From a phage: a stretch of DNA of 64,000 nucleotides. A model generated the notes under the pieces. The model was not told the DNA's origin, made no database searches, and was given only the letters and a program-made list of their open reading frames with translations. A program made the translations under genes and the position numbers. This document shows positions 1 to 64,000 of the stretch, piece by piece; within the stretch, counting starts at the first letter, position 1, and every line of letters starts with the position of its first letter. The stretch lies in the sequence record NC_135729.1. The stretch is one strand, 5' to 3'.

Positions 1-181
1 AAATGAGAACGGTTATCATTATCATTTAAAAATTTATGCAAAAAATCCTTGCTTTCTTTGTCCTGTGTGATACTATAATAACAAGCCGGGGCAACAGGGG
101 CCGGGAGACAATCACCGGGCCTGCCCGTTATTCTGCAAACGAGAATGATTATCATTCAAAATTCTAAATGAGAACTCCTCG
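1..181. repeat. direct repeats with Fur-box-like cores in non-coding leader
   Basis: AAATGAGAAC at 1-10 and 166-175; GAGAACGGTTATCATTATC (5-23) and GAGAATGATTATCATTCAA (141-159) match the 19-bp Fur-box consensus GATAATGATAATCATTATC at about 15/19 and 14/19 positions (counted by eye); no ORF >=60 aa in 1-760. Confidence 0.4.
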
Positions 182-283
182 CATTTAATAAATTTAATTA
201 GCACGCTAATTACCCTCCGTAACAATTTCCTATAAAACAGTATCCCATAAAATATTCCCGTATAGAAATTTTAAAAATCCATT

Positions 284-449
284 TCTGAAAACGAAAAATC
301 GATTTCGTCCCCAAAAATTTTAGGCCAAGAGCCGGAGCGATTTCCAGAAAATCCGATTCAGAAAACGAAAAACAGATCGAGTACTGAGAAATTTATCGAG
401 AAAAATTTTCAGAAAATTCAATCTTTGAAACGAAAAACAGATCGAGTAC
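284..449. repeat. imperfect ~65-bp tandem repeats (iteron-like)
   Basis: identical 20-mer ACGAAAAACAGATCGAGTAC at 365-384 and 430-449; degenerate third copy CTGAAAACGAAAAATCGATTTCG at 286-308; flanking CAGAAAAT motifs also repeat. Confidence 0.6.
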
Positions 450-627
450 CTGGAAAGCTGCACCGCAACTTCAAGATAGTGGTTGGATTATTGCTATAAA
501 AGGTCAAGGGTAAGTGGAGGAAGTTCTAGTAGCGAGATGTAAGCATGTGCGGGAAATCTATAATGGTGGTCTGGAATATGGTGCAAACGGTAGGATGAGT
601 GATTCAGCTTGTCGCGCCTACTCTGAA

Positions 628-721
628 AAATCCATTTTAGTTTTCGATCCATTTTCTGATTTTCTAAGGATTTTAAAATATCCTGGCAGGTAAAATATCA
701 AAAGGAGGAAATCCATTTTAG
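628..721. repeat. direct repeats AAATCCATTTTAG
   Basis: AAATCCATTTTAG at 628-640 and 709-721; related GATCCATTTTCTG at 646-658 and AAAATCCATTTCTG near 274-287. Confidence 0.5.
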
Positions 722-760
722 AAATCCTCCTGATCTCTGGCAACCTGATAACTTAAAATA

Positions 761-1093
761 TCAGGCTCCCAGTGTGTTCTTTCCTTTGTACAACCGTAAG
801 GGTATAGTTTTTGTAACAGTCCATCTCCCCAGCCCTTCCCAGTTCCAGTTGTAGGCATGGTACCCGGTTACGCATGCACTGCTAGAGTGGTCATAGGCAT
901 AAGAGAACACTATACGCACCAAATGGAACCAGTCTTTCCACGGTTGTGGTCCGTAAGCTTTTCTCCAACACCGACACAAACTAAATGTCTCAAGAATAGG
1001 CAGGATAACAAATCCATACACCGCCACCAGAATAGCCAGCGCAATGATTGTCAGGAATACATACCCTGCAGTTGAAACGATGATCTCTGTCAT
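761..1093 (-). CDS. hypothetical membrane protein
   Basis: 110-aa ORF; hydrophobic stretch YVFLTIIALAILVAVYGFVILPIL suggests one transmembrane helix; same strand as neighbours. Confidence 0.35.
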   Translation of the reverse strand: MTEIIVSTAGYVFLTIIALAILVAVYGFVILPILETFSLCRCWRKAYGPQPWKDWFHLVRIVFSYAYDHSSSACVTGYHAYNWNWEGLGRWTVTKTIPLRLYKGKNTLGA

Positions 1094-1293
1094 TTGTCGT
1101 CCCCTTTCTTACGGATATAGATGTGAGAACCTGCCTGTATATAAATTTCTCGACCATCTTCTGCGAAGATGTGGAATACACGGTCACCTTCGTACTCAAT
1201 ACGAGATATCTTCATAATGGTCTTTCCACCTGGGATACGGATCTCGTCCCCCACAGCGATGTTCCATGCAGATTTAAGCTTAAACATCTGCAC
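1090..1293 (-). CDS. hypothetical protein
   Basis: 67-aa ORF, 4-nt overlap with downstream gene. Confidence 0.3.
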   Translation of the reverse strand: MQMFKLKSAWNIAVGDEIRIPGGKTIMKISRIEYEGDRVFHIFAEDGREIYIQAGSHIYIRKKGDDK

Positions 1294-1480
1294 CCTCCTT
1301 TGGGAACTTGAACTCTGGCATAGCCATATACGCTACAACAGGGTTGTGATCAAAGTAGAACTGACCGTTAATTATCCCTGTTTTGTCCACATAGTTACCA
1401 GATCCTGCAAGAACAACCTCGCAAGCTCCGAAATCTACATTGCCATCCTCATCAGCCATGGCTACGGATATACTTTCCAA
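1280..1480 (-). CDS. hypothetical protein
   Basis: 66-aa ORF in the minus-strand gene train; competes with plus-strand ORF 1169-1495. Confidence 0.25.
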   Translation of the reverse strand: MESISVAMADEDGNVDFGACEVVLAGSGNYVDKTGIINGQFYFDHNPVVAYMAMPEFKFPKEGADV

Positions 1481-1546
1481 GAGGCATGTTTTTAACGCCG
1501 TCTACAAATGTCCACCCTTTGCTCATACTTTATCTCCTGCGCTTTC

Positions 1547-1879
1547 TTAAGGTAACCAGTAAACAATCTCGCCTTTCAGCTTCATGTCGTTTCCAACATA
1601 AATTTCCCAGCCATCCATCTTAGCAACTGTAGGCCCAAAGTCATCCGCACCCCTTACCTCTTTCCAGGCTCCGTAGTCAGGTTGCCAGATATAGAATCCA
1701 CCTTCTTTGTCCCATGCTCCGTACACTACGTTTAACAGGTTTCCCATTGCAACAATGGTGGGCCGTGGGAATAATACATCTACAGATGCGCCACAATTTC
1801 GAGTATCTTTTAAGTTGCAATCCCAAAAGATGTCTGCCAGTGTGGCGGCGATAGCTTTACGTCTTTCCAATGTTACCAT
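1547..1879 (-). CDS. hypothetical protein
   Basis: 110-aa ORF, co-oriented with neighbours. Confidence 0.4.
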   Translation of the reverse strand: MVTLERRKAIAATLADIFWDCNLKDTRNCGASVDVLFPRPTIVAMGNLLNVVYGAWDKEGGFYIWQPDYGAWKEVRGADDFGPTVAKMDGWEIYVGNDMKLKGEIVYWLP

Positions 1880-1889
1880 GGCACGATAC

Positions 1890-2081
1890 TCACTTGTTGT
1901 TAATAAGGTCTAAAACTTTCTGTCTTACTTTGTCAAGGTCTGTTGATTCAAAAACTGTGCGATATCCCCAACTTTGCCCATAAGAGTGACTGCAATCCCC
2001 GTAGCACCATTGCTCAATTTGATAGTATTCAAGGAACGGGTGCTGTCTAACTATGATACCATCCCGGTTAAAAATTACCAT
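1890..2081 (-). CDS. hypothetical protein
   Basis: 63-aa ORF. Confidence 0.3.
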   Translation of the reverse strand: MVIFNRDGIIVRQHPFLEYYQIEQWCYGDCSHSYGQSWGYRTVFESTDLDKVRQKVLDLINNK

Positions 2082-2144
2082 AATACATCACTCTCTGTTA
2101 GTTTATGCATATATTATACACTGCAGTTTTCAGATGTCAATCTT

Positions 2145-2396
2145 TTACAGGTTACTCCAGTATAATCGGCATTTACATTTTGGGCAATGAGGTTCTTTTA
2201 TGTAATAACCATCAGTCTTTGGAACACTTTTTGGTGCAGTTTTAAGATTGTACCTGGTAAAACATCGGAAGCAGGTCACCTCTCCAACCTGTTGATCGTT
2301 GATCCACTCACCAGAGTAAAGCTCTTTCTTGTTTCTCATAATTCTCTCCCAAATCCTCTGCAATCTTATACCAAAATCTCCAGCCAGAAAGCACAC
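2145..2396 (-). CDS. hypothetical protein, possible Zn-ribbon
   Basis: CFRCF ... CPKCKC cysteine pairs; true start probably internal (MRNKKELY). Confidence 0.35.
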   Translation of the reverse strand: MCFLAGDFGIRLQRIWERIMRNKKELYSGEWINDQQVGEVTCFRCFTRYNLKTAPKSVPKTDGYYIKEPHCPKCKCRLYWSNL

Positions 2397-2590
2397 GGGA
2401 ACACTTTGAGGATTGAATCTTTACTTGGCTCGGAAGTTCTTTTTCCGTATGGTAGGTAGAAATACCCTCCTGCAGATTCGAATATAGCTCCTTCGGTTGT
2501 ATCTACCACAGCAAGAATTAAGATTCTAGTCTCCACAGTGCTCTCCTCTCTTAGTTGTTGTGGAGACTATATCACCTCAGAAGATGGTCG

Positions 2591-3049
2591 TCAACACTTT
2601 TTGTACTCTACTACAACCACATCAATATCTGTGGTTGCAAGATTAATTACATCTTCTACATGTTCCCACTTTAGACCGCCAATACCGCATCCAATTTTAG
2701 GAATGTAGAACGGCAATGACACACCTTTGAATACCTCGTTGACTCGCTCAAAACCTTTCATGATTGAGAAGTATTCAGCATTGGGCCCTGGGTAGAACTG
2801 GGTATACAGGTTGATTCCATATACGACCCTGTTCTTGGCAAAATGCTCCCAACAAGAAAACATACCCAGCTTGTCCAGATTACCATAGGCAGTCTCTTTG
2901 TCGGCTGCCAGTGCTTGAGGGAACTCACGGGCAATATCTTTCGCTATGCCTGCACCCATTGTATGAAAGCAGTTACAACCGTGGATCAGGTGACCAGCAC
3001 CGCTCTTAAAAAGGGAGATTAAATCTCCCGCTACAGTATCAATAATCAC
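2591..3049 (-). CDS. macro-domain protein, TARG1/OARD1-like (putative ADP-ribosyl hydrolase)
   Basis: GDLISLF...HLIHGCNCFHTMGAGIAKDIAREFP and LPFYIPKIGCGIGGLKWEHVEDVI align by eye with the TARG1 signatures GDLFSCP...CRMGAGIA...FKKKFG and LSMPRIGCGLDRLQWENV; length 152 aa fits a single macro fold. Confidence 0.7.
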   Translation of the reverse strand: MIIDTVAGDLISLFKSGAGHLIHGCNCFHTMGAGIAKDIAREFPQALAADKETAYGNLDKLGMFSCWEHFAKNRVVYGINLYTQFYPGPNAEYFSIMKGFERVNEVFKGVSLPFYIPKIGCGIGGLKWEHVEDVINLATTDIDVVVVEYKKC

Positions 3050-3464
3050 GGTATGTCAGCTCCTCTTCCGCAATTTCAAAAAACTCATCCCAACCTTGTG
3101 GCATATTTGAGTTGCCGAAGTGGCTTTCATAGTAAAGGTTCTCACCACTTGGGAGATAGAAATCTGTTACCTCGTAGAATCCACAATCGTCGCACTCGCC
3201 TTCTTCAAACTTGGCCTCAACCTTAATACCTAGGAAGGTGAAAAGTTTATGGATATCTTCAGTTTCGAACTCCCAGCAGATATTGTTTTCCGCATCGGTG
3301 TAGAACTGGATCAGCAGACCATTATCCAGTTTACCAAAATATTCTGTGAAGTAACTACCTTCCCAGAAATCTTTATGACAAATAATATCCATGCGCTTGC
3401 CCATGATAAAGGTGTGGGCGTTTTGGGCATCGTCACGAATCAGTTTTGGCATTTCATAGATCAT
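3039..3464 (-). CDS. hypothetical protein
   Basis: 141-aa ORF overlapping the macro-domain gene start by 11 nt (likely co-translated). Confidence 0.45.
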   Translation of the reverse strand: MIYEMPKLIRDDAQNAHTFIMGKRMDIICHKDFWEGSYFTEYFGKLDNGLLIQFYTDAENNICWEFETEDIHKLFTFLGIKVEAKFEEGECDDCGFYEVTDFYLPSGENLYYESHFGNSNMPQGWDEFFEIAEEELTYRDY

Positions 3465-3532
3465 CTTAGTTCTCCGGGTTCAACAGGTGGTGGTGCTACA
3501 GGAAGATCATAAAACATAGCTATCACAGTCTC

Positions 3533-3730
3533 TTACACAGGAATTGCTTCAAACAGGCCGTTATCTATACCGTCCTTCAGATAGAGATTATACTCTATGT
3601 CGGTATCTGTATAAAGGGCAGCATCCAGCATTCTATCTGTGAGTCCATCCATTGGGTGGAGAAACCACCACCCACGCCAGTCAAAGTAACAGCCTGGTGC
3701 ATCTTCTCTTACACGGATTCGATAAATCAT
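3533..3730 (-). CDS. hypothetical protein
   Basis: 65-aa ORF. Confidence 0.3.
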   Translation of the reverse strand: MIYRIRVREDAPGCYFDWRGWWFLHPMDGLTDRMLDAALYTDTDIEYNLYLKDGIDNGLFEAIPV

Positions 3731-3826
3731 GGGCAGTGGCCTCCTGTTAGTTATACATCCCAGTTTTCTTCGTTCATCGCGTCCTCCCGTTATATGAAGT
3801 TATAATTGCACACCTTTCAACCTGTG

Positions 3827-4243
3827 TCAACAGAAAACTTCAACAAATTCTTCCACAGTTTTAATGTCGTGGGAAAAAGGTTTACGGCTATAACGGGCAA
3901 TAGCACTATCAACCACCGCCCGGTACTCAAGATCTTCAGAGTATTTCATGAAGCATTGTAGTGTTTCTGGACAGATAGCCAGATAGCTCCACCACCCTTC
4001 ATCAGATTGATAGTCAAATCCCATACTCTCCAACCATGAAGCATATACTCCAGCACCCTCAAGCCAGTGAGTATTTTCATCCAGAAACTTGTTAACAGAC
4101 ATGTGAGCTTCTAAGCACTTGTCCAGCTCTTTTCCGTTAACCAGCCACGCACTGACCGTGGCGCATCCAAGGTCTACAGATTGAGTTGACAGGTTGTATT
4201 GGTCATAGTTCTCAGGTTTAACAATGATATCTTCTAATGTCAT
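3827..4243 (-). CDS. hypothetical protein
   Basis: 138-aa ORF. Confidence 0.45.
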   Translation of the reverse strand: MTLEDIIVKPENYDQYNLSTQSVDLGCATVSAWLVNGKELDKCLEAHMSVNKFLDENTHWLEGAGVYASWLESMGFDYQSDEGWWSYLAICPETLQCFMKYSEDLEYRAVVDSAIARYSRKPFSHDIKTVEEFVEVFC

Positions 4244-4260
4244 TTTTCAGATCTCCTTAT

Positions 4261-4290
4261 ACAAAAATGCCCCACCCTTTCGGGCAGGGC
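4261..4290 (-). terminator. rho-independent terminator
   Basis: minus-strand hairpin GCCCTGCCCGAAAGGGTGGGGC (plus 4269-4290) followed by ATTTTTGT; a second copy of the same hairpin is at 15885-15906. Confidence 0.6.
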
Positions 4291-4305
4291 TATGTTAACT
4301 AGGTG

Positions 4306-4929
4306 CTAAAAGTATTCGTAGAGGTATCCATCGGGGGCTGGAATTTTTTCATGAATGTAGTAATCAACACATATTCCGGTTTCTCTTCTACAAGAATTGT
4401 GGGATACCCATTCTTTAAGAACGTTTCCATTCATGTCCAGCCTCCTTACATTTTTACACCGTCTACCGCTGGTGCTTCTATGCAACAGAATATCCTCCGT
4501 CTGCTTGTCTTTATTTTCTCCCCAGGTCGTTAAACGGATATTATCAAAAGAGTACCCTTTGAAATCATCTATCCTGTCACAAGAAGGCTTTTTCCTTTTG
4601 TCGTATCCGCTGGCTACCCACTGGTCATACAACTCTTTGTAACCGTTCAGGTATAGCCACTCCTTAAACTCTTTTTTGGTGTAAGTCGGAGGAGGGTGAC
4701 CTCTTTGCTTGCTGTTGCACTTTTGAGCCTTGTACAACACGCGTATTACACCTTTTTCTGAAGAGTCGTGGGAAAACTGGTCAGCCTCCCTGCTGGCCTT
4801 CTTACAACACTCTTTGCACTTATTAAGATGACCGTCAGACATCTTTGGGTGTTTGTAGAACTCGGAGAGGTTTTTCACCTCTCCGCACTTGATGCACCTC
4901 TTACAATGCGTGGATTCTACTTTTGCCAT
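4306..4929 (-). CDS. HNH homing endonuclease (free-standing)
   Basis: zinc-finger-like [10 protein letters not shown]...CKECCK followed by [28 protein letters not shown] (His-Me finger, DRID-type); the track ORF starts at 5016 but an internal Met ([12 protein letters not shown]) at 4929 is more plausible. Confidence 0.65.
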
Positions 4930-6172
4930 ATTGCAAACCCACTGGAGCGAAAGGTATGTCATCACAGAAGTCATACTGTGCTGGATTCTGATCCATTGGG
5001 TCATCTTCCTCATCATTTACAGGAGGAGCGTCTACAGTGTTTTGCTGTGGAGCTGCTTCCTGTTTGGCAGCCTGAGGTTCTTGATGGTCAGTTGACCCAG
5101 CACCGTTCTTGATCCAATCGTACAACGGCTCAGCCAGATTAGTCAAGACATCTTTTGCTTCTGCAGTAATTGCCGCTGCAAAATCATCAACTTTCGTTTT
5201 CTTGTCAATACGGCGACAAGCGTTCAACACCGCATTACCGACACTGGCACCTACTTCATCTTCAGTTCGGTTGGTGGCTTGAGCATACTCTTTCTTAAGC
5301 TCAATGGTGACTACGTGCAGTGTTTTAGCCACGCCCAGTGGGTCGTCTACCTTAAACCCGCGATCCAGGATGATTTGCAACGCATTGATGCTATGCCCCG
5401 TTTCCACACCGATAGGGTCGTAAGAGGATTTACGCTTGCCACCAGAGCCTTGAGTGCCGTTCTCTGCCTTAGGGGGATAGGCCTTGAAACCACTGATAAT
5501 GTTTCCGGTGTCTTTGTCAACAATGGCTGCAACACGACCACCTACCACCAGGTCTTTAAGCTGCTCATCAGTTACAACCATAGCACCTTCGCCAATCTTG
5601 TGGTCATTAACAGTAACCACGTTGCCAACAATCTGAGTCACATCACCATAGATGCGTAAAACGTCCTGATTGGCATTCTGCTGAGGTTTCTGCTTCTGGC
5701 CTTGTGATTGTGCACCTTGTTGCTGTTTTTGCTGCTGAGTCGCTGCTGGAGCCTCTCCTGCACCCAGCTTAACCATCTTAGCCAGTGAGCCCTTGTAATA
5801 GGTCTTACCGTTATGCTCGTTTGCCTTCAAAGGGATATTTACGATCCATCCTGGCGTTACGGTTTCCCACTTGTCATCAATCTTAACAGAGACAGAGTCT
5901 TGATGACCTGGTTTAAGCAGCTTATCACCCATGCTGATCCAGACTTCTTCACCACCTTGAAGCAGGTTATCAGAGGAATCCAGTTCAGAAATCAGTAAAG
6001 AGATGGTGTGGCTGGATTCAATTTTCTTACCTTGCCACACAGTGGTTTTAATACCTGTTGTAGGATCAGCACCTTTGATAGGCTTGATGCTAACACGTTT
6101 AATCATGCCGTGAGCCAGTAAAACAGTTTCACGCGGATTCATTGGGTTAGCGAATTGTTGAATAACGCTCAT
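4901..6172 (-). CDS. protein with SSB-type acidic C-terminal motif (putative ssDNA-binding or SSB-interactome protein)
   Basis: Q-rich linker ([22 protein letters not shown]) and near-C-terminal YDFCDDIPF resembling the bacterial SSB tail MDFDDDIPF, but followed by a 15-aa extension; the N-terminal fold was not recognised. Confidence 0.4.
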
Positions 6173-6537
6173 TATTTGTCTCCTTGTTCTTCGTTAGTGT
6201 TTGCCGTGTGTGCAAACCCTGCTTGAATTAATTTGTCCTGAACTTGAGCCAACAGGCCCATTGCAAAACTTGTGGTCCCAGAGAGGGCCATCAGCATATC
6301 TCGTTGTTGAGCTACCCAACCTAAGGCATAGTCCAAACGACGATATTTTTCTTCTTCACGCAGAGCCTGAAATAATTGTTCAGCCTCCGGTTGTTGTGTG
6401 AGCTCCTGAAGTCTTCCCATGAAAGAAGAAAGCACTAGCAGAAGAGACACTTGATCTTTACTTAACCCTAAGAAAAATTCTTGAGGTTGTTCTTGCTCGT
6501 TCATCGCAACCGACGCTTGATCGTTCATTTGTTCCAT
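6172..6537 (-). CDS. hypothetical protein
   Basis: 121-aa ORF, GGAGA RBS upstream of the ATG. Confidence 0.4.
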   Translation of the reverse strand: MEQMNDQASVAMNEQEQPQEFFLGLSKDQVSLLLVLSSFMGRLQELTQQPEAEQLFQALREEEKYRRLDYALGWVAQQRDMLMALSGTTSFAMGLLAQVQDKLIQAGFAHTANTNEEQGDK

Positions 6538-6581
6538 TATGGAATCTCCGATTTTATTTGAACAACATAGAAGGAGACACT

Positions 6582-6610
6582 ATTTTAGCATCCCCTTCTG
6601 TAAATTACAA
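6582..6610 (-). promoter_or_regulatory. sigma70-like promoter
   Basis: minus strand TTGTAA - 17 nt - TAAAAT in the 83-nt gap upstream of 6172-6537. Confidence 0.35.
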
Positions 6611-6620
6611 TAGGTATTTG

Positions 6621-6866
6621 TTAGCCAATCACTTCGAAAGTTCCCCAATTCCCGTCCAGCAGGCAGGTGATCGGATCCCCATCGTCGTCAAAGATTTCAA
6701 AGTTTTCAGCATCCAGGATGTGGCCCTCGAACACAATACTTTCGTCGCCACCACCAGAGATAACAGCGTATTCCTTACCTTGAGTCAAGTTTTGACACCC
6801 TTTGCCACCAAAACCTACTTCCACACAACGTACTTTCTGTCCTGCGCGAGCAACTACTTCAGCCAT
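6621..6866 (-). CDS. hypothetical protein
   Basis: 81-aa ORF. Confidence 0.35.
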   Translation of the reverse strand: MAEVVARAGQKVRCVEVGFGGKGCQNLTQGKEYAVISGGGDESIVFEGHILDAENFEIFDDDGDPITCLLDGNWGTFEVIG

Positions 6867-6883
6867 CTTAAGGTCTCCTGATA

Positions 6884-7204
6884 TTAATCGTCAAGTTCAA
6901 AATAGATTTTAACAGCTTCATCAAAGATTGGAATCCCGATGTTGTTGATAAGCTGCCAAACTACCATATCTTTACCTGGGTCTGGGAGAATGTCAACCTT
7001 TCTCCATGCGCTGTATATCCAGTTCGGACCACCTTCTGCACTAACTGGCAGATTTTCACCAGCCTCCTGCAGATACTTATACAGCAAAAGATACTCTGGA
7101 TACTCTAGAATACTGTCCTCTGCAGTGTATAGCAGTTCACGGTATACTTTTAAGAACCCTGCGGGGGTGATGTTTTCAGTCTTCATTTGCTGCCTCTCCT
7201 GCAT
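6884..7204 (-). CDS. hypothetical protein
   Basis: 106-aa ORF. Confidence 0.4.
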   Translation of the reverse strand: MQERQQMKTENITPAGFLKVYRELLYTAEDSILEYPEYLLLYKYLQEAGENLPVSAEGGPNWIYSAWRKVDILPDPGKDMVVWQLINNIGIPIFDEAVKIYFELDD

Positions 7205-7565
7205 TCATCAGATCTGCCATAGCGTCACCAACGAAGAGAACAACCACATCGTTGACAGCGTCAGTATCATCTTTGTTGACGTTGCTGAATTTAGGACACA
7301 CAGCAATAATCATATAGACACCGTTACCAACCTGAACTGTCCGCGTGGTGCACATCATGGCTGTATTTGTACCCTCTTTGAAAGCGAATCCTTGAAGACG
7401 CTCCTCCAAAGTGTTACCGGTAGATTTCAGAAGCGCCAGCTCGTCCAAGGCATAGATGATATCTCCGGAAGTTAGTGTTGCCTTACCATCAGACACCATA
7501 ATCACTCCATCAGCACCGTCAAGCTTAGAGGCTTCAAAGATATCGATATCCCAAATATTTTTCAT
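7176..7565 (-). CDS. hypothetical protein
   Basis: 129-aa ORF. Confidence 0.4.
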   Translation of the reverse strand: MKNIWDIDIFEASKLDGADGVIMVSDGKATLTSGDIIYALDELALLKSTGNTLEERLQGFAFKEGTNTAMMCTTRTVQVGNGVYMIIAVCPKFSNVNKDDTDAVNDVVVLFVGDAMADLMNAGEAANED

Positions 7566-7882
7566 TACGCTTCCTCGTCTAAGGAGTTGAAGATTTCACC
7601 GAAGTATTCTAAGACTTCTAGCTCCCGTGTGGTGCAGAAAACACAGTCACCGTTGTCATCCTCGATAACGGCCTCTTTACCCAGCACATCTACTTCAAGT
7701 TTATCGTTCAACAGGACGGCCCCTGTGTAAACTTTGTCATCTGTGCAGTCCCGAAAAGCAGAGTCCTTCTCTAGGTAGTCTGGCTTAACCTTGGCTTTAA
7801 TTCGTTGATATTGTTTGGTCATTGCTGTGGTCCCCTTTCGTTTTGATAGGACCATTGTATTAGGTCCTATCGCTGTTGTCAA
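7565..7882 (-). CDS. hypothetical small Cys-containing protein (paralog of 7886-8140)
   Basis: shares AFRDCT and DDNGDCVFCTTRE motifs with the adjacent ORF. Confidence 0.4.
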   Translation of the reverse strand: MTTAIGPNTMVLSKRKGTTAMTKQYQRIKAKVKPDYLEKDSAFRDCTDDKVYTGAVLLNDKLEVDVLGKEAVIEDDNGDCVFCTTRELEVLEYFGEIFNSLDEEA

Positions 7883-7885
7883 GTA

Positions 7886-8140
7886 TTAATGTTCAGTTTT
7901 TACAAAAACTACTTCGTTAACAGTGCACCAGACAGAGTCTCCTTCATCATCTTTAAAGGTAAGGCACTGTGCTGAGTTTTCCAGCTCATCAAGCTCTTCT
8001 TGTGATAGAGGGGCCCCTTCTTCCAAAAGGGCTTTTACCAAAGGGTTCTCACAAAACTCTGCTTCATAAGTAGCGCCAAGTGTGCAATCTTTAAAAGCTC
8101 GGTCGTTTGCAACGCATTCTGGTTTCAACATGATTTTCAT
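7886..8140 (-). CDS. hypothetical small Cys-containing protein (paralog of 7565-7882)
   Basis: AFKDCT and DDEGDSVWCTVNE motifs. Confidence 0.4.
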   Translation of the reverse strand: MKIMLKPECVANDRAFKDCTLGATYEAEFCENPLVKALLEEGAPLSQEELDELENSAQCLTFKDDEGDSVWCTVNEVVFVKTEH

Positions 8141-8191
8141 CTTAGAGGTCTCCTTAATTATTTAACAATCAATACTCTGTTTGTGAGGAGT

Positions 8192-8220
8192 ATCTTACAT
8201 CTAACCTTACTTCTTGTCAA
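8192..8220 (-). promoter_or_regulatory. sigma70-like promoter
   Basis: minus strand TTGACA (plus 8215-8220) - 17 nt - TAAGAT (plus 8192-8197), upstream of 7886-8140. Confidence 0.45.
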
Positions 8221-8615
8221 CGACTATTTTCAATCATCCACCAAGGATCAAGGTAGGTTTGTTGACTTTTTGCCCACTGGCAAACATCTTCGTACATCTG
8301 AACTTCGTTTTCAGTCAGTTCACGAATAGGCTCATCTATACCCTCATTTTTGTGGTAATCCCAGTCGGCATCGATTTCCCACAACCATGACTTGTTGTCA
8401 CCACGCTTACGCACACAGAAGTCACCGGGACGGCCTGCCAATGCATTTAAGAACTCCTTCTCCGCTCGCTCCTGAAGAATACTAAGGAGCAAAACGTTGG
8501 AGCATGACCGTAAAATATGCTTCAGCTCACAATCATCAATCTCAACTTCAATACGTTGTTTGACTGTGTGGGTACCTTTTACTAACATCCTACCTCCTCT
8601 AAACGAACTCTGCAA
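8217..8615 (-). CDS. hypothetical protein
   Basis: 132-aa ORF. Confidence 0.4.
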   Translation of the reverse strand: MQSSFRGGRMLVKGTHTVKQRIEVEIDDCELKHILRSCSNVLLLSILQERAEKEFLNALAGRPGDFCVRKRGDNKSWLWEIDADWDYHKNEGIDEPIRELTENEVQMYEDVCQWAKSQQTYLDPWWMIENSR

Positions 8616-8811
8616 GAGTTGTGTTGTTCACTGCACCGCAGTAAATGGAGTATCCCAGCCCATTAGAGTGCAGAAACCACGGTGTGCCGAAATTATCTTT
8701 CACGTAGACATCGCCGTTGTTTGTAAATGGCCAATATTCTTCACCAAGGGTAAAATACCTATTCATACCTTCAGCAAGATACTTTACTTTCATAGGGGTC
8801 CTCTTCAACAA
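8599..8811 (-). CDS. hypothetical protein
   Basis: 70-aa ORF. Confidence 0.3.
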   Translation of the reverse strand: MLKRTPMKVKYLAEGMNRYFTLGEEYWPFTNNGDVYVKDNFGTPWFLHSNGLGYSIYCGAVNNTTLAEFV

Positions 8812-9019
8812 CTACAAACTTGGCAAGCAAAGTGGTTCCGTAGATATGATACTCACCGTTTGCCAGGTGAGAGATATACCAGTCAACCCCTTCCTCGTCT
8901 TTAATCATCTTGTTTGCACGAGCTTTATCGTAATAAACCTCGTAGGTCTTTCCTTCTTTAAAGAATGACAGGTCTGTCATCTTTTCTTCTACAAAGGTAG
9001 CTTTAACCAAAGTCGTCAT
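8771..9019 (-). CDS. hypothetical protein
   Basis: 82-aa ORF. Confidence 0.35.
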   Translation of the reverse strand: MTTLVKATFVEEKMTDLSFFKEGKTYEVYYDKARANKMIKDEEGVDWYISHLANGEYHIYGTTLLAKFVVVEEDPYESKVSC

Positions 9020-9333
9020 TGATCAGTCTCCTTCTTGTTAAGTCTGAATACTGCAATAATAGCATTCCCAAGGTGCAGTGTCAAATCATTTCCAAGATAC
9101 CACAGCATTCCACGGTCATCTTTGATGAAAGGGTAGCAATTTGGTGCCTTCCAGACATTGTACACTTTCCCAACCTGAAAGAAATCAGGCCCTGTTGGGA
9201 TTTTAGTGCCTGGCCACACTTGAGATACCTGAACACACTCCACCTGCATAATAACAGGGATAGTCATGGATGTAAATGTTTTTGTTGGTTCTACTACCAT
9301 AAAAGTCTCCTCTTTGCTCAACAACACTTCCAT
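9016..9333 (-). CDS. hypothetical protein
   Basis: track ORF 9016-9390 overlaps polymerase exon 2; internal Met (MEVLLSKEE) start at 9333 preferred. Confidence 0.3.
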   Translation of the reverse strand: MEVLLSKEETFMVVEPTKTFTSMTIPVIMQVECVQVSQVWPGTKIPTGPDFFQVGKVYNVWKAPNCYPFIKDDRGMLWYLGNDLTLHLGNAIIAVFRLNKKETDQ

Positions 9334-9349
9334 GTGTTGATAGTTTACA

Positions 9350-9703
9350 TTAGTGACAATCACCCCAATTACGACCACACAGGTATTCACCTGTGATCTG
9401 GAACGGGACGCCCATCATTTTAGAAGCTTGCCAGAAGCAATGCACCACCATTTCACCCACAGGGCTCCAGATAAGTTCAAGCTTTCCGTCATCGTTCAGG
9501 ATAGGATCGTACACCGTGTTTCCGTCTCTGTCAACCACTTCGTTTCCGTCCTCATCCTTGCGTGCCTTTTTGTACTTATGACCGTCGAACACATGAAGTT
9601 TGGCTTCCTGCTCTGCCTTAAATGCTTCCAATTCTTCAATTGTGTCGAAGGTGTACACAGTCTTATACTTAGGCGTGTCAGGGACCTGAAGTTGGTACTC
9701 ATC
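9350..9703 (-). CDS. DNA polymerase, family A, exon 2 (C-terminal)
   Basis: begins DEYQLQ..., completing motif C (H-DE) with the last His of exon 1; ends GRNWGDCH like T7 (GPNWAICH) and Klenow (GENWDQAH) C-termini. Confidence 0.75.
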   Translation of the reverse strand, partial: DEYQLQVPDTPKYKTVYTFDTIEELEAFKAEQEAKLHVFDGHKYKKARKDEDGNEVVDRDGNTVYDPILNDDGKLELIWSPVGEMVVHCFWQASKMMGVPFQITGEYLCGRNWGDCH

Positions 9704-10546
9704 CATCTGTTCAGGTAGGTCGTTAAGCTACCCCGCACCATTACGTGCATAGCCATACAGTTTCCTGTATGGATCGGACTACCTCACTGCCTTGGTAACA
9801 AGGCACCTCCCATTTCGACCGCACTTGCTGGCCTACTCTACTCGCTTCTTCACACCAACCTGTGTTGGAGCTATGCTTTCGATAGTCTCTGAACGTTACT
9901 ACCAGGTGTAGTTTTTAGAGATATGTTTCCACTGTCTTCTTTGCTTTATAGCCCTGACGGTCTCATAAGGATATCCAAGATCCCTAATCTCGCATTGTCG
10001 TAGACCACTCTGCAACAGTTCGCAAATCTCTATTACCTCATCTTCTGTCAGCACAGCGTTGGCATTATACTCACCAACTGGCCTTACTCTGAGGTCATTA
10101 TCATAGGCGTGCTTGATATTTCCACCAGGGGTGGTCCATTCCAGGTTCCAGTATGCATTGTTGTACTTATTCCCATCCTTATGGTTCACCCATGTGAGCC
10201 TTTCAGGATCTGGGTTTGATACAAAGCATTCAGCAACCAGGTGGTGGACACCTTTTGTGCACTGCTTCCCCTCGATTAGCATGGTTACGCAAAGGTAACC
10301 TCTACCATTATCAAAACAAAACATTGCTGTATGATCACGTTTCGATAAAGGTATTGTTCCATCATCAAACACGGTATACCCGTGATAATCAGCTGTTCTA
10401 GCCATTTTAACTACACCCCTTTAGTCTTCGCTGCGGATTAGCATATTGAGCTTTTACCATACTCAGGTGTAAAAGTCAACTTAGCTTTCCCGTCAATTAA
10501 AGAGGTTATTCGACATAGATCACTCTATGAAGCCACAATGTTATTT
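9704..10546 (-). mobile_element. group I self-splicing intron with HNH homing-endonuclease ORF
   Basis: minus-strand core elements: P-like TTAATTGACGGGAAAGC, Q AATCCGCAGC, R GTTCAGAGACTA, S-like AAGCATAGCTCC; exon 1 ends in U (..CAU), intron ends in G; candidate P1 pairing exon CCAU with intron GUGG (U.G at the splice site); in-frame stop right after the exon-1 His. Confidence 0.75.
9899..10405 (-). CDS. HNH homing endonuclease (intron-encoded)
   Basis: GVHHLVAECFVSNPDPERLTWVNHKDGNKYNNAYWNLEWTT = H-N-H His-Me finger motif; sits between the Q and R elements of the intron. Confidence 0.8.
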   Translation of the reverse strand: MARTADYHGYTVFDDGTIPLSKRDHTAMFCFDNGRGYLCVTMLIEGKQCTKGVHHLVAECFVSNPDPERLTWVNHKDGNKYNNAYWNLEWTTPGGNIKHAYDNDLRVRPVGEYNANAVLTEDEVIEICELLQSGLRQCEIRDLGYPYETVRAIKQRRQWKHISKNYTW

Positions 10547-12970
10547 ATGGTAATAGATAATACGACGGACACCTTCATCGTACCACCCACGCTTCACCAT
10601 TTGGTGGTGCATGAGTATCCCAACTAAGTCACACAGCGATGCACCACCATTCTGTTGGTATGCATTAAGTAAAGAGTGTTTAGATCGGGTCCAGATAGCA
10701 TGACCATCAAAAGAGTAGATAAACTTCTTACCCGTTGCTTCCCAGAATTTCTCCAGATCCTCTTTACGCCCCTTAAGACCAGGGTTGGCATCCCAAAGTG
10801 CATCGATTACCCTTTGTCCCAACTCTGGAGAGATGTCCAGCATATCTGCAACTTTATCTTTTTGTGCCCCGTACATAACCCCATACGTGATAGGTTTACC
10901 GTCGTTACGAGACACCTCTCTGCCTGCTACTTTTGTATATGCCTCAGCATTGTTTTGGTGTGCGTCCCCGTTACTTACAACATCATAATACAAGCCGTTG
11001 TCGAACTCAAAGGCACCCCAAGCCCCGATAAGCTGCTCTAAGTTGGACCCGTCAATACCGATCTCAAAGTATCCTGGAGGAACACCCCACAGACTGCGCA
11101 TCTCTTTACCCATAACCACTTTAGGAGATGGTTTAGGCATGTTTGCACAAATACTGTGTTTCTGTCGGGAAGTGTTTGTTAATCCAGAACTTTTAGCAGG
11201 AAGCTTATGGTCAATCTTCAAACGTGGGTGATTAAGAAGACCAGTATCAACCTTATCCTCCTTGATTGGATCAAGGACCGATCTGCGGTTTCGCAATGAT
11301 AACCACAAGACGATATCTTTAGCCATCTCTCCGTTCAATTTTTCAAGATTTGGGCATAGGTGTCCAAACGTATCTTTCAGCTGCGGAGAAGTAATAAGTG
11401 CTCTGGCTTTTCTACGTATTTTCCCGAATACTTCCTTTTTAATCCTTTCGGAGTTAGGAAAGCTTCGGAACTTGTGCACGGTTGTCTGAAACTTAGCATC
11501 AGTTTTGTTCCAGAAGTTGATAATTAGGTCACAATACTCTGACTCTAAAAGCTCGTCCATGTATGCATATACTCGTGCATCAACATCTGCATCAGGTAGA
11601 GCTTTCTTCTTGCTGTCTTTAGTTACATCCTTAGTTCTCCACATTGTCGGAAGCCAACCAGCACTGATCAGGTATCGCTTAATGTCGTCCTGATTGCTGA
11701 TTTTCATAGGTATCTTGCAGTCCGGCATTCGCTTCTGCTGTAGATCACTTATTGCCTGATCCATCAGCTCTTTAGGTAAAGGTTGTGGTGTGGAAGTGCC
11801 CTTAATATAGCCTCTCAAGAAATCAGCCATCTTATCAGGGTCTTTGCAGCCCATCTCTTCACACCATTTTATCCCCATCTTACTGACATCTCCTGTGGAG
11901 GTAAATGCTCGCTTAGGCGGGGCTTTGAACTCTAAAGCGCTCATGTCTACAGGATAGCCAAGCTTATCTTTTAACCATTTCCAACCATTATTGGAGATTG
12001 TCCCATCTTGGTTAAACGGCTTTTCAGGGAACTTGGGCCGCTGAGACATTGACAGCTCTTTTAAAGGTAGTTGTGGTTCAACACGATCAGCTATTTCTTT
12101 CATCCACGCATCACAACGGTCACGTAAAGCAATAGCTCCATCTATGTCAAAATACACACCCTGACGGGCCTGCAGCTCCATCAGGAAGTGCTGCAGCATG
12201 CCTCGGCATAGTGCGTTCTTCCAGGTGATCTTCTTGAACCCTTTCGGCTTCTCTTTGGCAGGATCGTACATAAAGTTCTGCATGTCAGACTTGCCGTAGA
12301 ATACACCTTTTGATTCCGCTACCAGTTCTTTCCAGAGCAGCTCCTGGATGATAACGTCCTCAAATACACGATCCACATACTTCCACAACGGAAGATCGCG
12401 CCAGTCATCAATTTGAACTTTCTGGTTACCAAGAGCATAGCCCCATGCCATAAGGCCGTGAGGACCAACAGGCTGCATTTTCTTAGTGACCGGGTTGAAT
12501 ACAGAGTCCGGACAACCTTTTGGTAAAGGGCGATCAGGCCACAAGATTCGACTCATCGCCAACGTATCAAACAGGTTAACCTGGTGGTCGTTGATAGTCC
12601 CCATGCATTTAGGATCACGGAACATGTCAAAATGAATACCGGATAATCTTTCCATCAGCATAAAGTCATAACTGTAGCAGTTATGGCAGTTCAAAGCTGT
12701 TGGTGACCAGTCAGAATTGCCTGTAAGCCAACCTTCCAACTCCGAAAAATCTGCTATGCGAACTTCAAAATCTTTATAAAGAGTTTTCTTTGCCAGAATG
12801 AAGTTCTTAGCCTTTTCTATATCCTCCTCGGAGTAGTGTGTGCGGTCATTTAGAGGAAGGAACAGCATAAAACGGTTCTTATTCAGCTCTTTAAACAGAC
12901 CGCAGTGATAATAAAGATCTGGGTCTTCCAGCAAACCGGATGACTCAAAATCGAAAGACCACATACTCAT
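10547..12970 (-). CDS. DNA polymerase, family A with 3'-5' exonuclease domain, exon 1
   Basis: Exo I FDFESSG; motif A DGSNLEQ; motif B RNDGKPITYGVMYGAQ; LNAYQQNGGASLCDL resembles Klenow INAPMQGTAADIIK; ORF stops at ..IIYYH-K-stop exactly where motif C (HDE) is expected (stop at 10541-10543 is intronic). Confidence 0.85.
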
Positions 12971-13028
12971 ATACAGTTCTCCTTAAAGGGGAGGCGGTTG
13001 TACTACCCCTCCCACTCTTTGTTAAACA

Positions 13029-15107
13029 TTAAAAAGGCGTTTCATCATCCTCAAAACCAGGGACCGGGTCAGAGGATGGATCATCGTACTGGAGGTCTTC
13101 CTGCGTGTCAACAGGCTTAACAGTAGGAGTTACAACCTTATCAGCCACAACCTTGCCCATAGGTGTTTCTACAACTGCATGCTCCTGATCCTCAAACATA
13201 GCCTGAGGTCTCCAAACAACCTCCCCACCTTCTCCGTCTGTAAACATTTGCATTTCTTTGTCCCAGTACCAATTACTGGCATCATGGAACTTACCTGTGT
13301 GCGGGTCCATAACCAAAGTGTCAGCAATACCTAGAGTTTTTGCTGGACGGTTTTTAAGACCTACCAGACGGACACGTCCACGAGAACGATCCACCATTTC
13401 TTCGGCCTCGACACCTATGACTACCCAACTCAACTGTTCAAGCCCTGCCGATCCTCGCAAATTCTCTTTTCGCACAGGATACCAGAAAGGTAACGGGTTA
13501 CCATCCTTGTCCTTAGGAGGCACAATCTCTGTACGTTTGAGGTGAGCGATCACCAAGATAAACACGTTAAACTGCTTACAAAACGCAGCCAGCTGAGTCA
13601 TAGCCATGTCCAGTTCTTTTCGCTCATCCTTAACATTAAGCCCTGAAATTACCATGGACAGGTGATCCAGCACAATATAACGGCAATGGTACAGGCAAAC
13701 CATTTGCTTAAGCTTGGTAATCAACTCGTCCACCGGAATAGATCCGAAATGTTTGAACACTTTGATTTTTCCAGCTTTTGCCCATGATTGGTGAATCTCT
13801 GCGTGTTCTTGATCAGTTAAAAACTGGCTAGGATCTTCAACAAACTCTTTAACATCAAACCCTAACTGGTTTGCATACAAGGAGTTAATTGCTTCCTCTG
13901 GGTCCTCCTCAAGATGGATCATGCATAGACGATCATCCTCTTCATAGTCATCGGCCTTCGGGCATGTCGGGTCCATTAGGTATCTTGCAATACAGTGTTC
14001 CAGTTTTTTAGCCACGGTTGTTTTACCGCCGCCTGATGGACCTGTAAGCATTACGAGTGTCCCTTTGTGCAAGCCTTTTAGCATTTTTTGCAGTTTTGGG
14101 AACTCTGCACTGATATCTACCCCGTTGGAAGTCTTTTTCCGCAAAGACTCGATAGAGAAGTCTTCTAAATCCGACACAGCATCAGGCACATATTTAACAG
14201 GGTGCCGGAACATGTTGACAATATCTTCCAGCTTTTTAGCCTTCAGCATGTCTCGGATATCTTTTACACCGTCAGGGTCATTTACTTCACCAGGGTATTC
14301 TACGTGGTAAACGTTATCAGCCATCAAAAATGCTGCGATATTGTGCGTGGCCTCAACACCTTTAATGACGTGTTTTTGCTTCTCTACCTCGTTAGCTGCA
14401 TCGTTATCCATTGCCAGCACAACTGTTCCATAGCTACGGATAAACTTCTCATTGTTTGCAAAAGTATCTACTGCGTTTGCACATCCACAGTTAATTCCAA
14501 CAAAAGGCAGGCAGGGTTTTCCTGCCAAATCACCACCGTTGATAACTGCGTCGATCCCGTCCTGGACCTCTTTAGCCCACTGCTTCACCTTTGCCGGGGC
14601 TTTAGCGTTGGTGAGAATCCCTTTTACTTGTATCTGATATGCAGCCTGCCATGCTGCAATAACATCACCTTCTCCCTCACAAACGTTAATCTGCTTACGG
14701 TTGTTGGAAGATGCACACAGCTTTTGACCAAACATCTGGGAGTTGGCCTTTACGATGCCAACAACGGAGAAATGGCCCCTTTGCTCTTTAGGAATAGTCC
14801 AGTCACGCTTTTTGAAACCAGACAGATTTCCGTAGCGGTCGTAATATGGGAAATATGTTGCAGTGACTGTCACACCGTCTTCTTGGGACAATGCTGATCG
14901 CACACCAAAATATTGTGCAGCCATCAGACCGATATTTTGTTGTGGGACAGGGACAATTTTAGTATTTTCTAAAACAGTCTCTACAGTTTCAACTTCTTTT
15001 TCATCACGATAGTCTCGTTTCACACTTCCCCCACTTTTATACTTAGTTGCTTTCGGGTTTGGCTCACCGAAACGGTTGTATGCAGATGCCATAAATTTAC
15101 TTCCCAT
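13029..15107 (-). CDS. DNA primase-helicase (T7 gp4-like: TOPRIM primase + RecA-fold/DnaB-like helicase)
   Basis: TOPRIM-like VVLAMDNDAANE; Walker A MLTGPSGGGKTT; Walker B YIVLDHLS; 692 aa. Confidence 0.8.
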   Translation of the reverse strand: MGSKFMASAYNRFGEPNPKATKYKSGGSVKRDYRDEKEVETVETVLENTKIVPVPQQNIGLMAAQYFGVRSALSQEDGVTVTATYFPYYDRYGNLSGFKKRDWTIPKEQRGHFSVVGIVKANSQMFGQKLCASSNNRKQINVCEGEGDVIAAWQAAYQIQVKGILTNAKAPAKVKQWAKEVQDGIDAVINGGDLAGKPCLPFVGINCGCANAVDTFANNEKFIRSYGTVVLAMDNDAANEVEKQKHVIKGVEATHNIAAFLMADNVYHVEYPGEVNDPDGVKDIRDMLKAKKLEDIVNMFRHPVKYVPDAVSDLEDFSIESLRKKTSNGVDISAEFPKLQKMLKGLHKGTLVMLTGPSGGGKTTVAKKLEHCIARYLMDPTCPKADDYEEDDRLCMIHLEEDPEEAINSLYANQLGFDVKEFVEDPSQFLTDQEHAEIHQSWAKAGKIKVFKHFGSIPVDELITKLKQMVCLYHCRYIVLDHLSMVISGLNVKDERKELDMAMTQLAAFCKQFNVFILVIAHLKRTEIVPPKDKDGNPLPFWYPVRKENLRGSAGLEQLSWVVIGVEAEEMVDRSRGRVRLVGLKNRPAKTLGIADTLVMDPHTGKFHDASNWYWDKEMQMFTDGEGGEVVWRPQAMFEDQEHAVVETPMGKVVADKVVTPTVKPVDTQEDLQYDDPSSDPVPGFEDDETPF

Positions 15108-15861
15108 TAATTCTGCTCCTTACTACAGGCTCGTTTGCTAAGAATACGGCTTTTGCCCAGCCACGTGGTGTGAGGCTTCGGATCATCTTCGTTCTTGCAC
15201 TCTTTCCACCCAGCTTGGCGTGTTGCATGGAATACCCGCTAACCGCGTCAACTATTTGCGGGACAGGTTTTGTGGCCGGGATTATAAATCCATTACCTAT
15301 CCAGCCGCAAGTTATTTTTGGATAGGCATCACGTGGAGCTATAAATTCAGGAAACCAAGGGTTTACATCATCCTCCGGTAAATACCCGCCATAGTCAGAA
15401 GGATGAAAACGGTAATCAGGTTTGCGCCACAGTGTGGACATAACACCAACAGGATTCTCTACATGCCACGGGCAATCGTAAATCTCTCCCAGCTCTTCCG
15501 CAACCCGAGCATCCTTTACAGCATTAATTTGGATCATGGGGTCCTTAGCCAGCTTTTTCTTAAAATGTGCAGCACCTGATACCGCTAAATGCGTGCACGG
15601 AGGAAATGCAAGAATAAAGTCTGGGGCTGGGTACATGCAAAAAGTTTCCTGAGGGAACCATGGGTCAATCCAATAATCCACATAGTGGATGTTGGGATGA
15701 TCGGTTATCACCTCTGCATAACTGCCGTGATCAGCACCTTCTGCATTGAAGCATAGGCACAGGTACCCAGCTTTTGCCCAGTCAATGACTGCACCACCAG
15801 ACCCGTCAAATAGACTCCACACAACACCTTTGTGGTAGTGTTCTTTGTAGATAAATTTCAA
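15097..15861 (-). CDS. putative DNA (cytosine-5)-methyltransferase-like protein
   Basis: motif I SLFDGSGG (FxGxGG), motif IV AFPPCTHLAVSG (PC-T instead of canonical PCQ), motif VI VENPVG (ENV); short for a MTase (about 254 aa). The track start (GTG at 15891) lies inside the terminator hairpin; TTG at 15861 with an AGGAGA RBS 7 nt upstream preferred. Confidence 0.45.
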   Translation of the reverse strand: MKFIYKEHYHKGVVWSLFDGSGGAVIDWAKAGYLCLCFNAEGADHGSYAEVITDHPNIHYVDYWIDPWFPQETFCMYPAPDFILAFPPCTHLAVSGAAHFKKKLAKDPMIQINAVKDARVAEELGEIYDCPWHVENPVGVMSTLWRKPDYRFHPSDYGGYLPEDDVNPWFPEFIAPRDAYPKITCGWIGNGFIIPATKPVPQIVDAVSGYSMQHAKLGGKSARTKMIRSLTPRGWAKAVFLANEPVVRSRINGK

Positions 15862-15878
15862 TTTGCTGTCTCCTAATG

Positions 15879-15906
15879 CAAAAAGCCCCACCCTTTCGGG
15901 CAGGGC
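15879..15906 (-). terminator. rho-independent terminator
   Basis: minus-strand GCCCTGCCCGAAAGGGTGGGGC followed by CTTTTTGC; same hairpin as at 4269-4290. Confidence 0.6.
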
Positions 15907-15912
15907 CTAGTG

Positions 15913-16395
15913 TTAAACCCGGATACCTATTGTATACTCGGTGGATACCAATGTCAAATCTAAATTTAAAATTTCTTGCATCTCATAGTATGCGTCCAGG
16001 GTGAGATACATTTCCCCATCCTTTTCTACATACTTGTCCAAGTGCTTGAGGCATTTCGGATAACTATCGAGTGCAGCTTTCAGACACTCAAACTCTGTGC
16101 TGTTGATGAGTCCTTCCATCTTGGCTACCCGTTCTGGGGTAACGATAGCACTGTAGTGAGATTTAGCTTCCTGAATGCAATGGGTCCAAGCATCAACTTT
16201 CTCTTCGAAAAGTCCGAAGAATTTCTTTTTAGTGAGCTTCAGATTCTTTAAGTGCTTAAGCACTCGGTTGCCGATCACAGCCACATCACGAAACTTAAGG
16301 ATCACTTTGTCGATATCCTCGCGGCCTATTTTCACAAAGCAAGCCTCACACATTTCAGGAGCTGCGTAACCTACTTTCCACATAAAATCTGACAT
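15913..16395 (-). CDS. hypothetical protein
   Basis: 160-aa ORF; N-terminal WKVGYAAPEMCEAC motif shared with ORF 33311-33511. Confidence 0.4.
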   Translation of the reverse strand: MSDFMWKVGYAAPEMCEACFVKIGREDIDKVILKFRDVAVIGNRVLKHLKNLKLTKKKFFGLFEEKVDAWTHCIQEAKSHYSAIVTPERVAKMEGLINSTEFECLKAALDSYPKCLKHLDKYVEKDGEMYLTLDAYYEMQEILNLDLTLVSTEYTIGIRV

Positions 16396-16407
16396 AACAC
16401 TATCTCC

Positions 16408-16806
16408 TTATTCTTCCTGAAAAGCAACGATATCATATGAACTTGCAGACGATCCTGGTGAAGAATGACTCCAGTCTAGGTCATCAGAGTAGTCAGCGTA
16501 CTGTGCACCACTACGTAGTTTATATTTTACCCACTTACCTGGTGCAGGGTTTTCACCACCTTCCCATACTTCCCAGCCTTCTGGCAGGCCGTCCTGGGGA
16601 TAGTCATCCACCTCACTAATAATCTTAGGGTTTGGCACCAAGATCCCTGCAGGCTCTTCCTTACGGATAAGTGTCCACACAACGTAGGTGTCTGAGCAGG
16701 CGCATGATAGCAAAGTATATCCACTATTCAGAACTTCTGCAAGCTCTTTTTCAGCATCTTCCAATTTGGTTAAGTGGTATTGGATAACCTTCACACCTGT
16801 AATCAT
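16408..16806 (-). CDS. hypothetical protein
   Basis: 132-aa ORF. Confidence 0.4.
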   Translation of the reverse strand: MITGVKVIQYHLTKLEDAEKELAEVLNSGYTLLSCACSDTYVVWTLIRKEEPAGILVPNPKIISEVDDYPQDGLPEGWEVWEGGENPAPGKWVKYKLRSGAQYADYSDDLDWSHSSPGSSASSYDIVAFQEE

Positions 16807-17108
16807 CAGAAACCTCCCACTTCTTCAGCAAATGCAGCTGCTGTCGTCGCCGCATCCAGATAGGACTCTAGTTCACGGGCTGCACGTTTGTAAATTGAGT
16901 GTCGCAAATCGTTTGGCAGTTGGTGGAAGTCCACCTCTTCACCGTTGTGGTAAACATGCACATCGGTAATTTGTCTAAATCCGTAATAGTCAACATCAGA
17001 ATCACGGCACTCCGGGTCTGGCAACTGGACAGCTGCCTGAGCTTCTACAGTAAACATATCGTCAAGTTCGAAATCGATTTCAAAAGTGTATGGTTTATAA
17101 CGTTTCAT
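16806..17108 (-). CDS. hypothetical protein
   Basis: 100-aa ORF; AAGGAAG RBS. Confidence 0.4.
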   Translation of the reverse strand: MKRYKPYTFEIDFELDDMFTVEAQAAVQLPDPECRDSDVDYYGFRQITDVHVYHNGEEVDFHQLPNDLRHSIYKRAARELESYLDAATTAAAFAEEVGGF

Positions 17109-17168
17109 CGTTTAGTGCTTCCTTAGTTTTTGTGGGGAGGAGTGCCTCCCCTTTAGACTCACATCTTA

Positions 17169-17510
17169 CTACTGAAGGTCTTCAGAGTCAAGCTCAAAAA
17201 GAATCAAACTGTGCATACCTGCAGAGAGATCAACACACCCTGCAACAATAAGGGTCTGATAGTAAGGTTCAGCACCCTCGATGTCTTCGTTAAAATCTAC
17301 AACAAGGTAGTCACCTTTGTTAAAGGTGTATTTGTCCGATGTAAACGCAAAACCTGCCCAGTCCCCTACTGCAGGATCTTTATCAGTCACCTTTGTTAGC
17401 AGTAGATCTTTTTCACGAGATCTTTTAGTAAAATCGTGAATCACAACATCCTTCTCTTCAGGAGTTGGATTGCCGCACACGTAGTTAACTATATTTCTCC
17501 ACAAACTCAT
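17169..17510 (-). CDS. hypothetical protein
   Basis: 113-aa ORF. Confidence 0.4.
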   Translation of the reverse strand: MSLWRNIVNYVCGNPTPEEKDVVIHDFTKRSREKDLLLTKVTDKDPAVGDWAGFAFTSDKYTFNKGDYLVVDFNEDIEGAEPYYQTLIVAGCVDLSAGMHSLILFELDSEDLQ

Positions 17511-18877
17511 ACGTCCCCCTCTTCGGCTCTGGTTTCAAAATCTTTCCTGACAATTTTGTCTAAGTCAGGGAATGTTGTATTGTAAAACTCTACGACTCGC
17601 GGGTCAACAATAATGTCAACTTCTCTTAGTGGACGCAACAAGTTTATTCCTTGTATTGTCTTAACTCTACTCAAAGCGACATACGTCATTCCAGGAGAGA
17701 AAGCTCCGTTCTTTCCAAGATCTAGGTTGTAGCAATCTAACGTAAGTCCTTGACTTTTATGAGATGTTACGGCGTACCCAGATTTCAGAGGGAGTTGCTT
17801 GTATGACCCGATCACTACCCTCTCTATAAACTTCTCCATCTTCCTTTCTGCAATGTTGTATCTCTGAGATGGCTTATACTCGTTATTTTCCCACAACCTC
17901 TGCTCTATGTCAACCTGTGTTCCATCTTCAAGCTCTACCACCACCGCCTTGTTCTTAAATTTAACAATTGTGGCACGTGTTCCGTTAACATAATAAGGTA
18001 CTTTGTGCGTCGGGTCAACATCGTTGGCGGTTATCATAACTTTCATGCCAATTTTCAACTTCATCTCCTGCTCAACTGGCAGGGTGGAGGGAAACTTACC
18101 CTTCATTTCACCAGTGTATACCTTCTCTGGGGCGTTGATGGCATCATAGAACCTTCTGTTCACTTCCTCTGCTTGTTTGTTGGTAGCGCAAATTGTGAGA
18201 GCGTCTGTTGGTACACCGCCTTTGTAACAGCGAGCATTAAGTTCTGCTACAACCTCTTTTATGCGACGACCCTCACGAACACAGTTGAGCATTGTGGCAA
18301 ATCGAATAGACTCCTGTCGGAACTGGTCTATTAGGGCTATGTTGTGAAGGTCCAGCTCTTTCCAAGATTCGGTATAGCAACATAGGTCTGTGTGGTAGAA
18401 GTTGAAGTAGGCCTCCTTCTCCATAGAAGAGACAACAGGAGGTGCCTGGTAAAAATCGCCAAACAATATGACCTGTATGCCTCCGAAAGGTTTGTCATTT
18501 TTTCGAAGGAAGCGGAGTTTCCTATCCATCTCTATAAACTTATCAGCACGGATCATAGAGATTTCATCGATAATTAGGATGGTAAATGCCTTGCTTTTCA
18601 AAGGCTTTGCTGTTTTTGCCCTTATTGCAGTCCAGTCAGACTCCATGCTCACACCTGCTGCAAGATCGAAGGTTCGGTGTGCTGTTGCTCCATTAACGTT
18701 TAAAGCGGCTACCCCTGTCGGGGCAACCGTTATGCAAGAGTCTCCATACATTGACTGGATCATGTTGATGAGGTACGTCTTCCCACAACCTGCGGGTCCT
18801 GAAACGAAGACATTCTCCCCACTCATGATTGCAACAAGGGCAGCATCTGTGCCTACATCATACTGCCCTTTTTCCAT
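17507..18877 (-). CDS. SF1B helicase, Dda/RecD/Pif1-like
   Basis: Walker A VFVSGPAGCGKT; Ia ITVAPTGVAA; Walker B LIIDEISMI; III ILFGDFYQAPPV; V YAVTSHKSQGLTLD; VI ALSRVKT. Confidence 0.85.
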   Translation of the reverse strand: MEKGQYDVGTDAALVAIMSGENVFVSGPAGCGKTYLINMIQSMYGDSCITVAPTGVAALNVNGATAHRTFDLAAGVSMESDWTAIRAKTAKPLKSKAFTILIIDEISMIRADKFIEMDRKLRFLRKNDKPFGGIQVILFGDFYQAPPVVSSMEKEAYFNFYHTDLCCYTESWKELDLHNIALIDQFRQESIRFATMLNCVREGRRIKEVVAELNARCYKGGVPTDALTICATNKQAEEVNRRFYDAINAPEKVYTGEMKGKFPSTLPVEQEMKLKIGMKVMITANDVDPTHKVPYYVNGTRATIVKFKNKAVVVELEDGTQVDIEQRLWENNEYKPSQRYNIAERKMEKFIERVVIGSYKQLPLKSGYAVTSHKSQGLTLDCYNLDLGKNGAFSPGMTYVALSRVKTIQGINLLRPLREVDIIVDPRVVEFYNTTFPDLDKIVRKDFETRAEEGDV

Positions 18878-20082
18878 TACGCCTCCTCGTAAAGAATGTC
18901 GATAGTGTTACCGTCTCGGTCAACCACGTATTCAATCGGGTCTCCGTCCTTGCGTGCTTCCGGAGCTACCACAATCTCATAGCGGCATGCACGGCACTTA
19001 GCGCTATTGTGTTGGTATGGCACACTAACCACATCTGCAGGGTCAACCATGACAGTCATTACAGTGCCGTAGCTCTTTGCATACTCCTTGCTGGCGCAGT
19101 GTAAGCCATAGGAGCACGCAGCTTCAGGATCATCCTCTACAAAGTTACGAGGCATGGATACAAAAGCACCCTGGTATTGTGGAACTTTACCACTGTGCCA
19201 ATCCACCCACTTGCTGCCGTTAAACTGAACCCCTTTGTAGCAAATGATTCGACCATCTTCTGCAATCTGGATATCGTTGGCCTGCATAAAATCGTAGAGC
19301 ATGTTTACAGATTTTGCAGAAGGATTGCGTAGCAGGCGAACGAGGAATTTCACATAGCGGTCATCCAGGGTTCCGTCTGCATAGTCTTTCTCAATTTTCT
19401 TTGCAATGGTGGATCGCATCTCTACACCGTAGTAGTAGAGCTTACCATCTTTCATGATCAGGTTGTCTGCAAGTGTGGTGAACTCATTCTTGCGTTCCAG
19501 CCAGACAAGGATTTCACCAATTGCCTCATCATATTCCTGAACAGAGATATGGTCGAAGACTTTCTGGTAAACTTCCTCACTTTCGCTGCGGCGAATTTCA
19601 AAAATGCCTTCGTTGCAGGTGATCTGGAGGAGTTCCCCACAAATAACTACTAAAGGCTCGATGCTTCGAGTCTGTTGCTGAGACACACTGCTAACCACCT
19701 CCAGCACCGGGTCTTTGACTTCTACTAAAGGTTCTTCTGACTTGATTGCCACCCCAGTGAACCCCACACCGTGAACAACACACAGTGGGTATACCACGCC
19801 CCAACGTTTAACGGAACCTTCGCCTAAGTCTAAGATCATGGCGTACTTACCATTATCTTCCAGCCCATATCGAAATAGACGAGCCTCTTCACGGGTTTCA
19901 AAATCCTCACGGGTGTAGCAGACGCTGTCACGGTCAGGATCGAACAATTCTGGGGCACCCACTGCCAGTGTCCAGGTTGTGTCACCTTTCTCAATGGCAC
20001 ATGTGAAACCCTTCTTCTCAAGTTCTGCACGGCGGTCTCGTGCTTCTTTACGAGTTTTGAAATGTTCGTAGATGAAAATCAT
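18877..20082 (-). CDS. putative rIIB-like protein (by position next to rIIA-like gene)
   Basis: 401-aa ORF immediately downstream of the GHKL ATPase; no motif recognised, assignment by synteny only. Confidence 0.3.
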   Translation of the reverse strand: MIFIYEHFKTRKEARDRRAELEKKGFTCAIEKGDTTWTLAVGAPELFDPDRDSVCYTREDFETREEARLFRYGLEDNGKYAMILDLGEGSVKRWGVVYPLCVVHGVGFTGVAIKSEEPLVEVKDPVLEVVSSVSQQQTRSIEPLVVICGELLQITCNEGIFEIRRSESEEVYQKVFDHISVQEYDEAIGEILVWLERKNEFTTLADNLIMKDGKLYYYGVEMRSTIAKKIEKDYADGTLDDRYVKFLVRLLRNPSAKSVNMLYDFMQANDIQIAEDGRIICYKGVQFNGSKWVDWHSGKVPQYQGAFVSMPRNFVEDDPEAACSYGLHCASKEYAKSYGTVMTVMVDPADVVSVPYQHNSAKCRACRYEIVVAPEARKDGDPIEYVVDRDGNTIDILYEEA

Positions 20083-20092
20083 AGCGGTCTCC

Positions 20093-22075
20093 TTATTTGG
20101 TGTTATTCTTTGTGTCGATCAGTTCACGGTATTCAATCATAGCAGGAGTGTCCCAATATTTCAAGCCTACATGCTTCAAAAGTGGGTATTTCTTTTCCAA
20201 TCTTGCAATATAGGCCTTCCCGCATTTAACTCGGTTGGCGATTAAGATTTTGGCACGATGATTTAGCTCACTGTGCTTCCACGTGGTGTTACCTTCCCAC
20301 TTGTGGAAATGTGGCCGATAATTTCCAAAATCTTGCATGGGAATAATTTTCCCTAATTGTCTATACAGGCTGTCATAAGAAGTCTCATTTGCTGCACGGG
20401 TCAGTAAGAATTTCCAAGCATCCTCTTTCAACAGGTGCTCCACATTCTTCTCTGTAACATACTGGCAATCAGGATCAGTCCAAAGCAGACGAGATTCAGA
20501 TACCAGATACAGATCTTCACCTTCAGGAATCTGAAGTGCCGCACGCACACGGTCATAATCTTGCTGGTAGATGTTACTCATCTGCCCCAGCCAACAACTT
20601 CCACGTTGGATATCACCCTCATAAGGGATGCAGTGTTTAATCTTCCGGAACTCTGCCTTAGTAATACGCTCACGGCGGAAGTAACCATCCTTCTCAAGTT
20701 TTTTAACCCAATAGCCCGGCTCATAACGAGTTTTTGTTTCACCTTTCTTGACAGGTCGGCGAGGGAGCTCTGATAACAATTTGACCGTATCTGCAAAGAA
20801 CGGGTGGTGTGCCGCTTCTTTAAACTCTTCCACCAGATCCGTGTTACGGCAATAGAAAACGTTGCGTCCGGTGATCTCGCTTAAGTAGTTACACTTATTC
20901 CGGTTATATTTGCCGTCTCCGTCGTTAAATACAAGGTATACACCTCGTAAGAACTCCGACTTTCCGTAACGAGCATAGCCTATGCGGCCTTTATTTAAGC
21001 CGCCAGCGAAAATTTCACAATCGCCTAAGTCGCCAAGCCCTGTTTCTTCCCAACGGTTCCACATAAAGTTCTTGCCGAAGATGTGTCCGAACACTCCACT
21101 ATTCTTCATCATTTCACGTGCTTCTGCGGAGGTTTTTGCCGTCTCCAGTTCTGCAACAACTTCTGCCCCGCGAAGACGTATACCTTCTTTGACAAATGCC
21201 TCCAGGCGATCCTGGAATCCACCGTCGTCATGGCCCTCTATGGTCCATTCACGCCCAGGGTTAATATTGCAATCCCCAATAGGAATTTCCACGCAGATTG
21301 CAGGGTAATCGGTCAATGTCTCCAGGAACTTGGAGCGGTAAGGTTGGTGACCCATCACAACACGGCTCTCATCAGAACTGGTATAACCTTTCAGGATGGT
21401 CATTTTCCAGCCATCCTTCTCGTAATGATACTGTGCCTCAACCTTGTCACCTTCTAACATCTTACTGGTCATGGGATCGGTGACGATGAACGGAAACTTC
21501 GCATAGCGTAAGCACGATGCAATAGCAGTGCGATATTTCAGGACATGCTCTTTCTTAACATGGAACTGAACTTTTACCCCGTTGTGCTCTTCAGTCTTCC
21601 GCTCGCGGATCTTGGTAACGTTTGGGATACCCTGATCCAAGAACAATAGATATGTGCTTTCAATACCATTGTGCACACTGATAACATCGAAAGTGTCCAC
21701 CATGCTGAACGGAGCCTTTGAACCAACACCTTTATTGCCAACCAGAGCGTTGCTGTTGCGCTTGGTTGACTCACCGAGGTTCATGAAAGTGTTGCGGACC
21801 ATCTCTTCTGACATGCCCAATCCAACGTCCTGCACAAAGAAGTATGGTTCAAGGTCTGTAGGAGAGTGAATAATGATCGGCACATCACCCCGTCCAGACT
21901 CAACATGAGAGTCCACAGCATTGAAGATTGGTTCACGGCAGCTTGCCAGCACCTTATCTTCGTAAATCCCTTTAATGATTAGCCCAAAAGTCTCTTTGTT
22001 AAGAGAAATTGAGCCCCTGGTGACCTCCATATTTCCGGTTAGCACTGCTTTAGTTTCATTACTGTTTACAATCAT
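20093..22075 (-). CDS. rIIA: rIIA-like protein with N-terminal GHKL (HATPase_c) ATPase domain
   Basis: Bergerat-fold boxes: N-box REPIFNAVDS, G1 DVGLGMS, G2 GNKGVGSKAPF; 660 aa, comparable to T4 rIIA. Confidence 0.55.
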   Translation of the reverse strand: MIVNSNETKAVLTGNMEVTRGSISLNKETFGLIIKGIYEDKVLASCREPIFNAVDSHVESGRGDVPIIIHSPTDLEPYFFVQDVGLGMSEEMVRNTFMNLGESTKRNSNALVGNKGVGSKAPFSMVDTFDVISVHNGIESTYLLFLDQGIPNVTKIRERKTEEHNGVKVQFHVKKEHVLKYRTAIASCLRYAKFPFIVTDPMTSKMLEGDKVEAQYHYEKDGWKMTILKGYTSSDESRVVMGHQPYRSKFLETLTDYPAICVEIPIGDCNINPGREWTIEGHDDGGFQDRLEAFVKEGIRLRGAEVVAELETAKTSAEAREMMKNSGVFGHIFGKNFMWNRWEETGLGDLGDCEIFAGGLNKGRIGYARYGKSEFLRGVYLVFNDGDGKYNRNKCNYLSEITGRNVFYCRNTDLVEEFKEAAHHPFFADTVKLLSELPRRPVKKGETKTRYEPGYWVKKLEKDGYFRRERITKAEFRKIKHCIPYEGDIQRGSCWLGQMSNIYQQDYDRVRAALQIPEGEDLYLVSESRLLWTDPDCQYVTEKNVEHLLKEDAWKFLLTRAANETSYDSLYRQLGKIIPMQDFGNYRPHFHKWEGNTTWKHSELNHRAKILIANRVKCGKAYIARLEKKYPLLKHVGLKYWDTPAMIEYRELIDTKNNTK

Positions 22076-22572
22076 TTATTGCGCTCCTTGTAGTAGATAT
22101 GACTCCCGAATTGAGCTGTCCTCTGCATCTTTTTTGCCCATTTCGGTCGTACTTTGGTTGTATGGTAGTGTGTTGCTCCACCTGTTATGTCCATAGCCAT
22201 GTATGCAACATGGTTGTTATTATAGACCTTTAGAAGCATCTTTGCAAGACTTTTAGCGTGATCCCATGAATCTTTTTCTGTCACCTTAAAAGTTTTGCCG
22301 TGGTTTGTCCACGAAAACTGGTTAGGTTGGTAGACAATCTTTCTTATAGTGTCTGGGTATTTGGGGTGAGATTTCCTGTTTAGTGTGGCAAACCCTGATG
22401 CCAGCATACCCATCGTGCCATCCCCTCTAGCCTCCCTGTAGATATTGCATGCCAGAATGTTTTCCTTAGTATCTGAGGGCTTGCAAGTATGATATACTTT
22501 TTGTTTTGGTGCTGCAACAACAGGCAGCGATAAAAATGCGCTCAAAATAATAGCAAAGATCTTAATTTTCAC
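22072..22572 (-). CDS. secreted cell-wall hydrolase, SleB/Hydrolase_2 family (candidate lysin)
   Basis: signal peptide MKIKIFAIILSAFLSLPVVAAP; family signature CNIYREARGDG...ATLNRKSHPKYPDTIRKIVYQPNQFSW. Confidence 0.75.
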   Translation of the reverse strand: MKIKIFAIILSAFLSLPVVAAPKQKVYHTCKPSDTKENILACNIYREARGDGTMGMLASGFATLNRKSHPKYPDTIRKIVYQPNQFSWTNHGKTFKVTEKDSWDHAKSLAKMLLKVYNNNHVAYMAMDITGGATHYHTTKVRPKWAKKMQRTAQFGSHIYYKERNK

Positions 22573-22582
22573 AATAACTCCA

Positions 22583-22610
22583 AATAGAAAATCCCCGCCG
22601 AAGCGGGGGA
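22583..22610 (-). terminator. rho-independent terminator
   Basis: minus-strand CCCCGC-TTCG-GCGGGG hairpin followed by ATTTTCTATTT; same hairpin at 48721-48736. Confidence 0.65.
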
Positions 22611-22621
22611 GGTCTTAGAAA

Positions 22622-23002
22622 TTAATCGTAGTGTGCCAAAATCTCTCCATCGTTGCAAGTTCCCTCTACAAAGTTATGAAGATTCATGCACTCATCTTGA
22701 TAGAAGAATTTACCGCTTTTCAGCCGTAAGCCAAACAACTCCGCATCTCCACGATGGCAAGCCTCTACAAGTTCATAGATTTCATACGGCAACTCTCCGT
22801 CGTCATGGAAGAACCCAGCCTTATCGTTGACATAGATGAAGAAATAATCACTGCTATCGCAAGCGTCCAATATTTTAAACCAGATTTCATCTACATCTTT
22901 TTCTCGGATATCAATCACGCAAGTGGAGCTGCATTCGTACTCCTTCTCCGGCTCCTCGGTCAATACCACCCGGTAATTTCCCCGCTTACCTACTTTAGCC
23001 AT
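22622..23002 (-). CDS. hypothetical protein
   Basis: 126-aa ORF. Confidence 0.4.
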   Translation of the reverse strand: MAKVGKRGNYRVVLTEEPEKEYECSSTCVIDIREKDVDEIWFKILDACDSSDYFFIYVNDKAGFFHDDGELPYEIYELVEACHRGDAELFGLRLKSGKFFYQDECMNLHNFVEGTCNDGEILAHYD

Positions 23003-23011
23003 ACAACCCCC

Positions 23012-24196
23012 TTAAGCTTTAGCTAAAATGGCGCTAAACTCTTCACCAAACTCTTTTACAATCTTCATCAGGTTTGGGTACGCTTTGATCAGTTGAGCAA
23101 CGATCTTGTCACGCCCTTTACCGATAAGCAAGGCATTTCCTAAGGCGTTAGGTTTCATCATCGCCATAAAGACTGAGAATACAAAATCTCGGTTCTCGTC
23201 CTTGAAATTTTCCCAAAGGAAATCGAGGAAGTTTGCCACACAGCTAACAAGATCTTCGTCAGAGATACTTGCATTTTCCATCATATTACGAATAGCGATA
23301 CAACCTTCAGACCCAAGAATCCACAAGATGTCTGGCTGCTTAGGCCCTACGTATTCTTTGCAACCCCCTGCCATAATCCGACCGATTTCCGGTAAATTGC
23401 GTTTCTTGGTGTGGTAGGTCCAGATCTCTACCGCTGCAGTGTGACCAATAGCACCTTGCAGAAGAACACGGGCCATAGCGTCAGAAATAATACCGCTGTC
23501 AAAATCGTGCAGGATATCAGATGCAGCAACCCAAGATCGCGGTGTGGCAAAAGATGGGCAATTAATCTCAGCCATAGCCTCATAATTATCAATAGCTGAC
23601 GGAACTCTTTTCAGATACCCAATTACAGAGGAGTGCACTCCATTAAGGAATGCGTAGTCCTCAATAAACACCTCTGCATTGCTTGTAACTTCTACAATGA
23701 TAAAACGGTTAGCCAGAGGGGCTTCAAGCGCCGAAAGAACCGCACCATCTGTAGAACGGTTACCTGCAGCTACAAAAACAGAGCCCTTAGGGAATGCATA
23801 GGTGCCGCACTTGTGGTCGAGCATAATTTGCATTGCAACCTTTTGCAGGTAACTATCTGCATGAGTAAGCTCATCCAGAAATATAATTCCGCTCCAGTCC
23901 GGATCTGCAGGCCAGAATTCTGGAATTGCAAACACTGTACGTGCAGTTCCATCCGCTTCTACAGGGATAGGTAGCCCAGATAAGTCGGCAGGATCTTTAT
24001 CTGACAGTCGCACGTCAACCAGGTTGTCATCTCGCTCACCGAACATATTATCGGCGATCTGCTTCATCACCTGGCTCTTCCCCACGCCCATTGGTCCTAA
24101 AATCAGGACAGATCGGTTATGACGTTGGGCAAACTGAATGATAGCTGGCAACTCACGGACAGTGATTTGACCACTTTCAAATACGTTTCTTGACAT
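23012..24196 (-). CDS. AAA+ ATPase, MoxR-like (AAA_5)
   Basis: Walker A LILGPMGVGKSQ; Walker B IIFLDELTHA; sensor-1-like VFVAAGN; LANRFIIVEV. Confidence 0.75.
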   Translation of the reverse strand: MSRNVFESGQITVRELPAIIQFAQRHNRSVLILGPMGVGKSQVMKQIADNMFGERDDNLVDVRLSDKDPADLSGLPIPVEADGTARTVFAIPEFWPADPDWSGIIFLDELTHADSYLQKVAMQIMLDHKCGTYAFPKGSVFVAAGNRSTDGAVLSALEAPLANRFIIVEVTSNAEVFIEDYAFLNGVHSSVIGYLKRVPSAIDNYEAMAEINCPSFATPRSWVAASDILHDFDSGIISDAMARVLLQGAIGHTAAVEIWTYHTKKRNLPEIGRIMAGGCKEYVGPKQPDILWILGSEGCIAIRNMMENASISDEDLVSCVANFLDFLWENFKDENRDFVFSVFMAMMKPNALGNALLIGKGRDKIVAQLIKAYPNLMKIVKEFGEEFSAILAKA

Positions 24197-24504
24197 TAGT
24201 AAAAGTCCTCTACTTGTGTGTAAGTGTTTTCAAAGTTTTCCAAAACAGATGCCACATCGGATCTGTCAATATCGTACACAACTTCCCAGTTGTATGCAAC
24301 CCTTTCTGCTGTTGCTTCTTCAGGACTTAGCCGTCTACTGGGGTGAAAGAATGTTGGGGTACACCTTCTTAGTTGTCTTCCGGTTTTCCCATAACAATAT
24401 CTGTGGATAACTTTGTCAAAATTTAACTCTTTTTCTGCACAAAGTTCGTGTTTCTGGTATAACATGTTTATTACTCTTCTAAGCGGCATCCCTGCCACCA
24501 CCAC
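24196..24504 (-). CDS. hypothetical protein
   Basis: 102-aa ORF. Confidence 0.35.
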   Translation of the reverse strand: MVVAGMPLRRVINMLYQKHELCAEKELNFDKVIHRYCYGKTGRQLRRCTPTFFHPSRRLSPEEATAERVAYNWEVVYDIDRSDVASVLENFENTYTQVEDFY

Positions 24505-24507
24505 CTG

Positions 24508-24888
24508 CTAGAATGCAGTTCGAATCCAGACAAGGTTCTTATCTGCCCAATCATAGAGGCAAGTCATTGCGCTATTGAATTGCTCACACGGAGGATAATC
24601 TTCTTCCATCTGGCGCATAGCAGAGCCTTGTGGGTAAAGCTCCCGTGCTGCAAGCCACGCATCGTAGTCATCCACGGTATCGAAGTAGTATACAACATCC
24701 TCCAACTCAGGATCGAACTTTGAATTATCAGGATCCAGTTGTTCAGGGAACTTGGAGCGTAACTTGCCAGCCACAATGCTTGCCAACTCGCTAACATGCT
24801 TATTGTCCCACTCTACTAGTTTCCCGTCTTCAGCGATGCGTCCTAACCACTGATCATGAAGGTCAACTGTTGTCTTCCACCGGGCCAT
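24508..24888 (-). CDS. hypothetical protein
   Basis: 126-aa ORF. Confidence 0.4.
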   Translation of the reverse strand: MARWKTTVDLHDQWLGRIAEDGKLVEWDNKHVSELASIVAGKLRSKFPEQLDPDNSKFDPELEDVVYYFDTVDDYDAWLAARELYPQGSAMRQMEEDYPPCEQFNSAMTCLYDWADKNLVWIRTAF

Positions 24889-24890
24889 TA

Positions 24891-25148
24891 TCAGTCCACC
24901 TCTTCTTCTCGTTGCAGTTCAAGATACCCGTAGGTCTGGATATCTTCAAGGGTGTGGAAATCCCCATCTGCCGCTAAGGCACGAACAACTTGGCACAAAA
25001 CCTTATGAGGAACTTCATCCAGACCAAGATTCAGTGCAGGAAACACCTTATCTAAGTCAACAAAATAAACGAACTGTAGCTCACCAGCTTCAAAAGGTGT
25101 ATCTTCAATAAACATCTTCTCGGCATTAGTCAAGATCTGCACTTTCAT
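24891..25148 (-). CDS. hypothetical protein
   Basis: 85-aa ORF. Confidence 0.35.
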   Translation of the reverse strand: MKVQILTNAEKMFIEDTPFEAGELQFVYFVDLDKVFPALNLGLDEVPHKVLCQVVRALAADGDFHTLEDIQTYGYLELQREEEVD

Positions 25149-25525
25149 TATTCTGCCTCCTCTTCTTTTTCTTCGGCGTTAGTTTCAGTGCTACCCCACT
25201 CTGGAGTTTCCACCCCGATAGTAAACTCACGCACTACACGGTAATTGCCCATGAAGCGCTCCACCTCGTCAAGGCTTATGGCGAGGCCATTGGAAACCAG
25301 GTCTGCAGCACCCTCTTCTACCAGATAGTCCAGATTGGCTTCCAAAGCTTCAGGCTCGAACCCTGTCAATGCAATCAGATAACCTTCCCCTTCATCAGGG
25401 AGGACAATACAGCCCAATTGATTTTCTTTAAAAAGGCAGTGACCATCATTATTGATTGGGTGTTCATTGCAGTAAATAGCTGCACGATAAGTAACTTTAG
25501 ACATCGGTAAGGTCTCCTTAGGCAA
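25148..25525 (-). CDS. hypothetical protein
   Basis: 125-aa ORF, acidic C-terminus. Confidence 0.35.
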   Translation of the reverse strand: MPKETLPMSKVTYRAAIYCNEHPINNDGHCLFKENQLGCIVLPDEGEGYLIALTGFEPEALEANLDYLVEEGAADLVSNGLAISLDEVERFMGNYRVVREFTIGVETPEWGSTETNAEEKEEEAE

Positions 25526-25808
25526 TTGTCATTTTACATTCTTGAAATTTTAACACAAGACGGTGATTGTGTCTAGTGTCTAAAAAGATTTTTTCAACCA
25601 TCAGGCACACGGTATAACCGTCCATCTTGTTGACAACAAAATCTCCAGGATGAGGGAGGATGTCTCCCGGATTGGGGAAACATAGTCCACTCAGAAAGGC
25701 ATCGTCAGTGGTGGACTTAATAGATTTCCACACACTGTCTGCCTGAACATGTTCACCGACGTAATATACATTACCACATGCCTTCATCATAGTCAAACCC
25801 TCGCACAA
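25518..25808 (-). CDS. hypothetical protein
   Basis: 96-aa ORF. Confidence 0.35.
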   Translation of the reverse strand: MCEGLTMMKACGNVYYVGEHVQADSVWKSIKSTTDDAFLSGLCFPNPGDILPHPGDFVVNKMDGYTVCLMVEKIFLDTRHNHRLVLKFQECKMTIA

Positions 25809-26692
25809 ATTAAACTTGTATCAGTATACTTCTTTAATGGGTAAATATCCTGTCCATAGATGCAATCATTAAACACCTCATCTACCCAAAGGCTACACTT
25901 ATATCCCATCATTTCTAAAACGCCCATCTCTTCTTCGGTGAACTTATCACCGCTCTTGCAAGATGTCAATACCTCATTCTGTACTCTTGCTACCTCGAAG
26001 CGGTTATTGGCAATATCACTATTGGCAATCAAATACTCACCTAAAGGGTGTGCAGCATTAAAGATGCACAGTGGACGGTTGACGTAATAGTCTCCCGGTG
26101 TATAAAAATTGTTGAGATCCTTCACCAGAACATTCTTATCAGTCACTTCATTTATAACATCATGCATATCACACATCTTTATATGTTTGAGGATTCCATC
26201 CCCCATCACAAAATAAAAACTTGCTGAGACACTCTCGGCATAGATCTTACTAGATCCGTTGTAGTTGTATTTTACGCGAATGCTTACAGGGGTTTTGCCT
26301 GTCGCGTTAGCCATCATCCAAAGGAACGGAAGTTCAAACCTCTCCTCTGAGGAAACAAAAGGTGAAGTTGCCAGAGATCGGAAACCTCCAGAAAAGTTGA
26401 AAGTTACAGAGCCGCTCCGGCGATATGATACCGCATATTCTACTTTTATATCGACGTACCCATTGGAATAGGTGTGTCCTTCATTATCTAAATATGTCCA
26501 CTTATCAGATCCGGATACCAGCCTACGCTCAATAACCTTCATTACTATAGGAATTAGCGGGTTGGTACAAACCGATTTTGAAGTAGCTTTATCATCTAAA
26601 GCCTCGTAAATTGCAGAAAGGATGTCTCCAGCTGAAAGATTGGTTGTTATATCCTGTTGCCACCGCGTACTAAAACTGTTAAGATTTGCCAT
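25793..26692 (-). CDS. hypothetical protein (first gene of leftward operon)
   Basis: 299-aa ORF; GGAG RBS; directly downstream of the divergent promoter. Confidence 0.45.
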   Translation of the reverse strand: MANLNSFSTRWQQDITTNLSAGDILSAIYEALDDKATSKSVCTNPLIPIVMKVIERRLVSGSDKWTYLDNEGHTYSNGYVDIKVEYAVSYRRSGSVTFNFSGGFRSLATSPFVSSEERFELPFLWMMANATGKTPVSIRVKYNYNGSSKIYAESVSASFYFVMGDGILKHIKMCDMHDVINEVTDKNVLVKDLNNFYTPGDYYVNRPLCIFNAAHPLGEYLIANSDIANNRFEVARVQNEVLTSCKSGDKFTEEEMGVLEMMGYKCSLWVDEVFNDCIYGQDIYPLKKYTDTSLICARV

Positions 26693-26728
26693 GAGTGCTC
26701 CTATGTTAGTTTTCTTTCGAATGGGTGC

Positions 26729-26757
26729 ACTATATCGGAGATTTAGAGTAAAGTCAA
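26729..26757 (-). promoter_or_regulatory. sigma70-like promoter (leftward)
   Basis: minus strand TTGACT (plus 26752-26757) - 17 nt - TATAGT (plus 26729-26734). Confidence 0.45.
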
Positions 26758-26770
26758 CACGTTTTTGATG

Positions 26771-26799
26771 TTGACATCTGTTGAGACAATTGATAAGAT
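26771..26799 (+). promoter_or_regulatory. sigma70-like promoter (rightward)
   Basis: TTGACA (26771-26776) - 17 nt - TAAGAT (26794-26799); its -35 and the leftward -35 are the two arms of the inverted repeat GTCAACA-N9-TGTTGAC (26753-26776). Confidence 0.5.
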
Positions 26800-26830
26800 T
26801 TCTTCACTTACAGAGCACGAGAGACAACTC

Positions 26831-27808
26831 ATGAATCTTGAAAAATATTATACACCAGAAGAGTTAGAGCGCCTGCTCAAAAAATATAGACGCAAACAGA
26901 ATAATGCACGGAAACGAGATATAGAGTTCGACCTGTCGTGGGAAGAATACCTACTATTTGGTAAAAAACTTTTAGGGGAAGGGGTATGCGACTACACCCT
27001 TATACCTTTCGACATGCACACAGATGAAAACGGACTGGGAAATCCTTTCTATCCATCTCTGGAGCGGATAGATGATGAAGGTCCTTACGCAATTGATAAT
27101 TGTTGTGTGGTAGGGTTGAGGTGCAACGCTCTGAAGGACTGTCTGGTAGATAAAAAGACTGCAATATTGATAAAAGACAAAACTGATCGAAAAATTGTCC
27201 AGCAGATGATGCTCCACCTGAGCGAAGAGCGTATGGAGAAATTGAAAGGTGATTATACTTTCGAAGATTTCATCTTGCAATACGGGACAGAAGAAGATAA
27301 ACTAGCACTTTTTGACGAAGAGGAAGAAGATATGTCACCAATGCAGGACTTTAAAAATTTCATGGCTGATCGTGCAGCCAACAAACACATTTCAGATATC
27401 GTAAACGAAACTGTGACAGAAGAAATTGAAGAACAGAACTCTGAAGAGGAAAAAGAGCCTCAGGAGGTCGAAGAGGAGATTGCAGAAGAGGTTCCTGCAC
27501 TGCCTGATGATGTTGAGGTTGCTAAGGCTTACACTTTCTATTGTCAAACGTTCTACGATGCAGGTATGAAAGTTGATCTGTCGTTCAGCCAATTTAAGAG
27601 TTCATATATTCGCAAATGCTGTGCTTTAACTGGTGAACGTCTCGGAGCTGGACTTAAACCGCTGTTGGTGACCGACTGGAATAAAGGTTTCACTAAAGGA
27701 AACTTTATGGTAGTATCTCCAATTATGGAAAAAGCCATGACGGATCTTATGAAGACCACTCGCATGACAATGACTGAGTTGGCAGGTATTTTCAAACACG
27801 TTAAATAA
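26831..27808 (+). CDS. protein with two degenerate HNH-like (DRID-type) modules and an acidic linker
   Basis: N-module PSLERIDDEGPYAIDNCCVVGLRCNALKD and C-module KPLLVTDWNKGFTKGNFMVVSPIMEKAM both resemble [28 protein letters not shown] of the HNH endonuclease at 4306-4929; acidic stretch EEEEDMSP...EEIEEQNSEEEKEPQEVEEE; ATG at 26831 preferred over the TTG at 26765 that lies inside the promoter. Confidence 0.4.
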   Translation: MNLEKYYTPEELERLLKKYRRKQNNARKRDIEFDLSWEEYLLFGKKLLGEGVCDYTLIPFDMHTDENGLGNPFYPSLERIDDEGPYAIDNCCVVGLRCNALKDCLVDKKTAILIKDKTDRKIVQQMMLHLSEERMEKLKGDYTFEDFILQYGTEEDKLALFDEEEEDMSPMQDFKNFMADRAANKHISDIVNETVTEEIEEQNSEEEKEPQEVEEEIAEEVPALPDDVEVAKAYTFYCQTFYDAGMKVDLSFSQFKSSYIRKCCALTGERLGAGLKPLLVTDWNKGFTKGNFMVVSPIMEKAMTDLMKTTRMTMTELAGIFKHVK

Positions 27809-27820
27809 TGACAGGGGCCA

Positions 27821-29302
27821 ATGGCCCCTTCTGGAGTTTTAATGGATAGCAGAAGTTCAGAAATCGTTGCCTCACAGAAAGATGATGCCCTGAGAATGTT
27901 GCAGGCTGCACGTATGTATCTCCTTGAAAAGCTGCCGTTTTATGGCACACTGCTGTCAGGGTTGCAGTTCGTAGAAAACCACACATGGTGCTCCACCATG
28001 GCAACCGACCATAAACGCATCTATTACAGCCCTGAGTTCATTATGGGATTGGCTGATGAACGCAAGGCTATTCTTAAGGCCTCTCTAACTGACAAGCAGT
28101 TTGAGATGGCTGAGGTTTTCTATTCCCCCAAATCTGTGAAAGAGGTGGCCTTTCTTCTGTCGCATGAGGTGGGGCATATTATCTGTGATCACCTGGTCCG
28201 TGGTAAAAGCTTTGAGCCGGAACTGTTCAATATTGCTTGTGATCACGTTATCAACACAGGCCTTGTGGTTGACTTTAGCAAACCTCCTTGTGTTTTCTTC
28301 TCGAAGGGGAAAAGCACTACGTTCGTGAAAGGTAAGCCTTTTGGCTTCTTAGCCAGCTGCTACTGCGACATGAAGTTTCATGGATGGATTGCTGAGAACG
28401 TTTATGCAGTTCTTGATAAGCAAAGAGATCAGAATAACGGTAAAAGTAAGAGCGGTAAAGGTGAGAACTCTCAAGAAGATAAGCGACAAACCGATGATCA
28501 CATGAGTGGTAACGGTGGCACCAGTGATGATCTTGGAAAGGCTATGGGGTATGATCAGCCACAACCTGTAATCAGTCAATCTGATAAAGATCAGGCCATG
28601 CAGGACTCTGGTGACATGCTGGAGGCAGCAATGCAAGCTTCCGGAGGCCGTTGCCCTGAGGCGGTTCGTGAGTTTGTCAAGAATAGAGGTAAGCCTGTAA
28701 TTAATTATATAGACATCATCAAGCAACGCATGTTGTCTAAACGAAAGGCTGAACTGACCTACAGAAAACCTGGTCGCCGATCTGGGTCTTTGACCAGCAC
28801 AATGCGAAAAGTTGGGGCTATAAACAAGAACCAGCACGTTATTGTTCCTGGTCGTAATCCGGAAAACACCATAGATATTGTGGTAGCTTTAGACGTTTCT
28901 GGCTCGATCTCTCAAAGAACTTTAAAGAAAATGTTCAATGAAATCACCGGATTGTGCAATCTGTATAAAGAGTTTAAGGTTACAATGTTCTGTTGGTCAA
29001 CTGAAGTCGGAGAGGTTAAAGTATACACTCGCGGCAACATAGACGAGATGATCAACTATGAGGTACACTCAACATGGGGCACAACAGCTGCTTGCGTGTT
29101 CGAGTATCTGGATGCCAACATACCGAATGCAAAAGATGTCATCGTCCTGACCGACCTATACTTTGAGCATAACTTTGAACAAAAGGCTGTTGACAACAAG
29201 TGGAAAAAGTACGATACTTTATGGGTTCTCACCGAAGGGTATAATAAAAATTATATCCCTAGCTTTGGGAAAACTGTGGAATTAATCGAGTACGCTAAGT
29301 AA
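27821..29302 (+). CDS. putative metallopeptidase (HExxH) fused to vWA domain (COG3864/DUF2201-like, MoxR partner type)
   Basis: HExxH LLSHEVGHIICDH; vWA MIDAS motif VVALDVSGSIS (DxSxS); 493 aa. Confidence 0.7.
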   Translation: MAPSGVLMDSRSSEIVASQKDDALRMLQAARMYLLEKLPFYGTLLSGLQFVENHTWCSTMATDHKRIYYSPEFIMGLADERKAILKASLTDKQFEMAEVFYSPKSVKEVAFLLSHEVGHIICDHLVRGKSFEPELFNIACDHVINTGLVVDFSKPPCVFFSKGKSTTFVKGKPFGFLASCYCDMKFHGWIAENVYAVLDKQRDQNNGKSKSGKGENSQEDKRQTDDHMSGNGGTSDDLGKAMGYDQPQPVISQSDKDQAMQDSGDMLEAAMQASGGRCPEAVREFVKNRGKPVINYIDIIKQRMLSKRKAELTYRKPGRRSGSLTSTMRKVGAINKNQHVIVPGRNPENTIDIVVALDVSGSISQRTLKKMFNEITGLCNLYKEFKVTMFCWSTEVGEVKVYTRGNIDEMINYEVHSTWGTTAACVFEYLDANIPNAKDVIVLTDLYFEHNFEQKAVDNKWKKYDTLWVLTEGYNKNYIPSFGKTVELIEYAK

Positions 29303-29308
29303 GAGAGG

Positions 29309-29575
29309 ATGTTATTTATGGCAACAGAGGTAGTAATTAAAGCTGAACGCCCAGTTAAAAAAGCTATCAACACGTTCCCTGTGGGAACCATTGTGAGCAT
29401 GATCACAGAGTCAGGTCGTGTATCTACGCTGCTGATTGTGAAATCTGCATGTTCTTCTTGTGTGTGGGCTTACGATCTGGACAAGAAAGAACTAAAATAT
29501 TTTGTTGGGGAGCTGAAAGCAACCGAGCTCGATGCTCGTATCGAAGTATTTGGTGAAACTATGGAGGAAGAGTAA
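29309..29575 (+). CDS. hypothetical small protein (paralog family, member 1)
   Basis: FPVGTIVSMITESG... ; 4-nt ATGA-type overlap with next gene. Confidence 0.4.
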   Translation: MLFMATEVVIKAERPVKKAINTFPVGTIVSMITESGRVSTLLIVKSACSSCVWAYDLDKKELKYFVGELKATELDARIEVFGETMEEE

Positions 29576-29838
29576 TGACCACGAAAATCACTATTGCAGA
29601 ACCGAAAGCTAACACGCAACCTATCGAAAAATTTAAATGTGGTGAGGTGGTAACATTTACACCAGATAATGAAGATGCTAAGATTTTCGCCATGGTCACA
29701 GCTGAGTGGATGTGCGACAATACCACACAGGTTCTGCGTTTTGACACCTATCTTACCGATGAAATCAGGAACGACAAGATCGTGACTGGTGTTGATACTG
29801 AAATTATTTTCTACAAGAGCTTTTTAGAGGGTTTCTGA
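29575..29838 (+). CDS. hypothetical small protein (paralog family, member 2)
   Basis: FKCGEVVTFTPDNED... similar architecture to neighbours. Confidence 0.4.
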   Translation: MTTKITIAEPKANTQPIEKFKCGEVVTFTPDNEDAKIFAMVTAEWMCDNTTQVLRFDTYLTDEIRNDKIVTGVDTEIIFYKSFLEGF

Positions 29839-29839
29839 T

Positions 29840-30073
29840 ATGGCAAAAATTCGTAAATTATCCAGCAATCAGGTTGTGAAAGACTTTGAATCTGGAGAGA
29901 TTCTGTATGTTCGTGATGCAGATGACGAAGTTGAAGATCTTGTTATGTTGGTGGGGCACGCTGAGGACGGATGCATCCAAGCTGTTTTTCTTGAAACAGC
30001 TATGGTGCACTGGATAGAGCTGGACTTGAAAGCACGAAAACCTAAAGCAGAAATCCTGATTTACGAAGATTAA
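29840..30073 (+). CDS. hypothetical small protein (paralog family, member 3)
   Basis: FESGEILYVRDADDE... Confidence 0.4.
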   Translation: MAKIRKLSSNQVVKDFESGEILYVRDADDEVEDLVMLVGHAEDGCIQAVFLETAMVHWIELDLKARKPKAEILIYED

Positions 30074-30089
30074 CAAAAAGGAGATAGCC

Positions 30090-30539
30090 GTGTTGAGCAA
30101 GCGTGAATGCGACAGCATTAGCCTGAATTCTTATAAGAAACAATGGTTTGGGGTAGAAGTTTGCCGACTGCGGCTAGGCTCCTACCTGAACTTCGTTTAT
30201 TATGAGAGCGATAGTCGTATCGTTTCTTATGAAGTGTTCTACACTAAGAACACCTTCGAACTGCGCCGTAAAGTGGATGGTGGGAGAACTACCCCCCAGA
30301 ATAATTGGGAAACTATCCTACCTACAGATGTTATAGGAAGTCCCCTGAATGTATCTGAAGATGAAAATCTTATGGTTCATGCTATGATGGGACTTGACAG
30401 CTTAGAGCTGGCGATCTATGATATGTCCATCGAAGCAGTTAAGCTGGACTACATCGAAAACACTTTAGAGGAAGGTATCAAGAAGTTTCTCAGTGAGAAA
30501 TTAAAAGACCACTTTCATAAGGAGCTATATCTGTTATGA
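30090..30539 (+). CDS. hypothetical protein
   Basis: 149-aa ORF. Confidence 0.4.
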   Translation: MLSKRECDSISLNSYKKQWFGVEVCRLRLGSYLNFVYYESDSRIVSYEVFYTKNTFELRRKVDGGRTTPQNNWETILPTDVIGSPLNVSEDENLMVHAMMGLDSLELAIYDMSIEAVKLDYIENTLEEGIKKFLSEKLKDHFHKELYLL

Positions 30540-30781
30540 AGACCCGTAAAGAACGTAACAAAATTTTACCTGGAGCTCTCGAACACCTGATGAAGTGCAG
30601 ATCTATTTGGCACTCTGCCAAGGAAGGGCAGAAGGTGGTTGTGGTTAGTGACAATACCAACCCGTTTGGAGATTATACCACCATGATGGCCCCATATGTC
30701 CGTGATGGCGTTGTAGAAGTGGTCCCTTACAACGGTTTGCATGAACGGCACTTTGAAAGCACTTTGCTAGTGGAGCTATAG
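30536..30781 (+). CDS. hypothetical protein
   Basis: 81-aa ORF, 4-nt overlap. Confidence 0.4.
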   Translation: MKTRKERNKILPGALEHLMKCRSIWHSAKEGQKVVVVSDNTNPFGDYTTMMAPYVRDGVVEVVPYNGLHERHFESTLLVEL

Positions 30782-30783
30782 TC

Positions 30784-31350
30784 ATGGCGGTCAATGTGGC
30801 TTACAACACAGGAAAGCTTGACAGAGACATTGGGTGTCTTGTCCTTTCAGATACAGAAGAGTATTGGGGCTATGGGTTGCTGTCAGACCCACACCCGAGC
30901 AACCTTGTATCAACGGTGCTATACCGCTACGACCCCGTGCCAACTGTACACGACAAAGACATTCACGACCTTCGGATCAAGTGTCTGGAAGATCTGCTGA
31001 ACAATGGTTGCAATGATCTGCGGGTAGCCAAAGAGAAGCTTACAAACATTCACAAAGAGGAAGTGATGAGCACCCTCAGTAAGAGATCAGTGCACAAAAA
31101 GATGATGCTGAACTTTGCAATGGGTATCTACATGGATGGGTATAAGGGCGGGGACCCGATTCTCAAGCTTCGCTGCCCAACACTGTGGGAAAGGGTGGTT
31201 GACAGTAAGGACGGCACTGCCCTGCTTGAGCTTCACACTGCAGGTTGGATATGGCGGTATGTTGATGGATACCCTCTATGGGCATGTGGGCCTGGGGAAT
31301 TTGTTGACAGGCCTAGTGCGGTGGTGGACTTGCTATTGCAGTTTGAATAA
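30784..31350 (+). CDS. hypothetical protein
   Basis: 188-aa ORF. Confidence 0.4.
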   Translation: MAVNVAYNTGKLDRDIGCLVLSDTEEYWGYGLLSDPHPSNLVSTVLYRYDPVPTVHDKDIHDLRIKCLEDLLNNGCNDLRVAKEKLTNIHKEEVMSTLSKRSVHKKMMLNFAMGIYMDGYKGGDPILKLRCPTLWERVVDSKDGTALLELHTAGWIWRYVDGYPLWACGPGEFVDRPSAVVDLLLQFE

Positions 31351-31405
31351 AAGTGAGATATAAGGTGTTCATGCACCTACCAACAATACAACAAGAGAGA
31401 CTGAG

Positions 31406-31681
31406 ATGACGAAAGAAGAAGCTGACGTATTAGACTTTGCACTGGAGGCTACGCAAGAGGCTCTGGTGTTAGCTTGGAAAATGAACCAGCGTGCTGCAGA
31501 ATGCAACCGCCGAATCAATGAGATTCTGGGCATGTCTATGTATGATTTCACTATGCATGCCGGAGAGATTCCTGAATTAACTGCAGAGATGAATGATCTT
31601 GACAATAAGATTAATATCATTCTGAAGACAGCAGAAACAACTCACCAAACCGCCCGTAAATTTATCAACGAGAAGGTGTGA
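31406..31681 (+). CDS. hypothetical protein
   Basis: 91-aa ORF. Confidence 0.4.
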   Translation: MTKEEADVLDFALEATQEALVLAWKMNQRAAECNRRINEILGMSMYDFTMHAGEIPELTAEMNDLDNKINIILKTAETTHQTARKFINEKV

Positions 31682-32157
31682 ATATGGACTACAGCTACTG
31701 CGGGGAAGAAGTTCCTTTTAACTACAGCAATCTTACCACAAGCAATCCATATGAGACTCGCCACGGCACGCACATCATTGCCATTGACTTTGATGGAACG
31801 TTTAATGCGAGCCCTTTCATCTTCTCCCGCCTGATCAGGGATCTGAAGAAGGAGGGGTGGACAGTCTACCTTGTGACTTTCCGATTCATTACTCAAGACA
31901 ATGTAGACATTGAGTATTGGCGCAAGGAGCTTGATGTTGGTGTGTTTTATACTGGAGGTGTTCAGAAGGCAGCCTATCTGGCTCAGTTTGATATCTACCC
32001 AGATATCTGGATTGATGATTCTCCGGCATGTATTCCGGCTAAGAATCAATTAGAGTTTGCAATGAAGGAGATTAAGTATAAGTCTGAAGCAAAGCGTAAT
32101 GGATGGCCTTTTATTATTGAAGATTACCCAGATCCTGAACCGGAGAAAGAGCCATGA
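31678..32157 (+). CDS. HAD-superfamily hydrolase, putative 5'(3')-deoxyribonucleotidase-like
   Basis: HAD motif I HIIAIDFDGTF (DxDGT); motif IV-like IWIDDSP; about 160 aa as in NT5C-type nucleotidases. Confidence 0.5.
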   Translation: MNMDYSYCGEEVPFNYSNLTTSNPYETRHGTHIIAIDFDGTFNASPFIFSRLIRDLKKEGWTVYLVTFRFITQDNVDIEYWRKELDVGVFYTGGVQKAAYLAQFDIYPDIWIDDSPACIPAKNQLEFAMKEIKYKSEAKRNGWPFIIEDYPDPEPEKEP

Positions 32158-32324
32158 GGCTAAGATATCATTACCTGATGTGGAAGTTATATCATGGTGC
32201 TGCTAAAGCTTACCGCACCGTGTTTGGTAATGACAATAACTGCATTATGTTACACCTTACCGCCATTGAACATCACAATGAGTGGATTCGTGCAATCGTA
32301 ATAGGTGACAAAGATTTTAAGTAA
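32154..32324 (+). CDS. small hypothetical protein (below ORF-track threshold)
   Basis: 56-aa ORF MRLRYHYLMWKLYHGAAKAY...; ATG overlaps the stop of the upstream gene (ATGA), suggesting translational coupling. Confidence 0.3.
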   Translation: MRLRYHYLMWKLYHGAAKAYRTVFGNDNNCIMLHLTAIEHHNEWIRAIVIGDKDFK

Positions 32325-32354
32325 AGTATTGCTTTCTAGATGGAGACTGATTAA

Positions 32355-32735
32355 ATGTGCAAGTGTAAATCCTATAATTGGAAAGTGAAAGGTGCCAAGC
32401 ATCAAAATGTTATCGTTGATGTGCCTAAAAAGCTCCGTGACGGCAAAAAACGTGTGTGCCTTGATAAGTGCATGGCTAAGCCTATCATGAGTCTATGGGC
32501 GGCAGGATTGAAAACGCTAAACTGCTGCTGTGGTCATAACAAAGATGTTCCAAGCATCATTATCCCAGAAGATGCAGATCCTAAAGCTTATGCCAAAATA
32601 CTGACCCGCTATCCCAGCACCTTCCTGATCGGAAAATGGTGTCACGATGAACTTCAATGGTGGATAGCCTATGGTAGTATAGGCACTACTTTTGGCTTCC
32701 CAGCTTTGTCAGAGCGCTATGTCAAAGTGTCATAA
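32355..32735 (+). CDS. hypothetical Cys-rich protein
   Basis: MCKCKSY...CLDKC...NCCCGHNKD; GGAG RBS. Confidence 0.4.
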   Translation: MCKCKSYNWKVKGAKHQNVIVDVPKKLRDGKKRVCLDKCMAKPIMSLWAAGLKTLNCCCGHNKDVPSIIIPEDADPKAYAKILTRYPSTFLIGKWCHDELQWWIAYGSIGTTFGFPALSERYVKVS

Positions 32736-32860
32736 TAGAATTTAAGGCCTCAAACGAGGCCTGTGCCTTCATAAATTGCCCTACCCTGTGTGATTACCCT
32801 CCTGAACAAAATACCTCCCCAGAATCGCTTAAAATTAAACTTGACACCAACACCAGATCT

Positions 32861-33307
32861 ATGTATGATTATCTCACCAACCGAACAGAGGAGATCGTCA
32901 TGGATAATCTTGCGGATGTAAATGTCGAAATTGTTAAACTAAAGTTCTTAGGCTTTCGAGACCCTTATTCTTTAACAGCTATACTAATGGACACTCACTT
33001 CACACCAGGTAAAGAGTACACTGCCTTCCGTTATATTTGCGGAGATCACGAATCAGCTTATAGTGTGAATACAAACCTCGGTGAGGGATATTTCATCAGA
33101 GATATCACAGATCACTTGTGGGGTATGTGGGAGTTGGTGGAGGAAGAGAATAAATCCCTTCCTAAAGAGATTTGGGTGCACACCTTCCACACAGGTAAGT
33201 TTGGAGGTACGGAACATAAATCTATCCACTATGATGAAGAAAGTGCCATTAAACAACAAGCTGTGCTTGGTGGATCTGTAGAAAAATTTGTTAAATGCGA
33301 GGACTGA
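32861..33307 (+). CDS. hypothetical protein
   Basis: 148-aa ORF. Confidence 0.4.
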   Translation: MYDYLTNRTEEIVMDNLADVNVEIVKLKFLGFRDPYSLTAILMDTHFTPGKEYTAFRYICGDHESAYSVNTNLGEGYFIRDITDHLWGMWELVEEENKSLPKEIWVHTFHTGKFGGTEHKSIHYDEESAIKQQAVLGGSVEKFVKCED

Positions 33308-33310
33308 GAA

Positions 33311-33511
33311 ATGGCTGATTTTTGCAAAGATTGTTCTGAAGAGTTGTTTGGTCGTGACTGCGGAGATCTGAAAGGACTGATCACAGAGGACCAGTGGAAG
33401 GAAGGTTATGCGGCCCCTGTTATCTGTGAAGGCTGTGGTTACACCTATGTCGATCATGAAGGTAAGCGTGTCCAGCCGTCTGAAGATGGGTCGTGTTGGG
33501 AATATTACTAA
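33311..33511 (+). CDS. hypothetical Zn-ribbon-like protein
   Basis: CKDC...CEGCGY cysteine pairs; WKEGYAAPVICEGC motif shared with 15913-16395. Confidence 0.4.
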   Translation: MADFCKDCSEELFGRDCGDLKGLITEDQWKEGYAAPVICEGCGYTYVDHEGKRVQPSEDGSCWEYY

Positions 33512-33550
33512 TTATAAAAAGAAAGGGGCCGTCTGGCCCCTTTTTATTTG
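33511..33550. terminator. bidirectional rho-independent terminator between convergent operons
   Basis: GGGGCC-GTCT-GGCCCC hairpin (33525-33540) flanked by AAAAAGAAA upstream and TTTTTATTTG downstream. Confidence 0.7.
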
Positions 33551-33557
33551 CCTCCTG

Positions 33558-36500
33558 TTAACTAGGGAAGTTTGTATAAGCTTCGAGATGGTATTGCTGG
33601 TTACCAGGTAGCATAACACCTATGCTTGCAACACCTAATGTTCTACCACCAGGGTTCCACTGAAACTTAAATCCAATCCAACCCGAGCTTCTGGCTGCAT
33701 CAATGTTGTCACTGTACCCAAAAGTGGCTAGACCATCAACACCTGCTCCGAAAAGCAGTTGTATCTGGTTCCTTGGTAGGCCAATAATTTCAGGTATGTA
33801 AGCACCAAAAAATGTAGGGTTGGTGGTTGTGGTCGGATTGTTCATGACCGGACCGGTAAAGACCCTCATATTGGACGTTCCTGCAGGTCTAGGGTAAGCC
33901 CCGTCAAGAGGATTTCCTTCCCAAATAAACCACTGAGGTGCCATCTGTCTGACAGTAAACGATGTTGAAGACGTTTTGCGGCCTGCATCATCTCTAACTA
34001 CAAACTTTATGGTGACATTCCCAGTAGCTTTAAATGTTACCAGCCCCGTGGTGGCATCCACTGTTGCAATGTTGGTATTACTACTTTCCCAAGTCTTTCT
34101 AATCCCTGATACGTTGGAAGGGGTGATAGAAGGTTCCTGCATCTGCAGTTTACCGCCCACAATCCCTATGCCGTTGCCCGGATTATACAGCACACCGACC
34201 TCGTCTATAATGTTCCCTGCTTTGAGACTATACTTCCTTGAGAAGTTGTAAGTTCCGTTATAAGTGTGTGTCCCTGAGAATGTGACATCTGCCTTCCCGT
34301 AAGAGATGCAAACCAAAGCATACTTCCTGTCAGGCAACGTTTCTCCAGTCTCTGGGTGAGTTTTACCCACCTGGAACACGCTCGGGTCGGTAGAGTCGTG
34401 ACTATCGCTAATGGAGCTTGTACCGCCCATCAACTGTGACAAACAATTCCTTACCCATGTCCAGTTATTATCACTGGAGAAGTCCACAGTCAAATCAAAC
34501 ACAACCCACTCATTCGGCTTCCACACAGGTGTTGCAATGGACTTGCCTACACCGCCTCCTTGGAGTGTTGCCGACTGTTCGGTGATCAGTGCCGCATAGG
34601 CCAGAGTTCCTAAACTCAGAGTCTGGCTTGCTGTCCTCACTACCTTAGAATCAGCATCTGTGAAGTTGTTGATGATTTGGAATGTGCCATAAGTGTTTTT
34701 ACAGGTAATTCTGGCGTTCAGTGTGTCAATCTTCCTCACATCTGCCATAGCAGTGTTAGACACAGAGAAGTCAGAAGCTTTAGCTGAGTTTGCCGCAACA
34801 GCAGGATCAACGTTAAGAGTTGCGTTGAACTGACAGGCAGGGGTAACCAGCAGCTTGTTATCACCTATTTGCCTCCATGAAACACTTTGAACAGGAAGAT
34901 TCCATTTAATACCTGAGAAAACCTTAGCAACCCTTGGCCCCAAAGCTCCAGTCCTGTTGTCTTTACAGCACATAGACATGGTGATCGTTGACGGAGTGGC
35001 CTGACCAAATAATTGCTGTGCTTTTGCAGAGGACATAGTGTAGAAATTGTCCTTAACAAACTCATCAGCAGCTAAAGATCCATCAGGTCTCCACCACTGA
35101 ACCTGATACCCTGTTTTATCCCAACCACCGACCTGCTTCAAGTCCTCCCAAGAGATTTCCAGATCCCCCGTGGTCGGGTTGATTGCAGCAGTTCCTGGTG
35201 TACCGGATGACCACAATGGGATATCAAACCACGCAGGTTTAACAGATTGCACTGCATTAGGACCTATTGCAGCAGCAAGTTGTTGACCCATCAGCACGCG
35301 AGCATCTTTCACCAGACCCCATTCTATCATAGACCCAGAGTAACCTTCTTTCTTGTAGGCCGAAGATCCGTTCAAATGGATAAGTCTGCTGCAGTCGAAA
35401 CCATACGCCCCGCCACCGTTAGGATCTGCAAAGTTAGTTATGATTCTATCCCTTATATTTTTCCATGCCCTGCCTCCAATCTCATAGTCATGGTCATAAC
35501 ATCTCTGCAGCGTTGTCCAGCAAATGATTGCCATTCTTCTGCCACCAGTAAACCCGAAAGCGCCGTCATTCAACTCTTTCCACAGATAGCAGTTAGTTGC
35601 CCACATAGCTCTGTGGATATTGAACCAGTTTATAGACTTAGCAGAATTGTCCCACTGAGTTCCCGGTAATTCAGGCCACACCGCATTCACCAGCATATCC
35701 TCTGTGCCAGCATCGACCAGGAAGCCTCTTACCTTCCTACCCATCCCTTCTCTGTCTTTAGCAATCCAATTGCCAAACAGCCTCAGTTTTGGACCATAAA
35801 CAACATCTTCAGGGTGCTCAAAAGAAACATACTTCAAGTATACCGTAGGATCACCGTAGGTGCCATCACAAACACTTTTATGCATGTTCTCACCCAGGTC
35901 TAGACGAAGTCCTGTCACCACTTTAGATGTGTCGGTGAATTTGTCTGTTAAGTCAAATTCATACCACCACCACCCGCCACCTAGCATAAATTTCTTGCAT
36001 CGCACAGCGTCTGTGTCAGATATTCTCTTATCCCCTGCAAAAGGTGAATCAGCAAACTGATAGTGCAGAGCAGTCTCAAATAGGTGGGTGGAAGTTCCGT
36101 TCTCTGCAAGAACTTGCTTACCTATCAGATCGCACTTAATGATCATCACAACACGCTTGTATCCGTTTGTTACCGGAACTTGCATAGATATGGATGTTCC
36201 ATCCATGTTCGATCTTAGATCACTCATGATGATATAGGGGTCGACAGCGTTACCTAAAGTTTCAGGCCCTGGAATTATCTTGTATTTCTTGACCTGGCCC
36301 ATAAATCTGTCACTGGCGTAAGTTGCAGCCTCAAAACAAGAGCCACCACCAGGTAATTCTCCAGGTCCCCAGAAAAATGCCCCATAGCAGTTATAGAACC
36401 ACTTATTAGGGTCGTATTTGTTCTTGAAGGTCTGGACCTCGTTGGCCTGTTTTGTCAAGAAAACCTGCGTATCTGTAAAGATTGCAGGATTTACCCTTGC

Positions 36501-39185
36501 CTGACGCGGAGGGTAACCTGTAGTTTGGTTAAACCACAAATTACAAGAGTAATCCCTCATATAGTCATAATCAGAGTATTTGTTTACATCTTCGTTCCAA
36601 CACATGTTTAGGTTGGTACCGCCCATGCATACAATATATTCTGCGACATACTTATCACTTCTGGCAGGAATACCTATGAACCATCTGTTAACAGGCTCAT
36701 CCCAAGCTGTGCGCTCATCTTTAACGCAGATAGCAATCCAATCATGTGTTCCTGTTTTCTTGCACACATCTCGCTTCATACCATAGTAGAACTCTTTAGT
36801 ATTTGGCTCAGGTGCATTTATCAGGTAACTCCATGCCTGATTTGCATAAGTCCCATTGGTGCGCGGATCATGATCAAAGGCATACATGATGATCCTTTCC
36901 CCACCAAGATGTTCGCCAAGAGTAACTTTGACATTCACATCGCCGTAACCGTTGCGAACAACATCCATATTGTCAATAGAGATGCCTCTAGGAGTGTAGG
37001 CAATTTTCAGTGAGTTATCCTCACTAGTGCCACCAAGAGTGATCCCTATGTTGTTTGTTGTCCCGTCGGCATATCTTACTGTAGCTTCCCAGCGTATTCC
37101 GAAATATCCTACATCATGGCTGACAATTTTCAGTGTACGAGCGCCAGGGTGAGGTTTTCCAGGATCAGGCCAAGGATCTGGATGTTCGTGGACAGTCAAC
37201 GACGTTCCGTTTTGCTCGTTAACCTGCAACATTTTACCACCTCTGCCGTTAGGGTTGAACTCCCATACGGCCTGTGTCTGCACCAAGTTGTTGTAGGTAT
37301 TTCGTCTCTGATCATAAATCTCTTGGGTAACATCATAAGTGACTGATCCAGCATCCATTCTGTGGAGTCGGACCATATACGATGTATCCCCTTCTACTGC
37401 AGGCTGAGTCCCATTCAGTCCGAAGTATACAGTATCGTTAACATGGAACTGTTTGTTTCTACCGACAGTATGCCACTTGCCGTTGGACGGATACGCAGGA
37501 ACTATAGTGTTCCAGTTCAAAGTCCTTGTCGTATAGGTTCTTCCAGTGCCATGCTTGTCATGGTAGGTGATCTTGATAGAATACAAACCACGTCTGTTGA
37601 TGTTACGGTTATACTGGGTGACCACAACTTCGTTAGCACCACCATGGTTCCAGTTAGTGGAGAACTGATAGTTTGCATCTGTAACAACAGTGCCTGCAGC
37701 ATTTACCAACTCAATCTTGTCAATAATGAACGTAGCACCCTCCGGCTGAGGTTTCAATTTCATCTTGACAGTATCTCCGATGTAAATGTTGCTAACATTG
37801 CTCACACCATTGACATCAAAGATGTCTTCGATACCCCAGCTATCTACCGGGACATTTTTATACCAATTCTCCGGAATCTCTGTGAACCCTTGGCTGTTAA
37901 GTCTGCCGCCAAAGAGGTTATTAGATCCTGAAAAACTTCCCCTTGGGATGCCTGACCACCAAAGTTTACCATTAACAACAGTAAAGGTCCCTAAGAAACC
38001 TTCTCTATGGATGCCTTGGAAATAAACACTCTCTGTCCAGCTAACTGGCAGGCGTTGCTCAACATATTTAGCTGTAGCAAGAGCTTGATAGTGGATAAAA
38101 TCGGACCTAGGACTATTGTTTGCAGATTGTGCACCAATATCATTACACAAGTTGCGAGAGAATCCACGATACTGCTTGGTGCCATTATTGAAGAAAATGC
38201 CACTTGTGCCGTACCCACGAGCCATTATTACCTCATGGGTGTAGGTGATATTCAGTTCCCGCCATGTATCATCTCCCCAAATGTTTTGACCATAAAATAC
38301 GTTAACAAGCTGCTGGTCATCGGGTCTATGCATCCTCTGTGTGGCAATTATTGCCCCGTTAGGACCGCACATAAACCCTTTCCACTCCTCATCTGCAGGA
38401 ATGCCCCTCAAATCGTTACGAGTAATCTGCACAGGAGGCCAAACAAGGTCGTTTCTACTGTTATTTCTCAGAAAGTCGTATCCAGCAATCCAGAAACCTC
38501 TAGGACCACCGAAAATAACAGAGTTGTCATGCACCTCGCAGTTGATGCTTGGGTTTTTCCAAGGACCTGTTTCAGGATTTTCCGATGTCTCACCAATCTT
38601 TACAGGGGTTGCATGCTGATTTTTGTCAACATGAAGAGAGCCGTAAGTATTATTGCCAGAGCCGTACAGGTGAAGCATACCATCAGCCTCTGGTGCAGCA
38701 ATTACCCACACTGTATTGTTTACGCCACCCATTACTTCAACAAGTCTCTCAGGATGGGTGTCCAAATGCAACCCTGTTACGATCTGTTCCGGCAAAGGTG
38801 TCCACTCTCTGACACAAACATCGTTTCCACCTGCTGCCTCCGATCCGATAAGACCAGCTGTGCAACCAATATAGAAAAATTTATTATCGAATGTGCGGAT
38901 TACAAATGCACGGTCAGCTCTCCAAACATGGTCTACGTTCCAAGCTGCCTCATTAGGATAGTTTATTGTATCAAGATCTCCAGTCCGACACTCTCCGAAC
39001 CTATTATAGCCAGTAATATTAAGCTGACCATCATCAAAAAGTATAGCTAAGCTATTTACATAGGATACTGTGTTGCTTGTACCATCACTGTTGTCTATTG
39101 GGTATGACAGAACAGCAAGTTCCTTAATTCCACCCCTCTTATCGAGGAAATGACGACCAAGTTTTAGCAAAGGGATTGGAAGCAT
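33558..39185 (-). CDS. giant tail-associated adhesin/fibre-like protein (1875 aa)
   Basis: N-terminal RCC1-like repeat signatures (YGSGNNTYGSLHVD); Big_2-type Ig-like segment (SNVSGIRKTWESSNTNIATVDATTGLVTFKATGNVTIKFVVRDDAG); last gene of the late operon. Confidence 0.5.
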   Translation of the reverse strand: MLPIPLLKLGRHFLDKRGGIKELAVLSYPIDNSDGTSNTVSYVNSLAILFDDGQLNITGYNRFGECRTGDLDTINYPNEAAWNVDHVWRADRAFVIRTFDNKFFYIGCTAGLIGSEAAGGNDVCVREWTPLPEQIVTGLHLDTHPERLVEVMGGVNNTVWVIAAPEADGMLHLYGSGNNTYGSLHVDKNQHATPVKIGETSENPETGPWKNPSINCEVHDNSVIFGGPRGFWIAGYDFLRNNSRNDLVWPPVQITRNDLRGIPADEEWKGFMCGPNGAIIATQRMHRPDDQQLVNVFYGQNIWGDDTWRELNITYTHEVIMARGYGTSGIFFNNGTKQYRGFSRNLCNDIGAQSANNSPRSDFIHYQALATAKYVEQRLPVSWTESVYFQGIHREGFLGTFTVVNGKLWWSGIPRGSFSGSNNLFGGRLNSQGFTEIPENWYKNVPVDSWGIEDIFDVNGVSNVSNIYIGDTVKMKLKPQPEGATFIIDKIELVNAAGTVVTDANYQFSTNWNHGGANEVVVTQYNRNINRRGLYSIKITYHDKHGTGRTYTTRTLNWNTIVPAYPSNGKWHTVGRNKQFHVNDTVYFGLNGTQPAVEGDTSYMVRLHRMDAGSVTYDVTQEIYDQRRNTYNNLVQTQAVWEFNPNGRGGKMLQVNEQNGTSLTVHEHPDPWPDPGKPHPGARTLKIVSHDVGYFGIRWEATVRYADGTTNNIGITLGGTSEDNSLKIAYTPRGISIDNMDVVRNGYGDVNVKVTLGEHLGGERIIMYAFDHDPRTNGTYANQAWSYLINAPEPNTKEFYYGMKRDVCKKTGTHDWIAICVKDERTAWDEPVNRWFIGIPARSDKYVAEYIVCMGGTNLNMCWNEDVNKYSDYDYMRDYSCNLWFNQTTGYPPRQARVNPAIFTDTQVFLTKQANEVQTFKNKYDPNKWFYNCYGAFFWGPGELPGGGSCFEAATYASDRFMGQVKKYKIIPGPETLGNAVDPYIIMSDLRSNMDGTSISMQVPVTNGYKRVVMIIKCDLIGKQVLAENGTSTHLFETALHYQFADSPFAGDKRISDTDAVRCKKFMLGGGWWWYEFDLTDKFTDTSKVVTGLRLDLGENMHKSVCDGTYGDPTVYLKYVSFEHPEDVVYGPKLRLFGNWIAKDREGMGRKVRGFLVDAGTEDMLVNAVWPELPGTQWDNSAKSINWFNIHRAMWATNCYLWKELNDGAFGFTGGRRMAIICWTTLQRCYDHDYEIGGRAWKNIRDRIITNFADPNGGGAYGFDCSRLIHLNGSSAYKKEGYSGSMIEWGLVKDARVLMGQQLAAAIGPNAVQSVKPAWFDIPLWSSGTPGTAAINPTTGDLEISWEDLKQVGGWDKTGYQVQWWRPDGSLAADEFVKDNFYTMSSAKAQQLFGQATPSTITMSMCCKDNRTGALGPRVAKVFSGIKWNLPVQSVSWRQIGDNKLLVTPACQFNATLNVDPAVAANSAKASDFSVSNTAMADVRKIDTLNARITCKNTYGTFQIINNFTDADSKVVRTASQTLSLGTLAYAALITEQSATLQGGGVGKSIATPVWKPNEWVVFDLTVDFSSDNNWTWVRNCLSQLMGGTSSISDSHDSTDPSVFQVGKTHPETGETLPDRKYALVCISYGKADVTFSGTHTYNGTYNFSRKYSLKAGNIIDEVGVLYNPGNGIGIVGGKLQMQEPSITPSNVSGIRKTWESSNTNIATVDATTGLVTFKATGNVTIKFVVRDDAGRKTSSTSFTVRQMAPQWFIWEGNPLDGAYPRPAGTSNMRVFTGPVMNNPTTTTNPTFFGAYIPEIIGLPRNQIQLLFGAGVDGLATFGYSDNIDAARSSGWIGFKFQWNPGGRTLGVASIGVMLPGNQQYHLEAYTNFPS

Positions 39186-39195
39186 TGTGTTCTCC

Positions 39196-39227
39196 AGATA
39201 AGAAAACCGCCCCGTCAGGAGCGGTTA
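39196..39227 (-). terminator. rho-independent terminator or attenuator
   Basis: minus-strand AACCGCTCCTGACGGGGCGGTT hairpin followed by TTCTTATCT. Confidence 0.45.
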
Positions 39228-39235
39228 GATATATA

Positions 39236-40981
39236 TTAACGTTGTGCAATTACTACGTCTACGATATCACCAACACCACAATATGTTAATTGCAGCAAGG
39301 TAACACTATTAGCCTTGTTATTAATAACAGGCGTTGCCGACAGGATAGCATACTTATCGTGCAAAGTCACGTTGTGACCTACAGCATCCTGAATGACATA
39401 GATAACCGCAGTGAATGGATAAGGTTTATCTTCCGCTGATGTACCAGGCCATTGTCCTATTGTAAAATCCCCTTTCGCGTGGACAACATACATACTGGCC
39501 TGCCCGTTAGGTGTCCATGTCCCACTGGACGCGTCAACCTCCTCTAAATCAAAATCTACCTTTCCTGCGTGGAAAGTAGGGGCAGTAATGGTTTTACCCG
39601 CCTCAATTTCTTGAGAGGTGGTTATCTTGCCACTGGAGTTAATGCCATTACAAACAAAGTTGACATTAGAGAAGTCTGGCAGCCACCCAGTCACTGTGCC
39701 GGATATTTCAAGGTTGTGAAGGTAGGTGGTGCCCGTCCCTGCTGCGTTTAAACTAACATCTCCATTTACCTGCAAGTTTCTGGTAACGTTGCAGTTTTCA
39801 GAGTTTGCAGTTGTTGCAGTTAAAGTAGTGGTTGTCAGCTCGGTAATTACACCTTTGTTGGCTGTAAGCCCTTCCCCTTCAAAAGTTGCACGCTCATTGA
39901 CTCTTAGGGTATTCAGAGCTATGTTTTGGATAGAGGCTGTACCTCGAATAACTACAGATCCGCCAACTTCTAAATCACCATTTATTAATGCGTCCCCCGT
40001 GCTTTCAATATAGCTAGGGTAAATCATGGTGCCATCGACAGAGTAGGTTATCCCTGTAACAGTGCCTGTCACCTCAAGGTTCTTAACCCTGGTGGTTCCA
40101 TCTACCTGCAATGTCGGTTCTGTTGCTGCCTTCATGGCATTACCACGAATGTACACGTAGTCAAAAAAGTTATTACCTAGACCATCAAAATGCACATCGT
40201 TATTATTAGCCACTGGTTTCCCAGAAGTTATAGTGTCAGCTATAACCCTGTGGGTGGACACTTCATGAGGTTGCAGCTCTGTGCTTCTCCAGTCTGCATG
40301 CTTAGGATCACTCCACGCAAAAGTAAGTGTAGAAGTATTTGCCGTGAGGATTAGGTTCCTGAAGCGTGCAGTAGAATCTGCTCCATTAACAGGCCCATGT
40401 AAGGTGAGTGTGCCACCAACTATAGTGTTAGCAAGTTCTGTAAGACCTTTTACCACCAAAGACCCTACAGTAACTTTCATTCCCTCCATGGCTTCAAATA
40501 TGCTATCCACATAGTCAACAACAAACTCTGTGTTTGCTATAGACTCGGATTTGTCGTCCATTGGAGGCGTAGGTACTCGCGGGTCACCTTCGAACCTCGG
40601 ACTGTTAAGTTTTGCGTAGTATTTTGCCATTACTGCAGAATCGGTATATAATCTCCAGTTTGGAGATTGTGAAGGATCTGCTGGCATTCTAACCGGGTTA
40701 GATTTTGATGCTGCGGGAGCGTACCACCACTGAGGGCCTGTGTCCCCTTTAAACTCGTACAGCTGGTTAAAAACTGTTGTGGATGCACCATACGCCCAAG
40801 GGATTGGTGGCGTTTTAAAATAAAGGGTGTCAAGCATGGCTTTTCGTACCGTAGGGATGGTGGTCCCATCCTCTACGACAACTTCATCCACAGCGTTACC
40901 GTTGACAATCAGGTGCAAACGTTCAGAATCAACAATTACTTGATCTACCGCCTGCTCAAAGCTTGTCATGTCTTGCGCCAT
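39236..40981 (-). CDS. tail fibre protein
   Basis: 581 aa, Gly/Thr/Asn-rich beta-structure-like repeats (NLEVTGTVTGITYSVDG, NLEISGTVTG). Confidence 0.45.
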   Translation of the reverse strand: MAQDMTSFEQAVDQVIVDSERLHLIVNGNAVDEVVVEDGTTIPTVRKAMLDTLYFKTPPIPWAYGASTTVFNQLYEFKGDTGPQWWYAPAASKSNPVRMPADPSQSPNWRLYTDSAVMAKYYAKLNSPRFEGDPRVPTPPMDDKSESIANTEFVVDYVDSIFEAMEGMKVTVGSLVVKGLTELANTIVGGTLTLHGPVNGADSTARFRNLILTANTSTLTFAWSDPKHADWRSTELQPHEVSTHRVIADTITSGKPVANNNDVHFDGLGNNFFDYVYIRGNAMKAATEPTLQVDGTTRVKNLEVTGTVTGITYSVDGTMIYPSYIESTGDALINGDLEVGGSVVIRGTASIQNIALNTLRVNERATFEGEGLTANKGVITELTTTTLTATTANSENCNVTRNLQVNGDVSLNAAGTGTTYLHNLEISGTVTGWLPDFSNVNFVCNGINSSGKITTSQEIEAGKTITAPTFHAGKVDFDLEEVDASSGTWTPNGQASMYVVHAKGDFTIGQWPGTSAEDKPYPFTAVIYVIQDAVGHNVTLHDKYAILSATPVINNKANSVTLLQLTYCGVGDIVDVVIAQR

Positions 40982-40990
40982 GATTTCTCC

Positions 40991-41257
40991 TTAAGCTTTT
41001 TGCTCTTCGTTTTTAACGTGGTCAGGGTGCTGGCAACCCCACCGGAGCGAGATGAATTTGCTAATAAGCTGGGGGCAAGCTACTGAAGGCGCGTATATCC
41101 ACGCATACCATTCAGGAAGCGTATCATTATACCCCATATGAATAAACACCCCAGTCATCACCGCCATGCCTATGTTCGACCATAGCTTAGATTGGGACAC
41201 TTTCGTAGGGTCATCAGATGCCGCAACCAGTCCCCATAAAAACTGAGTTAGTTTCAT
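40991..41257 (-). CDS. small membrane protein (holin-like candidate)
   Basis: 88 aa with hydrophobic segments (FLWGLVAAS, GMAVMTGVFIHMG). Confidence 0.3.
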   Translation of the reverse strand: MKLTQFLWGLVAASDDPTKVSQSKLWSNIGMAVMTGVFIHMGYNDTLPEWYAWIYAPSVACPQLISKFISLRWGCQHPDHVKNEEQKA

Positions 41258-41268
41258 TTACCCTCTTT

Positions 41269-42315
41269 TTAAGCATAAGATATAGTGATCCATTGACCAT
41301 TTACAAGTTTTTGGATAGCACCTGTCCAGTAATCACCTTGATAAGGGTGTTTATAAGCGTAGTTACCAGAGCACATCACATGTCCAGGGTAGACTCTTGA
41401 CTCTCTATAGGTGGTTTTGAAACGGTTTGCTATCCTTACATCATCAACCCCTCTGCTGGGCATAGGGATAGTAAGGTTACCACTAACGTCTGCGCTGTTA
41501 CCATTTACCCTGCGGACAACGTTTCTTCCACCAACTGTTGCATATTGTCCCCTGACGGTTTCATCGTTACAATCAACTCTTCCACCTATTTGGGCGCTTC
41601 CACAGGATTGTTGTCCATTAACAGTGGCTCTTGGTATCGTGACCGCATTGGCATTTGCAGAGGAACTTTTTGCATCGTTGCATTCAAGATTTCCTTGGAT
41701 AGCCAGTCTTGCACGGTTGGCAGTTATAGCATTGAGCTTCATAGCCGAAAACACAGGATGCCCACCAGAAGGTTGAAATCTCCAACGGAACCCGTCTATT
41801 TGGTGAGAAGGATCATCAAGGTCTGTGCCGTCAGCACCACCGATGTTGTCCATAATCCAGAAGTCCATCGTCGTCTTGTCTGGAGTTATGGTGGTATATA
41901 TTGCCGCATTGTCTGTTGACGCAGATGCAAACTCGATTCTTTGAAGGCCTAAAGTTTGAGTCTGAGTCATTATGTCTCCAGACTTGTCAACATACAGATC
42001 GTCCATTTCTTCAGGCGAGTATACATTGAGAACTTGACGTGCAGCAGCTTTGTCTGGAACGTCTGCTAGATTATTAGTGACCCTTAAGAATCTATTATCC
42101 CATCCTGGGACAACATCTTCTGTTAAATGCTTTAACCACGCAGAAAGCATGTGAAGTTCAAAGTTAACAACTTCACATGCCACTCTTTGTGTCATATCCC
42201 AACCTTTCAATCTCTCTTCTTTTTTTGGTTGAGACTTATTCAACTCTCCCGTATTTTCAAGCACAACATCCTGATTGGCCCAAATATCAAGAGGGATAAC
42301 TGGTTTAGTCATCAC
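41269..42315 (-). CDS. tail fibre protein (paralog A)
   Basis: N-terminus PLDIWANQDVVL; C-terminus GAIQKLVNGQWITISYA; paralogous to 43327-44367. Confidence 0.55.
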   Translation of the reverse strand: MMTKPVIPLDIWANQDVVLENTGELNKSQPKKEERLKGWDMTQRVACEVVNFELHMLSAWLKHLTEDVVPGWDNRFLRVTNNLADVPDKAAARQVLNVYSPEEMDDLYVDKSGDIMTQTQTLGLQRIEFASASTDNAAIYTTITPDKTTMDFWIMDNIGGADGTDLDDPSHQIDGFRWRFQPSGGHPVFSAMKLNAITANRARLAIQGNLECNDAKSSSANANAVTIPRATVNGQQSCGSAQIGGRVDCNDETVRGQYATVGGRNVVRRVNGNSADVSGNLTIPMPSRGVDDVRIANRFKTTYRESRVYPGHVMCSGNYAYKHPYQGDYWTGAIQKLVNGQWITISYA

Positions 42316-42360
42316 GTTCTCCTGAGAAAATTCCTTAGGACTATTTTAACACTTTAGGGA

Positions 42361-42393
42361 ACAAAATGCAAGAACGGAGTCCTTTCCGTTCTG
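42361..42393 (-). terminator. rho-independent terminator
   Basis: hairpin AGAACGGA/TCCGTTCT (42371-42392) followed on the minus strand by ATTTTGTTCCC. Confidence 0.5.
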
Positions 42394-42401
42394 ACCTTTG
42401 T

Positions 42402-42716
42402 TTACCTTTTACTATGCTCTACGAGCATGTGCAAAATCTTTTGTACATCGGCTCTGATGCCGGAGACATCTGTCCTGACATCCTGCTTAAGGTCGTTAAT
42501 ATCGGCCTCTAGCTTGCTTAACCGGGTCTCTATAACGGAATCAAGTTTATCTTTTGTAACCATACTGTTTTTCACTAAGATGAGGTCTTTCTCCAGCTCA
42601 TCCAACCTCTTGGAAATGCCTTTCCATTTGGTGTGCCACTGGTTGAAAGCCCATACACAGATCGGGACAACGGTACCCATGCAGATACCGTACAATGCCG
42701 CCAAATCCAACTCCAC
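42402..42716 (-). CDS. membrane-anchored coiled-coil protein
   Basis: N-terminal TM-like LAALYGICMGTVVPICVWAF followed by a heptad-like charged segment. Confidence 0.35.
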   Translation of the reverse strand: MELDLAALYGICMGTVVPICVWAFNQWHTKWKGISKRLDELEKDLILVKNSMVTKDKLDSVIETRLSKLEADINDLKQDVRTDVSGIRADVQKILHMLVEHSKR

Positions 42717-42727
42717 AACACCTCCTC

Positions 42728-43312
42728 TTAGAGGGTAGGTCGCTCCGGGAAGAAAATGTCAGGGGCTTTAGATGTATCTATTTCAAGAAGTTTTACCCTG
42801 TACATTTTCAAATCTCTGATGTTACGTTTCTGGTCATCAGTAAGATCATATTCAAGGTCAATCATGTCTTGATAGGCACCAATTCTAGCAGTAGCCCAAG
42901 CAAGTTCTGTCTCTATGACACCCTCTGCCTGTTGAACAAAGAATTCATTGTCTGTGACAAATTCATCACCAACTAAACGCAAAGCGTCGTGGTGAAGCAT
43001 AATGTTTTCTGGTACCTCTTCTTTTTTGGCGATAACCACACGAAGACCTGGAGCAGGCCATAAGGCATCAGGTTCTTCTGTAGATGTCTTAAGAATTCCC
43101 TTCTCGTCAACAAGTAGGAAGATACACCCTGGATTTTCTTGTCGTAATGTTCGTGACTGCACATACCAATCACCATCATCATTACGTAAAAAATACCCAG
43201 TGTATGCGGTGTAATCCTCAACCTCTTGAGGGGTCAGCTCCTTGGTTTCCTTGTTGGAGTGGTATTCGCCAGATCCCGGTTGGTAAAGTTTAAACTCTTG
43301 AAGTATTTTCAT
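42728..43312 (-). CDS. tail fibre assembly chaperone (Tfa/Caudo_TAP-like)
   Basis: C-terminal signature MYRVKLLEIDTSKAPDIFFPERP (YR..L..ID.S.AP.I.FP..P). Confidence 0.6.
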   Translation of the reverse strand: MKILQEFKLYQPGSGEYHSNKETKELTPQEVEDYTAYTGYFLRNDDGDWYVQSRTLRQENPGCIFLLVDEKGILKTSTEEPDALWPAPGLRVVIAKKEEVPENIMLHHDALRLVGDEFVTDNEFFVQQAEGVIETELAWATARIGAYQDMIDLEYDLTDDQKRNIRDLKMYRVKLLEIDTSKAPDIFFPERPTL

Positions 43313-43326
43313 GCTAGTCCTCCGAT

Positions 43327-44367
43327 CTATGCATAATTAACAGTGATCCATTGACCGTTTACAAGTTTTTGTAAAGGTCCTGCCCAGTAGGTTGAACCAC
43401 GCATCTCTTTTTTGTCACCGAAATGCCAGCCTGTGACAACGTAGCCGTTGCGAATTGGAGATTCGGAAACGCCGTCAACAAGTCTTGCACCGATTCTGAT
43501 GTCTTGCACACCTGTCTGCGGGATAGTGATTGTTACATCACCGTTACCGTTAGCCGTCACTCCATTCACAGAGCGCACCACATTTCTGTTACCGACAACA
43601 CAGTGCTGACTTCTTACAACCATACTGTCACAACTTGCACCTCCATTAACATACACTGACCCAGTCGTCAACTGACTAGCCACATTACAGTTGGTGAATG
43701 TTGCTGTATTGCTGATAGTAAGGTTATTGCACCTCATGTTATCGACAACTTCAACATTGCCTACCACTTTCAACAGCGCACGATTAGCCGTGATCGCGTT
43801 AAGGTACATCAAAGTGAACTCTGGATTAATATCCGGCTGAGTTGGCTGGAATCTCCAACGAAACGCATCTACTGTAGATGTACCACCATCATCAAACGAC
43901 CCTGTATTATCACTTAACCCAAAGTCGAGAGTTGTCTTATCTGGGCCAATAGTTGTCTCTATCCAAGCCTTATCTGTCTCGGCAGCTTTAAAGTTGATAC
44001 GTTGCAACCCCAAGGGGCCTGTCATTGTATCACCTGTAACTTTTACATACCTGGCGTCTGCCTCTTCCTTAGTGATAATCCCAAGGTTTCTACGGGCAAC
44101 AGGGATGTTCAAAAGATCGCTCAAGTTATTATCACGTACCAGATAACGGCCTTCTTGAGCGGGGATCTGCTCGTCAGCAATGTATTTTGCCCAAGTTCCG
44201 AGCATATTGAAAATATAGTTAAGTTCTTCACATGAGGGCTTTTGACCAAGATCCCAACCTTTTCTCCACAAATCATCAATCGGGCGTAGCCTGTTCTGTC
44301 TGTGGGTGTTAGGCAGAACCTGATCCTCCTCTGCCCAAATCTCTAATGGAAAACTAGGTTTTGACAT
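43327..44367 (-). CDS. tail fibre protein (paralog B)
   Basis: N-terminus PLEIWAEEDQVL; tail-fibre hallmark VKVTGDTMTGPLGL; C-terminus GPLQKLVNGQWITVNYA. Confidence 0.6.
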   Translation of the reverse strand: MSKPSFPLEIWAEEDQVLPNTHRQNRLRPIDDLWRKGWDLGQKPSCEELNYIFNMLGTWAKYIADEQIPAQEGRYLVRDNNLSDLLNIPVARRNLGIITKEEADARYVKVTGDTMTGPLGLQRINFKAAETDKAWIETTIGPDKTTLDFGLSDNTGSFDDGGTSTVDAFRWRFQPTQPDINPEFTLMYLNAITANRALLKVVGNVEVVDNMRCNNLTISNTATFTNCNVASQLTTGSVYVNGGASCDSMVVRSQHCVVGNRNVVRSVNGVTANGNGDVTITIPQTGVQDIRIGARLVDGVSESPIRNGYVVTGWHFGDKKEMRGSTYWAGPLQKLVNGQWITVNYA

Positions 44368-44379
44368 TTTATCTCCTGA

Positions 44380-46452
44380 TTATGAGAAGTCTGGCGGGAC
44401 AACATCCTCTACATACCCTTTCAGAGCAACCTGCCCCATATGAAGCACGGTAGAATCTCTAGCGGTAACAGTGATGCTGTCAGACATTACTTGCGGGTAT
44501 GCCCACACATACTGTTTTACCTCAGGGTATCTATACTCTATAGTTGCCATGTTTCCGCAAATACATCTCCATAAAAATTCTTGGTAATTCCTGGTTGGGT
44601 CGTAGCCATATACCGGAGCAAGCTCTTTACTAGGAACGAACCCTGCAAGGTATTGTATTTCAGACGGTTGCCAACCTAACTTAACGATAGGTATGTTTAC
44701 AGACTCTTTTGCCTTTTCAATACCTCCCTGCATCACCCAATCGTAGCACTCGGTGCAGAAGAAATCAAGAGCACCTGCTTCCTTTTTATATTGGTCAGCA
44801 AGGTTCAGCTTTTGCGTAAGCTCGGTTTCCATGATGGTTGGGAAAAACAGCAAAGCTGTCATCTGAGCTGATGCAGCGTGTGCCTTTATTGCCTTTGAAA
44901 TAGCCGCAATACGAGCGCCAAGCTTACCACGACAAAATGCTACATACTTGTCGTAAACACCGCCAGTTTTAGGATCGTCAATAGTCCCAATATCTAATGC
45001 ATACTCACCTGTCTCATCATAAAACGCCTGCTTTGTAGGGTAATCATAAATACAAGGTCTACGAGTATCGGTATTGTACCACCACCACGGTTCACCAACC
45101 TGCATAATCACTGGCAGGTTGTTTCTCATAGCGGCTGATGCAAAATTCTTAAATACTGCAGTAAGGAAATTCATACCCTCTTCAATGGTTGGAGACAGGA
45201 GGTAGCTACAGGGTGTATACCCTGTTTTAGCGTAGTTATCGTTCCAGTCTCTTTGGGTCCATTCCAACGGGCAGGCATCGCTGAAAAGCTCAAAACTTAC
45301 AGATTGCATAACGTCGAAGTTATGTCGTTTGGCATTGTACATAAAATCATCATGCCATTTATAAGCTGCAGCGTTTAGCGCCCCTGTTCTGTTTATAGAC
45401 CATTGGGTTCCTGACCATGTGTAGTCATAATAATGACTCATACCAACATAATGGTTTATGGTTCCGGTATAGCCCAGACGCTTGATATTGTTCAACACCC
45501 TTAAAGGAGATACGTTCCACATATCGTCATATGCGGTGCAGATCCCAACGTCGTGCTCTTTAACCTGAATATTGTTAAGTTGCATCATTTTCCAGCCTGT
45601 GTCTGGCTGAAGCAGATCTAGGCGCAACTCACACTCTACATTTTCCGTTCTCGGGTCTGTGCTATTACTTACCCAGTCTTTAGGCATGAGTGGTATTAAA
45701 ATCCTTCTCACCTGCCGAGGATCAACACCCATCATGTTGTTGTTCTGGTCCATCCCGACGCAGTCCTCAAAATCAATATGAATTTCTGCAACATTCTTAT
45801 CCTCTGAGATGCTGACAGCATATTGAGCTAAAGGAACATAGATGATTGTGCCATCAACAAGGTCTACAGTCATAATCATCTTTTCAGGAGTGGAGAAGTT
45901 GCTGGCGTTGGTTATTGACATTCTGAACCAGAGCTTGGTGTTTCTCATCTCATAGTGATCATCAAACCCAATGCCGAAATGGTCATACTTGTCAACTGTT
46001 TCCCAAATACACCCAGCCATACCTCCATATGTTCTTGACACTAAACGGTTAATACAACAGTTGTTATCTGCAACAATACAGGTACTTTCAGTCTGCTGAG
46101 TAGTTGTAACCCAATACCTTGGGTGAAACATTCTCTCCTCAACAGTATCCCAAGATATCCTGTCAAGATTCTCATCTGAAACTATTGTACATTTCGCCCT
46201 TTGTGTTCCAATCATTACCCCTTGGGATTTTGATGAAAACTCCATAAAGAAGCTTCTTGGCAACCTGTTGGGTAATTTGTCAACAATTTCCACGGGGATC
46301 TCAATACTTGTTGCCCCAACTGGGATAGTTATATCGCCCTCAACATGATTATAATCCCTACCAGGAACGGCAGTATCCTGAACTGTTCGGTAATGAAACT
46401 GTGCAGCCATTGTAGAGTAATCACGGTAAGGTTTAAAAACAGCTGTTGCCAT
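44380..46452 (-). CDS. structural (baseplate/tail-associated) protein
   Basis: 690 aa; N-terminal Calx-beta-like segment (AVPGRDYNHVEGDITIPVGATSIEIPVEIVD); no catalytic motif recognised. Confidence 0.35.
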   Translation of the reverse strand: MATAVFKPYRDYSTMAAQFHYRTVQDTAVPGRDYNHVEGDITIPVGATSIEIPVEIVDKLPNRLPRSFFMEFSSKSQGVMIGTQRAKCTIVSDENLDRISWDTVEERMFHPRYWVTTTQQTESTCIVADNNCCINRLVSRTYGGMAGCIWETVDKYDHFGIGFDDHYEMRNTKLWFRMSITNASNFSTPEKMIMTVDLVDGTIIYVPLAQYAVSISEDKNVAEIHIDFEDCVGMDQNNNMMGVDPRQVRRILIPLMPKDWVSNSTDPRTENVECELRLDLLQPDTGWKMMQLNNIQVKEHDVGICTAYDDMWNVSPLRVLNNIKRLGYTGTINHYVGMSHYYDYTWSGTQWSINRTGALNAAAYKWHDDFMYNAKRHNFDVMQSVSFELFSDACPLEWTQRDWNDNYAKTGYTPCSYLLSPTIEEGMNFLTAVFKNFASAAMRNNLPVIMQVGEPWWWYNTDTRRPCIYDYPTKQAFYDETGEYALDIGTIDDPKTGGVYDKYVAFCRGKLGARIAAISKAIKAHAASAQMTALLFFPTIMETELTQKLNLADQYKKEAGALDFFCTECYDWVMQGGIEKAKESVNIPIVKLGWQPSEIQYLAGFVPSKELAPVYGYDPTRNYQEFLWRCICGNMATIEYRYPEVKQYVWAYPQVMSDSITVTARDSTVLHMGQVALKGYVEDVVPPDFS

Positions 46453-47138
46453 TAACCCTCCTGTCTAGTTGCGTTTACTGTAATACTTTCACAATAAATG
46501 GTTGTGGTGTCCCAATCAGGTCTTACGTCAGGAACATATAGCAAAGTAGCCAGCCCACCAACTCCGAATTGGATTTCTTCCCACACTGATCCGAAGCCAA
46601 GAGCTGTAGAGTCCCCTTCAAAACCAAAAGCTTGCCCTTGCGATTCTGTAAGACGCAAATGACAAGGTAATGGTAGCATATCTAAGATCTGATCGATAGA
46701 CTGCAATATGTCAAAGCAAGTTTTTCTAATATTTATGTCAAACCTGAAGTTGTCTCCTTTCCACGTATCGAAATTGTCTCTTCCGAACAATTGTCGCAAG
46801 GTGGAGATGACATCTTCTCGAGTCCCGCCCCTTGATGCTGCAGCCTGCTGAATAATTAGTGTGGCACGAAAATCAGCATCTGAAAGTCCATTCCTAAGAA
46901 TACCAAGCTGATTACCAACTTCGTCAAGGTATCTTCCGCTGGCATTGTTAAGCAATCTTCCTTCAGCCAAACCTACCAGCATCTTATCAACATCCTCCAA
47001 CCTTTTAAGGTACACGGTTAAGAATGTGACTAAATTAACCTTCTCAGCCAGAAAATCTCCAGGCAGGTAGTCAAGACCTCCCTGAACAAAATCTGGCAGA
47101 GTGTGGATGTGGTTAACATCCGACTTAATCTCTGCCAT
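46452..47138 (-). CDS. baseplate/tail-associated protein (positional)
   Basis: 228 aa, directly downstream of the baseplate J-like gene with 1-nt overlap. Confidence 0.3.
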   Translation of the reverse strand: MAEIKSDVNHIHTLPDFVQGGLDYLPGDFLAEKVNLVTFLTVYLKRLEDVDKMLVGLAEGRLLNNASGRYLDEVGNQLGILRNGLSDADFRATLIIQQAAASRGGTREDVISTLRQLFGRDNFDTWKGDNFRFDINIRKTCFDILQSIDQILDMLPLPCHLRLTESQGQAFGFEGDSTALGFGSVWEEIQFGVGGLATLLYVPDVRPDWDTTTIYCESITVNATRQEG

Positions 47139-47149
47139 ATCTCGCCGCC

Positions 47150-48640
47150 TTAAATAGTTTGTTGGAAAGTTATATTACTTTCGTCGAGGTCAAACACCTC
47201 GGTCATGTTCGCAACAATATCGTTTGTAGTGTAAGCTTCATCAGAAGCTCCTACTGGTTTAACTTGAATTACCAGTCTATTAAATCTGCCTATTGACACA
47301 GCAGCAGATGCAGCACCGACCAATTGGATATTGTACAACGTATCTGCAACATCCAGTCCGTTAACAACCTGTAAAAGAGCCTCTACAATGGCATCTTTTT
47401 CGGTTGTGGAAAGCGCAGCACCGGAATAGGTAATTCTTACATCTAGGCGGTAGGTATTCGCCTTGGAGTAATAAATTCTTTCAGTTTGACCGTCAGATGT
47501 AGTGACATCGTAGAAAATATTACCATAAGTCCTGTTCGTACAGGCTATAGTTTGGTAAAGTGCTTGGCAAATGTCCTCCGTTGCACCACCAAACACAACC
47601 ACTTGGAACTTGTAAGGAGGTATACCTTTAGCATCAGTTTTATCAGTGTTGTTGGAGAACACTCTCACTTTCTCAACACCTTTCACCTCGCTTACAGCGC
47701 TAAGGATTGCAGGACGGGTAGCCTTCGATGTTAACTGTTTTGTGCTGGAAGCTCTTAAGCGATACTCGGAATCTTTCTCAACATCCCTGCCCTCGTTGAA
47801 TCTTTCTCGGTTGGTAAGCTTGATAAATCCGCTGGGAGTAGGTGACATTGTTGTCACGGTCTCTGCCTCTCTTGACAGCTCACCAGCCTCGTTAGCTATA
47901 ACATCTAGGGTGATAGTTCTTTCCCCTACAATCGGGGATACTCTGAAATCTACCCTACTATTAAGTCCAACTTGATCAAGATTCGAATTGTACCCTATCC
48001 ACAACGTTCCTGTCAACATATCGATCTGAATCAAATCGTCGTTCAACAGGGTTGTATTATCGACAATGAACTGCTTAATCTCTCCGTAAAAGCTTGGCAG
48101 ATCAGAAGAGTCCAGAGACTTATCTGTTAAAACCAGACTTTTTGTTTTGATACTTCCATCTGTCTGGTTGGTGATTTGAAAGTTGTATTTACCAATCCTT
48201 AGGTCTGGAGCATTTATTCTGTGGGCAATAAGATTCCCTGCCACCTGCACATCATTGCTAAGAACAAAGTTGCCACTATCCAGCGTATAAGTTTTGGAAT
48301 CATAAATCATATTGTACGGCACAGTTGTGTTGATTGTCAACTGGCAGGTACCTGATGATTTAGAACGGCCTCTTCGGTAAATACCCTGTCTTCCAAGAAG
48401 CTCATCCAGGTAAATACCTTCTGCCCCATACAGCGTCTGTGATGCGTATACAGATGCTGCCATAAGAATAAGTTGATACTCTCGCTCGTTGAAGATAGTG
48501 GTCAGCTTATCTGCAACGGAGTTACTCTGTACGTTGAAGTTTTCGCCAAAAGCACGGATCAGGCTTTGCTTAGTTTCAACGATTAGGTCATTTAGGGTTG
48601 GTATAACGAAACCAGCCTCTGTCAATCCATACTTAGCCAC
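47150..48640 (-). CDS. baseplate J-like (wedge) protein
   Basis: N-terminal FVIPTLNDLIVETKQSLIRAFG and YLDELLGRQGIYRRGRSKSSG resemble the Baseplate_J family signature (P.L.ELI ... LD.L..G..R....G). Confidence 0.45.
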   Translation of the reverse strand: MAKYGLTEAGFVIPTLNDLIVETKQSLIRAFGENFNVQSNSVADKLTTIFNEREYQLILMAASVYASQTLYGAEGIYLDELLGRQGIYRRGRSKSSGTCQLTINTTVPYNMIYDSKTYTLDSGNFVLSNDVQVAGNLIAHRINAPDLRIGKYNFQITNQTDGSIKTKSLVLTDKSLDSSDLPSFYGEIKQFIVDNTTLLNDDLIQIDMLTGTLWIGYNSNLDQVGLNSRVDFRVSPIVGERTITLDVIANEAGELSREAETVTTMSPTPSGFIKLTNRERFNEGRDVEKDSEYRLRASSTKQLTSKATRPAILSAVSEVKGVEKVRVFSNNTDKTDAKGIPPYKFQVVVFGGATEDICQALYQTIACTNRTYGNIFYDVTTSDGQTERIYYSKANTYRLDVRITYSGAALSTTEKDAIVEALLQVVNGLDVADTLYNIQLVGAASAAVSIGRFNRLVIQVKPVGASDEAYTTNDIVANMTEVFDLDESNITFQQTI

Positions 48641-48673
48641 GTCACTCCTCCGGTATGAAAATCTCTACAAGGT

Positions 48674-48702
48674 ATTTTACCAAATTTTGTAACAATAGTC
48701 AA
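48674..48702 (-). promoter_or_regulatory. sigma70-like promoter with extended -10
   Basis: minus strand TTGACT - 17 nt - TGG-TAAAAT; directly follows the terminator at 48709-48738. Confidence 0.45.
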
Positions 48703-48708
48703 TCTGAG

Positions 48709-48738
48709 CATAAAAATAAACCCCGCCGAAGCGGGGCT
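48709..48738 (-). terminator. rho-independent terminator
   Basis: minus-strand CCCCGC-TTCG-GCGGGG hairpin followed by TTTATTTTTA. Confidence 0.7.
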
Positions 48739-48745
48739 TTAAAGG

Positions 48746-51700
48746 TTAGTCGTGAGACTCGTTCCAAGGTCCCTGGAAGCTTGAGTTAGAACGACTAACG
48801 ATCACAGTGGGACAGGAGATTGTGACACCTGTCACGTTCGACGTTGACCACGGTGTGTAAATCTCGATAACAATGTCTATAGTTTGTTCACCCAGACCTG
48901 TTATCCCTACCGCACACATACCGTTGTTGTCGTTAAAATACTTCTTGCCAGCAAGGATCTGATGACCAGCTATCCATGCATTCAGTTGGGAGCCGGCAAG
49001 AGTACCATTCAGTTTAAAGAAGAATGTTACGTTCTTACCCTGACCTGAAACGTTATCTACGTATCTCCACCTCCAACGGCAAACCCTTTGCCGGGAGTTA
49101 TATACTGGAGCACAATCTCCGTAAGTCCTGTGTGCAACAATTGCACCTTCGAACTGGTTAGCGCGGATAACAGAAGCTTCTACACGACCACGGAAGGTAC
49201 CTCCGGTTGCATCTATGGTGCCTCTAAAGCTGCCATTATTGGCATAAACATCTCCACGGAAGGTACCACTAGTGGCGTTAACTGCCCCTGTGAAGTTACC
49301 AGAACTGGCGTTGATGTTGCCTTTCACCCACACATCCATAAATTGGGCGTGCCCGTTCTTATTAATATACCAACCGTATTTATGGTACCCGTTGCCATCG
49401 TAGTTGTTTGACGAAATTTCTTGTGCGATCTTGGCAGAGGAGATCGTGCCATTCTCTATAAAAGCGTCTTTCAAGAACGCTTGGTTGTTCTTGATTGCGA
49501 AAGCAAGGGTTGCTGTTCCATTTCCTGGGTTGTATACCGCAAAATTGTTTGCACTAACCATGAAGTAGGATTGAACTTGGCCCCCAGACCCTTCCATCCC
49601 CAGCTGGATACCTGCAACATATTTATTCCCTGCGGAGTCTACCTGTATTTTTGTGCCCCATTGAGCATTTACTTTACCCTCTAAGTCGGTTACAGCCTTA
49701 GATGTTGTAGCTACTGCAGCCCTGATCTCAGACACATCCCCAACATCATCAATGATCTCCTGCTTAGCAACAGCAAGTTCTTGACGAATAGCTGACGCTG
49801 TGCCGTTGATAAGGTCCACAGCGGCTTTGTTGGTATCGGAAATTGTAGCATCCAGCGCTGTTTTTGTGGAGGTCAGTTTTCCATCCAAAGCATCAATCGC
49901 TTGCTTGTTGGTAGAAATCTCCCCACGTGCAGAAGTTATCTGCTCTGACAGTGCAGATGTTTTCTGATTCAGCAGGTCAGTGGTGGCCTTGTTGGTATTG
50001 GCAATCAAGGTGTTGAGGTCAGTTTTTGCGGTAGTTATCTTTCCGTCAAGGGTGGTATAGTTTTTAGATACCGTCGCGTTTGTCTGACTAATCTTTTGAT
50101 CCAGAGTTTCAGATGTCCTGTTCAAAAGATCCACAGTGGCTTGGTTGGTGCTCAAGATGCTTGCGTCAAGTTCTGTTCTCTGAGTATTGATCTTACCATC
50201 TAGAGTTTTATCTCCGGCTAAATACCCGCTCTCAACTCCCTCTATCTGCTCTACCAGTTCACCTTTGGCGGCAACCAATTTCTCATCTAAAGCCTCTGTC
50301 TTTTTGTTCAGAAGATCAGTAGTTGCTTTATTGGTTGTCTCAATCAGAGATGCCAATCTTCCACTTTCAGTGTTCAGATCGTTGGTGAACTTGTTCTGTG
50401 CAGCAACAAGTTTCCTATCCAGCGCTGTGATATTGCCATTGACATCCTCAAACTTCTGAGTTGTCTCTGTAACTACCGCACCTATTCTGTCTCCAAGTTG
50501 CTGGAATGCCTCATCTACCCTACCATCCATGTATTTATTAAGCTCTGTGACACGATTTTCAACCTCTTCAATAGAGGAATCCAAAGTGCTCATCAACTCT
50601 TTATAAGTTTCTGTCTTTTTGAATTCAGCATCTATCTGAGGCATCAAATCCTCGATAGAGGTGTAGCAGCGTGCAGCGCATTCTACAAACTGAGAGCTAC
50701 CAAAAGCGTTTGTGGTTCGAATATACCAATAATAAACCTTATCGTTCTGCAGGCCTTCAGATGTCCAAGTTGAACCAACACCCATACGGGTGGCTTTTGA
50801 AGTAACGGTTGCATCACTGGTATCTGGCAATCTTGTCATCCCAGATGTCCAAAAGTCATATTGGGTGCTTACACTGGCCAAGTCTCTGCTGTGCGGGATC
50901 AGGGTAATAGCAAAGTATCCCTGTTTAACTTCTACAGAAACCGGAGCCTCAGGTGCCTGAATGTTAAACTCACAGTATGCTTCTGGAGATACACCACCTT
51001 TATAAGATGTTGCAACAACAGTGGCTGTGTAGGAACCTTTAGTCAGACCTTCAACACGGACAAACTGCTCAACTGTCTGCGCTGTCCAGACAATCTCTCC
51101 GTTTTTCCTGACCTGCACAATGTTTTGAGCATAAGTCCCAACGTTGTCCCAAGCCAAAACACCGTGAGTTACTTCTCCAGCTTGGAGAACGGAATATCTG
51201 AAGTTTTGCGGTTGAGCTACACCAGATGGAGATATCGGAATATCTACATCGCCAGAATCCGGAAGTTGCCCTGTGGCATCATTCCACTCTTTAGCATCTT
51301 GACGAAGTTTTACCTTGACACCACCCTTTTTGGTAAACTCCCATTCAAGAACTCTCATTTCTTGGCCCACTATACCAATACTTGGGAGGTCCATTGTAAC
51401 GTAACGACCAGGTTTAAATTTGAAACCTCGCATATTGCAGGTGACTTCAATAATCCTGCCAGCTCTGGCACGTCTTAGGAAGATTGCAGAAACACGTTGA
51501 GCTTGATAAGGACTGGTAACAAAGCGATAGTCTATATCGATTATCTTTCTTTCTCCATCCTTCTCTATCCACTCTGGGACAAACACTGATGGAAAATCTG
51601 TTTCAGAATACCCTTTGGTCGGACTAGTGAATCTGCCAGTTATTGTGTTGGATCTTTTGTCAAATGAGGCTTCCGGATAGATCTTGACCTCACCACAGAC

Positions 51701-52585
51701 ACAATCCTCACTCAGTGTCATTGTTGCCGGGCCATAGTATGCACCAACCAACAAACCATACTTACCAGCTACATAACTAAGATCTGCACCGCAAGCTTTC
51801 AGCATTTCTGCCATAATACTTGCTGGGGCCTCATCCATGTCAAACTCACCGTTAATGGTGTAACGGCGCTCACTGGTTCCGTCTGCGTTTTTTACCGCCT
51901 CGTCGCATATGTTGGCAGCCTCCTTGAAGGACTCCCAGTTGATGGTTTCGTCAGGACATTTAAGGTACGTTCTTAAATAGTCTAGGATCACCAAGGCAGC
52001 GTTATTGGTGTACACCTCTTTACTGATACGAGGATCATAGCATTTTTTACCAATCTTGACGAGTGTAACGTTTGGCAACCCAAAAGGAAACTTGTTAGGG
52101 TCAAACCTGAAGCTGGCACGTAGCCAACTGATCCCTCTACCTATCATGTCAGGTGACCATGATGGGCAGTGTGTACCCATGAAAGGATCAGATGTTTTTC
52201 TGTCGTTATGTAGCTCCCACGATACCAGATCTCCATACGAGGAAATAGGATTACCGTCGATAAGTATATCTTCTATACCTTCCAGAGGGTGATTGGCAAG
52301 AACAATAGCACAATGGAGGGTTCTGTCGCTATCCTGCTCCAAAAACGCAAGCAATCCAGATGTGCGTGTCTTCCCATACACTACAGAGCAAGGTGCAGCA
52401 GAAGATCTGAGAAGATTTTGTCTATCTTGCTGACTTCTGTAAGATTTGTTGCCCTCAAAAATCTTATCCAAAGTTCTGGTGGTCACAGTGTTCAGGCTGT
52501 CAGCCAGAGCTGCCTTGGATGCGTTCCAGTCATAACTTGAAGATCTTGCAGAAGCAACGATGTTATCAATCATTGCAATTGGCAT
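48746..52585 (-). CDS. host-specificity / central tail fibre protein with lambda gpJ-like FN3 and distal regions
   Basis: GYFAITLIPHS and YYWYIRTTNAFGSSQFVE vs lambda J GYFQITATPH and YYFYIRSVNTVGKSAFVE; NKYVAGIQLGMEG...FMVSANNFAVYNPGNG vs KHYVAGIGLSMED...FLVAANRIAFIDPANG; central repeat array (TDLLN-containing heptad-like units). Confidence 0.65.
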   Translation of the reverse strand: MPIAMIDNIVASARSSSYDWNASKAALADSLNTVTTRTLDKIFEGNKSYRSQQDRQNLLRSSAAPCSVVYGKTRTSGLLAFLEQDSDRTLHCAIVLANHPLEGIEDILIDGNPISSYGDLVSWELHNDRKTSDPFMGTHCPSWSPDMIGRGISWLRASFRFDPNKFPFGLPNVTLVKIGKKCYDPRISKEVYTNNAALVILDYLRTYLKCPDETINWESFKEAANICDEAVKNADGTSERRYTINGEFDMDEAPASIMAEMLKACGADLSYVAGKYGLLVGAYYGPATMTLSEDCVCGEVKIYPEASFDKRSNTITGRFTSPTKGYSETDFPSVFVPEWIEKDGERKIIDIDYRFVTSPYQAQRVSAIFLRRARAGRIIEVTCNMRGFKFKPGRYVTMDLPSIGIVGQEMRVLEWEFTKKGGVKVKLRQDAKEWNDATGQLPDSGDVDIPISPSGVAQPQNFRYSVLQAGEVTHGVLAWDNVGTYAQNIVQVRKNGEIVWTAQTVEQFVRVEGLTKGSYTATVVATSYKGGVSPEAYCEFNIQAPEAPVSVEVKQGYFAITLIPHSRDLASVSTQYDFWTSGMTRLPDTSDATVTSKATRMGVGSTWTSEGLQNDKVYYWYIRTTNAFGSSQFVECAARCYTSIEDLMPQIDAEFKKTETYKELMSTLDSSIEEVENRVTELNKYMDGRVDEAFQQLGDRIGAVVTETTQKFEDVNGNITALDRKLVAAQNKFTNDLNTESGRLASLIETTNKATTDLLNKKTEALDEKLVAAKGELVEQIEGVESGYLAGDKTLDGKINTQRTELDASILSTNQATVDLLNRTSETLDQKISQTNATVSKNYTTLDGKITTAKTDLNTLIANTNKATTDLLNQKTSALSEQITSARGEISTNKQAIDALDGKLTSTKTALDATISDTNKAAVDLINGTASAIRQELAVAKQEIIDDVGDVSEIRAAVATTSKAVTDLEGKVNAQWGTKIQVDSAGNKYVAGIQLGMEGSGGQVQSYFMVSANNFAVYNPGNGTATLAFAIKNNQAFLKDAFIENGTISSAKIAQEISSNNYDGNGYHKYGWYINKNGHAQFMDVWVKGNINASSGNFTGAVNATSGTFRGDVYANNGSFRGTIDATGGTFRGRVEASVIRANQFEGAIVAHRTYGDCAPVYNSRQRVCRWRWRYVDNVSGQGKNVTFFFKLNGTLAGSQLNAWIAGHQILAGKKYFNDNNGMCAVGITGLGEQTIDIVIEIYTPWSTSNVTGVTISCPTVIVSRSNSSFQGPWNESHD

Positions 52586-53022
52586 TAATACCTCCAGACA
52601 TCAACAACGATAGAATCTTTCATGTCGAACATAAAGACCCCTTTATCACCTTTCGCCCAAATCTGGTTGTTCCAGAACACACCAGCGGTGAGCCCGTTCA
52701 GACCTTCGAAAATAACAATATCGCCACGCTGAACCTGTTTAGGAGTATCCAGTCGAGTCATAAAGAGATCAAAAATAGTAGGCAGGTGTGTAGTTTTGAA
52801 ACGAAGCATGCACCATCTTTTGCTTTCCAACTCTGTTTTATACGTTCCTTCGAAGTTGGAAAGAAAATCTGTTCCGTATTGGGCATCAACACACTTAGCC
52901 GCAAAGGTGCAACAATCGTGGAATCCCCATTCAAAAGGTATGGTGGCCTCTTCGTCAAACACTTTCCACAATCTTTCTTGCCAATCCACTAAACGAGGGT
53001 GTGTGCTCATTAAACCTCCCAA
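52585..53022 (-). CDS. tail assembly protein, NlpC/P60-like (gpK-like) candidate
   Basis: GFHDCCTF (Cys motif) and RGDIVIFEG resemble NlpC/P60 DCS and GDLVYF; no clear catalytic His seen. Confidence 0.3.
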   Translation of the reverse strand: MGGLMSTHPRLVDWQERLWKVFDEEATIPFEWGFHDCCTFAAKCVDAQYGTDFLSNFEGTYKTELESKRWCMLRFKTTHLPTIFDLFMTRLDTPKQVQRGDIVIFEGLNGLTAGVFWNNQIWAKGDKGVFMFDMKDSIVVDVWRY

Positions 53023-53576
53023 ATGATCGGGCGGCTCGCCACCTGATCCACATATTTAAAAAATCTGTCATTATCGTTTCTTGAGCTGTGGCTTTCCTCC
53101 GTGTACCGATAAGGAAAACCTCTTAACCAACTGTTGAAGATGGAAGAGATGGATATTGACAAAGCACTATTCTCACCTGTCTGAATAGCCATATCTGTTA
53201 TAAGGCCGTCAAACAAGCCATTAGTTGTGACAGGTAGACCATTCTCCATAGCGGTAATGTACAACGTGGCACGACAACCAGAATACTCCGTCTTCAGCAG
53301 ATCACCCACATACTTAGGATCAAACCCGTTCAATGTTGCTACCACAGATCCGAAGTTGGTGGCATCTTTCTCAGACACAGCAGTTAATGTTGCTGATCCC
53401 CCTATCCCTATAAAATGTTGCCCCTCAATTACTACAACACCAGTGCCTGAGCACACCCTGACAGTTCCTGTCGGTAGCTCCAGCTTTGCAGCAATTAAGA
53501 TCTCAACACCATCAAGCTCCAGCTTTTCAAGAAATAAATTATCTAATGGCGCTCTGATCATCTTAGAAATCCTCAA
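53010..53576 (-). CDS. tail protein (positional)
   Basis: 188 aa, overlaps neighbours by 13-14 nt in the tail operon. Confidence 0.3.
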   Translation of the reverse strand: MRISKMIRAPLDNLFLEKLELDGVEILIAAKLELPTGTVRVCSGTGVVVIEGQHFIGIGGSATLTAVSEKDATNFGSVVATLNGFDPKYVGDLLKTEYSGCRATLYITAMENGLPVTTNGLFDGLITDMAIQTGENSALSISISSIFNSWLRGFPYRYTEESHSSRNDNDRFFKYVDQVASRPIIWEV

Positions 53577-54153
53577 AGAAGTTGATAACTATATTATCAC
53601 CTTTTTGCATAGCATCGACTTTTTGCTTAATTTTATAAATATCTCTGATATGAAACCTACCCTTCGGGGATTGAGTTATTATCTTCATAGTGTCCCCTGC
53701 GGCAATAGGTTTTCTAAGTCTTGGAGATATGCTTATAACAGCAGACCCAACACCATCGCTACGCACTGGAGCTGTTACCACTTTCAATTCATCATTGACA
53801 GATATTTTATCCCCAGCTCTGGCTATGTCTCTGTTTGGCTCCCACCCAACCGTCTTCAAAAAATCGTCGTTACCAGTAGGCCCAAGGGCGATTGGCTCAT
53901 TAGCTGTAACTGAGTGACCGTAAGTTTTAATAAGAAAGATGTTTCCATCTTTATACACCTGATCAACAAAGCTCTTAAGCTCTAGCAACTGTGACTCGCT
54001 GATATTGGAAACCGTCAAAGTGCCTTTCCAGTTAGGTGTGGCATAGGTTACTTTTTGCGTTTTACCTGTAAACGGACTTTTAAACGTAACAATATCTGCC
54101 AGCAGCTCCAATCTAATATCTGGAAGGTATCTAGGCCTTTCCCATAAAAACAT
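53563..54153 (-). CDS. tail protein (positional)
   Basis: 196 aa, first gene after the promoter at 54185-54213. Confidence 0.3.
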   Translation of the reverse strand: MFLWERPRYLPDIRLELLADIVTFKSPFTGKTQKVTYATPNWKGTLTVSNISESQLLELKSFVDQVYKDGNIFLIKTYGHSVTANEPIALGPTGNDDFLKTVGWEPNRDIARAGDKISVNDELKVVTAPVRSDGVGSAVISISPRLRKPIAAGDTMKIITQSPKGRFHIRDIYKIKQKVDAMQKGDNIVINFFEDF

Positions 54154-54184
54154 TGTGCCTCCAGGTTAAACAATCATGATAGTT

Positions 54185-54213
54185 ATTTTACCAGATTTTG
54201 AGTTAATACGCAA
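54185..54213 (-). promoter_or_regulatory. sigma70-like promoter with extended -10
   Basis: minus strand TTGCGT - 17 nt - TGG-TAAAAT; same CAAAATYTGGTAAAATA block as at 48674-48690. Confidence 0.4.
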
Positions 54214-54245
54214 TACAAACAAAAAGCCCCCGCCGAAGCGAGGGC
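54214..54245 (-). terminator. rho-independent terminator
   Basis: minus-strand GCCCUCGC-UUCG-GCGGGGGC hairpin (one G.U pair) followed by TTTTTGTTTG. Confidence 0.65.
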
Positions 54246-54252
54246 AAAACAG

Positions 54253-57200
54253 TTACTTCAGTTTCTCTTGCAACCCAGTAACAACCTCTGTCAATTTTTT
54301 AACCTGCTCCTCAAGGGCGGTTATTTTATCGTCCTGTTCCCTGCAAACCTGGACAAGCAAGCCTGTTACGGCTGCGTAATCCACGCTGTAGAATCTTTCC
54401 TCTGTTATCAAAGGAGTTCCATCTTGATCAGGGTTTGGGATTTCCTTTCTTTGCACGAAAGAGCTAACTGCTTCCGGCAGCGCTTCAAGCACTTCTTGTG
54501 CTATAACACCTGCATAAGGCATACCGTTCTCTTTAAGAGTGTAAGTATAACCCTTCATCTTCCGGATAGCTTCTAACGCATCAGGAATAACAGCTATGTT
54601 ATCTTTCAGATCTCTGTCAGAACTCTGATTGACAGATGTGCAATTCACAGCGCCGTTTACAGAAAGATATCTTGATTTATCTGGCAAGGTACCGCAATGC
54701 CATACCCAATTTGATTGAGACTCGTCAAGAACCTTAAACTCTAACACGTTTGGACGATCTCCTGTGCTGCCGTTACCCCAATAATACATATGGGCGGCAT
54801 TAGCAGGCATGTTGCCACCGTTATTAGTAACATGACTTCCAGAAATATATACCTTTAACTCTGGGGTTGGTATTTCCCCTTCCGGGGTTGTTCCTCCATA
54901 CCTGAAGCTAACACCATTACCACCTGTTTGGGTCCACGGGCCCCAAGTGAAGACCTGTTTCACCATATTCCCATAACGTGTAAATCTATCGCCATGGTAG
55001 GTAATATATTCTTGAACACACCCATTACCGTTATTGGCGTTATTTTGCAACACAATAAGTGTTCCGGCCTCATTTACGGGATAATGACGATCATATGTTG
55101 CATCATTATTTGCAGGCTGATGGTAAATACCTTCCCACAATCCGTGATAGGTGTTAAGGTCTGAAGAACCAAGACCTTGACCCCTGTGTTGCATAGCCTT
55201 ATTCCAGGGATGGTGATTACCACCTTCTATAGACCTGGTGTATAAGTTACTTTGTCTGCCAGCAATCTGGAAAGCGTAGTTTCCCGAGAATCCTACAGAT
55301 AACCCGCCTACAACCATGGTATCTTGTGGGCCGTTAACATTACCAGCTATTATTTTTGACGGGTTGTTAGGCCCGAACTGGTTGTTCCAGTCTGCACCTG
55401 TGTGGCATACAAAACCACCTGGTGCTGAGAAAGTACCATCTTTGTTGAAGTTGTAGAATCTATGAGCTGTGCCTACAACATCACGAACAATAACTTGACC
55501 AGCCTCTGGAGTAGATCTGAACTCTGCTTGACCTTTAAGGCCAGCACCATTACCGCATTTAGAGGTAAACGTGCCGTTAGTTAGATCCTCTGTTCCATCT
55601 GATGCACACTGGAATCCTGCGTTAGAGAATAGCGCCTTTCTAGGACCACTGTAGCACAAATAGTCAAAACCGTCAGCCCATAGCTCTACTTTAGGCATGT
55701 TCATTTTGCTCATTATCGCATAGCGTTCAGCAGTGCCTATATAGTGCCACTGTGTGCCGCCGCCAGTGTAGAACCCTGAAGTGCCTTTGAAGTCAACAAT
55801 AGGTCTGGTATTGGTATTGTTATCTCCAAGAACAGCTAGATTCAAGTCTGCTGATTGAAGAGGTGCAACGAACTTAACCCCATCCTGATTGTTTGTTACA
55901 GAGCCGACTTGATAATCTTGCTCTCTGGTAAACACTTCGACAACATTTCTACTTGCGTATATGCTGACAGGGAAAGCACGAGCCTCTGCATAGAAAGCAA
56001 CATACTCTTGTTTACCCCTTGTTGGAGCAACCATCCCAAGAAGTGCTTTTTCATTCTTCTGGTAGAAATTTACTACCCCGTAGAAAGAGTCTCCCCTGTC
56101 CGTCCAGCCGCCAGTTCTATAGTGACACTGCAGGGTGGCACAGTTCATAGGGTCATTTCCAGATGAAAACCTGGTGACTATAGTAATATCAGTGCCAGTT
56201 GCTGGAGCATAGTACGGATCTGTTCTAACGATGATTGGGTAGTATTTCCCATCTTCCATCCCTGCGGTTCTTGGCAGTGTTAAGAAGTCTTTTACACCTG
56301 CCGCTATAGGAACTTTGAACAGATTCTGAGCATCTGCTAAAGTTGTAGCTCCAGTGCCACCTGCGGCTTGAGGTAAAGGTTCCCACTTGGCCTTCCGGTT
56401 GTTATAAACACCCCACTCCAAAGTGCCGTTACCGGATTCGTCCATCCCACCATCCCAGATAACCATCTTGGCGGCTTTCTTGGACCCCCAGAAGCCTCTT
56501 TCTGCTCCTGAACTACGGATCCACTCTCCAAGTCCCCAGTTTGTCAGCTGACCAGTAAGATCCCCAACCTGCATATATTTAGGGCAGTCTAATACTCCGT
56601 CTTCGCGGAAACCTAAATATCTGTGAGTTTCAGATCCTTTTGCACCTTTGTGCAGGTGGATTGTCAACCAAGCTTTATTGTCGTTTCTTACCTCAGAGTA
56701 GATCCTATAACCATGCTCAAGGACACCGTCAGCGTTGTATTTGTCCCCGTTAACAATACCTGATGCTGACTTAACATCAGCAGAACTTTGAGACAGGTAA
56801 AGGTGCCCGAAGGTAGGGGAATTTCTAGACCCGAGACCGATGTGCGATCTAAAGGTATCATCGTTACGAGGTCTGACCATCGGCTGCCATGCAGTCCACT
56901 GGTTTGTGTTGGCTTGATAGGTTCTCAAATACCAAACATCTACGTTAGAGAATGGATAGTATTCCTGACGACAACCTGTACCGCCGTTAGCATTGTTCTG
57001 CCAAACAATCAAGTGACCAGCACCAGAACCTGCAGGGTAACCATTTTCCTCAGTTGCATAAGCAGTCATCGGCTGGTAGTATACACCATCCTGATTACCA
57101 GTCAAGTTATTGATATTGAAATTTGGCTCAAGGGCTGCACGTTGCTTATAGAAAGCCCCGATATTGATACGGACTCCAGCGGCATCTCTGGCCCCTGTAC

Positions 57201-58068
57201 CGCCTTGCTCTATAGCAAGAGGTTGCCACGAGGCTGTTTGTTGGTTCCACATACCCCAACGGCCTGTTGCATCAAGCTGCAAGTACCCTGCCGTGTTTAA
57301 ATCATCTCCAGCACGGATAACTGTTCTTGTTGGGTTGTTTGCCTCCAGGCGTTTAAATTCATCACGAAGTGCTATTCTTTTTGTTGTCGCTACACCGTTG
57401 GTTACTGAGATGGTATACATAGCTCCGGAGGTAGCTCCACGGAAAATACCATCAACAGTTGTAGTATCACGACGAGATACCACACCGTTCAGAAATTTTT
57501 CACCAGCTGCTACAGAGGGATAGTTGGTGGTTCTTCCCTCTTCAATAACTGCAGGGCCAACAAAGTTATCAAGGTGGATAACATCACTTACAGTGTGCAC
57601 TGTACCAAAATCTACACGCTGTGCAAGGGCTTTAGCATCGTTAGCTGTCTGAACAGTAACATCCATTACATCCTGGACAGACTGCCCTTCGGCTGTCATG
57701 ATCATAGATGCGCCAATGGTAGATTCCAACTCCTCCCTTAAGGACGGGTCAGTATATACCATCCATGCAGCGTCAGTAATCCCACCATCAGCGTACGGTG
57801 AAGATAGTGCAGGAACAGTGTGTGGAAATTCGCCTTTCCAACGCAGGTAGAGGTCTTCCTCTTCGAAGTAGGCAAAATCCATTGGGCCGTTTAACTTACC
57901 ACCTTCCTTAAAGGAGATTACATGAGAAACAGTCCCATCCACATGGACAACATCGCCAATTTTTACACGACGGGTCAGGTCTGGTTGTTGAACAACCAGG
58001 TAATCATCCTCTGTCACTGCGGTAGTGGCAGGAAGAGATTCAATTCTGACAACTTTAATATCAGCCAT
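54253..58068 (-). CDS. tail fibre/tailspike with C-terminal intramolecular chaperone (Peptidase_S74) domain
   Basis: C-terminus SSDRDLKDNIAVIPDALEAIRKMKGYTYTLKENGMPYAGVIAQEVLEALPEAV (S74 auto-processing signature); N-terminal anchor module shared with 60703-61371. Confidence 0.7.
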   Translation of the reverse strand: MADIKVVRIESLPATTAVTEDDYLVVQQPDLTRRVKIGDVVHVDGTVSHVISFKEGGKLNGPMDFAYFEEEDLYLRWKGEFPHTVPALSSPYADGGITDAAWMVYTDPSLREELESTIGASMIMTAEGQSVQDVMDVTVQTANDAKALAQRVDFGTVHTVSDVIHLDNFVGPAVIEEGRTTNYPSVAAGEKFLNGVVSRRDTTTVDGIFRGATSGAMYTISVTNGVATTKRIALRDEFKRLEANNPTRTVIRAGDDLNTAGYLQLDATGRWGMWNQQTASWQPLAIEQGGTGARDAAGVRINIGAFYKQRAALEPNFNINNLTGNQDGVYYQPMTAYATEENGYPAGSGAGHLIVWQNNANGGTGCRQEYYPFSNVDVWYLRTYQANTNQWTAWQPMVRPRNDDTFRSHIGLGSRNSPTFGHLYLSQSSADVKSASGIVNGDKYNADGVLEHGYRIYSEVRNDNKAWLTIHLHKGAKGSETHRYLGFREDGVLDCPKYMQVGDLTGQLTNWGLGEWIRSSGAERGFWGSKKAAKMVIWDGGMDESGNGTLEWGVYNNRKAKWEPLPQAAGGTGATTLADAQNLFKVPIAAGVKDFLTLPRTAGMEDGKYYPIIVRTDPYYAPATGTDITIVTRFSSGNDPMNCATLQCHYRTGGWTDRGDSFYGVVNFYQKNEKALLGMVAPTRGKQEYVAFYAEARAFPVSIYASRNVVEVFTREQDYQVGSVTNNQDGVKFVAPLQSADLNLAVLGDNNTNTRPIVDFKGTSGFYTGGGTQWHYIGTAERYAIMSKMNMPKVELWADGFDYLCYSGPRKALFSNAGFQCASDGTEDLTNGTFTSKCGNGAGLKGQAEFRSTPEAGQVIVRDVVGTAHRFYNFNKDGTFSAPGGFVCHTGADWNNQFGPNNPSKIIAGNVNGPQDTMVVGGLSVGFSGNYAFQIAGRQSNLYTRSIEGGNHHPWNKAMQHRGQGLGSSDLNTYHGLWEGIYHQPANNDATYDRHYPVNEAGTLIVLQNNANNGNGCVQEYITYHGDRFTRYGNMVKQVFTWGPWTQTGGNGVSFRYGGTTPEGEIPTPELKVYISGSHVTNNGGNMPANAAHMYYWGNGSTGDRPNVLEFKVLDESQSNWVWHCGTLPDKSRYLSVNGAVNCTSVNQSSDRDLKDNIAVIPDALEAIRKMKGYTYTLKENGMPYAGVIAQEVLEALPEAVSSFVQRKEIPNPDQDGTPLITEERFYSVDYAAVTGLLVQVCREQDDKITALEEQVKKLTEVVTGLQEKLK

Positions 58069-58083
58069 TCTTTCTCCTGAAAG

Positions 58084-58100
58084 GGGGCAAACAGCCCCCT
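58084..58100 (-). terminator. intergenic hairpin (possible attenuator)
   Basis: GGGGGC-AAACA-GCCCCC; weak T-tract on the minus strand, so terminator function uncertain. Confidence 0.3.
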
Positions 58101-58103
58101 ATG

Positions 58104-60701
58104 TTAAAGGTACAATCCACGGTATTGAGCATAAAGGCCCAGACCGCGAAGGATTTCGCCAGAGTGATAGCCCACCGGATCAGAAACTGCCCAGCAGCCG
58201 TTTAAAACATTATCCCCATTGATGAAGTGGTGCTTTTGCAGTAGCTTCACGCAGGCTTCTACAACAATATCTATTTGAGGTATTGTCTCTGAATACCCGC
58301 ACAGACCTAGCCAGCAGCAACCTGCAAGCCATTCACCTACCACCCACATCCTGTCTCCTCTGTCCTGATAAGAATATCCCCCAGAGGTGTTAAAGTCTGT
58401 AGGTAGATTTCCTGAATGAGATGACTGGAATCTGTTGAGGAACCATGCCCATTTCTGGCAGAACAGGAATAATCTTTCATCAACAGGTTCTTTATGTTTC
58501 TTGAGCTCATAGATTGTGCGGCACGCAGCAACAAAAGATCTTGACTGGAGCTTAGAGTTATCTACCATCTCCCACCAACCAGTCAGCCCTTCATTACCTC
58601 TCTGCCATACATAACGCGAGGCAACTGGACCCTCTGTCTTAAATGTATTATTATACCAGACTTGAGCGTCATACAGAAAGCCTATTGTATTTGACAATCT
58701 ATGGCGATCTATGTTTTCTGCACCCATGCAGTAGACTGCTGGGTATTGCATGCCTGGGTAGGGCCAATTTGGCCTTTCCTCTAAGAGATAGTTTTCCTTA
58801 TCTATCACCTTTCCGGCAGGGAACACACCTGGTGTGTGCCTGTATGCACCTTGCTTGTAGTTTCTGACATAGCAATCACCAACCTTAGCGGTTGATTCTG
58901 TCTTGCTTGCCATCCATACGCTAAACCAGATTAGATAAGCATCCCTATCTGCAATATAGAATTGCGGCAGTGTGTTGACGCAATATAGATCAAACAAGCC
59001 ATTACCTATCTGCCTGTCGCTTAGGCTGAAATCTACAGAGGTGAGTCCCTTAGGATTAGCAAAGAAAGGTTTAATCTCTTCTTCAGTGTGATGAGGTTGT
59101 GTCGGATCTAGTTTGAAATCTCCTAGAGTAAGAGTTTCTGTTACCCATTGTCCATTAGTGGCATATAGATCAGCATACCATAACCACCTGTCTTTGTCAA
59201 GAAATTTGACCCTTACCATCTCATCATCTGATCGATAAGTTACTGAGTTTAAAGAAATCTCTCTTCCAAAATTGAAAGTTACTTTGCCTCTTGCTATATT
59301 ACAACGGGTGAAGTTGTCAGAGTGGTTGTAAATGTCAGTATCGTACTGCATGCTAACACTGGCACCACCGCTCACGGCAATGTTTTCCTCTTTAGGTAAG
59401 AGGTACGGATTACCGTCTTTACCAACTACCTCTACGAAATCAGTAACCTTGGCAACTATTTCTGTTACCTCTGCCCCTCCAAAAGGAACCCCTATCCTGT
59501 ACTGTTTTTTGTTATTGTTGCCATCATTAAGGATGAAATGTGGCTGGAACAGAACCCCCTCTCCTCCGAAATTCATAACAATTTCAGCATCTCTGCCTAT
59601 TTTGTATGTAGTCCCTTTTTGGATTATTTCGCAAGGCTGGCGTGCGTTCATTCTAAAATTGATATACCCGTCACTGTCCCTGCTCATGACAGGAACTGTT
59701 CCTGCAACAAGACAAGTACCATCTGTAAACGGTGCCTTAATCAACGTGGTCTTTCTAAACAGTTTGTCGTATGCGTTTATATCACTGAAATTAAGCAACT
59801 TGTTGTAAGACTGTTCAAACGCGGTGTAATACTTTTCCTCACCTGTCAAGGTGTAGAGTTGATAACAAGCGTCACACCACATTTCTTCCCCGTCCAACTC
59901 TGGGGCCTGATTATCTGCAACCACGTTTATAGGATTTACAATTACAGGGGATCCAGCAGGTATCACCGATCCACCCTGCTCTTGAGGTAATCTTACACAA
60001 TAGGTCACCTTGTGGCTTCCTGTAACACCCTTATCTTGTAATTGGATTGTGCCGAACTCTATAGACGTATGCCCACTGTCGGCTATGCTTCCGTTAGCCC
60101 AATAGCGGTTACCATCCCATGCTATGTACCACTCAACCCACCAACTTAATCCGGATGTTGTCCAATCTGGGTTAGCATCTGTGCCACCGTAAACATCAGA
60201 GTCTACAGTGTTTCTTCCTAACACACCGTTATACGCTTGGAATGCCTTGTCCAGGTATTCCCCCCATGTCGGAGATCCAGCTGGGATTTTTCCTCTACCG
60301 TTGGTAAAAGACACCACCACATCTTTAAACCCACCGTGTGATGGAACCCCATCTGTGGATAGAGGGTAGTGGGACAATCTTTGCATTTTACTTTCTACGG
60401 CATATGCACCCAGAAGATGACTATTGTAAGATTCCCAAGCATCTTTTGCCCTATCCAGATAGAAATCGCTTTTCGATGCCCTGTATGCTTCAATGTATCC
60501 CAGAATCAACACAGCTTGGGACTCATGCATTGCCCAATCGTTATTTATCTTATTACCTGCCCACCCTGCAGCTATAAGACCATCAGGGTTTACTAGCTTA
60601 TTTTGTGTAGGTGTGTTGGTAATACCTGTGTTGTTATCGAGGCACTTCCTGTGCCCCTCAATCATCTGAAATACGTTATCAATGTTGTGTTGAATACGCA
60701 T
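58104..60701 (-). CDS. putative tailspike/tail fibre protein with enzyme-like domain
   Basis: 865 aa; Trp/Tyr-rich segments reminiscent of glycosidase-like folds; no catalytic motif identified. Confidence 0.35.
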   Translation of the reverse strand: MRIQHNIDNVFQMIEGHRKCLDNNTGITNTPTQNKLVNPDGLIAAGWAGNKINNDWAMHESQAVLILGYIEAYRASKSDFYLDRAKDAWESYNSHLLGAYAVESKMQRLSHYPLSTDGVPSHGGFKDVVVSFTNGRGKIPAGSPTWGEYLDKAFQAYNGVLGRNTVDSDVYGGTDANPDWTTSGLSWWVEWYIAWDGNRYWANGSIADSGHTSIEFGTIQLQDKGVTGSHKVTYCVRLPQEQGGSVIPAGSPVIVNPINVVADNQAPELDGEEMWCDACYQLYTLTGEEKYYTAFEQSYNKLLNFSDINAYDKLFRKTTLIKAPFTDGTCLVAGTVPVMSRDSDGYINFRMNARQPCEIIQKGTTYKIGRDAEIVMNFGGEGVLFQPHFILNDGNNNKKQYRIGVPFGGAEVTEIVAKVTDFVEVVGKDGNPYLLPKEENIAVSGGASVSMQYDTDIYNHSDNFTRCNIARGKVTFNFGREISLNSVTYRSDDEMVRVKFLDKDRWLWYADLYATNGQWVTETLTLGDFKLDPTQPHHTEEEIKPFFANPKGLTSVDFSLSDRQIGNGLFDLYCVNTLPQFYIADRDAYLIWFSVWMASKTESTAKVGDCYVRNYKQGAYRHTPGVFPAGKVIDKENYLLEERPNWPYPGMQYPAVYCMGAENIDRHRLSNTIGFLYDAQVWYNNTFKTEGPVASRYVWQRGNEGLTGWWEMVDNSKLQSRSFVAACRTIYELKKHKEPVDERLFLFCQKWAWFLNRFQSSHSGNLPTDFNTSGGYSYQDRGDRMWVVGEWLAGCCWLGLCGYSETIPQIDIVVEACVKLLQKHHFINGDNVLNGCWAVSDPVGYHSGEILRGLGLYAQYRGLYL

Positions 60702-60702
60702 C

Positions 60703-61371
60703 TTAGATAGCTCCTGCGATAATCAGTGCCCCGTACCAAGTTAACCCGTTGTCGTAGGTTTCCAACTTGAAAATGTCTGTTGCACCAGCTGTAAATGTTA
60801 GGATAGGATCTCTTCCGTAGGACCATTTAACATTACCAGGCCAATAGACTTTGTTGCCGCCAGAGGTCTGAGTAATGCATACAGTTATAGTTCTCGCCAC
60901 CCCTTCAAGACCTTCTGTTTGATTTTCAAAAGAGATTGTGGTATTTGAAGTTAGTCGAACCTTAAAGGTATCCGCAACTTCAAGATCCATATCAAGCTGA
61001 CCACCGATAGATCCGTAATCAACTATTCTGCCAGAAGAAGTTGCAGCAAGCTCACCAAAAACAGACCAGGCATTTGCAGACACACCTCCAGCACCCTCTA
61101 CAGTGGAGTCTGGGAGGATTATTTTAGGATAATCCCCGTTCCACGTGTAGTAGCGCTTAGTTTCTGGGTCATAAGCAAAGTCCTTCTTGCTCTTAAGATA
61201 ACCACCCTCTGTGAAATAGACTATCTTGGTAATGCTAAGATCGTTGACAACATCGTCAATCTTAGCCTTTCTTGTCCCATCAGTCTGGTTGACAACCAAG
61301 AAGTCATCACTCAGGACTGTTTCTGCATCTTCAAGATCTGGAATTGGTATTGTAGGATAAGCTACAGCCAT
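60703..61371 (-). CDS. short fibre-adaptor-like protein carrying the shared fibre N-terminal module
   Basis: LSDDFLVVNQTDGTRKAKIDDVV...FTEGGYLKSKKDFAY aligns with TEDDYLVVQQPDLTRRVKIGDVV...FKEGGKLNGPMDFAY of 54253-58068. Confidence 0.4.
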   Translation of the reverse strand: MAVAYPTIPIPDLEDAETVLSDDFLVVNQTDGTRKAKIDDVVNDLSITKIVYFTEGGYLKSKKDFAYDPETKRYYTWNGDYPKIILPDSTVEGAGGVSANAWSVFGELAATSSGRIVDYGSIGGQLDMDLEVADTFKVRLTSNTTISFENQTEGLEGVARTITVCITQTSGGNKVYWPGNVKWSYGRDPILTFTAGATDIFKLETYDNGLTWYGALIIAGAI

Positions 61372-61380
61372 GATTTCTCC

Positions 61381-62097
61381 TTAGTTAACATCAATAGCAC
61401 GACCAGACTGGTTGGCAATAGCCTCATCATTGGAGGTAGCAATAACACCAGAGTATTCGCGCTCATCTGGAGCAAGCGTCCAGGTATTGCGGTTAATGGT
61501 TTGTTCTGCCTCAGTCATCAGCAGATCTTTATCCTGAGTCAACAGAGAGCCTACAGGGATCGGGTTTTCCATCTCAGGACCAGCATACTGGTTCCACCAT
61601 GTGGCATCTCCGGTTCTAGGTAATCTGAAGTTGATCAGATAGTACAGTTTATTAGCCCACTTAATCCAACCCTCATCATCACAGAGAGAGGTTGTCCCAG
61701 AATCAGGCTGTGGGTAGGTGAACTGATCAAGACCTACGAAAGCCAGCCTTACAATCTCGTTCTCTTTGGTAACAACCTCAAAGAACGCTTGGTATGTTCT
61801 CGATCTTCGATCCATGGTAGACTGGAAGTTTATGATGTTTAACACATCCGGCTCTTGTCTTGCCACTTCCATGATCTTGTTATCAAGAACAGTCTTCATG
61901 ACCTTCTTACTGAGAAAGTCCATATAAGGGAAGCCAAACAACTCGTCGAAGTACCAGCTCCCCTTCCACGTATTAAACCTCATCCACAAGCGCTGGCGCA
62001 GACTTACTTGGTTTGAATCTATCAACTCAAGACCTTTGTCTATCGCCAAATCGCCTGTCTGCGGGTCCATCAATATATCACTATAAAGCGTAGCCAT
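61381..62097 (-). CDS. structural protein (baseplate/tail, positional)
   Basis: 238-aa ORF in the tail operon. Confidence 0.3.
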   Translation of the reverse strand: MATLYSDILMDPQTGDLAIDKGLELIDSNQVSLRQRLWMRFNTWKGSWYFDELFGFPYMDFLSKKVMKTVLDNKIMEVARQEPDVLNIINFQSTMDRRSRTYQAFFEVVTKENEIVRLAFVGLDQFTYPQPDSGTTSLCDDEGWIKWANKLYYLINFRLPRTGDATWWNQYAGPEMENPIPVGSLLTQDKDLLMTEAEQTINRNTWTLAPDEREYSGVIATSNDEAIANQSGRAIDVN

Positions 62098-62109
62098 GAA
62101 AGCCCTCTA

Positions 62110-62787
62110 TTAGTGCGGTCCACTTGTCTCGCCATCAGGGCAAGAGTGGGTATGACCTTTATATTCTGCATAGAATGAATCCAAATCCACGCCAGCAGCA
62201 GTTATAATTCTACCAGATGGGTCTATTGTAGCACCATTCATTCTGATATTCCCATCCACAGCAGCTCGCAAATTGGCAGCCCCGTTAGTGAAAGAAAACT
62301 CCCCGCTGCTGTCGCACCGTAATGTCCCACCAGGTGTTTGAAGCTCAAAATCGCCAGAAGGTGTCAGTTTAAAATAAACCCTATCATTCCATAACTCTAC
62401 GTTATCAGGATCGATCTGTAAAGCGTTTGAGTCTGAATGGACAGAGGTGATTGCCCACCCTGGAAACAGGCCGTGAGTTTGTTGATCGTCGTTATTGTTT
62501 TCATTTCTCTCTGAAAACTGTAATCCTACAACATCTCCGGCCTTAATAGGAAGTGTTAACCTTGCCTTTCCGCTGTTTGCAGACATCACCTGAATTGGAA
62601 CGTCATAGATAAGAGGGTATCTCTCCACATCTCCGTCATCAAACGTAGTTTCAGCTATTGGCTGCACGGCTGCAGAAGGTATACTGTAGTCAACACTGAC
62701 AACTCTGGCCCTGATACTGGTGTGGTAGTCCCTCATTATTTTTTCTATAAAGGATCTTACAGCAGCATCTTTCCTATTTATTGCCAT
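62110..62787 (-). CDS. putative baseplate central spike (gpV/gp5-like)
   Basis: N-terminal OB-like region (LTLPIKAGDVVGLQF) and C-terminal GHTHSCPDGETSGPH resembling HxH metal-binding spike tips. Confidence 0.35.
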   Translation of the reverse strand: MAINRKDAAVRSFIEKIMRDYHTSIRARVVSVDYSIPSAAVQPIAETTFDDGDVERYPLIYDVPIQVMSANSGKARLTLPIKAGDVVGLQFSERNENNNDDQQTHGLFPGWAITSVHSDSNALQIDPDNVELWNDRVYFKLTPSGDFELQTPGGTLRCDSSGEFSFTNGAANLRAAVDGNIRMNGATIDPSGRIITAAGVDLDSFYAEYKGHTHSCPDGETSGPH

Positions 62788-63791
62788 TATACCTCCTCAG
62801 TTTTGTCAACAACTCCACCCACTGTTTCCCCAAGGCCAAGCTCTGTAGTGTAATCACCTCCTTCTATGGTGCCCTTATGATGCACCGTGATCACCTTATA
62901 GAATCCTGTATATTGCTTGCTTTTAAGATAAATAGTGGACTCTGGGAGGATAGCTCCGTTAAGGCATGTGGTTACAGTAAGGCCAACATCCTCTCTCGGG
63001 TTTTTCTTTTTCTTTTTAGATGTCGAACCACCTTTGGCAGCAGCTTTAGCTTTTCGTTTTTTAGCAGGTTCTGGGTTTTTAGGGGTAGGAGATCCGTGCA
63101 TCCCAGACTCTGCACTTATTTCAAACACAGAGTCTTTGAACCTTTTTCCAACCTTGGTCCAATACAAAGCCCCATCCTGAACGCTAAATGTTGAGTTGGT
63201 CAGCCTTGCAAACCTGCGGAGGTTCTCTGCAGTGTTTCCAGAGAAAGCCATAGAGTATTGCAAAGTCTGGTTTCCAAAACCAACAACCCTACCTTTTGGC
63301 AAGTTCATATCCTTCAGCAGGTCATTAAGCACAGAGTTCAGAGGTGTGCCTTTCTGATAAGATCTTGTGCTTTGGCACTTAATGATATTCTCAGTGCCAT
63401 CTCCAAAGATGAACTTAGTTTTTCTGGTCGGACCTTCCCATCTGTCTTCAACAAACTCCACAGTTCCGGAGAATATCAACTGGTTCTCATTATCATAGCC
63501 AGCTTCAAACATAACTGCAAGGGCATCAGCCTGATGCATATCCAGATAGTTAACTGTATCGTCAGACAGGTTGTAAACTGTCACATAACCTTTGTTTGGC
63601 TCTTTGGTATTGTCCTTTTGTATATCAAACTCTATATTGGCAGCACCAGTGTCCGAGCTAACTTCATAAACTCCGGAATCACTCTCCCCTTTCTTTTCAA
63701 CAGATTTTGGGATATTGGTTTTTGATTTACCGCCATGTTCTACAGGACGACCAAACAATAATCGCCATGTTCTACGTCTGTACTCTGCCAT
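62787..63791 (-). CDS. structural protein (baseplate hub/tail, positional)
   Basis: 334 aa; lysine-rich low-complexity stretch KKRKAKAAAKGGSTSKKKKKNP; start overlaps the stop of the upstream partial ORF (TAATG). Confidence 0.3.
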   Translation of the reverse strand: MAEYRRRTWRLLFGRPVEHGGKSKTNIPKSVEKKGESDSGVYEVSSDTGAANIEFDIQKDNTKEPNKGYVTVYNLSDDTVNYLDMHQADALAVMFEAGYDNENQLIFSGTVEFVEDRWEGPTRKTKFIFGDGTENIIKCQSTRSYQKGTPLNSVLNDLLKDMNLPKGRVVGFGNQTLQYSMAFSGNTAENLRRFARLTNSTFSVQDGALYWTKVGKRFKDSVFEISAESGMHGSPTPKNPEPAKKRKAKAAAKGGSTSKKKKKNPREDVGLTVTTCLNGAILPESTIYLKSKQYTGFYKVITVHHKGTIEGGDYTTELGLGETVGGVVDKTEEV

Positions 63792-64000
63792 TATTCTAAC
63801 CCTTGCTGTTCCTTGTAAAGATCAACCGGGGTGCCGTATACAAGTTGTAGCTCAGATCTCGCCCCAAGGTTATATCTTCCAACCCTGCCCCAATATTGAT
63901 CGTCTTTAAACGACAGCGCCATCAGTCTACCTTTCGGTAAATCATCTCGGTAATGCAGTCCGTCTAAAATATCTTGACAAGCTGTTACTTTTCTGGTTAC
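63791..64000 (-). CDS. partial CDS (3' end of an upstream structural gene running off the window)
   Basis: open minus-strand frame from the window edge to the TAA at 63791-63793 (...LVYGTPVDLYKEQQGLE*), hand-translated. Confidence 0.35.
   Translation of the reverse strand, partial: VTRKVTACQDILDGLHYRDDLPKGRLMALSFKDDQYWGRVGRYNLGARSELQLVYGTPVDLYKEQQGLE

Follow-up and report, generated by a model that had tools for sequence, protein, structure and literature searches.

The Dcm protein of phage K42 raised 5mC on the msDNA of retron Ec86, as measured by LC-MS, and triggered the retron, and a C82A/E128A/K175A/K176A mutant, in which K175 was changed as a substrate-binding residue, raised no msDNA 5mC (bioRxiv 10.1101/2023.08.16.553469). 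Another phage enzyme, CmoX, is a DNA cytosine C5-carboxymethyltransferase of 333 aa that has a complete TRD and is linked to CmoA and CmoY genes (PDB 8yf3; PMC12783734), and it is marked by an SPPC motif and by an Arg where motif X otherwise has its Asn (PMC12783734). A search of the literature on 5mC or the methylome of any Vequintavirus or of rV5 found no methylation data.

The window analyzed here, a stretch of 64,000 nucleotides of phage DNA (NC_135729.1), carries on its minus strand a gene (15097..15861; 254 aa, TTG start, TAA stop, from the ORF list and its translation) whose product is very probably an active DNA cytosine-C5 methyltransferase that uses SAM and belongs to a phage family of minimal size (about 210-260 aa). 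The phage is rV5-like, and its host is E. coli. The predicted protein matched phrog_757 ("DNA methyltransferase") at E 5e-87 over residues 2-251, and 3,555 homologues were recovered; together with the invariance of C89 and E135, these results make a chance assignment untenable. The family comprises 2,005 representative clusters, mostly of 210-260 aa, and near-identical genes, several labeled as cytosine methyltransferases, have been deposited for >100 genomes of rV5-like phages. The gene is an already annotated, ordinary member of a large phage family. The sequence-only reading had proposed a methyltransferase profile search as a check, and its outcome was mixed: the match to PHROG 757 was strong and 17 of 26 family relatives reached PF00145 weakly (E up to 1, best E 1.3e-6), but scans of the protein itself against Pfam DNA_methylase (PF00145) and NCBIfam gave no relevant match up to E 10. 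Searches of PDB sequences with phmmer and two profiles yielded weak matches limited to motifs I-IV (profile E 0.16-0.4). When a 59-sequence profile was aligned by hhalign, for illustration only, to approximate target sequences, only motif IV aligned in M.HhaI (probability 0.5%) and only motifs I-IV in the DNMT3A catalytic domain (E 2.7e-4), so that motifs VIII-X could not be placed by sequence.

An AlphaFold2 model of the protein (pLDDT 89.3, pTM 0.89) showed the predicted fold of a C5-cytosine methyltransferase catalytic domain. Foldseek comparison with the PDB returned, as its top 50 matches, exclusively DNMT3A/3B/3C catalytic domains or the prophage CP-933R methylase, with E values of about 1e-6, and the structural matches in BFVD were named phage cytosine methylases. 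DNA methyltransferases outranked Dnmt2. The identity to the DNMT3A/DNMT3B catalytic domain is 12-17%, with motifs I-IV alone aligning by sequence, and whereas DNMT3 belongs to large eukaryotic proteins with multiple domains, which function as oligomers with DNMT3L, the phage protein is small. The fold and the order of motifs I, IV and VI are also shared with M.HhaI, M.HaeIII, PF00145 and E. coli Dcm, but the phage protein is about 70-220 residues shorter than M.HhaI, M.HaeIII and E. coli Dcm, has PCT in place of PCQ, and lacks a recognizable QxRxR, large TRD and GN(A/S)V of the classical bacterial C5-methyltransferases. Despite the "Dcm-like" label, the protein and host Dcm are not orthologues. 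Fold, motifs and family membership agree with the earlier proposal of a divergent DNA-modifying enzyme of the C5-methyltransferase type.

The canonical order of motifs I, IV and VI within a 254-aa protein, noticed in the sequence-only reading, was confirmed. On the minus strand, which that reading had not specified, FDGSGG (motif I, residues 18-23, 15793..15810) corresponds to the SAM-binding loop after strand 1 and aligns with motif I of DNMT3B and HaeIII; FPPCT (motif IV, residues 86-90, 15592..15606) contains the catalytic Cys89 and aligns to the PC of DNMT3A/3B, HaeIII and HhaI; and ENPVG (motif VI, residues 135-139, 15445..15459) contains the invariant Glu135, followed by the near-invariant N136 and P137. 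In a set of 59 sequences reaching down to about 31% identity, C89 and E135 never vary, and P87, T90, N136, P137, K182 and T184 are conserved at >=90%. Neither QxRxR (motif VIII) nor GN(A/S)V (motif X) in its classical form is literally visible in the protein; PKxTC-W-GN and TPRG[FW]A-AV, both conserved, are the candidates for these two motifs. PKITCGWIGN (15292..15321, minus strand) is a conserved strand with (near-)invariant K182, T184 and W187; as a candidate motif VIII equivalent, it resembles the "RARYFWGN" of DNMT3A by eye, without alignment support. At the C-terminus, IRSLTPRGWAKAV (15145..15183, minus strand) is a conserved motif located where the last helix begins, predicted at residues 233-251 in the AlphaFold2 model, and is a candidate equivalent of motif IX/X. 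Here, R228, S229, T231, P232 and G234 are conserved at >=90% across the 59 sequences and R233 is invariant in the 26 closer ones, the R233 motif being the candidate for motif X.

The Thr that follows the catalytic Pro-Cys had been regarded, along with the short length, as an oddity of this gene. Both traits turned out to be family-wide, with PPCT present in 199 of the 219 family sequences in which a pattern search located the motif, and lengths mostly of 210-260 aa. Judging from these sequences, PC-Thr is a family signature and not a defect. It was correct that Thr90 replaces the Gln of PCQ, but not that this Gln is invariant: DNMT3B reads PCN in the alignment, so the Gln is not truly defining for the superfamily.

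The comparison with the K42 enzyme was made through gp55 (711 bp) of phage KarlJaspers (Bas06), which is 54% identical to the rV5-like protein over 235 residues (E 2e-86) and has C82, E128, K175 and K176 at exactly the numbering of the K42 paper. C89, E135 and K182 of the rV5-like protein correspond to C82, E128 and K175 of K42 Dcm, so three of the four mutated positions are present, the fourth, K176, being replaced by Ile183. The K42/KarlJaspers enzyme and the rV5-like protein belong to the same length class and share PPCT, ENPV, PK-TC-W-GN and GGKS-RTK-IRSLTPRG, and both the KarlJaspers and the rV5-like genes lie within replication-gene neighborhoods. In contrast, the loop before GGKS reads GYSMQH in the rV5-like protein (the "GYSxQH" subgroup) and DNPGW in K42/KarlJaspers. 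The evidence for 5mC comes from the literature, namely from a preprint whose enzyme is 54% identical and has the loop of the other subgroup, and from it we infer that the rV5-like protein would be active as well. Retron papers on Bas51 were also considered as evidence for the gene and set aside, as they concern the Dam adenine methyltransferase of Bas51 instead.

If the protein works like other members of the superfamily, its SAM pocket would be formed by the FDGSGG loop together with the last helix, and the target cytosine would be flipped out of the DNA. Cys89 of FPPCT would then attack C6 and Glu135 of ENPVG would protonate N3, with transfer of the methyl group to C5. The short insert from residue ~150 to ~215, together with the PKxTC-W-GN strand, may stand in for the large target-recognition domain that classical enzymes have, as in DNMT3.

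The sequence-only reading had left room for an inactive binder, which is unlikely because the Cys and Glu are invariant and the literature shows catalytic activity for the homologue with 54% identity. More broadly, we consider it highly improbable that the protein binds DNA or SAM but is catalytically dead, or that it methylates RNA in the manner of Dnmt2: motif I and the catalytic Cys and Glu are kept family-wide under strong constraint, Dnmt2 ranked below the DNA methyltransferases, and PCT is the family norm, including the PPCT of KarlJaspers, a relative of the active K42 enzyme. Moreover, mutating the equivalent residues in K42 Dcm abolished its activity (bioRxiv 10.1101/2023.08.16.553469). 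Hypermodification, also raised earlier, found no evidence at this locus. It would involve transfer of a non-methyl group, such as carboxymethyl from Cx-SAM (available in E. coli via CmoA), as done by CmoX, to give 5-carboxymethylcytosine or a further hypermodified base, and we give it very little credence. One form of this proposal, in which the rV5-clade enzyme is no Dcm mimic and the Arg of TPRGW might match the carboxy-SAM position of CmoX, giving 5-carboxymethylcytosine or another non-methyl group at a non-CCWGG site, appears similarly remote. An Arg is also found in motif X of DNMT3A (GRSW), yet the cofactor of that enzyme is SAM. The CmoX signature is SPPC and its gene is linked to phage CmoA and CmoY, whereas the rV5-like enzyme has FPPC and neither gene was present among the ORFs scanned. 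None of these ten neighboring ORFs, between 9.9 and 22.1 kb, was of CmoA, ligase or ParB type, and the neighbors, namely rII, helicases, primase/helicase, polymerase, HNH and small unknown proteins, do not constitute a hypermodification cluster. In addition, the homologue K42 Dcm made 5mC (bioRxiv 10.1101/2023.08.16.553469).

With regard to the target site of the putative methyltransferase, the enzyme could mimic Dcm, methylating CCWGG, the host Dcm site, and thereby protecting against EcoRII-type enzymes and triggering retron Ec86. This sub-hypothesis about specificity is compatible with an active C5-methyltransferase, and we regard it as possible but rather doubtful. Databases label the gene "Dcm-like", and CCWGG specificity has been ascribed to the K42 homologue (bioRxiv 10.1101/2023.08.16.553469), in line with which CCWGG is not depleted in phages of the K42 type ("DNPGW" loop; observed/expected ratio (O/E) 1.10 over 10 loci and 1.03 in KarlJaspers). 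However, the CCWGG specificity of K42 was assumed from E. coli Dcm and backed by msDNA mutants only, not mapped, and a dcm+ MG1655 control gave low msDNA 5mC (bioRxiv 10.1101/2023.08.16.553469). Furthermore, the rV5-like protein belongs to the other loop subgroup, and CCWGG is the most depleted of the 1,024 pentamers in the window (95 observed versus 155 expected, O/E 0.61, z -4.8). Loci of the "GYSxQH" subgroup had a mean CCWGG O/E of 0.72, some as low as 0.03-0.25, whereas the K42 type averaged 1.10 (Mann-Whitney p 4e-4, uncorrected for relatedness). Deamination of 5mC was rejected as a cause of the depletion: it would yield CTAGG and CTTGG, neither of which is enriched (O/E 1.16 and 1.03). 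We see roughly even chances that the enzyme instead places ordinary 5mC at a new site other than CCWGG, which a minimal module of about 60 residues would recognize, and this would be considerably more likely than transfer of a carboxymethyl or other non-methyl group. The "Dcm-like" label implies a CCWGG specificity that was never mapped, and the depletion of CCWGG in the rV5-like phage calls for caution in its use.

The gene is located in a replication module with the order rIIA, rIIB, Dda-like helicase, four small ORFs, methyltransferase, primase/helicase and DNA polymerase. Its 3' end overlaps the start of the downstream primase/helicase gene (13029..15107, ATG start) by 11 nt (15097..15107, minus strand; ORF list), an arrangement annotated likewise in relatives. 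Given this position and the overlap, the methyltransferase is probably made while the phage DNA replicates. It is plausible that it marks phage DNA against restriction, in an anti-restriction role, and following the K42 precedent it could also reveal the phage to retrons that sense methylation. Should the enzyme methylate retron msDNA, as K42 Dcm does, Vequintaviruses would be visible to defense of the retron Ec86 type, which would be relevant to the prediction of host range in phage therapy. As it stands, the finding matters little, since such genes are widely deposited and the family has an experimentally supported member.

The longest ORF at the locus extends from a GTG (15097..15891, 264 aa, minus strand), and this GTG is used as the start in RefSeq NC_022323. 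Position 15912 is the base after the stop codon TAA (15915..15913) of the upstream gene and falls outside the ORF. As the sequence-only reading had pointed out, the GTG (15889..15891, minus strand) lies in the 3' arm of a hairpin that follows the upstream gene, and the TTG (15861..15859), which yields the 254-aa protein, lies exactly 30 nt downstream. The GTG is probably not the real start; inspection of the sequence revealed no RBS at usable spacing from it. The TTG is preceded at 8 nt by a Shine-Dalgarno AGGAG (15870..15874, minus strand), annotated at the same position as a ribosome_binding_site in phage Mangalyan. Most public annotations use the TTG, with the coordinates 15097..15861 identical in KP869112, Mangalyan and MaxBurger. 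In two orthologous loci, L005 and L031 (~80% identical), the GTG is changed to GCG while the hairpin is kept. Translation therefore most likely starts at TTG 15861, as had been suggested, and the TTG is preferable in the several public records, including one RefSeq entry, that begin the gene at the GTG within an RNA hairpin.

A terminator scan and RNA folding delimited this GC-rich hairpin (15883..15908, minus strand), which has a GAAA loop, is followed by a T-run (15884..15880) and resembles an intrinsic terminator. Its stem has 11 pairs, 7 of them G-C, and of the five T's that follow, the first two are also part of the last two stem pairs. The centroid fold of a 70-nt stretch containing the hairpin was about -21 kcal/mol, with a z-score against shuffles of only -1.9. 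In L005 and L031 the stem is preserved, with G-U pairs changed to G-C and to A-U. The element is most likely not coding sequence but structured RNA, serving as a terminator or forming a 5' stem-loop. Just before it, in the 3' end of the upstream gene, a promoter scan detected a putative sigma-70-like promoter (TTGACA-17-TACAAT, 11/12; 15929..15957, minus strand), and both of its hexamers are identical in L005, while many third codon positions nearby differ.

The longest minus-strand ORF at this locus spans 15097..15891 from a GTG codon (264 aa), and an in-frame TTG at 15861 gives a 254-aa protein. Translation located FDGSGG at residues 18-23, FPPCT at 86-90 and ENPVG at 135-139, confirming the canonical order of motifs I, IV and VI proposed in a sequence-only reading; the interval given there, 15097-15912, does hold a real gene, but on the minus strand and with 15912 falling in intergenic DNA. 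The window belongs to an rV5-like Vequintavirus, with 99.6% identity over 3 kb to E. coli O157 typing phage 14, and 117 phage records carry the same segment at 90% identity or more, the gene being labeled "hypothetical protein", "DNA methyltransferase", "putative C-5 cytosine DNA methylase" or "Dcm-like C5 cytosine methyltransferase". Under this segment, the methylase name is absent from about half of 20 listed rV5-like records, mostly replaced by "hypothetical protein".

This gene has been annotated before and belongs to a known, abundant family of minimal phage C5-cytosine methyltransferases. Pfam and NCBIfam scans of the 254-aa protein gave no match, so the proposed check against the DNA_methylase profile failed for the protein itself, but it matched phrog_757 ("DNA methyltransferase") with an E value of 5e-87, and 17 of 26 relatives matched Pfam DNA_methylase weakly (best E 1.3e-6). 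A tblastn search placed relatives in 1,505 phage records, among them Vequintavirinae, T1-like Drexlerviridae and Klebsiella Webervirus; large protein collections yielded 3,555 homologues, and 2,005 clusters at 50% identity with almost all proteins 210-260 aa long. Across 59 sequences with identities down to ~31%, C89 and E135 were invariant, and P87, T90, N136, P137, K182, T184, R228, S229, T231, P232 and G234 were at least 90% conserved. PPCT was present in 199 of the 219 sequences where a pattern search found the motif. The Thr after PC and the short length, which had been taken as oddities, are family hallmarks, and the missing Pfam match is likewise the family norm.

The family alignment yielded a confident AlphaFold2 model (pLDDT 89.3, pTM 0.89), whose top 50 Foldseek matches in the PDB were all either catalytic domains of DNMT3A/3B/3C or the methylase of prophage CP-933R (E ~1e-6, TM ~0.5); matches in BFVD were named phage cytosine methylases. 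Sequence profiles aligned motifs I-IV only, to DNMT3B, DNMT3A and HaeIII. In that alignment DNMT3B has PCN where our protein has PC-Thr, and the Gln of PCQ is therefore not invariant in the superfamily, contrary to the initial claim. Two of the BFVD matches, A0A6J5SE15 (1,397 aa) and A0A6J5NPY6 (1,126 aa), are very large phage proteins into which similar methyltransferase domains (23-26% identity, E 1e-9 to 1e-11) are fused; the annotation of one gives it a helicase/UvrB N-terminal domain.

Evidence on activity comes from a preprint on retron Ec86, in which escape mutants were isolated of phage K42, 95% identical to BASEL phage KarlJaspers; expression of K42 Dcm increased 5mC on retron msDNA by LC-MS, and a C82A/E128A/K175A/K176A mutant gave no such rise (10.1101/2023.08.16.553469). 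KarlJaspers gp55, exactly 711 bp long and 54% identical to our protein (E 2e-86), has C82, E128, K175 and K176 exactly at the PPC, ENP and PKK positions of the family, and thus the tested K42 enzyme is a member of this family. The equivalents in our protein are C89, E135, K182 and Ile183. Because of this shared membership, an active enzyme is the best explanation, and the gene very probably encodes a functional C5-cytosine methyltransferase. The suspected divergent DNA-modifying enzyme is supported by profile, modeled DNMT3-type fold and invariant C89/E135, and an inactive binder is unlikely. In phage CmoX (PDB 8yf3), an Arg in place of the Asn of motif X selects carboxy-SAM, and the enzyme also has an SPPC motif and linked CmoA/CmoY genes (PMC12783734). 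Such cofactor use by our enzyme is highly improbable, even though E. coli CmoA could supply carboxy-SAM and a conserved Arg (R233 in TPRG[FW]A) begins the last helix as a candidate counterpart, since the family has FPPC and the K42 homologue makes 5mC. Motif X of DNMT3A also has Arg, yet its cofactor is SAM, which counts against the carboxy-SAM reading. Moreover, the ten neighbouring ORFs scanned contained no CmoA/CmoY-, ligase-, glycosyltransferase- or other hypermodification-type gene, which also disfavours the hypermodification initially considered.

Only the target specificity of the enzyme keeps its interest. The name "Dcm-like" points to CCWGG as the site; the K42 preprint took this site over from E. 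coli Dcm as an assumption, with msDNA mutants as its sole support, and a dcm+ control strain gave low 5mC on msDNA (10.1101/2023.08.16.553469). CCWGG was the most depleted of 1,024 pentamers in the 64-kb window (95 observed vs 155 expected; O/E 0.61, z -4.8); O/E was 1.03 in KarlJaspers and 0.82 in T1, a phage lacking a homologue. The products expected from deamination of methylated CCWGG were not enriched. CTAG (O/E 0.48) and GTAC (0.55) were also strongly depleted in the window, and GATC only mildly (0.87). We then compared 55 IMG/VR loci with family members, grouped by the loop before GGKS: CCWGG O/E was 1.10 (range 0.92-1.28) in 10 loci with the K42-type DNPGW loop vs 0.72 (0.03-1.26) in 22 with the GYSxQH loop of our protein (Mann-Whitney p 4e-4, uncorrected for relatedness or host). 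These values fit a K42-type enzyme that would protect CCWGG and hint that the rV5-type enzyme may mark another site. This evidence is indirect, and it is heterogeneous, as some loci of the GYSxQH type show no depletion. Environmental contigs L045, L047, L048, L051, L060, L077 and L080, which carry family members, avoid CCWGG almost wholly (for example 2 vs 36.6, 1 vs 31.2 and 0 vs 10.4 observed vs expected).

Upstream on the minus strand lies a 160-aa gene of unknown function (15913..16395, TAA at 15915..15913), followed by a hairpin (15908..15883) of 11 pairs (7 G-C) with a GAAA loop and then a run of five T's whose first two also pair at the base of the stem. The 70-nt stretch containing it has a centroid fold of about -21 kcal/mol, with a z of only -1.9 against shuffles. 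The GTG (15891..15889, minus strand) sits in the 3' arm of this terminator-like hairpin, as had been noticed from the sequence, and the preference for the TTG also held: AGGAG (15874..15870, minus strand) precedes it by 8 nt, and it is the start in KP869112, Mangalyan (RBS annotated at AGGAG) and MaxBurger; RefSeq NC_022323 uses the GTG. Records thus disagree (NC_022323 and KC690136 vs KP869112, OR449013 and MZ501093; 264 aa from GTG, 254 aa from TTG), and the gene name differs as well. In the 80%-identical orthologous locus L003, the start is at the TTG-equivalent codon, there GTG, after AGGAGG, and no hairpin precedes the gene. Orthologous loci L005 and L031 retain the hairpin through G-U to G-C and G-U to A-U changes, their internal GTG is GCG, and translation starts at a downstream ATG; the RNA structure is therefore conserved there and the GTG codon is not.

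A predicted sigma-70 promoter (15929..15957, minus strand; TTGACA-17-TACAAT, 11/12) lies inside the 3' end of the upstream gene, pointing straight at the hairpin, and both hexamers are identical in L005 (~80% identical), where many adjacent third codon positions differ. From this arrangement, the hairpin may double as a 5' stem-loop of a methyltransferase-primase transcript. In the minus-strand module the gene order is rIIA, rIIB, Dda-like helicase, four small ORFs of unknown function, methyltransferase, primase/helicase, DNA polymerase and HNH. Two genes upstream of the methyltransferase, a 132-aa unknown protein (16408..16806, minus strand) weakly matches a DNA ligase PHROG over residues 5-51 (E 4.5e-7). 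The primase/helicase start overlaps the methyltransferase by 11 nt. At L005:3247-3764, next to a ~79% identical methyltransferase, two small genes with GIY-YIG-like homing-endonuclease-type domains (DUF723 and T5orf172/MUG113) separate it from the primase/helicase, so the overlap site is a mobile-element insertion site elsewhere; a nearby PIF1-type helicase in L005 has intein and LAGLIDADG matches.

Follow-up and report, generated by a model that had tools for sequence, protein, structure and literature searches.

Bacteriophage lambda RexAB is an abortive-infection (exclusion) system, which halts infection through membrane depolarisation, and the rIIA and rIIB proteins of phage T4 are both reported to be membrane-associated. 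The rII pairs of T4 and of the Vequintavirus EdH4 have both been reported to counter RexAB (PMC11879866). That report states that knockdown of RIIA/RIIB lowered the EOP on RexAB+ E. coli, a result given collectively for five phages including EdH4, and that plating of EdH4 on Rex-free cells was not reduced by knockdown of rIIA or rIIB (PMC11879866). The rIIA and rIIB orthologues of Bas54 are both non-essential on K-12. The target range of RexAB was very narrow in the BASEL phenotyping, 2-3 phages (PMC8594841), so that rII proteins may have a natural target other than RexAB, or further targets besides it, and QatABCD has been proposed as another target of rII homologues, for Bas63 (PMC11482910). 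In addition to being an anti-defence factor, rIIB is also a trigger of bacterial CARD/gasdermin immunity, such as that of the Lysobacter system (PMC10312443).

Layout and relatives of the locus

The window analysed here, a stretch of 64,000 nucleotides from the phage record NC_135729.1, belongs to a Vequintavirus (rV5-like E. coli myovirus). Across about 120 Vequintavirus records the DNA was 91-99% identical, and the rIIA/rIIB pair is annotated in dozens of records. A sequence-only reading had described a 660-aa ATPase and a 401-aa ORF separated by 10 nt as a T4-like rIIA/rIIB pair. The limits and spacing of the two ORFs, both on the minus strand, were reproduced exactly. The locus contains the following features.

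20093..22075, minus strand: rIIA gene, 660 aa plus stop (ORF call, ATG start)
18877..20082, minus strand: rIIB gene, 401 aa plus stop (ORF call, ATG start)
20083..20094, minus strand: rIIA-rIIB junction, with a 10-nt spacer (20083..20092) and the ribosome-binding site AAGGAG (20089..20094)
22593..22608, minus strand: terminator-like hairpin (pattern match only), CCCCGCTTCGGCGGGG followed by a T-rich tail

The rIIA gene was located directly upstream of rIIB in the same orientation, which is a feature of the family. The Shine-Dalgarno-like AAGGAG (20094..20089) overlapped the rIIA stop codon and lay 6 nt 5' of the rIIB ATG. The start of rIIA was overlapped by the upstream cell-wall hydrolase gene (ATGA), and that of the helicase gene downstream of the pair by the stop of rIIB (TAATG). 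The SleB-like hydrolase gene and the Dda/Pif1-like helicase gene are thereby packed tightly with rIIA-rIIB, and the two rII genes are probably co-transcribed and translationally coupled. The geometry of 1983/10/1206 nt was identical in Bas54, navn and EdH4. The hairpin was located upstream of the run of hydrolase, rIIA, rIIB and helicase genes and is a possible transcript boundary; the EdH4 record has an annotated terminator at the corresponding position. The promoter scan detected 23 sigma-70-like sites compared to 18.2 +/- 4.2 in shuffled sequences, and as this was no excess, the promoter was left unassigned.

The rV5 record (DQ832317, ORF1 and ORF238) contains a 'rIIB protector' protein 100% identical to the rIIB of the window, and its ORF1 'rIIA' has the same length as the rIIA found here. 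EdH4_00063 and EdH4_00062 were each 98% identical, to rIIA and rIIB, respectively. The finding of the pair is correct but of little weight as a discovery: annotation of the genes goes back to the genome record of rV5, and an anti-RexAB phenotype is already on record for a pair with 98% identity. The rII pair is very widespread, occurring in about 2,600-2,900 of 50,697 phage records. As each ORF has hundreds to thousands of homologues, neither is a chance ORF.

Family and domain architecture of rIIA and rIIB

The T4-like assignment was borne out by the same PHROGs as T4, by significant BLASTP and hhalign matches, and by the annotation of rV5 and many relatives. The 660-aa protein matched phrog_612 'RIIA', which also contains T4 rIIA, with an E of 3.5e-124 (aa 1-657 versus profile positions 1-723 of 725). 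BLASTP against T4 rIIA gave an E of 4e-21. The profile comparison of both proteins with T4 rIIA and rIIB, which the earlier reading had called for, was made with hhalign, and rIIA matched with 100% probability (E 1.3e-39, aa 1-305). The parts of rIIA are as follows.

21506..22000, minus strand: Bergerat-fold (GHKL) ATP-binding domain, aa ~26-190
21911..21934, minus strand: N box, E48-x3-N52-x2-D55
21815..21829, minus strand: G1 box, D83-V-G85-L-G87
21722..21739, minus strand: G2 box, G113-NK-G116-V-G118
20096..21160, minus strand: C-terminal half, aa ~306-660, within the phrog_612 profile match

The three boxes of the Bergerat fold had been claimed as complete; they were indeed present, and their residues were invariant in the alignment of 24 homologues, down to 19% identity. 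Pfam HATPase_c_3 also matched rIIA with 35.6 bits (cut-off 25, E 1.2e-8). NCBIfam gave only sub-threshold GHKL matches, and the PDB sequence search with rIIA gave nothing significant (best E 0.11). The model of the C-terminal half was confident, with pLDDT mostly 80-93; this half was not aligned by hhalign to the single T4 rIIA sequence, and the PDB fold matches of the rIIA model stopped at the N-terminal ~300 aa, with none beyond.

The downstream partner had been thought to lack any recognisable motif. Profile and BLAST tools clearly identified it as rIIB, with a match to phrog_609 'RIIB' (E 1.3e-61), the PHROG family that also includes T4 rIIB. Its core (aa ~145-375) showed 37% identity to T4 rIIB by BLASTP (E 4e-39) and a probability of 99.9% by hhalign, corresponding to aa ~87-306 of the T4 protein. 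All 31 significant BFVD fold matches were rIIB proteins, and the Pfam accession PF26926 was precomputed on all rIIB homologues. No NCBIfam family matched rIIB, the best hit of the PDB sequence search had an E of 0.16 with nothing significant, and no solved structural relative of the core was found. C323, H328, C363 and C366 were invariant in the core, possibly forming a Cys/His cluster; this was considered as a candidate metal site, against which T4 rIIB has Met at the C363 position. The parts of rIIB are as follows.

19774..20076, minus strand: N-terminal module of two beta-alpha-beta-beta repeats in tandem, the first at aa 3-42 and the second at aa 53-103
19660..19773, minus strand: linker, aa ~104-141, pLDDT 23-29
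18958..19659, minus strand: conserved core, aa ~142-375, common to T4 rIIB and all rIIB-like proteins

The internal repeat score of rIIB was 44, compared with 21.3 +/- 4.0 for shuffled sequences, none of which reached 44 in 500 trials. The motif F-x-[ST]-R-x-[ED]-A-R...W-x-V was conserved twice over 20 rIIB homologues, and the AF2 model had an E-H-E-E secondary structure twice in the N-terminus. The linker was poorly conserved, varying in both length and sequence in the alignment. Of the 2877 phage records in which rIIB was matched, just 130 covered at least 80% of the protein, and the two-repeat N-terminus is confined to Vequintavirinae-like phages. The HTH family search of rIIB and 19 aligned relatives gave no match, and the N-terminal repeats matched no DNA-binding family. 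A search with the N-terminal 115 aa against 1.84 billion representative proteins found two close relatives only, a single short sequence being a weak probe.

No convincing transmembrane segment was detected in rIIA (top 19-residue Kyte-Doolittle mean 0.84) or in rIIB (1.69, in a stretch unconserved in the family). Any membrane association of the two proteins would need to be peripheral.

Proposed function and alternative explanations

The above results established the identity and homology of the two proteins, as well as their domain architecture and the conserved ATP-binding residues. It is highly probable that the two ORFs are the orthologous Vequintavirus rIIA/rIIB, dispensable on ordinary hosts and needed against RexAB, acting as proposed here. 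In this mechanism, rIIA would be a GHL-type ATPase with the Bergerat fold and a second, transducer-like domain, in which putative ATP binding and hydrolysis would lead to a conformational or dimerisation cycle. rIIB would serve as its working partner, presumably in a physical complex, and the two proteins would jointly block the activation or action of RexAB-type systems, their presumed molecular target. Published support for the anti-Rex role comes from the EdH4 proteins, 98% identical to those of the window.

Since the HTH of T4 is replaced here by two repeats, the partner of the rIIB N-terminus probably differs from that in T4, and the specificity may differ from that of T4 because the N-terminal module differs. 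A further idea is that the variable module is a specificity 'adaptor', by which this lineage counters different or broader abortive-infection systems than those countered by T4; we consider this doubtful. If it were true, systems that sense rIIB, such as CARD/gasdermin, could be evaded by the pair or triggered by it in a different way, and the common engine would consist of the rIIA ATPase and the rIIB core, which is conserved universally. In the comparative framing offered here, a two-domain ATPase of the GHL type and the core of rIIB are conserved, and the N-terminal module of rIIB is swappable; this could steer mutagenesis.

The earlier reading had also allowed for an unrelated GHKL module, and such a module (of the MutL, Hsp90, topoisomerase, MORC or kinase type, or a phage-borne defence) that merely happens to adjoin a second ORF is extremely improbable. 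The structural likeness of rIIA to Hsp90, MutL, topo II and MORC lies at the superfamily level of the GHL fold, as expected of rIIA. The ATPase grouped with rIIA by sequence, having the full-length PHROG match in common with T4 rIIA, and its partner was unambiguously rIIB; neither an unrelated family for the partner nor a grouping of the ATPase with MutL, Hsp90 or kinases was found. In NCBIfam, rIIA scored 17.5 bits for the HSP90 equivalog (cut-off 455) and 20.9 for sacsin (cut-off 50). Toprim, MutL C-terminal, Hsp90 middle/C-terminal and kinase dimerisation domains were not found in rIIA, for which Pfam detected only the generic HATPase_c_3. PADLOC matched rIIA only to TmtA (E 0.005, 12.6 bits) and gave no match for rIIB, indicating no meaningful match to a defence system. 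The unrelated module was effectively refuted by the PHROG, BLASTP and hhalign matches to T4 rIIA/rIIB.

Another explanation accepts a true rIIA/rIIB pair and assigns it mainly to the regulation of phage nucleic-acid transactions, in which rIIB would be a DNA-binding transcription factor, rIIA a GHL ATPase acting on DNA and Rex resistance a by-product. T4 rIIB orthologues have been listed among specific transcription factors by Iyer et al. (PMC7824862), the N-terminus of T4 rIIB gave consistent HTH matches, and most of the structural neighbours of rIIA are ATPases that act on DNA; the pair is also located amid replication genes (helicase, primase/helicase, methylase), and one record calls the orthologue 'putative DNA-binding rIIA protein'. 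However, the Vequintavirus rIIB lacks the HTH, and yet the EdH4 pair is reported to counter RexAB. The conserved portion of rIIB is the C-terminal core rather than the HTH, and both genes are dispensable without Rex; we regard a primarily regulatory role as improbable. A role mainly in the timing of lysis, perhaps together with the adjacent SleB-like hydrolase and with the rIIB repeats as SPOR-like peptidoglycan binders, has an almost negligible probability. It would agree with the names 'RIIA/RIIB lysis inhibitor' in PHROG and GenBank, with the overlap of the hydrolase gene and the rIIA start, and with one record calling the orthologue 'SPOR domain-containing protein'. It would also agree with a weak Pfam match to SPOR (rIIB aa 8-42, E 0.0014). 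Judged by gathering score, conservation across the subfamily and fold taken together, the repeats did not qualify as SPOR domains (PF05036).

Comparison of the pair with known systems

The GHL/MORC ATPases (Hsp90/TRAP1, GyrB/ParE/phage topo II, MutL, MORC, SMCHD1) showed only 10-16% identity to rIIA, and their family-specific downstream domains are absent from it, indicating superfamily kinship, not membership. The N4-like rIIB has the core fold in common with the rIIB of the window (Foldseek E 1e-10), and the phage N4 'rIIB-like protein' was matched by tblastn; in the N4-like versions, the sequence likeness is limited to ~130-150 aa at the end of the core. The core fold is also common to the fused RIIA-RIIB of RB43 (1049 aa, Q56C47; Foldseek E 6e-17), which is a single polypeptide in contrast to the two proteins here.

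In T4, rIIA has 725 aa and rIIB 312 aa, and the gene order, orientation and close spacing are as in the window. The N-terminal ~305 aa of T4 rIIA are homologous to the present rIIA with 28% identity and the same GHKL motifs, whereas the C-terminal half has diverged beyond a single-sequence hhalign match. T4 rIIB begins with an HTH (aa 7-50: HTH_7, E 5.6e-5, also HTH_28, HTH_29 and Sigma70_r4; phrog_867 'DNA binding domain'), while the rIIB here, longer by 89 aa, begins with two beta-alpha-beta-beta repeats and a disordered linker. The rII neighbours are topoisomerase genes and denB in T4, and the hydrolase and helicase genes in the window.

The Vequintaviruses rV5, EdH4, Bas54, navn and HeinrichReichert carry orthologous rIIA/rIIB, and nothing of substance differs within the pair. 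An adenine methyltransferase gene located three genes downstream in rV5 and Bas54 is absent from the window and navn. The gene order of MoxR ATPase, hypothetical protein, SleB hydrolase, rIIA, rIIB and helicase is common to the Vequintaviruses and the window, with the same 10-nt spacer.

Identity and gene layout of the rII pair

The two ORFs belong to an rV5-like phage and are its rIIA-rIIB pair, which is already known. The region shares 91-99% DNA identity with about 120 phage records, nearly all of Escherichia Vequintaviruses. The rIIB protein was 100% identical to ORF238 of the type phage rV5 (DQ832317), annotated as 'rIIB protector', and the rV5 record begins with rIIA (ORF1, 1983 nt), per the T4 convention. 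The relative navn is annotated with the run MoxR ATPase, hypothetical, cell-wall hydrolase, RIIA, rIIB and helicase, and both rII proteins are named 'membrane integrity protector' in the BASEL phage records; the pair has thus already been annotated many times. The ORF call gave two adjoining minus-strand ORFs with a 10-nt spacer, whose limits matched exactly those claimed in the sequence-only reading.

Features of the rII region, all on the minus strand
16806..17108, ORF, 100 aa
17169..17510, ORF, 113 aa
17507..18877, Dda/Pif1-like SF1 helicase (phrog_325, E 6.4e-112; Pfam PIF1, E 1.1e-32)
18877..20082, rIIB gene, 401 aa (ORF call)
20093..22075, rIIA gene, 660 aa (ORF call)
20095..20093, rIIA stop TAA, read on the coding strand
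22072..22572, SleB/CwlJ-type cell-wall hydrolase (Pfam Hydrolase_2, E 2.1e-19)
22593..22608, strong terminator-like hairpin CCCCGCTTCGGCGGGG with T-rich tail, between a 126-aa ORF and the hydrolase gene
23012..24196, MoxR-like AAA ATPase (phrog_1297, E 1.9e-110), two genes upstream of rIIA

The rII genes showed operon-like packing. An AAGGAG ribosome-binding site overlapped the rIIA stop codon and ended 6 nt before the rIIB ATG, the upstream 166-aa hydrolase ORF overlapped the rIIA start by 4 nt (ATGA), and the rIIB stop shared bases with the start codon of the downstream 456-aa helicase ORF (TAATG). The same 1983-nt/10-nt/1206-nt arrangement was present in the Vequintavirus Bas54. The hairpin, together with a terminator annotated at the same place in the record of EdH4, another Vequintavirus, suggested that hydrolase, rIIA, rIIB and helicase form a separate transcription unit. 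The hydrolase N-terminus was hydrophobic and signal-peptide-like (MKIKIFAIILSAFLSLPVVAAP); some records list the enzyme as an endolysin, and the HIDEN-SEQ preprint (10.1101/2025.11.20.689424) classed its orthologue in Bas54 as non-essential. The same preprint reported the Bas54 MoxR orthologue bas54_0063 as an anti-defence gene required against DS-28, a predicted defence system of E. coli CFE311, so that the rII pair may sit in a small counter-defence neighbourhood. In one of its comparison tables, the helicase orthologue bas54_0068 was strongly depleted (log2FC -6.32), whereas rIIA and rIIB were not.

Elsewhere in the window, gene orientation switched at about 26650..26800, and the GC skew changed sign over 26-34 kb (26001..34000). 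Facing sigma-70-like sites at 26757..26729 (minus) and 26771..26799 (plus) flanked the inverted repeat GTCAACATCAAAAACGTGTTGAC; the locus is the divergent region between fucosyltransferase-like and anti-sigma-factor-like genes in the navn annotation. ARAGORN detected no tRNA genes across 1..64000. Three very long minus-strand ORFs may be tail-fibre or structural genes:
33558..39185, minus strand, 1875 aa
48746..52585, minus strand, 1279 aa
54253..58068, minus strand, 1271 aa

Family assignment and protein anatomy

The Bergerat motifs claimed for the 660-aa protein were real, and none of their N, G1 and G2 residues varied among 24 aligned homologues with identity down to 19%. The protein matched Pfam HATPase_c_3 at 35.6 bits (gathering score 25) and, over aa 1-657, positions 1-723 of the 725 in the rIIA family profile phrog_612 (E 3.5e-124). 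Using T4 sequences from AF158101, direct comparison with T4 rIIA gave 28% identity across aa 1-190 (E 4e-21), and profile-to-sequence hhalign aligned aa 1-305 with T4 1-309 (probability 100%, E 1.3e-39). The ATP-binding residues are conserved, and domain architecture and orthology are established.

The partner had been described as lacking a recognisable motif, a caveat that falls away with its matches to rIIB. It matched the rIIB family phrog_609 over aa 132-375 (E 1.3e-61) and T4 rIIB at 37% identity across aa 172-371 (E 4e-39), and hhalign aligned aa 151-373 with T4 87-306 (99.9%, E 1.3e-33). Both T4 proteins fell in the same two PHROGs as those of the window. The proposed location and T4-like interpretation were correct. 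The predicted rIIB model (20 sequences, mean pLDDT 74, pTM 0.53) had three parts.

Protein features of rIIA and rIIB
rIIA N box, E48-x3-N52-x2-D55 (sequence reading)
rIIA G1 box, D83-x-G85-x-G87 (sequence reading)
rIIA G2 box, G113-x2-G116-x-G118 (sequence reading)
rIIB aa 3-42 and 53-103, two tandem beta-alpha-beta-beta units (predicted model)
rIIB aa ~104-141, weakly conserved linker of very low model confidence
rIIB aa ~142-375, conserved core common to T4 rIIB

The internal repeat scored 44 in local alignment against 21.3 +/- 4.0 for shuffled sequences, none of 500 reaching 44. The motif F-x-[ST]-R-x-[ED]-A-R ... W-x-V was kept in both copies across the subfamily, with R11, A14, R15 and W37 invariant in copy 1 and F61, R64, E66, R68, F70, R93, W94 and V96 in copy 2. 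The automated annotation of phage YP-6 (OQ376695) calls rIIB a 'SPOR domain-containing protein', a label that rests on a sub-threshold match (Pfam PF05036) and is unsupported; the rIIA orthologue there is named 'ATP-binding protein'.

Partnership and function

Three indirect lines of evidence, namely juxtaposition, near-equal taxonomic distributions and a natural fusion, suggested that rIIA and rIIB work together, and published knockdowns of one or the other gene share a phenotype. In every Vequintavirus relative examined, the two genes lay close side by side. Among 50,697 phage records, homologues of rIIA and rIIB occurred in 2646 and 2877, respectively, with near-equal taxonomic spread, as in phages of Pseudomonas (117/117), Streptomyces (93/93), Aeromonas (81/81) and Acinetobacter (73/73). 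In contrast to the two genes of the window, RB43 encodes a single-chain 1049-aa 'RIIA-RIIB membrane-associated' fusion (BFVD Q56C47), and because of this fusion phrog_609, labelled RIIB and 1055 positions long, matches both the rIIA GHKL domain and the rIIB core.

In the study by Adler et al. (PMC11879866), RIIA or RIIB was targeted by knockdown in T4, MM02, EdH4, SUSP1 and N4. For these five phages collectively, the authors report no effect on Rex-free E. coli and less efficient plating when the E. coli host expressed lambda RexAB, whichever gene was targeted. The EdH4 rII stretch is 95.4% identical to the window in DNA, with 650/660 (rIIA) and 391/401 (rIIB) identical residues; for near-identical proteins, the conditional requirement of the pair on RexAB+ cells has been shown elsewhere. 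HIDEN-SEQ classified Bas54 rIIA and rIIB both as 'Non-essential' on E. coli K-12. Wein et al. (PMC10312443) found that T6 RIIB is toxic by itself and that it triggers a CARD/gasdermin system of Lysobacter; escape mutants without rIIB became RexAB-sensitive. As very few phages were affected by RexAB in the BASEL study (PMC8594841) and QatABCD has been proposed as a target of the Bas63 rII homologues (preprint, PMC11482910), RexAB may be just one of several targets. We infer that rIIA would undergo an ATP-dependent conformational cycle like that of GHL ATPases, with rIIB as its partner, and that the two could jointly prevent either the firing of a RexAB-type system or its depolarisation of the membrane.

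An unrelated GHKL enzyme or defence module was excluded by the sequence evidence for rIIA/rIIB and by a negative PADLOC scan of the pair for defence systems. A mainly nucleic-acid-regulatory role with rIIB as a transcription factor (PMC7824862) is weakened for this lineage, whose rIIB lacks the helix-turn-helix (HTH). Action in lysis timing or on peptidoglycan is improbable; it draws on legacy names and on the SPOR match, which failed.

Comparison with known rII systems

Sixteen unannotated 'Campylobacter phage' records (host C. jejuni), including MG065646, MG065647, MG065654 and MG065666, were the best DNA matches to the rII region (94-99% identity). Their host label looks doubtful, since the remaining matches were all to Vequintaviruses of E. 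coli or Shigella. At the position matching 17108..17169, three genes downstream of rIIB, rV5 (ORF235) and Bas54 (bas54_0070) carry an adenine methyltransferase gene of about 1.3 kb, whereas navn, like the window, has only a gap of about 60 nt, a presence/absence polymorphism. The rIIB of this lineage differs from T4 rIIB in bearing the N-terminal repeat module in place of the HTH, and this lineage-specific module is the sole feature worth a specialist's glance.

Follow-up and report, generated by a model that had tools for sequence, protein, structure and literature searches.

Results

The gene and its surroundings

The stretch analysed here (the window; 64,000 nucleotides, sequence record NC_135729.1) comes from a Vequintavirus, that is, an rV5-like E. 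coli myophage, whose closest relative is phage D1 (98% nucleotide identity). It contains a genuine gene for a SleB-type cell-wall hydrolase that is predicted to be exported (Table 1). A sequence-only reading had placed an open reading frame with a SleB-like Hydrolase_2 signature between an rIIA-like gene and an ATPase operon, and our analysis recovered the same frame at exactly the same coordinates, with the rIIA homologue downstream and a MoxR-type ATPase gene upstream. The immediate neighbours are rIIA and a gene for a 126-aa acidic protein.

Table 1. Features at and around the SleB-like gene (window coordinates)
Feature	Position	Strand	Remarks
rIIB homologue	18877..20082	-	co-directional, after rIIA; helicase next
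rIIA homologue	20093..22075	-	directly downstream of the SleB-like gene; PHROG 612, E=3.5e-124
ATGA overlap	22072..22075	-	TGA stop of the SleB-like gene, ATG start of rIIA
SleB-like pre-protein gene	22072..22572	-	166 aa; GTG start 22572-22570, TGA stop 22074-22072
Hydrolase_2 (SleB/CwlJ) catalytic domain	22090..22422	-	Pfam envelope, residues 51-161
Glu47 codon	22432..22434	-	GAG, minus strand; the Glu is present in all 76 aligned homologues
Predicted Sec (SPase I) signal peptide	22513..22572	-	residues 1-20; n-region MKIK, h-region IFAIILSAFLSL, c-region PVVA with a -3/-1 V-x-A site; predicted cut before A21
Shine-Dalgarno GGAG	22578..22581	-	5 nt upstream of the GTG start
Intrinsic-terminator-like element	22582..22608	-	hairpin CCCCGC-TTCG-GCGGGG (22608..22593), then ATTTTCTATTT; placed after the stop codon of the upstream 126-aa gene, ahead of the SleB-like RBS
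MoxR-type ATPase	23012..24196		upstream of the SleB-like gene
Sigma70-like promoter	26757..26729		head of the transcription unit of the SleB-like gene

The ATGA overlap implies that translation of the SleB-like gene is coupled to that of rIIA. The gene is part of the replication-gene transcription unit, and the published description of rV5 includes the corresponding gene 2 in the transcription unit 10-1-238-164. Hairpins followed by T-runs also lie upstream of the homologous genes of 4MG, CR9 and PAK_P1; overall, GTG or TTG start codons were seen in four genera and upstream terminators in four. In Stephanstirmvirinae, consensus-like sigma70 promoters directly precede the homologues. A literature search for a transcriptome of any rV5-like phage found none, and the timing of expression was therefore judged from promoter and terminator patterns only.

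Domain, fold and active site

The protein matches Pfam Hydrolase_2 (PF07486) with E=2.1e-19 and 70.4 bits (cut-off 27) over profile positions 2-100 of 100, and PHROG 938, labelled 'endolysin', with E=1.7e-27. The catalytic domains of Bacillus SleB (PDB 4F55 and 4FET) were also retrieved by sequence (E=2.5e-6). Homologues were collected by an exhaustive HMMER search in place of a word-indexed search, which gave 10 proteins. AF2 prediction from the single sequence was unusable (pLDDT 47), and we took instead the model built on a 76-sequence alignment (pLDDT 95.9). Foldseek searches with this model returned SleB chains as the only significant matches (4FET/4F55; E<=4e-5, probability 1.00, TM 0.72-0.79). 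Conservation and fold reach beyond the Pfam envelope, to about residues 28-165.

Glu47 aligns with the conserved glutamate in the Bacillus SleB motif YGESRGE, and both E47 and R66 are invariant in the 76 sequences. Ten further positions (Y45, R49, G55, N65, Q85, F86, S87, W145, H158 and Y161) are conserved in at least 90% of them, all ten being present in the phage protein, as is the family core motif Y-x-E-x-R-G ... N-R ... Q-F-S. Given that the catalytic Glu and the core motifs are fully conserved, the protein is probably an active enzyme, the simplest effect of which would be to weaken the wall.

The catalytic domain of Bacillus SleB, a germination-specific lytic transglycosylase, shares the fold (TM 0.79, rmsd 2.7 A over 128 columns) and the Glu-containing motif with the phage protein at only 21-24% identity. 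Bacillus SleB carries a peptidoglycan-binding domain at its N-terminus, and its substrate is the spore cortex, which contains muramic-delta-lactam. In contrast, only one Pfam domain was found in the phage protein, whose predicted N-terminal signal peptide leads straight into the catalytic domain, and the wall of its host is free of muramic-delta-lactam. The protein belongs to the superfamily, but its single domain rules out that it is an orthologue of the spore cortex-lytic enzyme SleB.

Export signal

The Sec-type signal peptide proposed by the sequence-only reading is borne out as a prediction: the N-terminus has classical n-, h- and c-regions and, by a heuristic, carries every sequence hallmark of a Sec signal, including the V-x-A|A site. 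By this crude heuristic, the protein ranked first of three matches among the 74 window ORFs of at least 120 aa, and the remaining two were weak-scoring ORFs that we judged to be non-coding. A hydrophobic N-terminus is found in 142 of 160 homologues, and 99 of the 160 pass the strict signal-peptide heuristic. Most of the 76 aligned sequences contain one of two strict and mutually exclusive cysteine pairs, (30,42) or (39,77), and about four have no cysteine or a single one; this paired pattern is typical of exported proteins and supports export of the SleB-like protein. A lipoprotein reading was rejected because no cysteine lies close to the predicted cut.

We infer that the signal peptide is cleaved. 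Published surveys treat predicted signal peptides of Gram-negative phage lysins as SAR export, and the protein might accordingly be a SAR endolysin, in which an uncleaved N-terminus holds the inactive enzyme at the inner membrane, to be freed on depolarisation by a pinholin. Its 18 uncharged residues between K4 and K23 would be barely enough for a membrane span, and the N-terminal TMD of the homologue in PAK_P1 lacks an obvious cleavage site. SAR domains, such as those of P1 Lyz and R21, are rich in Gly, Ala, Ser and Thr, whereas these residues account for just 33% of the segment, which has a strong h-region (KD 2.9). The Pro-x-V-V-A|A motif suits SPase I, homologues from T5, 4MG, CR9 and Stephanstirmvirinae have short h-regions with terminal AxA-type sites, and neither a pinholin nor another small TMD gene adjoins the gene. 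By these sequence features the protein does not resemble a SAR endolysin, and we regard this reading as very unlikely.

Lysis genes in the window and in relatives

The SleB-like gene had been described as the only recognisable lysin candidate in the window, with no holin or spanin next to it, and both statements hold. Hydrophobic stretches adjoining the gene occur only in antisense ORFs that look non-coding, and no clustered holin-endolysin-spanin cassette is present at this locus. In the collinear region of slur16, RefSeq annotates no further lysin; a Pfam search of 10 tail and baseplate proteins gave no muralytic domain; and tblastn queries with T4 lysozyme, the spanins and the rV5-type endolysin had no match in the window. 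The region 40991-42716, where a holin had been suspected, holds two small membrane-protein genes, at 40991-41257 and 42402-42716, which belong to the late tail-fibre module. Both are conserved throughout Vequintavirinae and called holin in no record.

The main lysis genes of rV5-like phages lie elsewhere. D1, LL12, slur16 and rV5 all have a cytoplasmic, signal-less, lambda-R-like endolysin (rV5 Gp89, LL12 gp90) together with Rz/Rz1 spanins (gp65/66 in LL12). In close relatives, including D1, the endolysin gene is about 68 kb from the SleB-like gene and the spanin genes are beside terL, both outside the window; in slur16, the endolysin (104705-105175) and spanins (93959-94641) map 26.8 kb and 16 kb beyond the window end. 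LysECP26, 98% identical to the relatives' endolysin, has been purified, was muralytic in vitro and lysed 29/29 Gram-negative strains. The published rV5 description regards Gp89 as 'an obvious lysin' and gp129 as a putative holin; this candidate has 75-78 aa and two TMDs in relatives and likewise lies outside the window. The holin of rV5-like phages is unlinked and putative. These relatives lend no support to the proposal that the SleB-like protein is the endolysin of the phage and imposes an unusual lysis timing. A canonical endolysin/holin cassette elsewhere in the genome had been named as the finding that would overturn this proposal, and the relatives largely bear it out: they possess endolysin, spanins and a holin candidate, but the genes are scattered over tens of kb and the holin is unproven.

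Gp89-type endolysins are encoded in 79 phage records at >=95% identity and in about 91 at >=80%. The SleB-like protein is present at >=95% identity in about 115 GenBank records, more than the roughly 91 with a Gp89-type endolysin (>=80%), a surplus that counts against an accessory role of the SleB-like protein; several records are partial assemblies. Since the Gp89-type lysozyme gene is likewise situated in the early/replication region, the two enzymes cannot be told apart by their genome position.

Homologues in other phages

The product of gene 2 in the rV5 group (LL12 gp002, AXC42680; slur16 gp061, YP_009177451) has an identical amino-acid sequence, and the gene shares the GTG start, the upstream terminator and the ATGA overlap with rIIA. 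The 1-9 nucleotide changes are synonymous (9/9 for LL12), leaving nothing of substance different. Records of Vequintavirus label this product inconsistently as hypothetical protein, (SleB) cell wall hydrolase or endolysin. The gene is already known and widely annotated in rV5-like coliphages, and its presence here adds very little that is new.

Proteins of Certrevirus and Seunavirus (CB7_83, CR3_087, CR9_095 and 4MG_270) are 49-51% identical and are alike in having a signal peptide, a single Hydrolase_2 domain, a location in the replication module and a helicase nearby. The literature on the Certrevirus homologue has already covered the signal peptide, conservation across Vequintavirinae and toxicity on expression, the toxicity of CB7_83 in E. 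coli being reported as data not shown. In 4MG and CB7, the gene is followed by a holin-like ORF of 57-65 aa with two TMDs, in place of the rIIA and rIIB found here; the CR9 copy of this ORF appears frameshifted. A kinship of the 4MG/CR9 ORF with the rV5 gp129-type candidate was rejected (BLASTP E=4.3).

The 'cell wall hydrolase SleB' of T5-like phages (AKFV33 ORF81; T5_ev219 VUF55313) is about 40% identical over the domain. Its Sec signal peptide is clear (MKAALLLVAALTFSFSSQA|SH), and it is encoded in the early-gene region of phages that also possess a separate lysozyme-holin pair; it differs in its cysteine pair of the 39,77 type, its ATG start and the absence of rII neighbours. SleB-like genes were found in the early/replication module of every lineage examined. 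The gene that follows them is a helicase in CR9, the small TMD ORF in 4MG and glycosyltransferases in Stephanstirmvirinae; rIIA follows in Vequintavirus only, and a general functional link between SleB-like and rII genes was rejected for this reason.

Discussion

We favour, at a probability of roughly 0.55, the interpretation that the SleB-like protein is an accessory murein hydrolase with a SleB/CwlJ domain, produced at low dose and exported by Sec with a cleavable signal, while the main endolysin is encoded elsewhere. An accessory role is probable because an ordinary endolysin and spanins are encoded at other loci in relatives. SecYEG would take the pre-protein to the periplasm with no need for a holin, and signal peptidase would cleave it after Ala20. 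The mature enzyme of 146 aa would be basic (pI about 10), might contain a C30-C42 disulfide, and would cut the glycan strands of murein, probably, as SleB does, by lytic transglycosylation. The terminator just upstream, the GTG start and the coupling to rIIA may together keep the dose of a toxic periplasmic enzyme deliberately low. During infection the hydrolase could then weaken or remodel the sacculus, and it may help in final lysis, which would depend on the cytoplasmic lambda-R-like lysozyme (Gp89/LysECP26), Rz/Rz1 and the unlinked putative holin, all outside the window.

As proposed for the SleB-like protein, Lys44 of Oenococcus phage fOg44 and the SAR endolysins P1 Lyz and R21 reach the wall independently of a holin by means of an N-terminal export signal. 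Each is the sole endolysin of its phage, and their catalytic folds differ from that of SleB. Like Lys44, the SleB-like protein could be a true lysis endolysin that is secreted early by Sec and stays inactive until a holin collapses the membrane potential, leaving Gp89 redundant or secondary. The union of a predicted signal peptide with a muralytic domain would suit this role, and so would the lack of any proven holin in rV5-like phages. Two further points in its favour count against an accessory function at the same time: PHROGs (PHROG 938) and many GenBank records name the family 'endolysin', and the two-TMD ORF directly downstream of the Seunavirus and Certrevirus genes, one of them reportedly toxic in E. 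coli, resembles the partner in a pair of secreted lysin and holin, which would fit a genuine role in lysis. However, unlike Lys44, P1 Lyz and R21, the SleB-like protein coexists in relatives with a canonical cytoplasmic endolysin that is biochemically active and accompanied by spanins; this holds for all relatives examined, and T5-like phages with their own hol-lys pair keep a SleB-like gene with a signal peptide as well. No holin-like gene adjoins the gene, and a tblastn search with the 4MG/CR9 two-TMD ORF, covering stretches of LL12 and about 90% of slur16, detected no homologue. The gene is also embedded in a replication unit behind a terminator and has a weak start codon. In D1, LL12, slur16 and rV5 the protein would not be the sole endolysin, and here it has no adjacent holin partner; we consider a lysis endolysin of this type unlikely. 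The 'endolysin' labels on the gene (RefSeq, PHROG 938) are probably misleading, since rV5-like phages possess a separate, biochemically confirmed endolysin.

The protein could alternatively be exported for a purpose that contributes nothing to lysis, such as local, rIIA/rIIB-linked murein remodelling, superinfection exclusion or muropeptide release. Translational coupling to rIIA, the sigma70-type promoters directly upstream of the Stephanstirmvirinae homologues and the fact that all lineages examined have the gene in the early/replication module agree with such a role. So does its occurrence beside canonical endolysins, both in T5-like phages and in PVP-SE1 and BME3, the last two being described in the BME3 paper as having 'two endolysins'. 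The paper on UAE_MI-01 was set aside, this phage not being rV5-like. Adjacency to rIIA is confined to Vequintavirus, however, and full conservation of the catalytic Glu and core motifs makes weakening of the wall the simplest effect, so a purely non-lytic function appears distinctly improbable.

SleB-like hydrolases with signal peptides occur in Vequintavirinae, Stephanstirmvirinae, T5-like Demerecviridae and Pakpunavirus, several of them unrelated lineages of large virulent phages of Gram-negative bacteria, and a canonical endolysin accompanies the hydrolase in the two groups checked, Vequintavirus and T5-like phages. Very tentatively, these proteins may form a distinct class of periplasmic enzymes, made at early or middle times and independent of a holin, that perhaps pre-condition or remodel the sacculus rather than carry out lysis, and that are coupled here, physically and translationally, to the envelope-associated rIIA/rIIB. 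It is a modest question what use large lytic phages of several families have for a dose-restricted, exported SleB-type enzyme, encoded in their early modules, when they possess a normal lysis system as well.

A SleB-type hydrolase with a predicted signal peptide

The SleB-like gene has a GGAG Shine-Dalgarno sequence five bases before its GTG, and its stop shares an ATGA overlap with the ATG of the next gene. The Hydrolase_2 domain, which the sequence-only reading had assigned together with a Sec signal peptide, is secure: it is borne out by Pfam (PF07486, 'Cell Wall Hydrolase', SleB/CwlJ family; whole profile, E=2.1e-19), by PHROG 938 (labelled endolysin; E=1.7e-27), by sequence matches to Bacillus SleB catalytic domains in the PDB (E=2.5e-6) and by the modelled fold. 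A single-sequence AlphaFold model was useless, and we used one built from a 76-sequence alignment (pLDDT 95.9), whose only significant PDB neighbours are SleB 4FET/4F55 (TM 0.72-0.79, normalised to target). Glu47, which aligns with the Glu of the SleB motif YGESRGE, and Arg66 are present and invariant in the 76 aligned homologues, and the protein also has all ten further positions that are at least 90% conserved.

The predicted signal comprises a basic n-region, a 12-residue h-region, a helix-breaking Pro and a V-x-A site (MKIK, IFAIILSAFLSL and PVVA, with cleavage before APK). Among the 74 window ORFs of at least 120 aa, a crude SPase I heuristic gave three hits, of which this was the top-scoring; the other two scored weakly and were judged non-coding. 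Strongly hydrophobic N-termini occur in 142 of 160 retrieved homologues, and 99 of the 160 pass the strict heuristic. Cysteines of the mature part follow two mutually exclusive, strictly paired patterns, (30,42) or (39,77), apart from a few of the 76 sequences with both pairs and about four with none or one. Such strict pairing is a disulfide signature and therefore indicates an extracytoplasmic protein. Predicted export is well supported. The AxA-type site and the low Gly/Ala/Ser/Thr share of the N-terminal segment (33%) suggest signal-peptide cleavage rather than signal-anchor release, and we consider a SAR endolysin the least probable of the readings weighed.

Features of the window and of related phages
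Feature	Sequence	Position	Strand	Remark
SleB-like gene	window	22072..22572	-	intact 166-aa ORF, GTG start, TGA stop
sigma70-like promoter	window	26757..26729	-	head of unit
Intrinsic-terminator-like hairpin	window	22608..22582	-	CCCCGC-TTCG-GCGGGG + T-run; between 126-aa acidic protein and SleB-like genes
Upstream hairpin + T-run	L006	about 3950-3990		relative's stretch
Upstream hairpin + T-run	L009 (CR9)	about 3880-3915		relative's stretch
Upstream hairpin + T-run	L005	about 3780-3815		relative's stretch
MoxR-type AAA+ ATPase and small partner	window	23012-24504	-	partner labelled 'ATPase'
VWA-domain protein	L008 (ALITA)	2790-3584
88-aa gene	window	40991..41257	-	PHROG 1322 'membrane protein'; real gene
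104-aa gene	window	42402..42716	-	N-terminal TMD + coiled coil, PHROG 5345; real gene
110-aa protein	window	761-1093	-	PHROG 2531
690-aa protein	window	44380-46452	-	tail module
Endolysin gp90	LL12	71587-72057
Endolysin	slur16	104705-105175		26.8 kb past window end
Spanins	slur16	93959-94641		16 kb past window end
gp129 homologue	slur16	127594-127821		outside window
68-aa ORF	slur16 (L010 41339-41545)	105239-105445		outside window
Two-TMD ORF	L009 (CR9)	4450-4640		unannotated

Lysis genes in relatives

Collinearity with the rV5-like phages LL12 and slur16 (window position = LL12 position + 20092 = slur16 position - 13915) allowed us to look beyond the window. LL12 gp90 is a 156-aa lambda-R-like endolysin without a signal, and the i/o-spanins gp66/gp65 adjoin terL; D1, the nearest relative, encodes all three proteins (endolysin 98% identical, both spanins 97%). 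The relatives' endolysin and spanins and T4 lysozyme, used as queries, found no match in the window. In rV5, Gp89 has been called 'an obvious lysin', and the unlinked, 78-aa, two-TMD gp129 was proposed as holin (PMC3606486). The same endolysin from another rV5-like phage, LysECP26, lysed 29/29 Gram-negative strains when purified (PMC9728275). The SleB-like protein had been singled out as the only lysin candidate of the window, and nothing else lysin-like was found there; as the phage's lysin it is challenged by the canonical endolysin located elsewhere in every relative examined. The original observation (gene, domain and signal) is thereby retained, its interpretation only in part. A principal secreted endolysin resembling Lys44 appears doubtful.

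The relatives have no lysis cassette: endolysin, spanins and the gp129-type holin candidate, a variable protein (55-100% identity) confined to Vequintavirus, are scattered. Directly downstream of the Gp89-type endolysin, a 68-aa ORF, 100% conserved in D1, has a signal-peptide/lipoprotein-like N-terminus (MKDFLLAILFMAACLACG...); it is possibly a lysis-associated or exclusion lipoprotein, unannotated as such.

A holin had also been suggested at 40991-42716. The 88-aa and 104-aa genes are interleaved with tail-fibre and tail-fibre-assembly genes, a late-operon site like that of the T4 t gene next to gene 38. Both are found throughout Vequintavirinae (368 and 223 records, none labelled holin), the former also in Stephanstirmvirinae, and occur together as PVP-SE1 gp43/gp44, adjoining a fibre-assembly gene. 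In this group, which has no proven holin, the two may be holin/antiholin candidates, and nothing favours them over the gp129-type candidate.

Two other window proteins may be mentioned. The 110-aa protein of the early/replication region is an uncharacterised membrane protein that is hydrophobic over a long stretch at its N-terminus. The 690-aa protein matches the Pfam 'Non-contractile tail sheath protein' TIM-barrel (E=4e-80) and N-terminal domain (E=1e-12), a family name unexpected in a contractile-tailed phage, and has a weak, sub-threshold Calx-beta match.

Transcription unit and expression

The gene belongs to the minus-strand unit 10-1-238-164 defined by the rV5 authors (PMC3606486). Its promoter is followed by a fucosyltransferase-like gene, several small genes, the MoxR-type ATPase and the 126-aa acidic protein, and, beyond the terminator, by the SleB-like gene, rIIA, rIIB, helicase, methyltransferase and DNA polymerase. 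The terminator-to-RBS gap is too short for a promoter, and transcription of the SleB-like gene, rIIA and rIIB therefore depends on read-through. Hairpins with T-runs also directly precede the homologues in 4MG (Seunavirus), CR9 (Certrevirus) and PAK_P1, making four phage genera, and GTG/TTG starts are shared with 4MG, anhysbys and ALITA; two Stephanstirmvirinae have a near-consensus sigma70 promoter (TTGCAA-17-TATACT or TACAAT) directly upstream. The terminators and start codons look like a conserved means of keeping down the dose of a toxic exported enzyme, and with the promoter they suggest early/middle, dose-limited expression by host polymerase, which would fit a toxic periplasmic enzyme, not a late endolysin burst. 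A literature search found no transcriptome of rV5-like phages.

The MoxR-type gene and its partner lie two genes upstream of the SleB-like gene, and the homologue in ALITA (Stephanstirmvirinae) has a gene for a VWA-domain protein a few genes upstream. Proteins of the MoxR and VWA types commonly act in pairs.

Distribution and probable function

More than 100 Vequintavirus genomes, from rV5-like E. coli myophages, match the window region at 97-98% DNA identity. LL12 gp002 and slur16 gp061 have exactly the same amino-acid sequence as the SleB-like protein; the LL12 gene differs at nine nucleotides, always synonymously. Proteins at least 95% identical are present in about 115 phage records, under the names 'SleB cell wall hydrolase', 'endolysin' or 'hypothetical'. 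The paper on the Certrevirus CB7 places SleB-like homologues in every genus of Vequintavirinae, and reports for CB7_83 a signal peptide and toxicity on expression in E. coli (data not shown; PMC7344957). The BME3 paper mentions 'two endolysins' in such phages, PVP-SE1 included (PMC12210895). Since database records and these two papers describe the gene, it and its salient features are already known.

GenBank has about 16-23 MG0656xx records under the name 'Campylobacter phage', with C. jejuni as host, that match E. coli rV5-like phages at 97-98% identity, and their host label is probably wrong; D1 (MG065646.1), the one record opened, is flagged UNVERIFIED and placed in Vequintavirus by NCBI.

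The whole family is very large (11,334 representative clusters at E<=1e-3), and T5-like phages, Seunavirus, Certrevirus, Stephanstirmvirinae and Pakpunavirus have members that begin with a signal peptide or TMD. Adjacency to rIIA is specific to Vequintavirus, whereas CR9 has a helicase, and Stephanstirmvirinae have glycosyltransferases and primase/helicase, in the place of rIIA. The paper on the T5-like AKFV33 assigns the SleB gene to the early region, apart from the lysozyme-holin pair (PMC3326045), and, Pakpunavirus aside, no lineage examined has the gene described as its sole murein hydrolase. A non-lytic envelope function is unlikely. A 57-65-aa two-TMD ORF next after the SleB-like gene in 4MG and CB7 favours a lysis role. 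A search of Vequintavirus stretches yielded no homologue of the 4MG/CR9 two-TMD ORF. In Cronobacter phage CR9, the ORF right after the SleB-like gene would encode an about 62-aa two-TMD, holin-like protein if a G-run frameshift is corrected, which is probably the reason for the published statement that CR9, as an exception, lacks a CB7_82-like gene.

We favour, at a probability of roughly 0.55, a periplasmic murein hydrolase, probably a lytic transglycosylase, which would be made at low dose from the replication-gene unit, exported by Sec, cleaved and stabilised by a disulfide, and would act as an accessory to the conventional, scattered endolysin/spanin/holin system. Several large virulent phage lineages keep a SleB-like enzyme beside a normal endolysin.

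Follow-up and report, generated by a model that had tools for sequence, protein, structure and literature searches.

Organization of the locus

The window, a 64,000-nt stretch of sequence record NC_135729.1, belongs to an rV5-like Vequintavirus (a coliphage). It encodes a MoxR-class AAA+ ATPase and a zincin peptidase-vWA protein, which are divergently oriented and 3.6 kb apart. A preliminary description had reported both open reading frames, their domains, and divergent promoters between them, and all of these were confirmed. The features are as follows.

23012..24196, minus strand: MoxR-class AAA+ ATPase, 394 aa; orthologue of Bas54_0063 and N4 gp24
24074-24097, minus strand: ATPase Walker A, GPMGVGKS, aa 34-41 (motif reading)
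23870-23887, minus strand: ATPase Walker B, IIFLDE, aa 104-109 (motif reading)
ATPase, about aa 64-100: helix-2 insert
ATPase signature residues: N145, sensor 1 (AAGN145R); R163, Arg finger (PLANRF); R219, sensor 2 (TPRSW)
26693..26830: intergenic region with back-to-back sigma70-like promoters
-35 at 26757-26752, -10 at 26734-26729, minus strand: promoter TTGACT-17-TATAGT
-35 at 26771-26776, -10 at 26794-26799, plus strand: promoter TTGACA-17-TAAGAT
27821..29302, plus strand: zincin peptidase (DUF2201_N), disordered linker and vWA (DUF2201) protein; orthologue of Bas54_0055 and N4 gp25
28163-28177, plus strand: zincin HExxH (HEVGH), aa 115-119; third His at aa 124
Zincin-vWA protein, about aa 205-295: linker
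28892-28906, plus strand: MIDAS DxSxS (DVSGS), aa 358-362, with T421 and D445

The product of 23012-24196 is a diverged MoxR-class AAA+ ATPase. Residues G36, G38, K39, S40, D107, E108, N145, R163, and R219 were invariant across 62 homologues; Walker B was intact in 96 of 96 ATPases, and GK[ST] was present in 94 of them. In MoxR-family terms, N145 is the sensor 1 Asn, R163 an Arg finger of the 'ALLDRF' type, and R219 a sensor 2 of the 'SPRA' type. Few stretches of the ATPase are as conserved as the helix-2 insert region, where R62, L63, D70, G73, A89, P91, and P95 are invariant in the 62 homologues. In the AlphaFold model (pLDDT 86) the insert is a hairpin (74-80/83-89) between β2 (58-62) and β3 (101-107), and a short pre-sensor-1 hairpin (128-133) precedes β4 (137-144). 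The best fold matches of the model were the MoxR ATPases NorQ and CbbQ.

All Pfam matches of the ATPase (AAA_14, AAA_5, bpMoxR, and others) lay under the curated cut-offs: AAA_5 scored 17.9 bits against a cut-off of 22 and bpMoxR 16.8 bits against 27, and AAA_3 gave no match. Relatives at ∼35% identity (E ∼1e-45) do bear AAA_3, AAA_5, and bpMoxR. Both AAA_3 and AAA_5 were matched at E < 1e-3 by 30 of the 62 family members, and 13 of the 62 reached bpMoxR at the same threshold. The family profile matched Midasin with an E value of 4e-11. The Walker motifs, the MoxR-type kin, the Midasin match, and the NorQ/CbbQ fold all agree with the original assignment of the ATPase as MoxR-type, rather than to an unrelated AAA+ clade, even with its own Pfam scores sub-cut-off.

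In the zincin-vWA gene a GGAG sequence lies 6 nt upstream of ATG 27842, and the same start is annotated in phages navn and Bas53/54. This ATG is probably the true start, giving a protein of 486 aa and correcting 27821. DUF2201_N matched with an E value of 8e-29 (101.5 bits against a Pfam cut-off of 23.2) and the VWA-like DUF2201 with 3e-11, also above cut-off. Both motifs are complete, so that the HExxH metallopeptidase and vWA MIDAS claimed at the outset are borne out. Within the zincin motif HEVGHIICDH, H115, E116, H119, and H124 are invariant among homologues, and HExxHxxxxH together with DxSxS was kept in 81 of 81 distinct vWA-peptidase proteins. Judged from sequence, a HExxH Glu that is invariant in 81 copies is what an active peptidase would be expected to show. 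Beyond DUF2201_N, the N-domain gave only weak M48/minigluzincin matches. A vWA fold with all MIDAS elements (DxSxS...T...D) makes up the C-terminal domain, whose long conserved β2-β3 hairpin (aa 384-402) is, in the model, a candidate for a 'finger' entering the MoxR pore.

The -35 boxes of the two promoters both sit within the arms of a palindrome, GTCAAC-N11-GTTGAC (26753-26775). The region-wide promoter count was not above chance (22 found against 16 ± 4 expected). Even so, diverged Vequintavirinae lineages retain, at this position on the plus strand, a perfect TTGACA followed after 17 nt by a -10-like hexamer, although their proteins share only 37-65% identity and the rest of their intergenic DNA cannot be aligned. 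The shared divergent hub is upheld, with an early-type, sigma70-like promoter heading each operon. The plus promoter falls inside the longer form of the first plus-operon reading frame (TTG 26765), and this gene most likely starts at ATG 26831.

A conserved two-gene couple

The ATPase and vWA-peptidase genes co-occurred almost without exception in ∼115 phage loci. The vWA-peptidase was found within 10 kb in 71 of 80 ATPase-seeded viral loci, eight of the nine exceptions being at a contig end, and the ATPase was nearby in 35 of 37 vWA-peptidase-seeded loci. In 79 loci the ATPase precedes the vWA gene on one strand, with a gap of <500 bp in 65. The other arrangement, divergent with 3-5 kb between the genes, occurred in 30 loci, all Vequintavirinae-like, showing that the split layout is specific to this group; in one related genome (L008/L096) the genes are at least 37 kb apart. 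All sampled Vequintavirinae-like genomes retain both genes with intact catalytic motifs. A tblastn search of 50,697 phage genomes found both genes in the same taxa, with the pair in 671-811 genomes; it counts among the core genes of N4-like phages and of Vequintavirinae, and many jumbo phages have it too. The same cassette is found on gammaproteobacterial chromosomes, where its neighbors are HtpG, Hsp15, and thioredoxin, and some genomes also have ferrochelatase close by. The two genes are therefore a genuine, widely conserved couple, and the partnership of MoxR and vWA proteins first suggested for this locus is substantiated by near-perfect co-occurrence and usual adjacency elsewhere.

Also put forward as possible members of the module were the small ORFs lying between the two genes and the 'HNH-like' gene that opens the plus operon. 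They are not part of the couple. Neighborhood comparison showed that only the ATPase and vWA-peptidase genes are shared beyond the Vequintavirinae; the other genes are confined to that subfamily, and their Bas54 orthologues had no phenotype on the ATPase-requiring host (below). The 347-aa product of 26765-27808 matches the PHROGs Srd, 'decoy of sigma70', and endonuclease VII-like. At the position expected for the catalytic His motif it reads PSLERID, as judged by eye from this protein alone. The PHROG label HNH endonuclease, carried by both this protein and the vWA-peptidase, was rejected: neither has an HNH-type Pfam match, and the vWA-peptidase consists of DUF2201_N and DUF2201. Genes for rIIA/B and replication neighbor the early/middle module that holds the pair.

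Bas54 genetics and the proposed machine

Genetic data exist for a near-identical phage, Bas54 (MaxBurger), from a 2025 transposon-sequencing (HIDEN-SEQ) preprint (bioRxiv 10.1101/2025.11.20.689424). Its bas54_0063 ('MoxR ATPase') and bas54_0055 ('putative metallopeptidase') products are 99% (390 of 393 residues) and 98% identical to the proteins described here. Because gene order is identical as well, the published phenotypes transfer directly to NC_135729.1. Both genes are non-essential on Escherichia coli K-12, with transposon insertions at ∼94% of TA sites (60 of 64 for bas54_0063). On E. coli CFE311, bas54_0063 was fully depleted (log2FC -7.23, q = 0), and in the knock-out plaque assays of Fig. 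4e of the preprint it was reported to be specifically required against cloned DS-28, a two-gene defence system. bas54_0055 was also depleted on CFE311, the DS-28 host (log2FC -2.20, q = 0.009), the only other gene of the 0042-0067 range to be so significantly; the genes between bas54_0055 and 0063 and the neighbors bas54_0054 and 0064-0067 were unaffected. The peptidase effect is ∼30-fold weaker than that of the ATPase and was seen on the CFE311 host rather than tied to DS-28, and CFE311 depletes 27 Bas54 genes, several at about -2. In its account of DS-28 the preprint names only the ATPase and bas54_0140 (99 aa, outside this window) as anti-DS-28 genes, leaving the vWA-peptidase and the mechanism undiscussed.

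We give an even chance to the reading that the pair is an early-expressed, ATP-driven, MIDAS-targeted remodelling and cleaving machine for counter-defence, with a putative target and mechanism. Such a two-component MoxR/vWA machine would be made early in infection, from host-RNA-polymerase promoters. We infer a physical complex modelled on NorQ/NorD and CbbQ/CbbO, in which the ATPase would form a hexameric ring and the vWA domain of one partner would dock at the pore via the conserved helix-2 insert. The MIDAS metal site would grip an acidic residue on the target protein, and ATP hydrolysis would twist or stretch the partner so as to remodel that target. Because the N-terminal domain giving the partner its specificity is here a zinc peptidase with its HExxH intact, the target is probably cleaved too. 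Counter-defence would be the use of the machine in this phage lineage, the pair being dispensable on K-12 and the ATPase needed on a DS-28 host. Gene coupling, active-site conservation, fold and clade, promoter timing, and the Bas54 genetics count in favor of this reading. The timing argument draws on conserved sigma70-type divergent promoters here and on middle transcripts for N4 gp24/25. The weaker peptidase effect, bas54_0140 as a second hit, and the L008/L096 separation count against it.

These last points are also what would be expected if the two genes were uncoupled in Vequintavirinae, the ATPase countering DS-28 alone or with, for example, Bas54_0140, and the vWA-peptidase having a minor, separate role. 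The location of the genes in different operons fits this explanation too. We nevertheless consider it unlikely: both genes are kept with intact motifs throughout the sampled group, all other lineages as a rule have them side by side, the MoxR ATPases characterized so far work via a vWA partner, and the peptidase gene is the sole other one in its range depleted on CFE311. A chaperone for maturation or metal insertion, of the NorQD/CbbQO/CoxDE/chelatase type, activating or repairing a phage or host enzyme, would account for NorQ and CbbQ being the closest solved structures, for HtpG, Hsp15, thioredoxin, and in some genomes ferrochelatase around the bacterial cassette, and for the NorD-like layout of N-domain, linker, and vWA. 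In that case the HExxH would be metal-handling or regulatory and the DS-28 phenotype indirect. The invariant catalytic Glu and the lack of a conserved client enzyme gene beside the pair in phages make this improbable.

Two further explanations fare worse. Iyer et al. (2021, Viruses 13:63) proposed a virion-assembly role for the homologous jumbo-phage pair by analogy with the ATV p618/p892 tail-development pair, such that the couple would act in folding or assembling structural proteins, which the peptidase would trim. The status of the pair as conserved core genes in large virulent phages, and the presence of some virion protein genes near the gp24/25 homologues of roseophage RPP1, are in keeping with this. 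We regard it as very improbable here, however, as both genes tolerate insertions while the prohead protease, scaffold, and capsid genes of Bas54 are essential, a separate prohead protease exists, and the pair lies in an early/middle module with sigma70-type promoters beside rIIA/B and replication genes. The lead of the preliminary description, a phage-borne vWA-MoxR ternary 'conflict' system acting in defence or exclusion against competing elements (Kaur, Burroughs, Iyer, Aravind 2020), shares the MoxR plus vWA core and the conflict context, and bpMoxR is among the weak Pfam matches. It is already contradicted on architecture, and we attach almost no weight to it. No VMAP, β-propeller, or FtsH third component and no effector array is conserved beside the pair, bpMoxR is sub-threshold, and in PADLOC the vWA protein had no match, while the ATPase reached only unrelated models at sub-significant scores (best E 5.6e-4). 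The experimental phenotype is one of a phage-encoded factor acting against defence. Of that earlier interpretation, the MoxR/vWA couple and, for the ATPase, a phage-host conflict role backed by the reported DS-28 result stand; the wider module, ternary-system membership, and the label 'undescribed' (below) do not.

That the pair is core in N4-like phages also counts against the counter-defence reading: factors dedicated to anti-defence seldom have that status, and a more general role is suggested. It is possible, though we would sooner bet against it, that the pair is a general phage counter-immunity machine in which MIDAS captures host defence proteins, DS-28 and probably further ones, which the AAA+ ring pries apart and the zincin cuts; it would be shared by N4-like podoviruses, rV5-like myoviruses, and jumbo phages. 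If true, this would in effect be a phage-encoded, adaptor-guided AAA+ protease against host immunity, and the N4 core genes gp24/gp25 would gain a first function. An ATP-driven, MIDAS-guided protease or remodeller of defence proteins would, if confirmed, be a new mechanistic class of anti-defence factor, enzymatic and energy-dependent as opposed to a stoichiometric inhibitor, and would help to account for the wide host range of the rV5-like phages used in therapy and biocontrol. The pair is among the most widely conserved unexplained gene couples of large virulent phages. The near-term value of this particular sequence is modest, since the key genetic experiment has already been done in a phage that is 99% identical.

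Relationship to known systems

NorQ/NorD and CbbQ/CbbO combine a hexameric MoxR ATPase bearing a helix-2 insert with a partner built from an N-domain, a linker, and a vWA domain with MIDAS; the hexamer proposed here is by analogy with them. They also supply the 'finger-in-pore' template, for which the NC_135729.1 protein has only a candidate finger. In neither NorD nor CbbO is the N-domain a peptidase, the enzymes they act on serve respiration or carbon fixation, and sequence identity is 15-20%.

Closer counterparts occur in phages, and the couple cannot be called undescribed: GenBank already carries the names 'MoxR ATPase' and 'metallopeptidase'. The same MoxR plus metallopeptidase-vWA architecture was described in group 2.2 jumbo phages (Iyer et al. 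2021), and Atu_ph07, RaK2, and PA5oct were matched by both of our queries. A virion-assembly role was proposed there, whereas for Vequintavirinae the Bas54 results speak against assembly as an essential function of the pair. In coliphage N4, gp24 (AAA ATPase) and gp25 (vWFA/pfam13203) represent the same two families and both belong to the 14-gene N4-like core, being expressed in the middle period. Identity to the N4 proteins is ∼20-27%, and the genes are adjacent in N4-like phages but split across a divergent promoter in NC_135729.1. N4-like genomes have the ATPase-then-vWA order; downstream, as in NC_135729.1, lie rIIA, rIIB, and a helicase.

Organization of the locus

The gene pair lies in 8 kb that is 97-98% identical in rV5_ev168, navn, slur16 and many other Vequintavirus coliphages, whose records already name the two genes 'MoxR ATPase' and 'metallopeptidase'. 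Sixteen records entitled 'Campylobacter phage' (MG065644-MG065690), which list Campylobacter jejuni as host, share 96-98% identity with this rV5-like coliphage across the region and are probably mislabelled or contaminant genomes. The genes and candidate control elements of the window are arranged around an intergenic region at 26.7 kb as follows.

Genes and candidate control elements around the pair
17507-18877, minus: helicase adjoining rIIB, orthologue of bas54_0068 of phage Bas54
Beyond the ATPase, minus: 126-aa ORF, then SleB-type cell-wall hydrolase, rIIA, rIIB and helicase (ORF order and annotation of relatives)
23012-24196, minus: ATPase, after five small ORFs (ORF call)
Between the 299-aa gene and the ATPase, minus: five small ORFs (ORF order)
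25793-26692, minus: 299-aa protein, first minus-strand gene away from the intergenic region
Within 26693-26830, minus: candidate promoter TTGACT-17-TATAGT (sequence scan)
Within 26693-26830, plus: candidate promoter TTGACA-17-TAAGAT (sequence scan)
26753-26775: palindrome GTCAAC-N11-GTTGAC, with both -35 boxes in its arms
26765/26831 to 27808, plus: Srd-like 'anti-sigma factor', 347/325 aa, first gene of the plus operon
27821/27842-29302, plus: vWA-peptidase, after the Srd-like gene and followed by small ORFs

The promoter scan as a whole gave a count not above chance. A perfect TTGACA, followed after 17 nt by a -10-like element, recurs 5' of the Srd-like/vWA operon in diverged lineages, where protein identity is only 37-65% and the intergenic DNA is otherwise unalignable. 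That recurrence supports transcription by the host RNA polymerase early in infection. The palindrome could be an operator for a regulator. A GTCAAC...GTTGAC-like arrangement is kept in a lineage (loci L005-L007 and L091) with 72% identity in the ATPase and 63-65% in the Srd-like protein. Because the plus promoter falls inside the ORF called from TTG 26765, the likely start of the Srd-like gene is ATG 26831. The likely start of the vWA gene is ATG 27842, with GGAG upstream. A GC-rich hairpin between these two genes (GGGGCC-AAT-GGCCCC, 27813-27829) covers the first in-frame ATG (27821) and could be an attenuator or translation-control element.

The ORF at 24196-24504 (minus; 102 aa, more likely 89 aa) carries the name 'MoxR ATPase' or 'ATPase' in PHROG 13164 and several records. 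We do not count it towards the ATPase, because it lacks a P-loop and is confined to close relatives, and its Bas54 orthologue has no phenotype on the E. coli host CFE311 (bioRxiv 10.1101/2025.11.20.689424). Its stop codon overlaps the ATPase start in the sequence TAATG, which suggests that the two are translationally coupled.

From the ATPase through rIIA and rIIB to the helicase (18877-24196), gene order matches N4 gp24/25 ... gp33 (rIIA) - gp34 (rIIB) - gp37 (helicase). This common order suggests that the Schitoviridae and Vequintavirinae have an old early/middle module in common.

Class and domain assignment of the two proteins

The ATPase contains a Walker A motif, GPMGVGKS, and a Walker B motif, IIFLDE. 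Its clade was fixed by family profile and structure model, as single-sequence searches gave matches at the P-loop level only: AAA_14, AAA_5 and bpMoxR in Pfam at 17-20 bits, all below cut-off; P-loop regions of ClpB and ClpC in the PDB; and trivial matches in NCBIfam and PADLOC. Database searching returned a graded family, with close Vequintavirinae followed by proteins of ~360 aa at ~35% identity (E about 1e-45) whose domains include AAA_3 (MoxR family), AAA_5 and, in some of them, bpMoxR. AAA_3 and AAA_5 were matched by 30 of 62 aligned family members, and the alignment profile matched Midasin at E 4e-11. The solved structures that best match the AlphaFold model (pLDDT 85.9) are NorQ, CbbQ and the MoxR protein CHU_0153, and the model displays a helix-2-insert hairpin and a pre-sensor-1 hairpin. 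Invariant in the alignment are sensor 1 Asn-145, Arg-163 of 'PLANRF', Arg-219 of 'TPRSW' and much of the helix-2 insert; the P-loop lysine motif is kept in 94/96 ATPases and Walker B in 96/96. On the strength of these relatives, profile and model matches, hairpins and invariant residues, the protein is a diverged MoxR-class AAA+ ATPase.

The vWA-peptidase matched DUF2201_N (E 8e-29) and DUF2201/VWA-like (E 3e-11), both passing the Pfam cut-offs; a single-sequence PDB search gave no match. His-115, Glu-116, His-119, His-124, Asp-141, Asp-358, Ser-360, Ser-362, Thr-421 and Asp-445 are invariant among 57 homologues and make up a predicted HExxHxxxxH zincin site and a full MIDAS site. Both sites are kept in all 81 distinct phage copies. 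The model (pLDDT 85) comprises a helical N-domain, a disordered linker rich in acidic residues, Gly and Ser (residues 212-235 with pLDDT <50), and a C-terminal vWA fold. Weak similarity to M48, HtpX and minigluzincins around HExxH does not fix the zincin subfamily. A literature search found no functional account of DUF2201, COG3864 or PF13203.

The family is labelled 'HNH endonuclease' in PHROG 1314. We rejected this label, which is a propagated misannotation since the protein has no HNH domain; it has spread through many RefSeq/GenBank phage records, including N4-like phages, RaK2 and Atu_ph07.

A preliminary description had noted a MoxR-type ATPase gene and a vWA-metallopeptidase gene here. 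That observation was correct, and the ATPase groups by profile and model with the MoxR class and not with an unrelated AAA+ clade.

Co-occurrence and distribution of the pair

The vWA-peptidase gene was found within 10 kb of the ATPase gene in 71 of 80 viral contigs seeded with the ATPase alignment, and a contig edge cuts the locus in eight of the nine exceptions. Conversely, 35 of 37 loci seeded with the vWA-peptidase had the ATPase nearby. An informative exception is contig IMGVR_UViG_3300045988_163358 (L008/L096), where both genes are present, at least 37 kb apart. With all loci pooled, 79 place the ATPase gene ahead of the vWA gene on a single strand, with <500 bp between the two in 65. 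The genes lie on opposite strands, 3-5 kb apart, in 30 loci, every one Vequintavirinae-like, so the divergent split arose in this one lineage by rearrangement of an ancestral two-gene operon. The pair is still adjacent in related Cronobacter CR9/Pectobacterium-type phages (L017, L018, L108 and L109). Such neighbourhoods make it highly probable that the two proteins form a functional MoxR/vWA couple.

A tblastn search of 50,697 phage genomes found the ATPase in 811 records and the vWA-peptidase in 671, with coinciding taxa: Vequintavirinae, N4-like podoviruses and the jumbo phages RaK2, PA5oct, Atu_ph07, SCTP-2 and phage G. Bacterial occurrences were collected from contigs encoding homologous proteins instead of by profile scan of genome contigs; the scan with the ATPase alignment gave four loci, all in metagenome-assembled genomes. 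On gammaproteobacterial chromosomes (Sulfurivermis and relatives; L003, L126-L129) the cassette has the stable neighbourhood HtpG, Hsp15, thioredoxin, AAA_5, DUF2201. Ferrochelatase or peroxiredoxin is encoded nearby. This conserved company may point to a part in proteostasis or redox stress for the bacterial cassette.

Beyond the Vequintavirinae, only the ATPase and vWA-peptidase are common to the loci. The small ORFs between them, the 299-aa gene and the Srd-like gene occur in close relatives only, and their Bas54 orthologues are unaffected on CFE311, so the earlier suggestion that the intervening ORFs and an 'HNH-like' first plus-strand gene belong to the module does not hold. The Srd-like protein has no Pfam match; its PHROG matches are families named Srd, 'decoy of sigma70' and endonuclease VII-like. 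The 299-aa protein is named 'putative alpha 1-3 fucosyltransferase' in related phages; this name looks unsupported, as the protein has no Pfam or NCBIfam match and its PHROG is of unknown function.

Phenotypes in Bas54 and proposed mechanism

The most important prior result for the pair is HIDEN-SEQ, transposon sequencing on Vequintavirus Bas54 (phage MaxBurger; bioRxiv 10.1101/2025.11.20.689424). The ATPase is identical to bas54_0063 at 390 of 393 residues and the vWA-peptidase to bas54_0055 at 476 of 486, in identical gene order. On K-12 both genes are non-essential (60/64 and 81/86 TA sites hit, respectively), whereas on CFE311, which carries the two-gene defence system DS-28, bas54_0063 falls to zero (log2FC -7.23, q=0) and bas54_0055 is significantly depleted (log2FC -2.20, q=0.009) (bioRxiv 10.1101/2025.11.20.689424). 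The preprint reports bas54_0063 as required to overcome DS-28, from tests of knock-out phages on K-12 into which the system had been cloned. Unaffected on CFE311 are the anti-sigma gene (-0.08), the 'fucosyltransferase' (+0.43), the small ORFs (+0.2 to +0.8), the cell-wall hydrolase, rIIA and rIIB (bioRxiv 10.1101/2025.11.20.689424). The early block contains a further conditionally essential gene, the helicase bas54_0068, which goes undiscussed in the preprint and is non-essential on K-12 but strongly depleted on CFE311 (log2FC -6.32, q=0); bas54_0140, which lies outside the window, is also depleted (log2FC -5.48) (bioRxiv 10.1101/2025.11.20.689424). In Extended Data Table 8 S6/S7, the sheet titled 'resampling_K-12_vs_CFE303' has the CFE311 command line and data and is identical to the next sheet, which looks like a labelling or duplication error. 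A literature search on MoxR in rV5 or Vequintavirus found nothing functional, and neither gene is mentioned in two further studies of phage gene essentiality, one by CRISPRi-ART and one with transposons.

The use of the pair in this phage lineage is counter-defence, at least for the ATPase. The central intuition of the preliminary description, a coupled ATPase and vWA pair with a role in conflict, was a good one, backed by co-occurrence and the ATPase phenotype. Its view of the system as undescribed was mistaken. The pair is the same as N4 gp24 (AAA ATPase) and gp25 (vWFA, pfam13203), which are two of 14 core genes across 25 N4-like phages, are expressed as middle transcripts and have no known function; this core status hints at a role broader than countering one defence system. 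In jumbo phages of group 2.2, Iyer et al. (2021) described MoxR with a metallopeptidase-vWA protein as a 'chaperone-cochaperone pair' and proposed that it acts in virion assembly with proteolytic processing. An essential assembly role is contradicted by the Bas54 data.

The vWA-peptidase has an intact zincin as its N-terminal domain, so in the simplest model the pair would be a machine that remodels and cleaves targets under the guidance of an adaptor. Given how much weaker the peptidase phenotype is, the ATPase may instead work with another partner, or DS-28 may be defeated by remodelling rather than cleavage; with 27 genes significant on CFE311, several with effects near -2, the depletion of bas54_0055 is not tied to DS-28. 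NorQ/NorD offers a mechanistic template that may carry over to the phage pair. There, one partner molecule is bound by a hexameric ring, with a vWA 'finger' reaching into the pore to touch the helix-2 inserts. The MIDAS holds acidic residues on the target, and rotation powered by ATP stretches out the linker that joins the vWA and N-domains.
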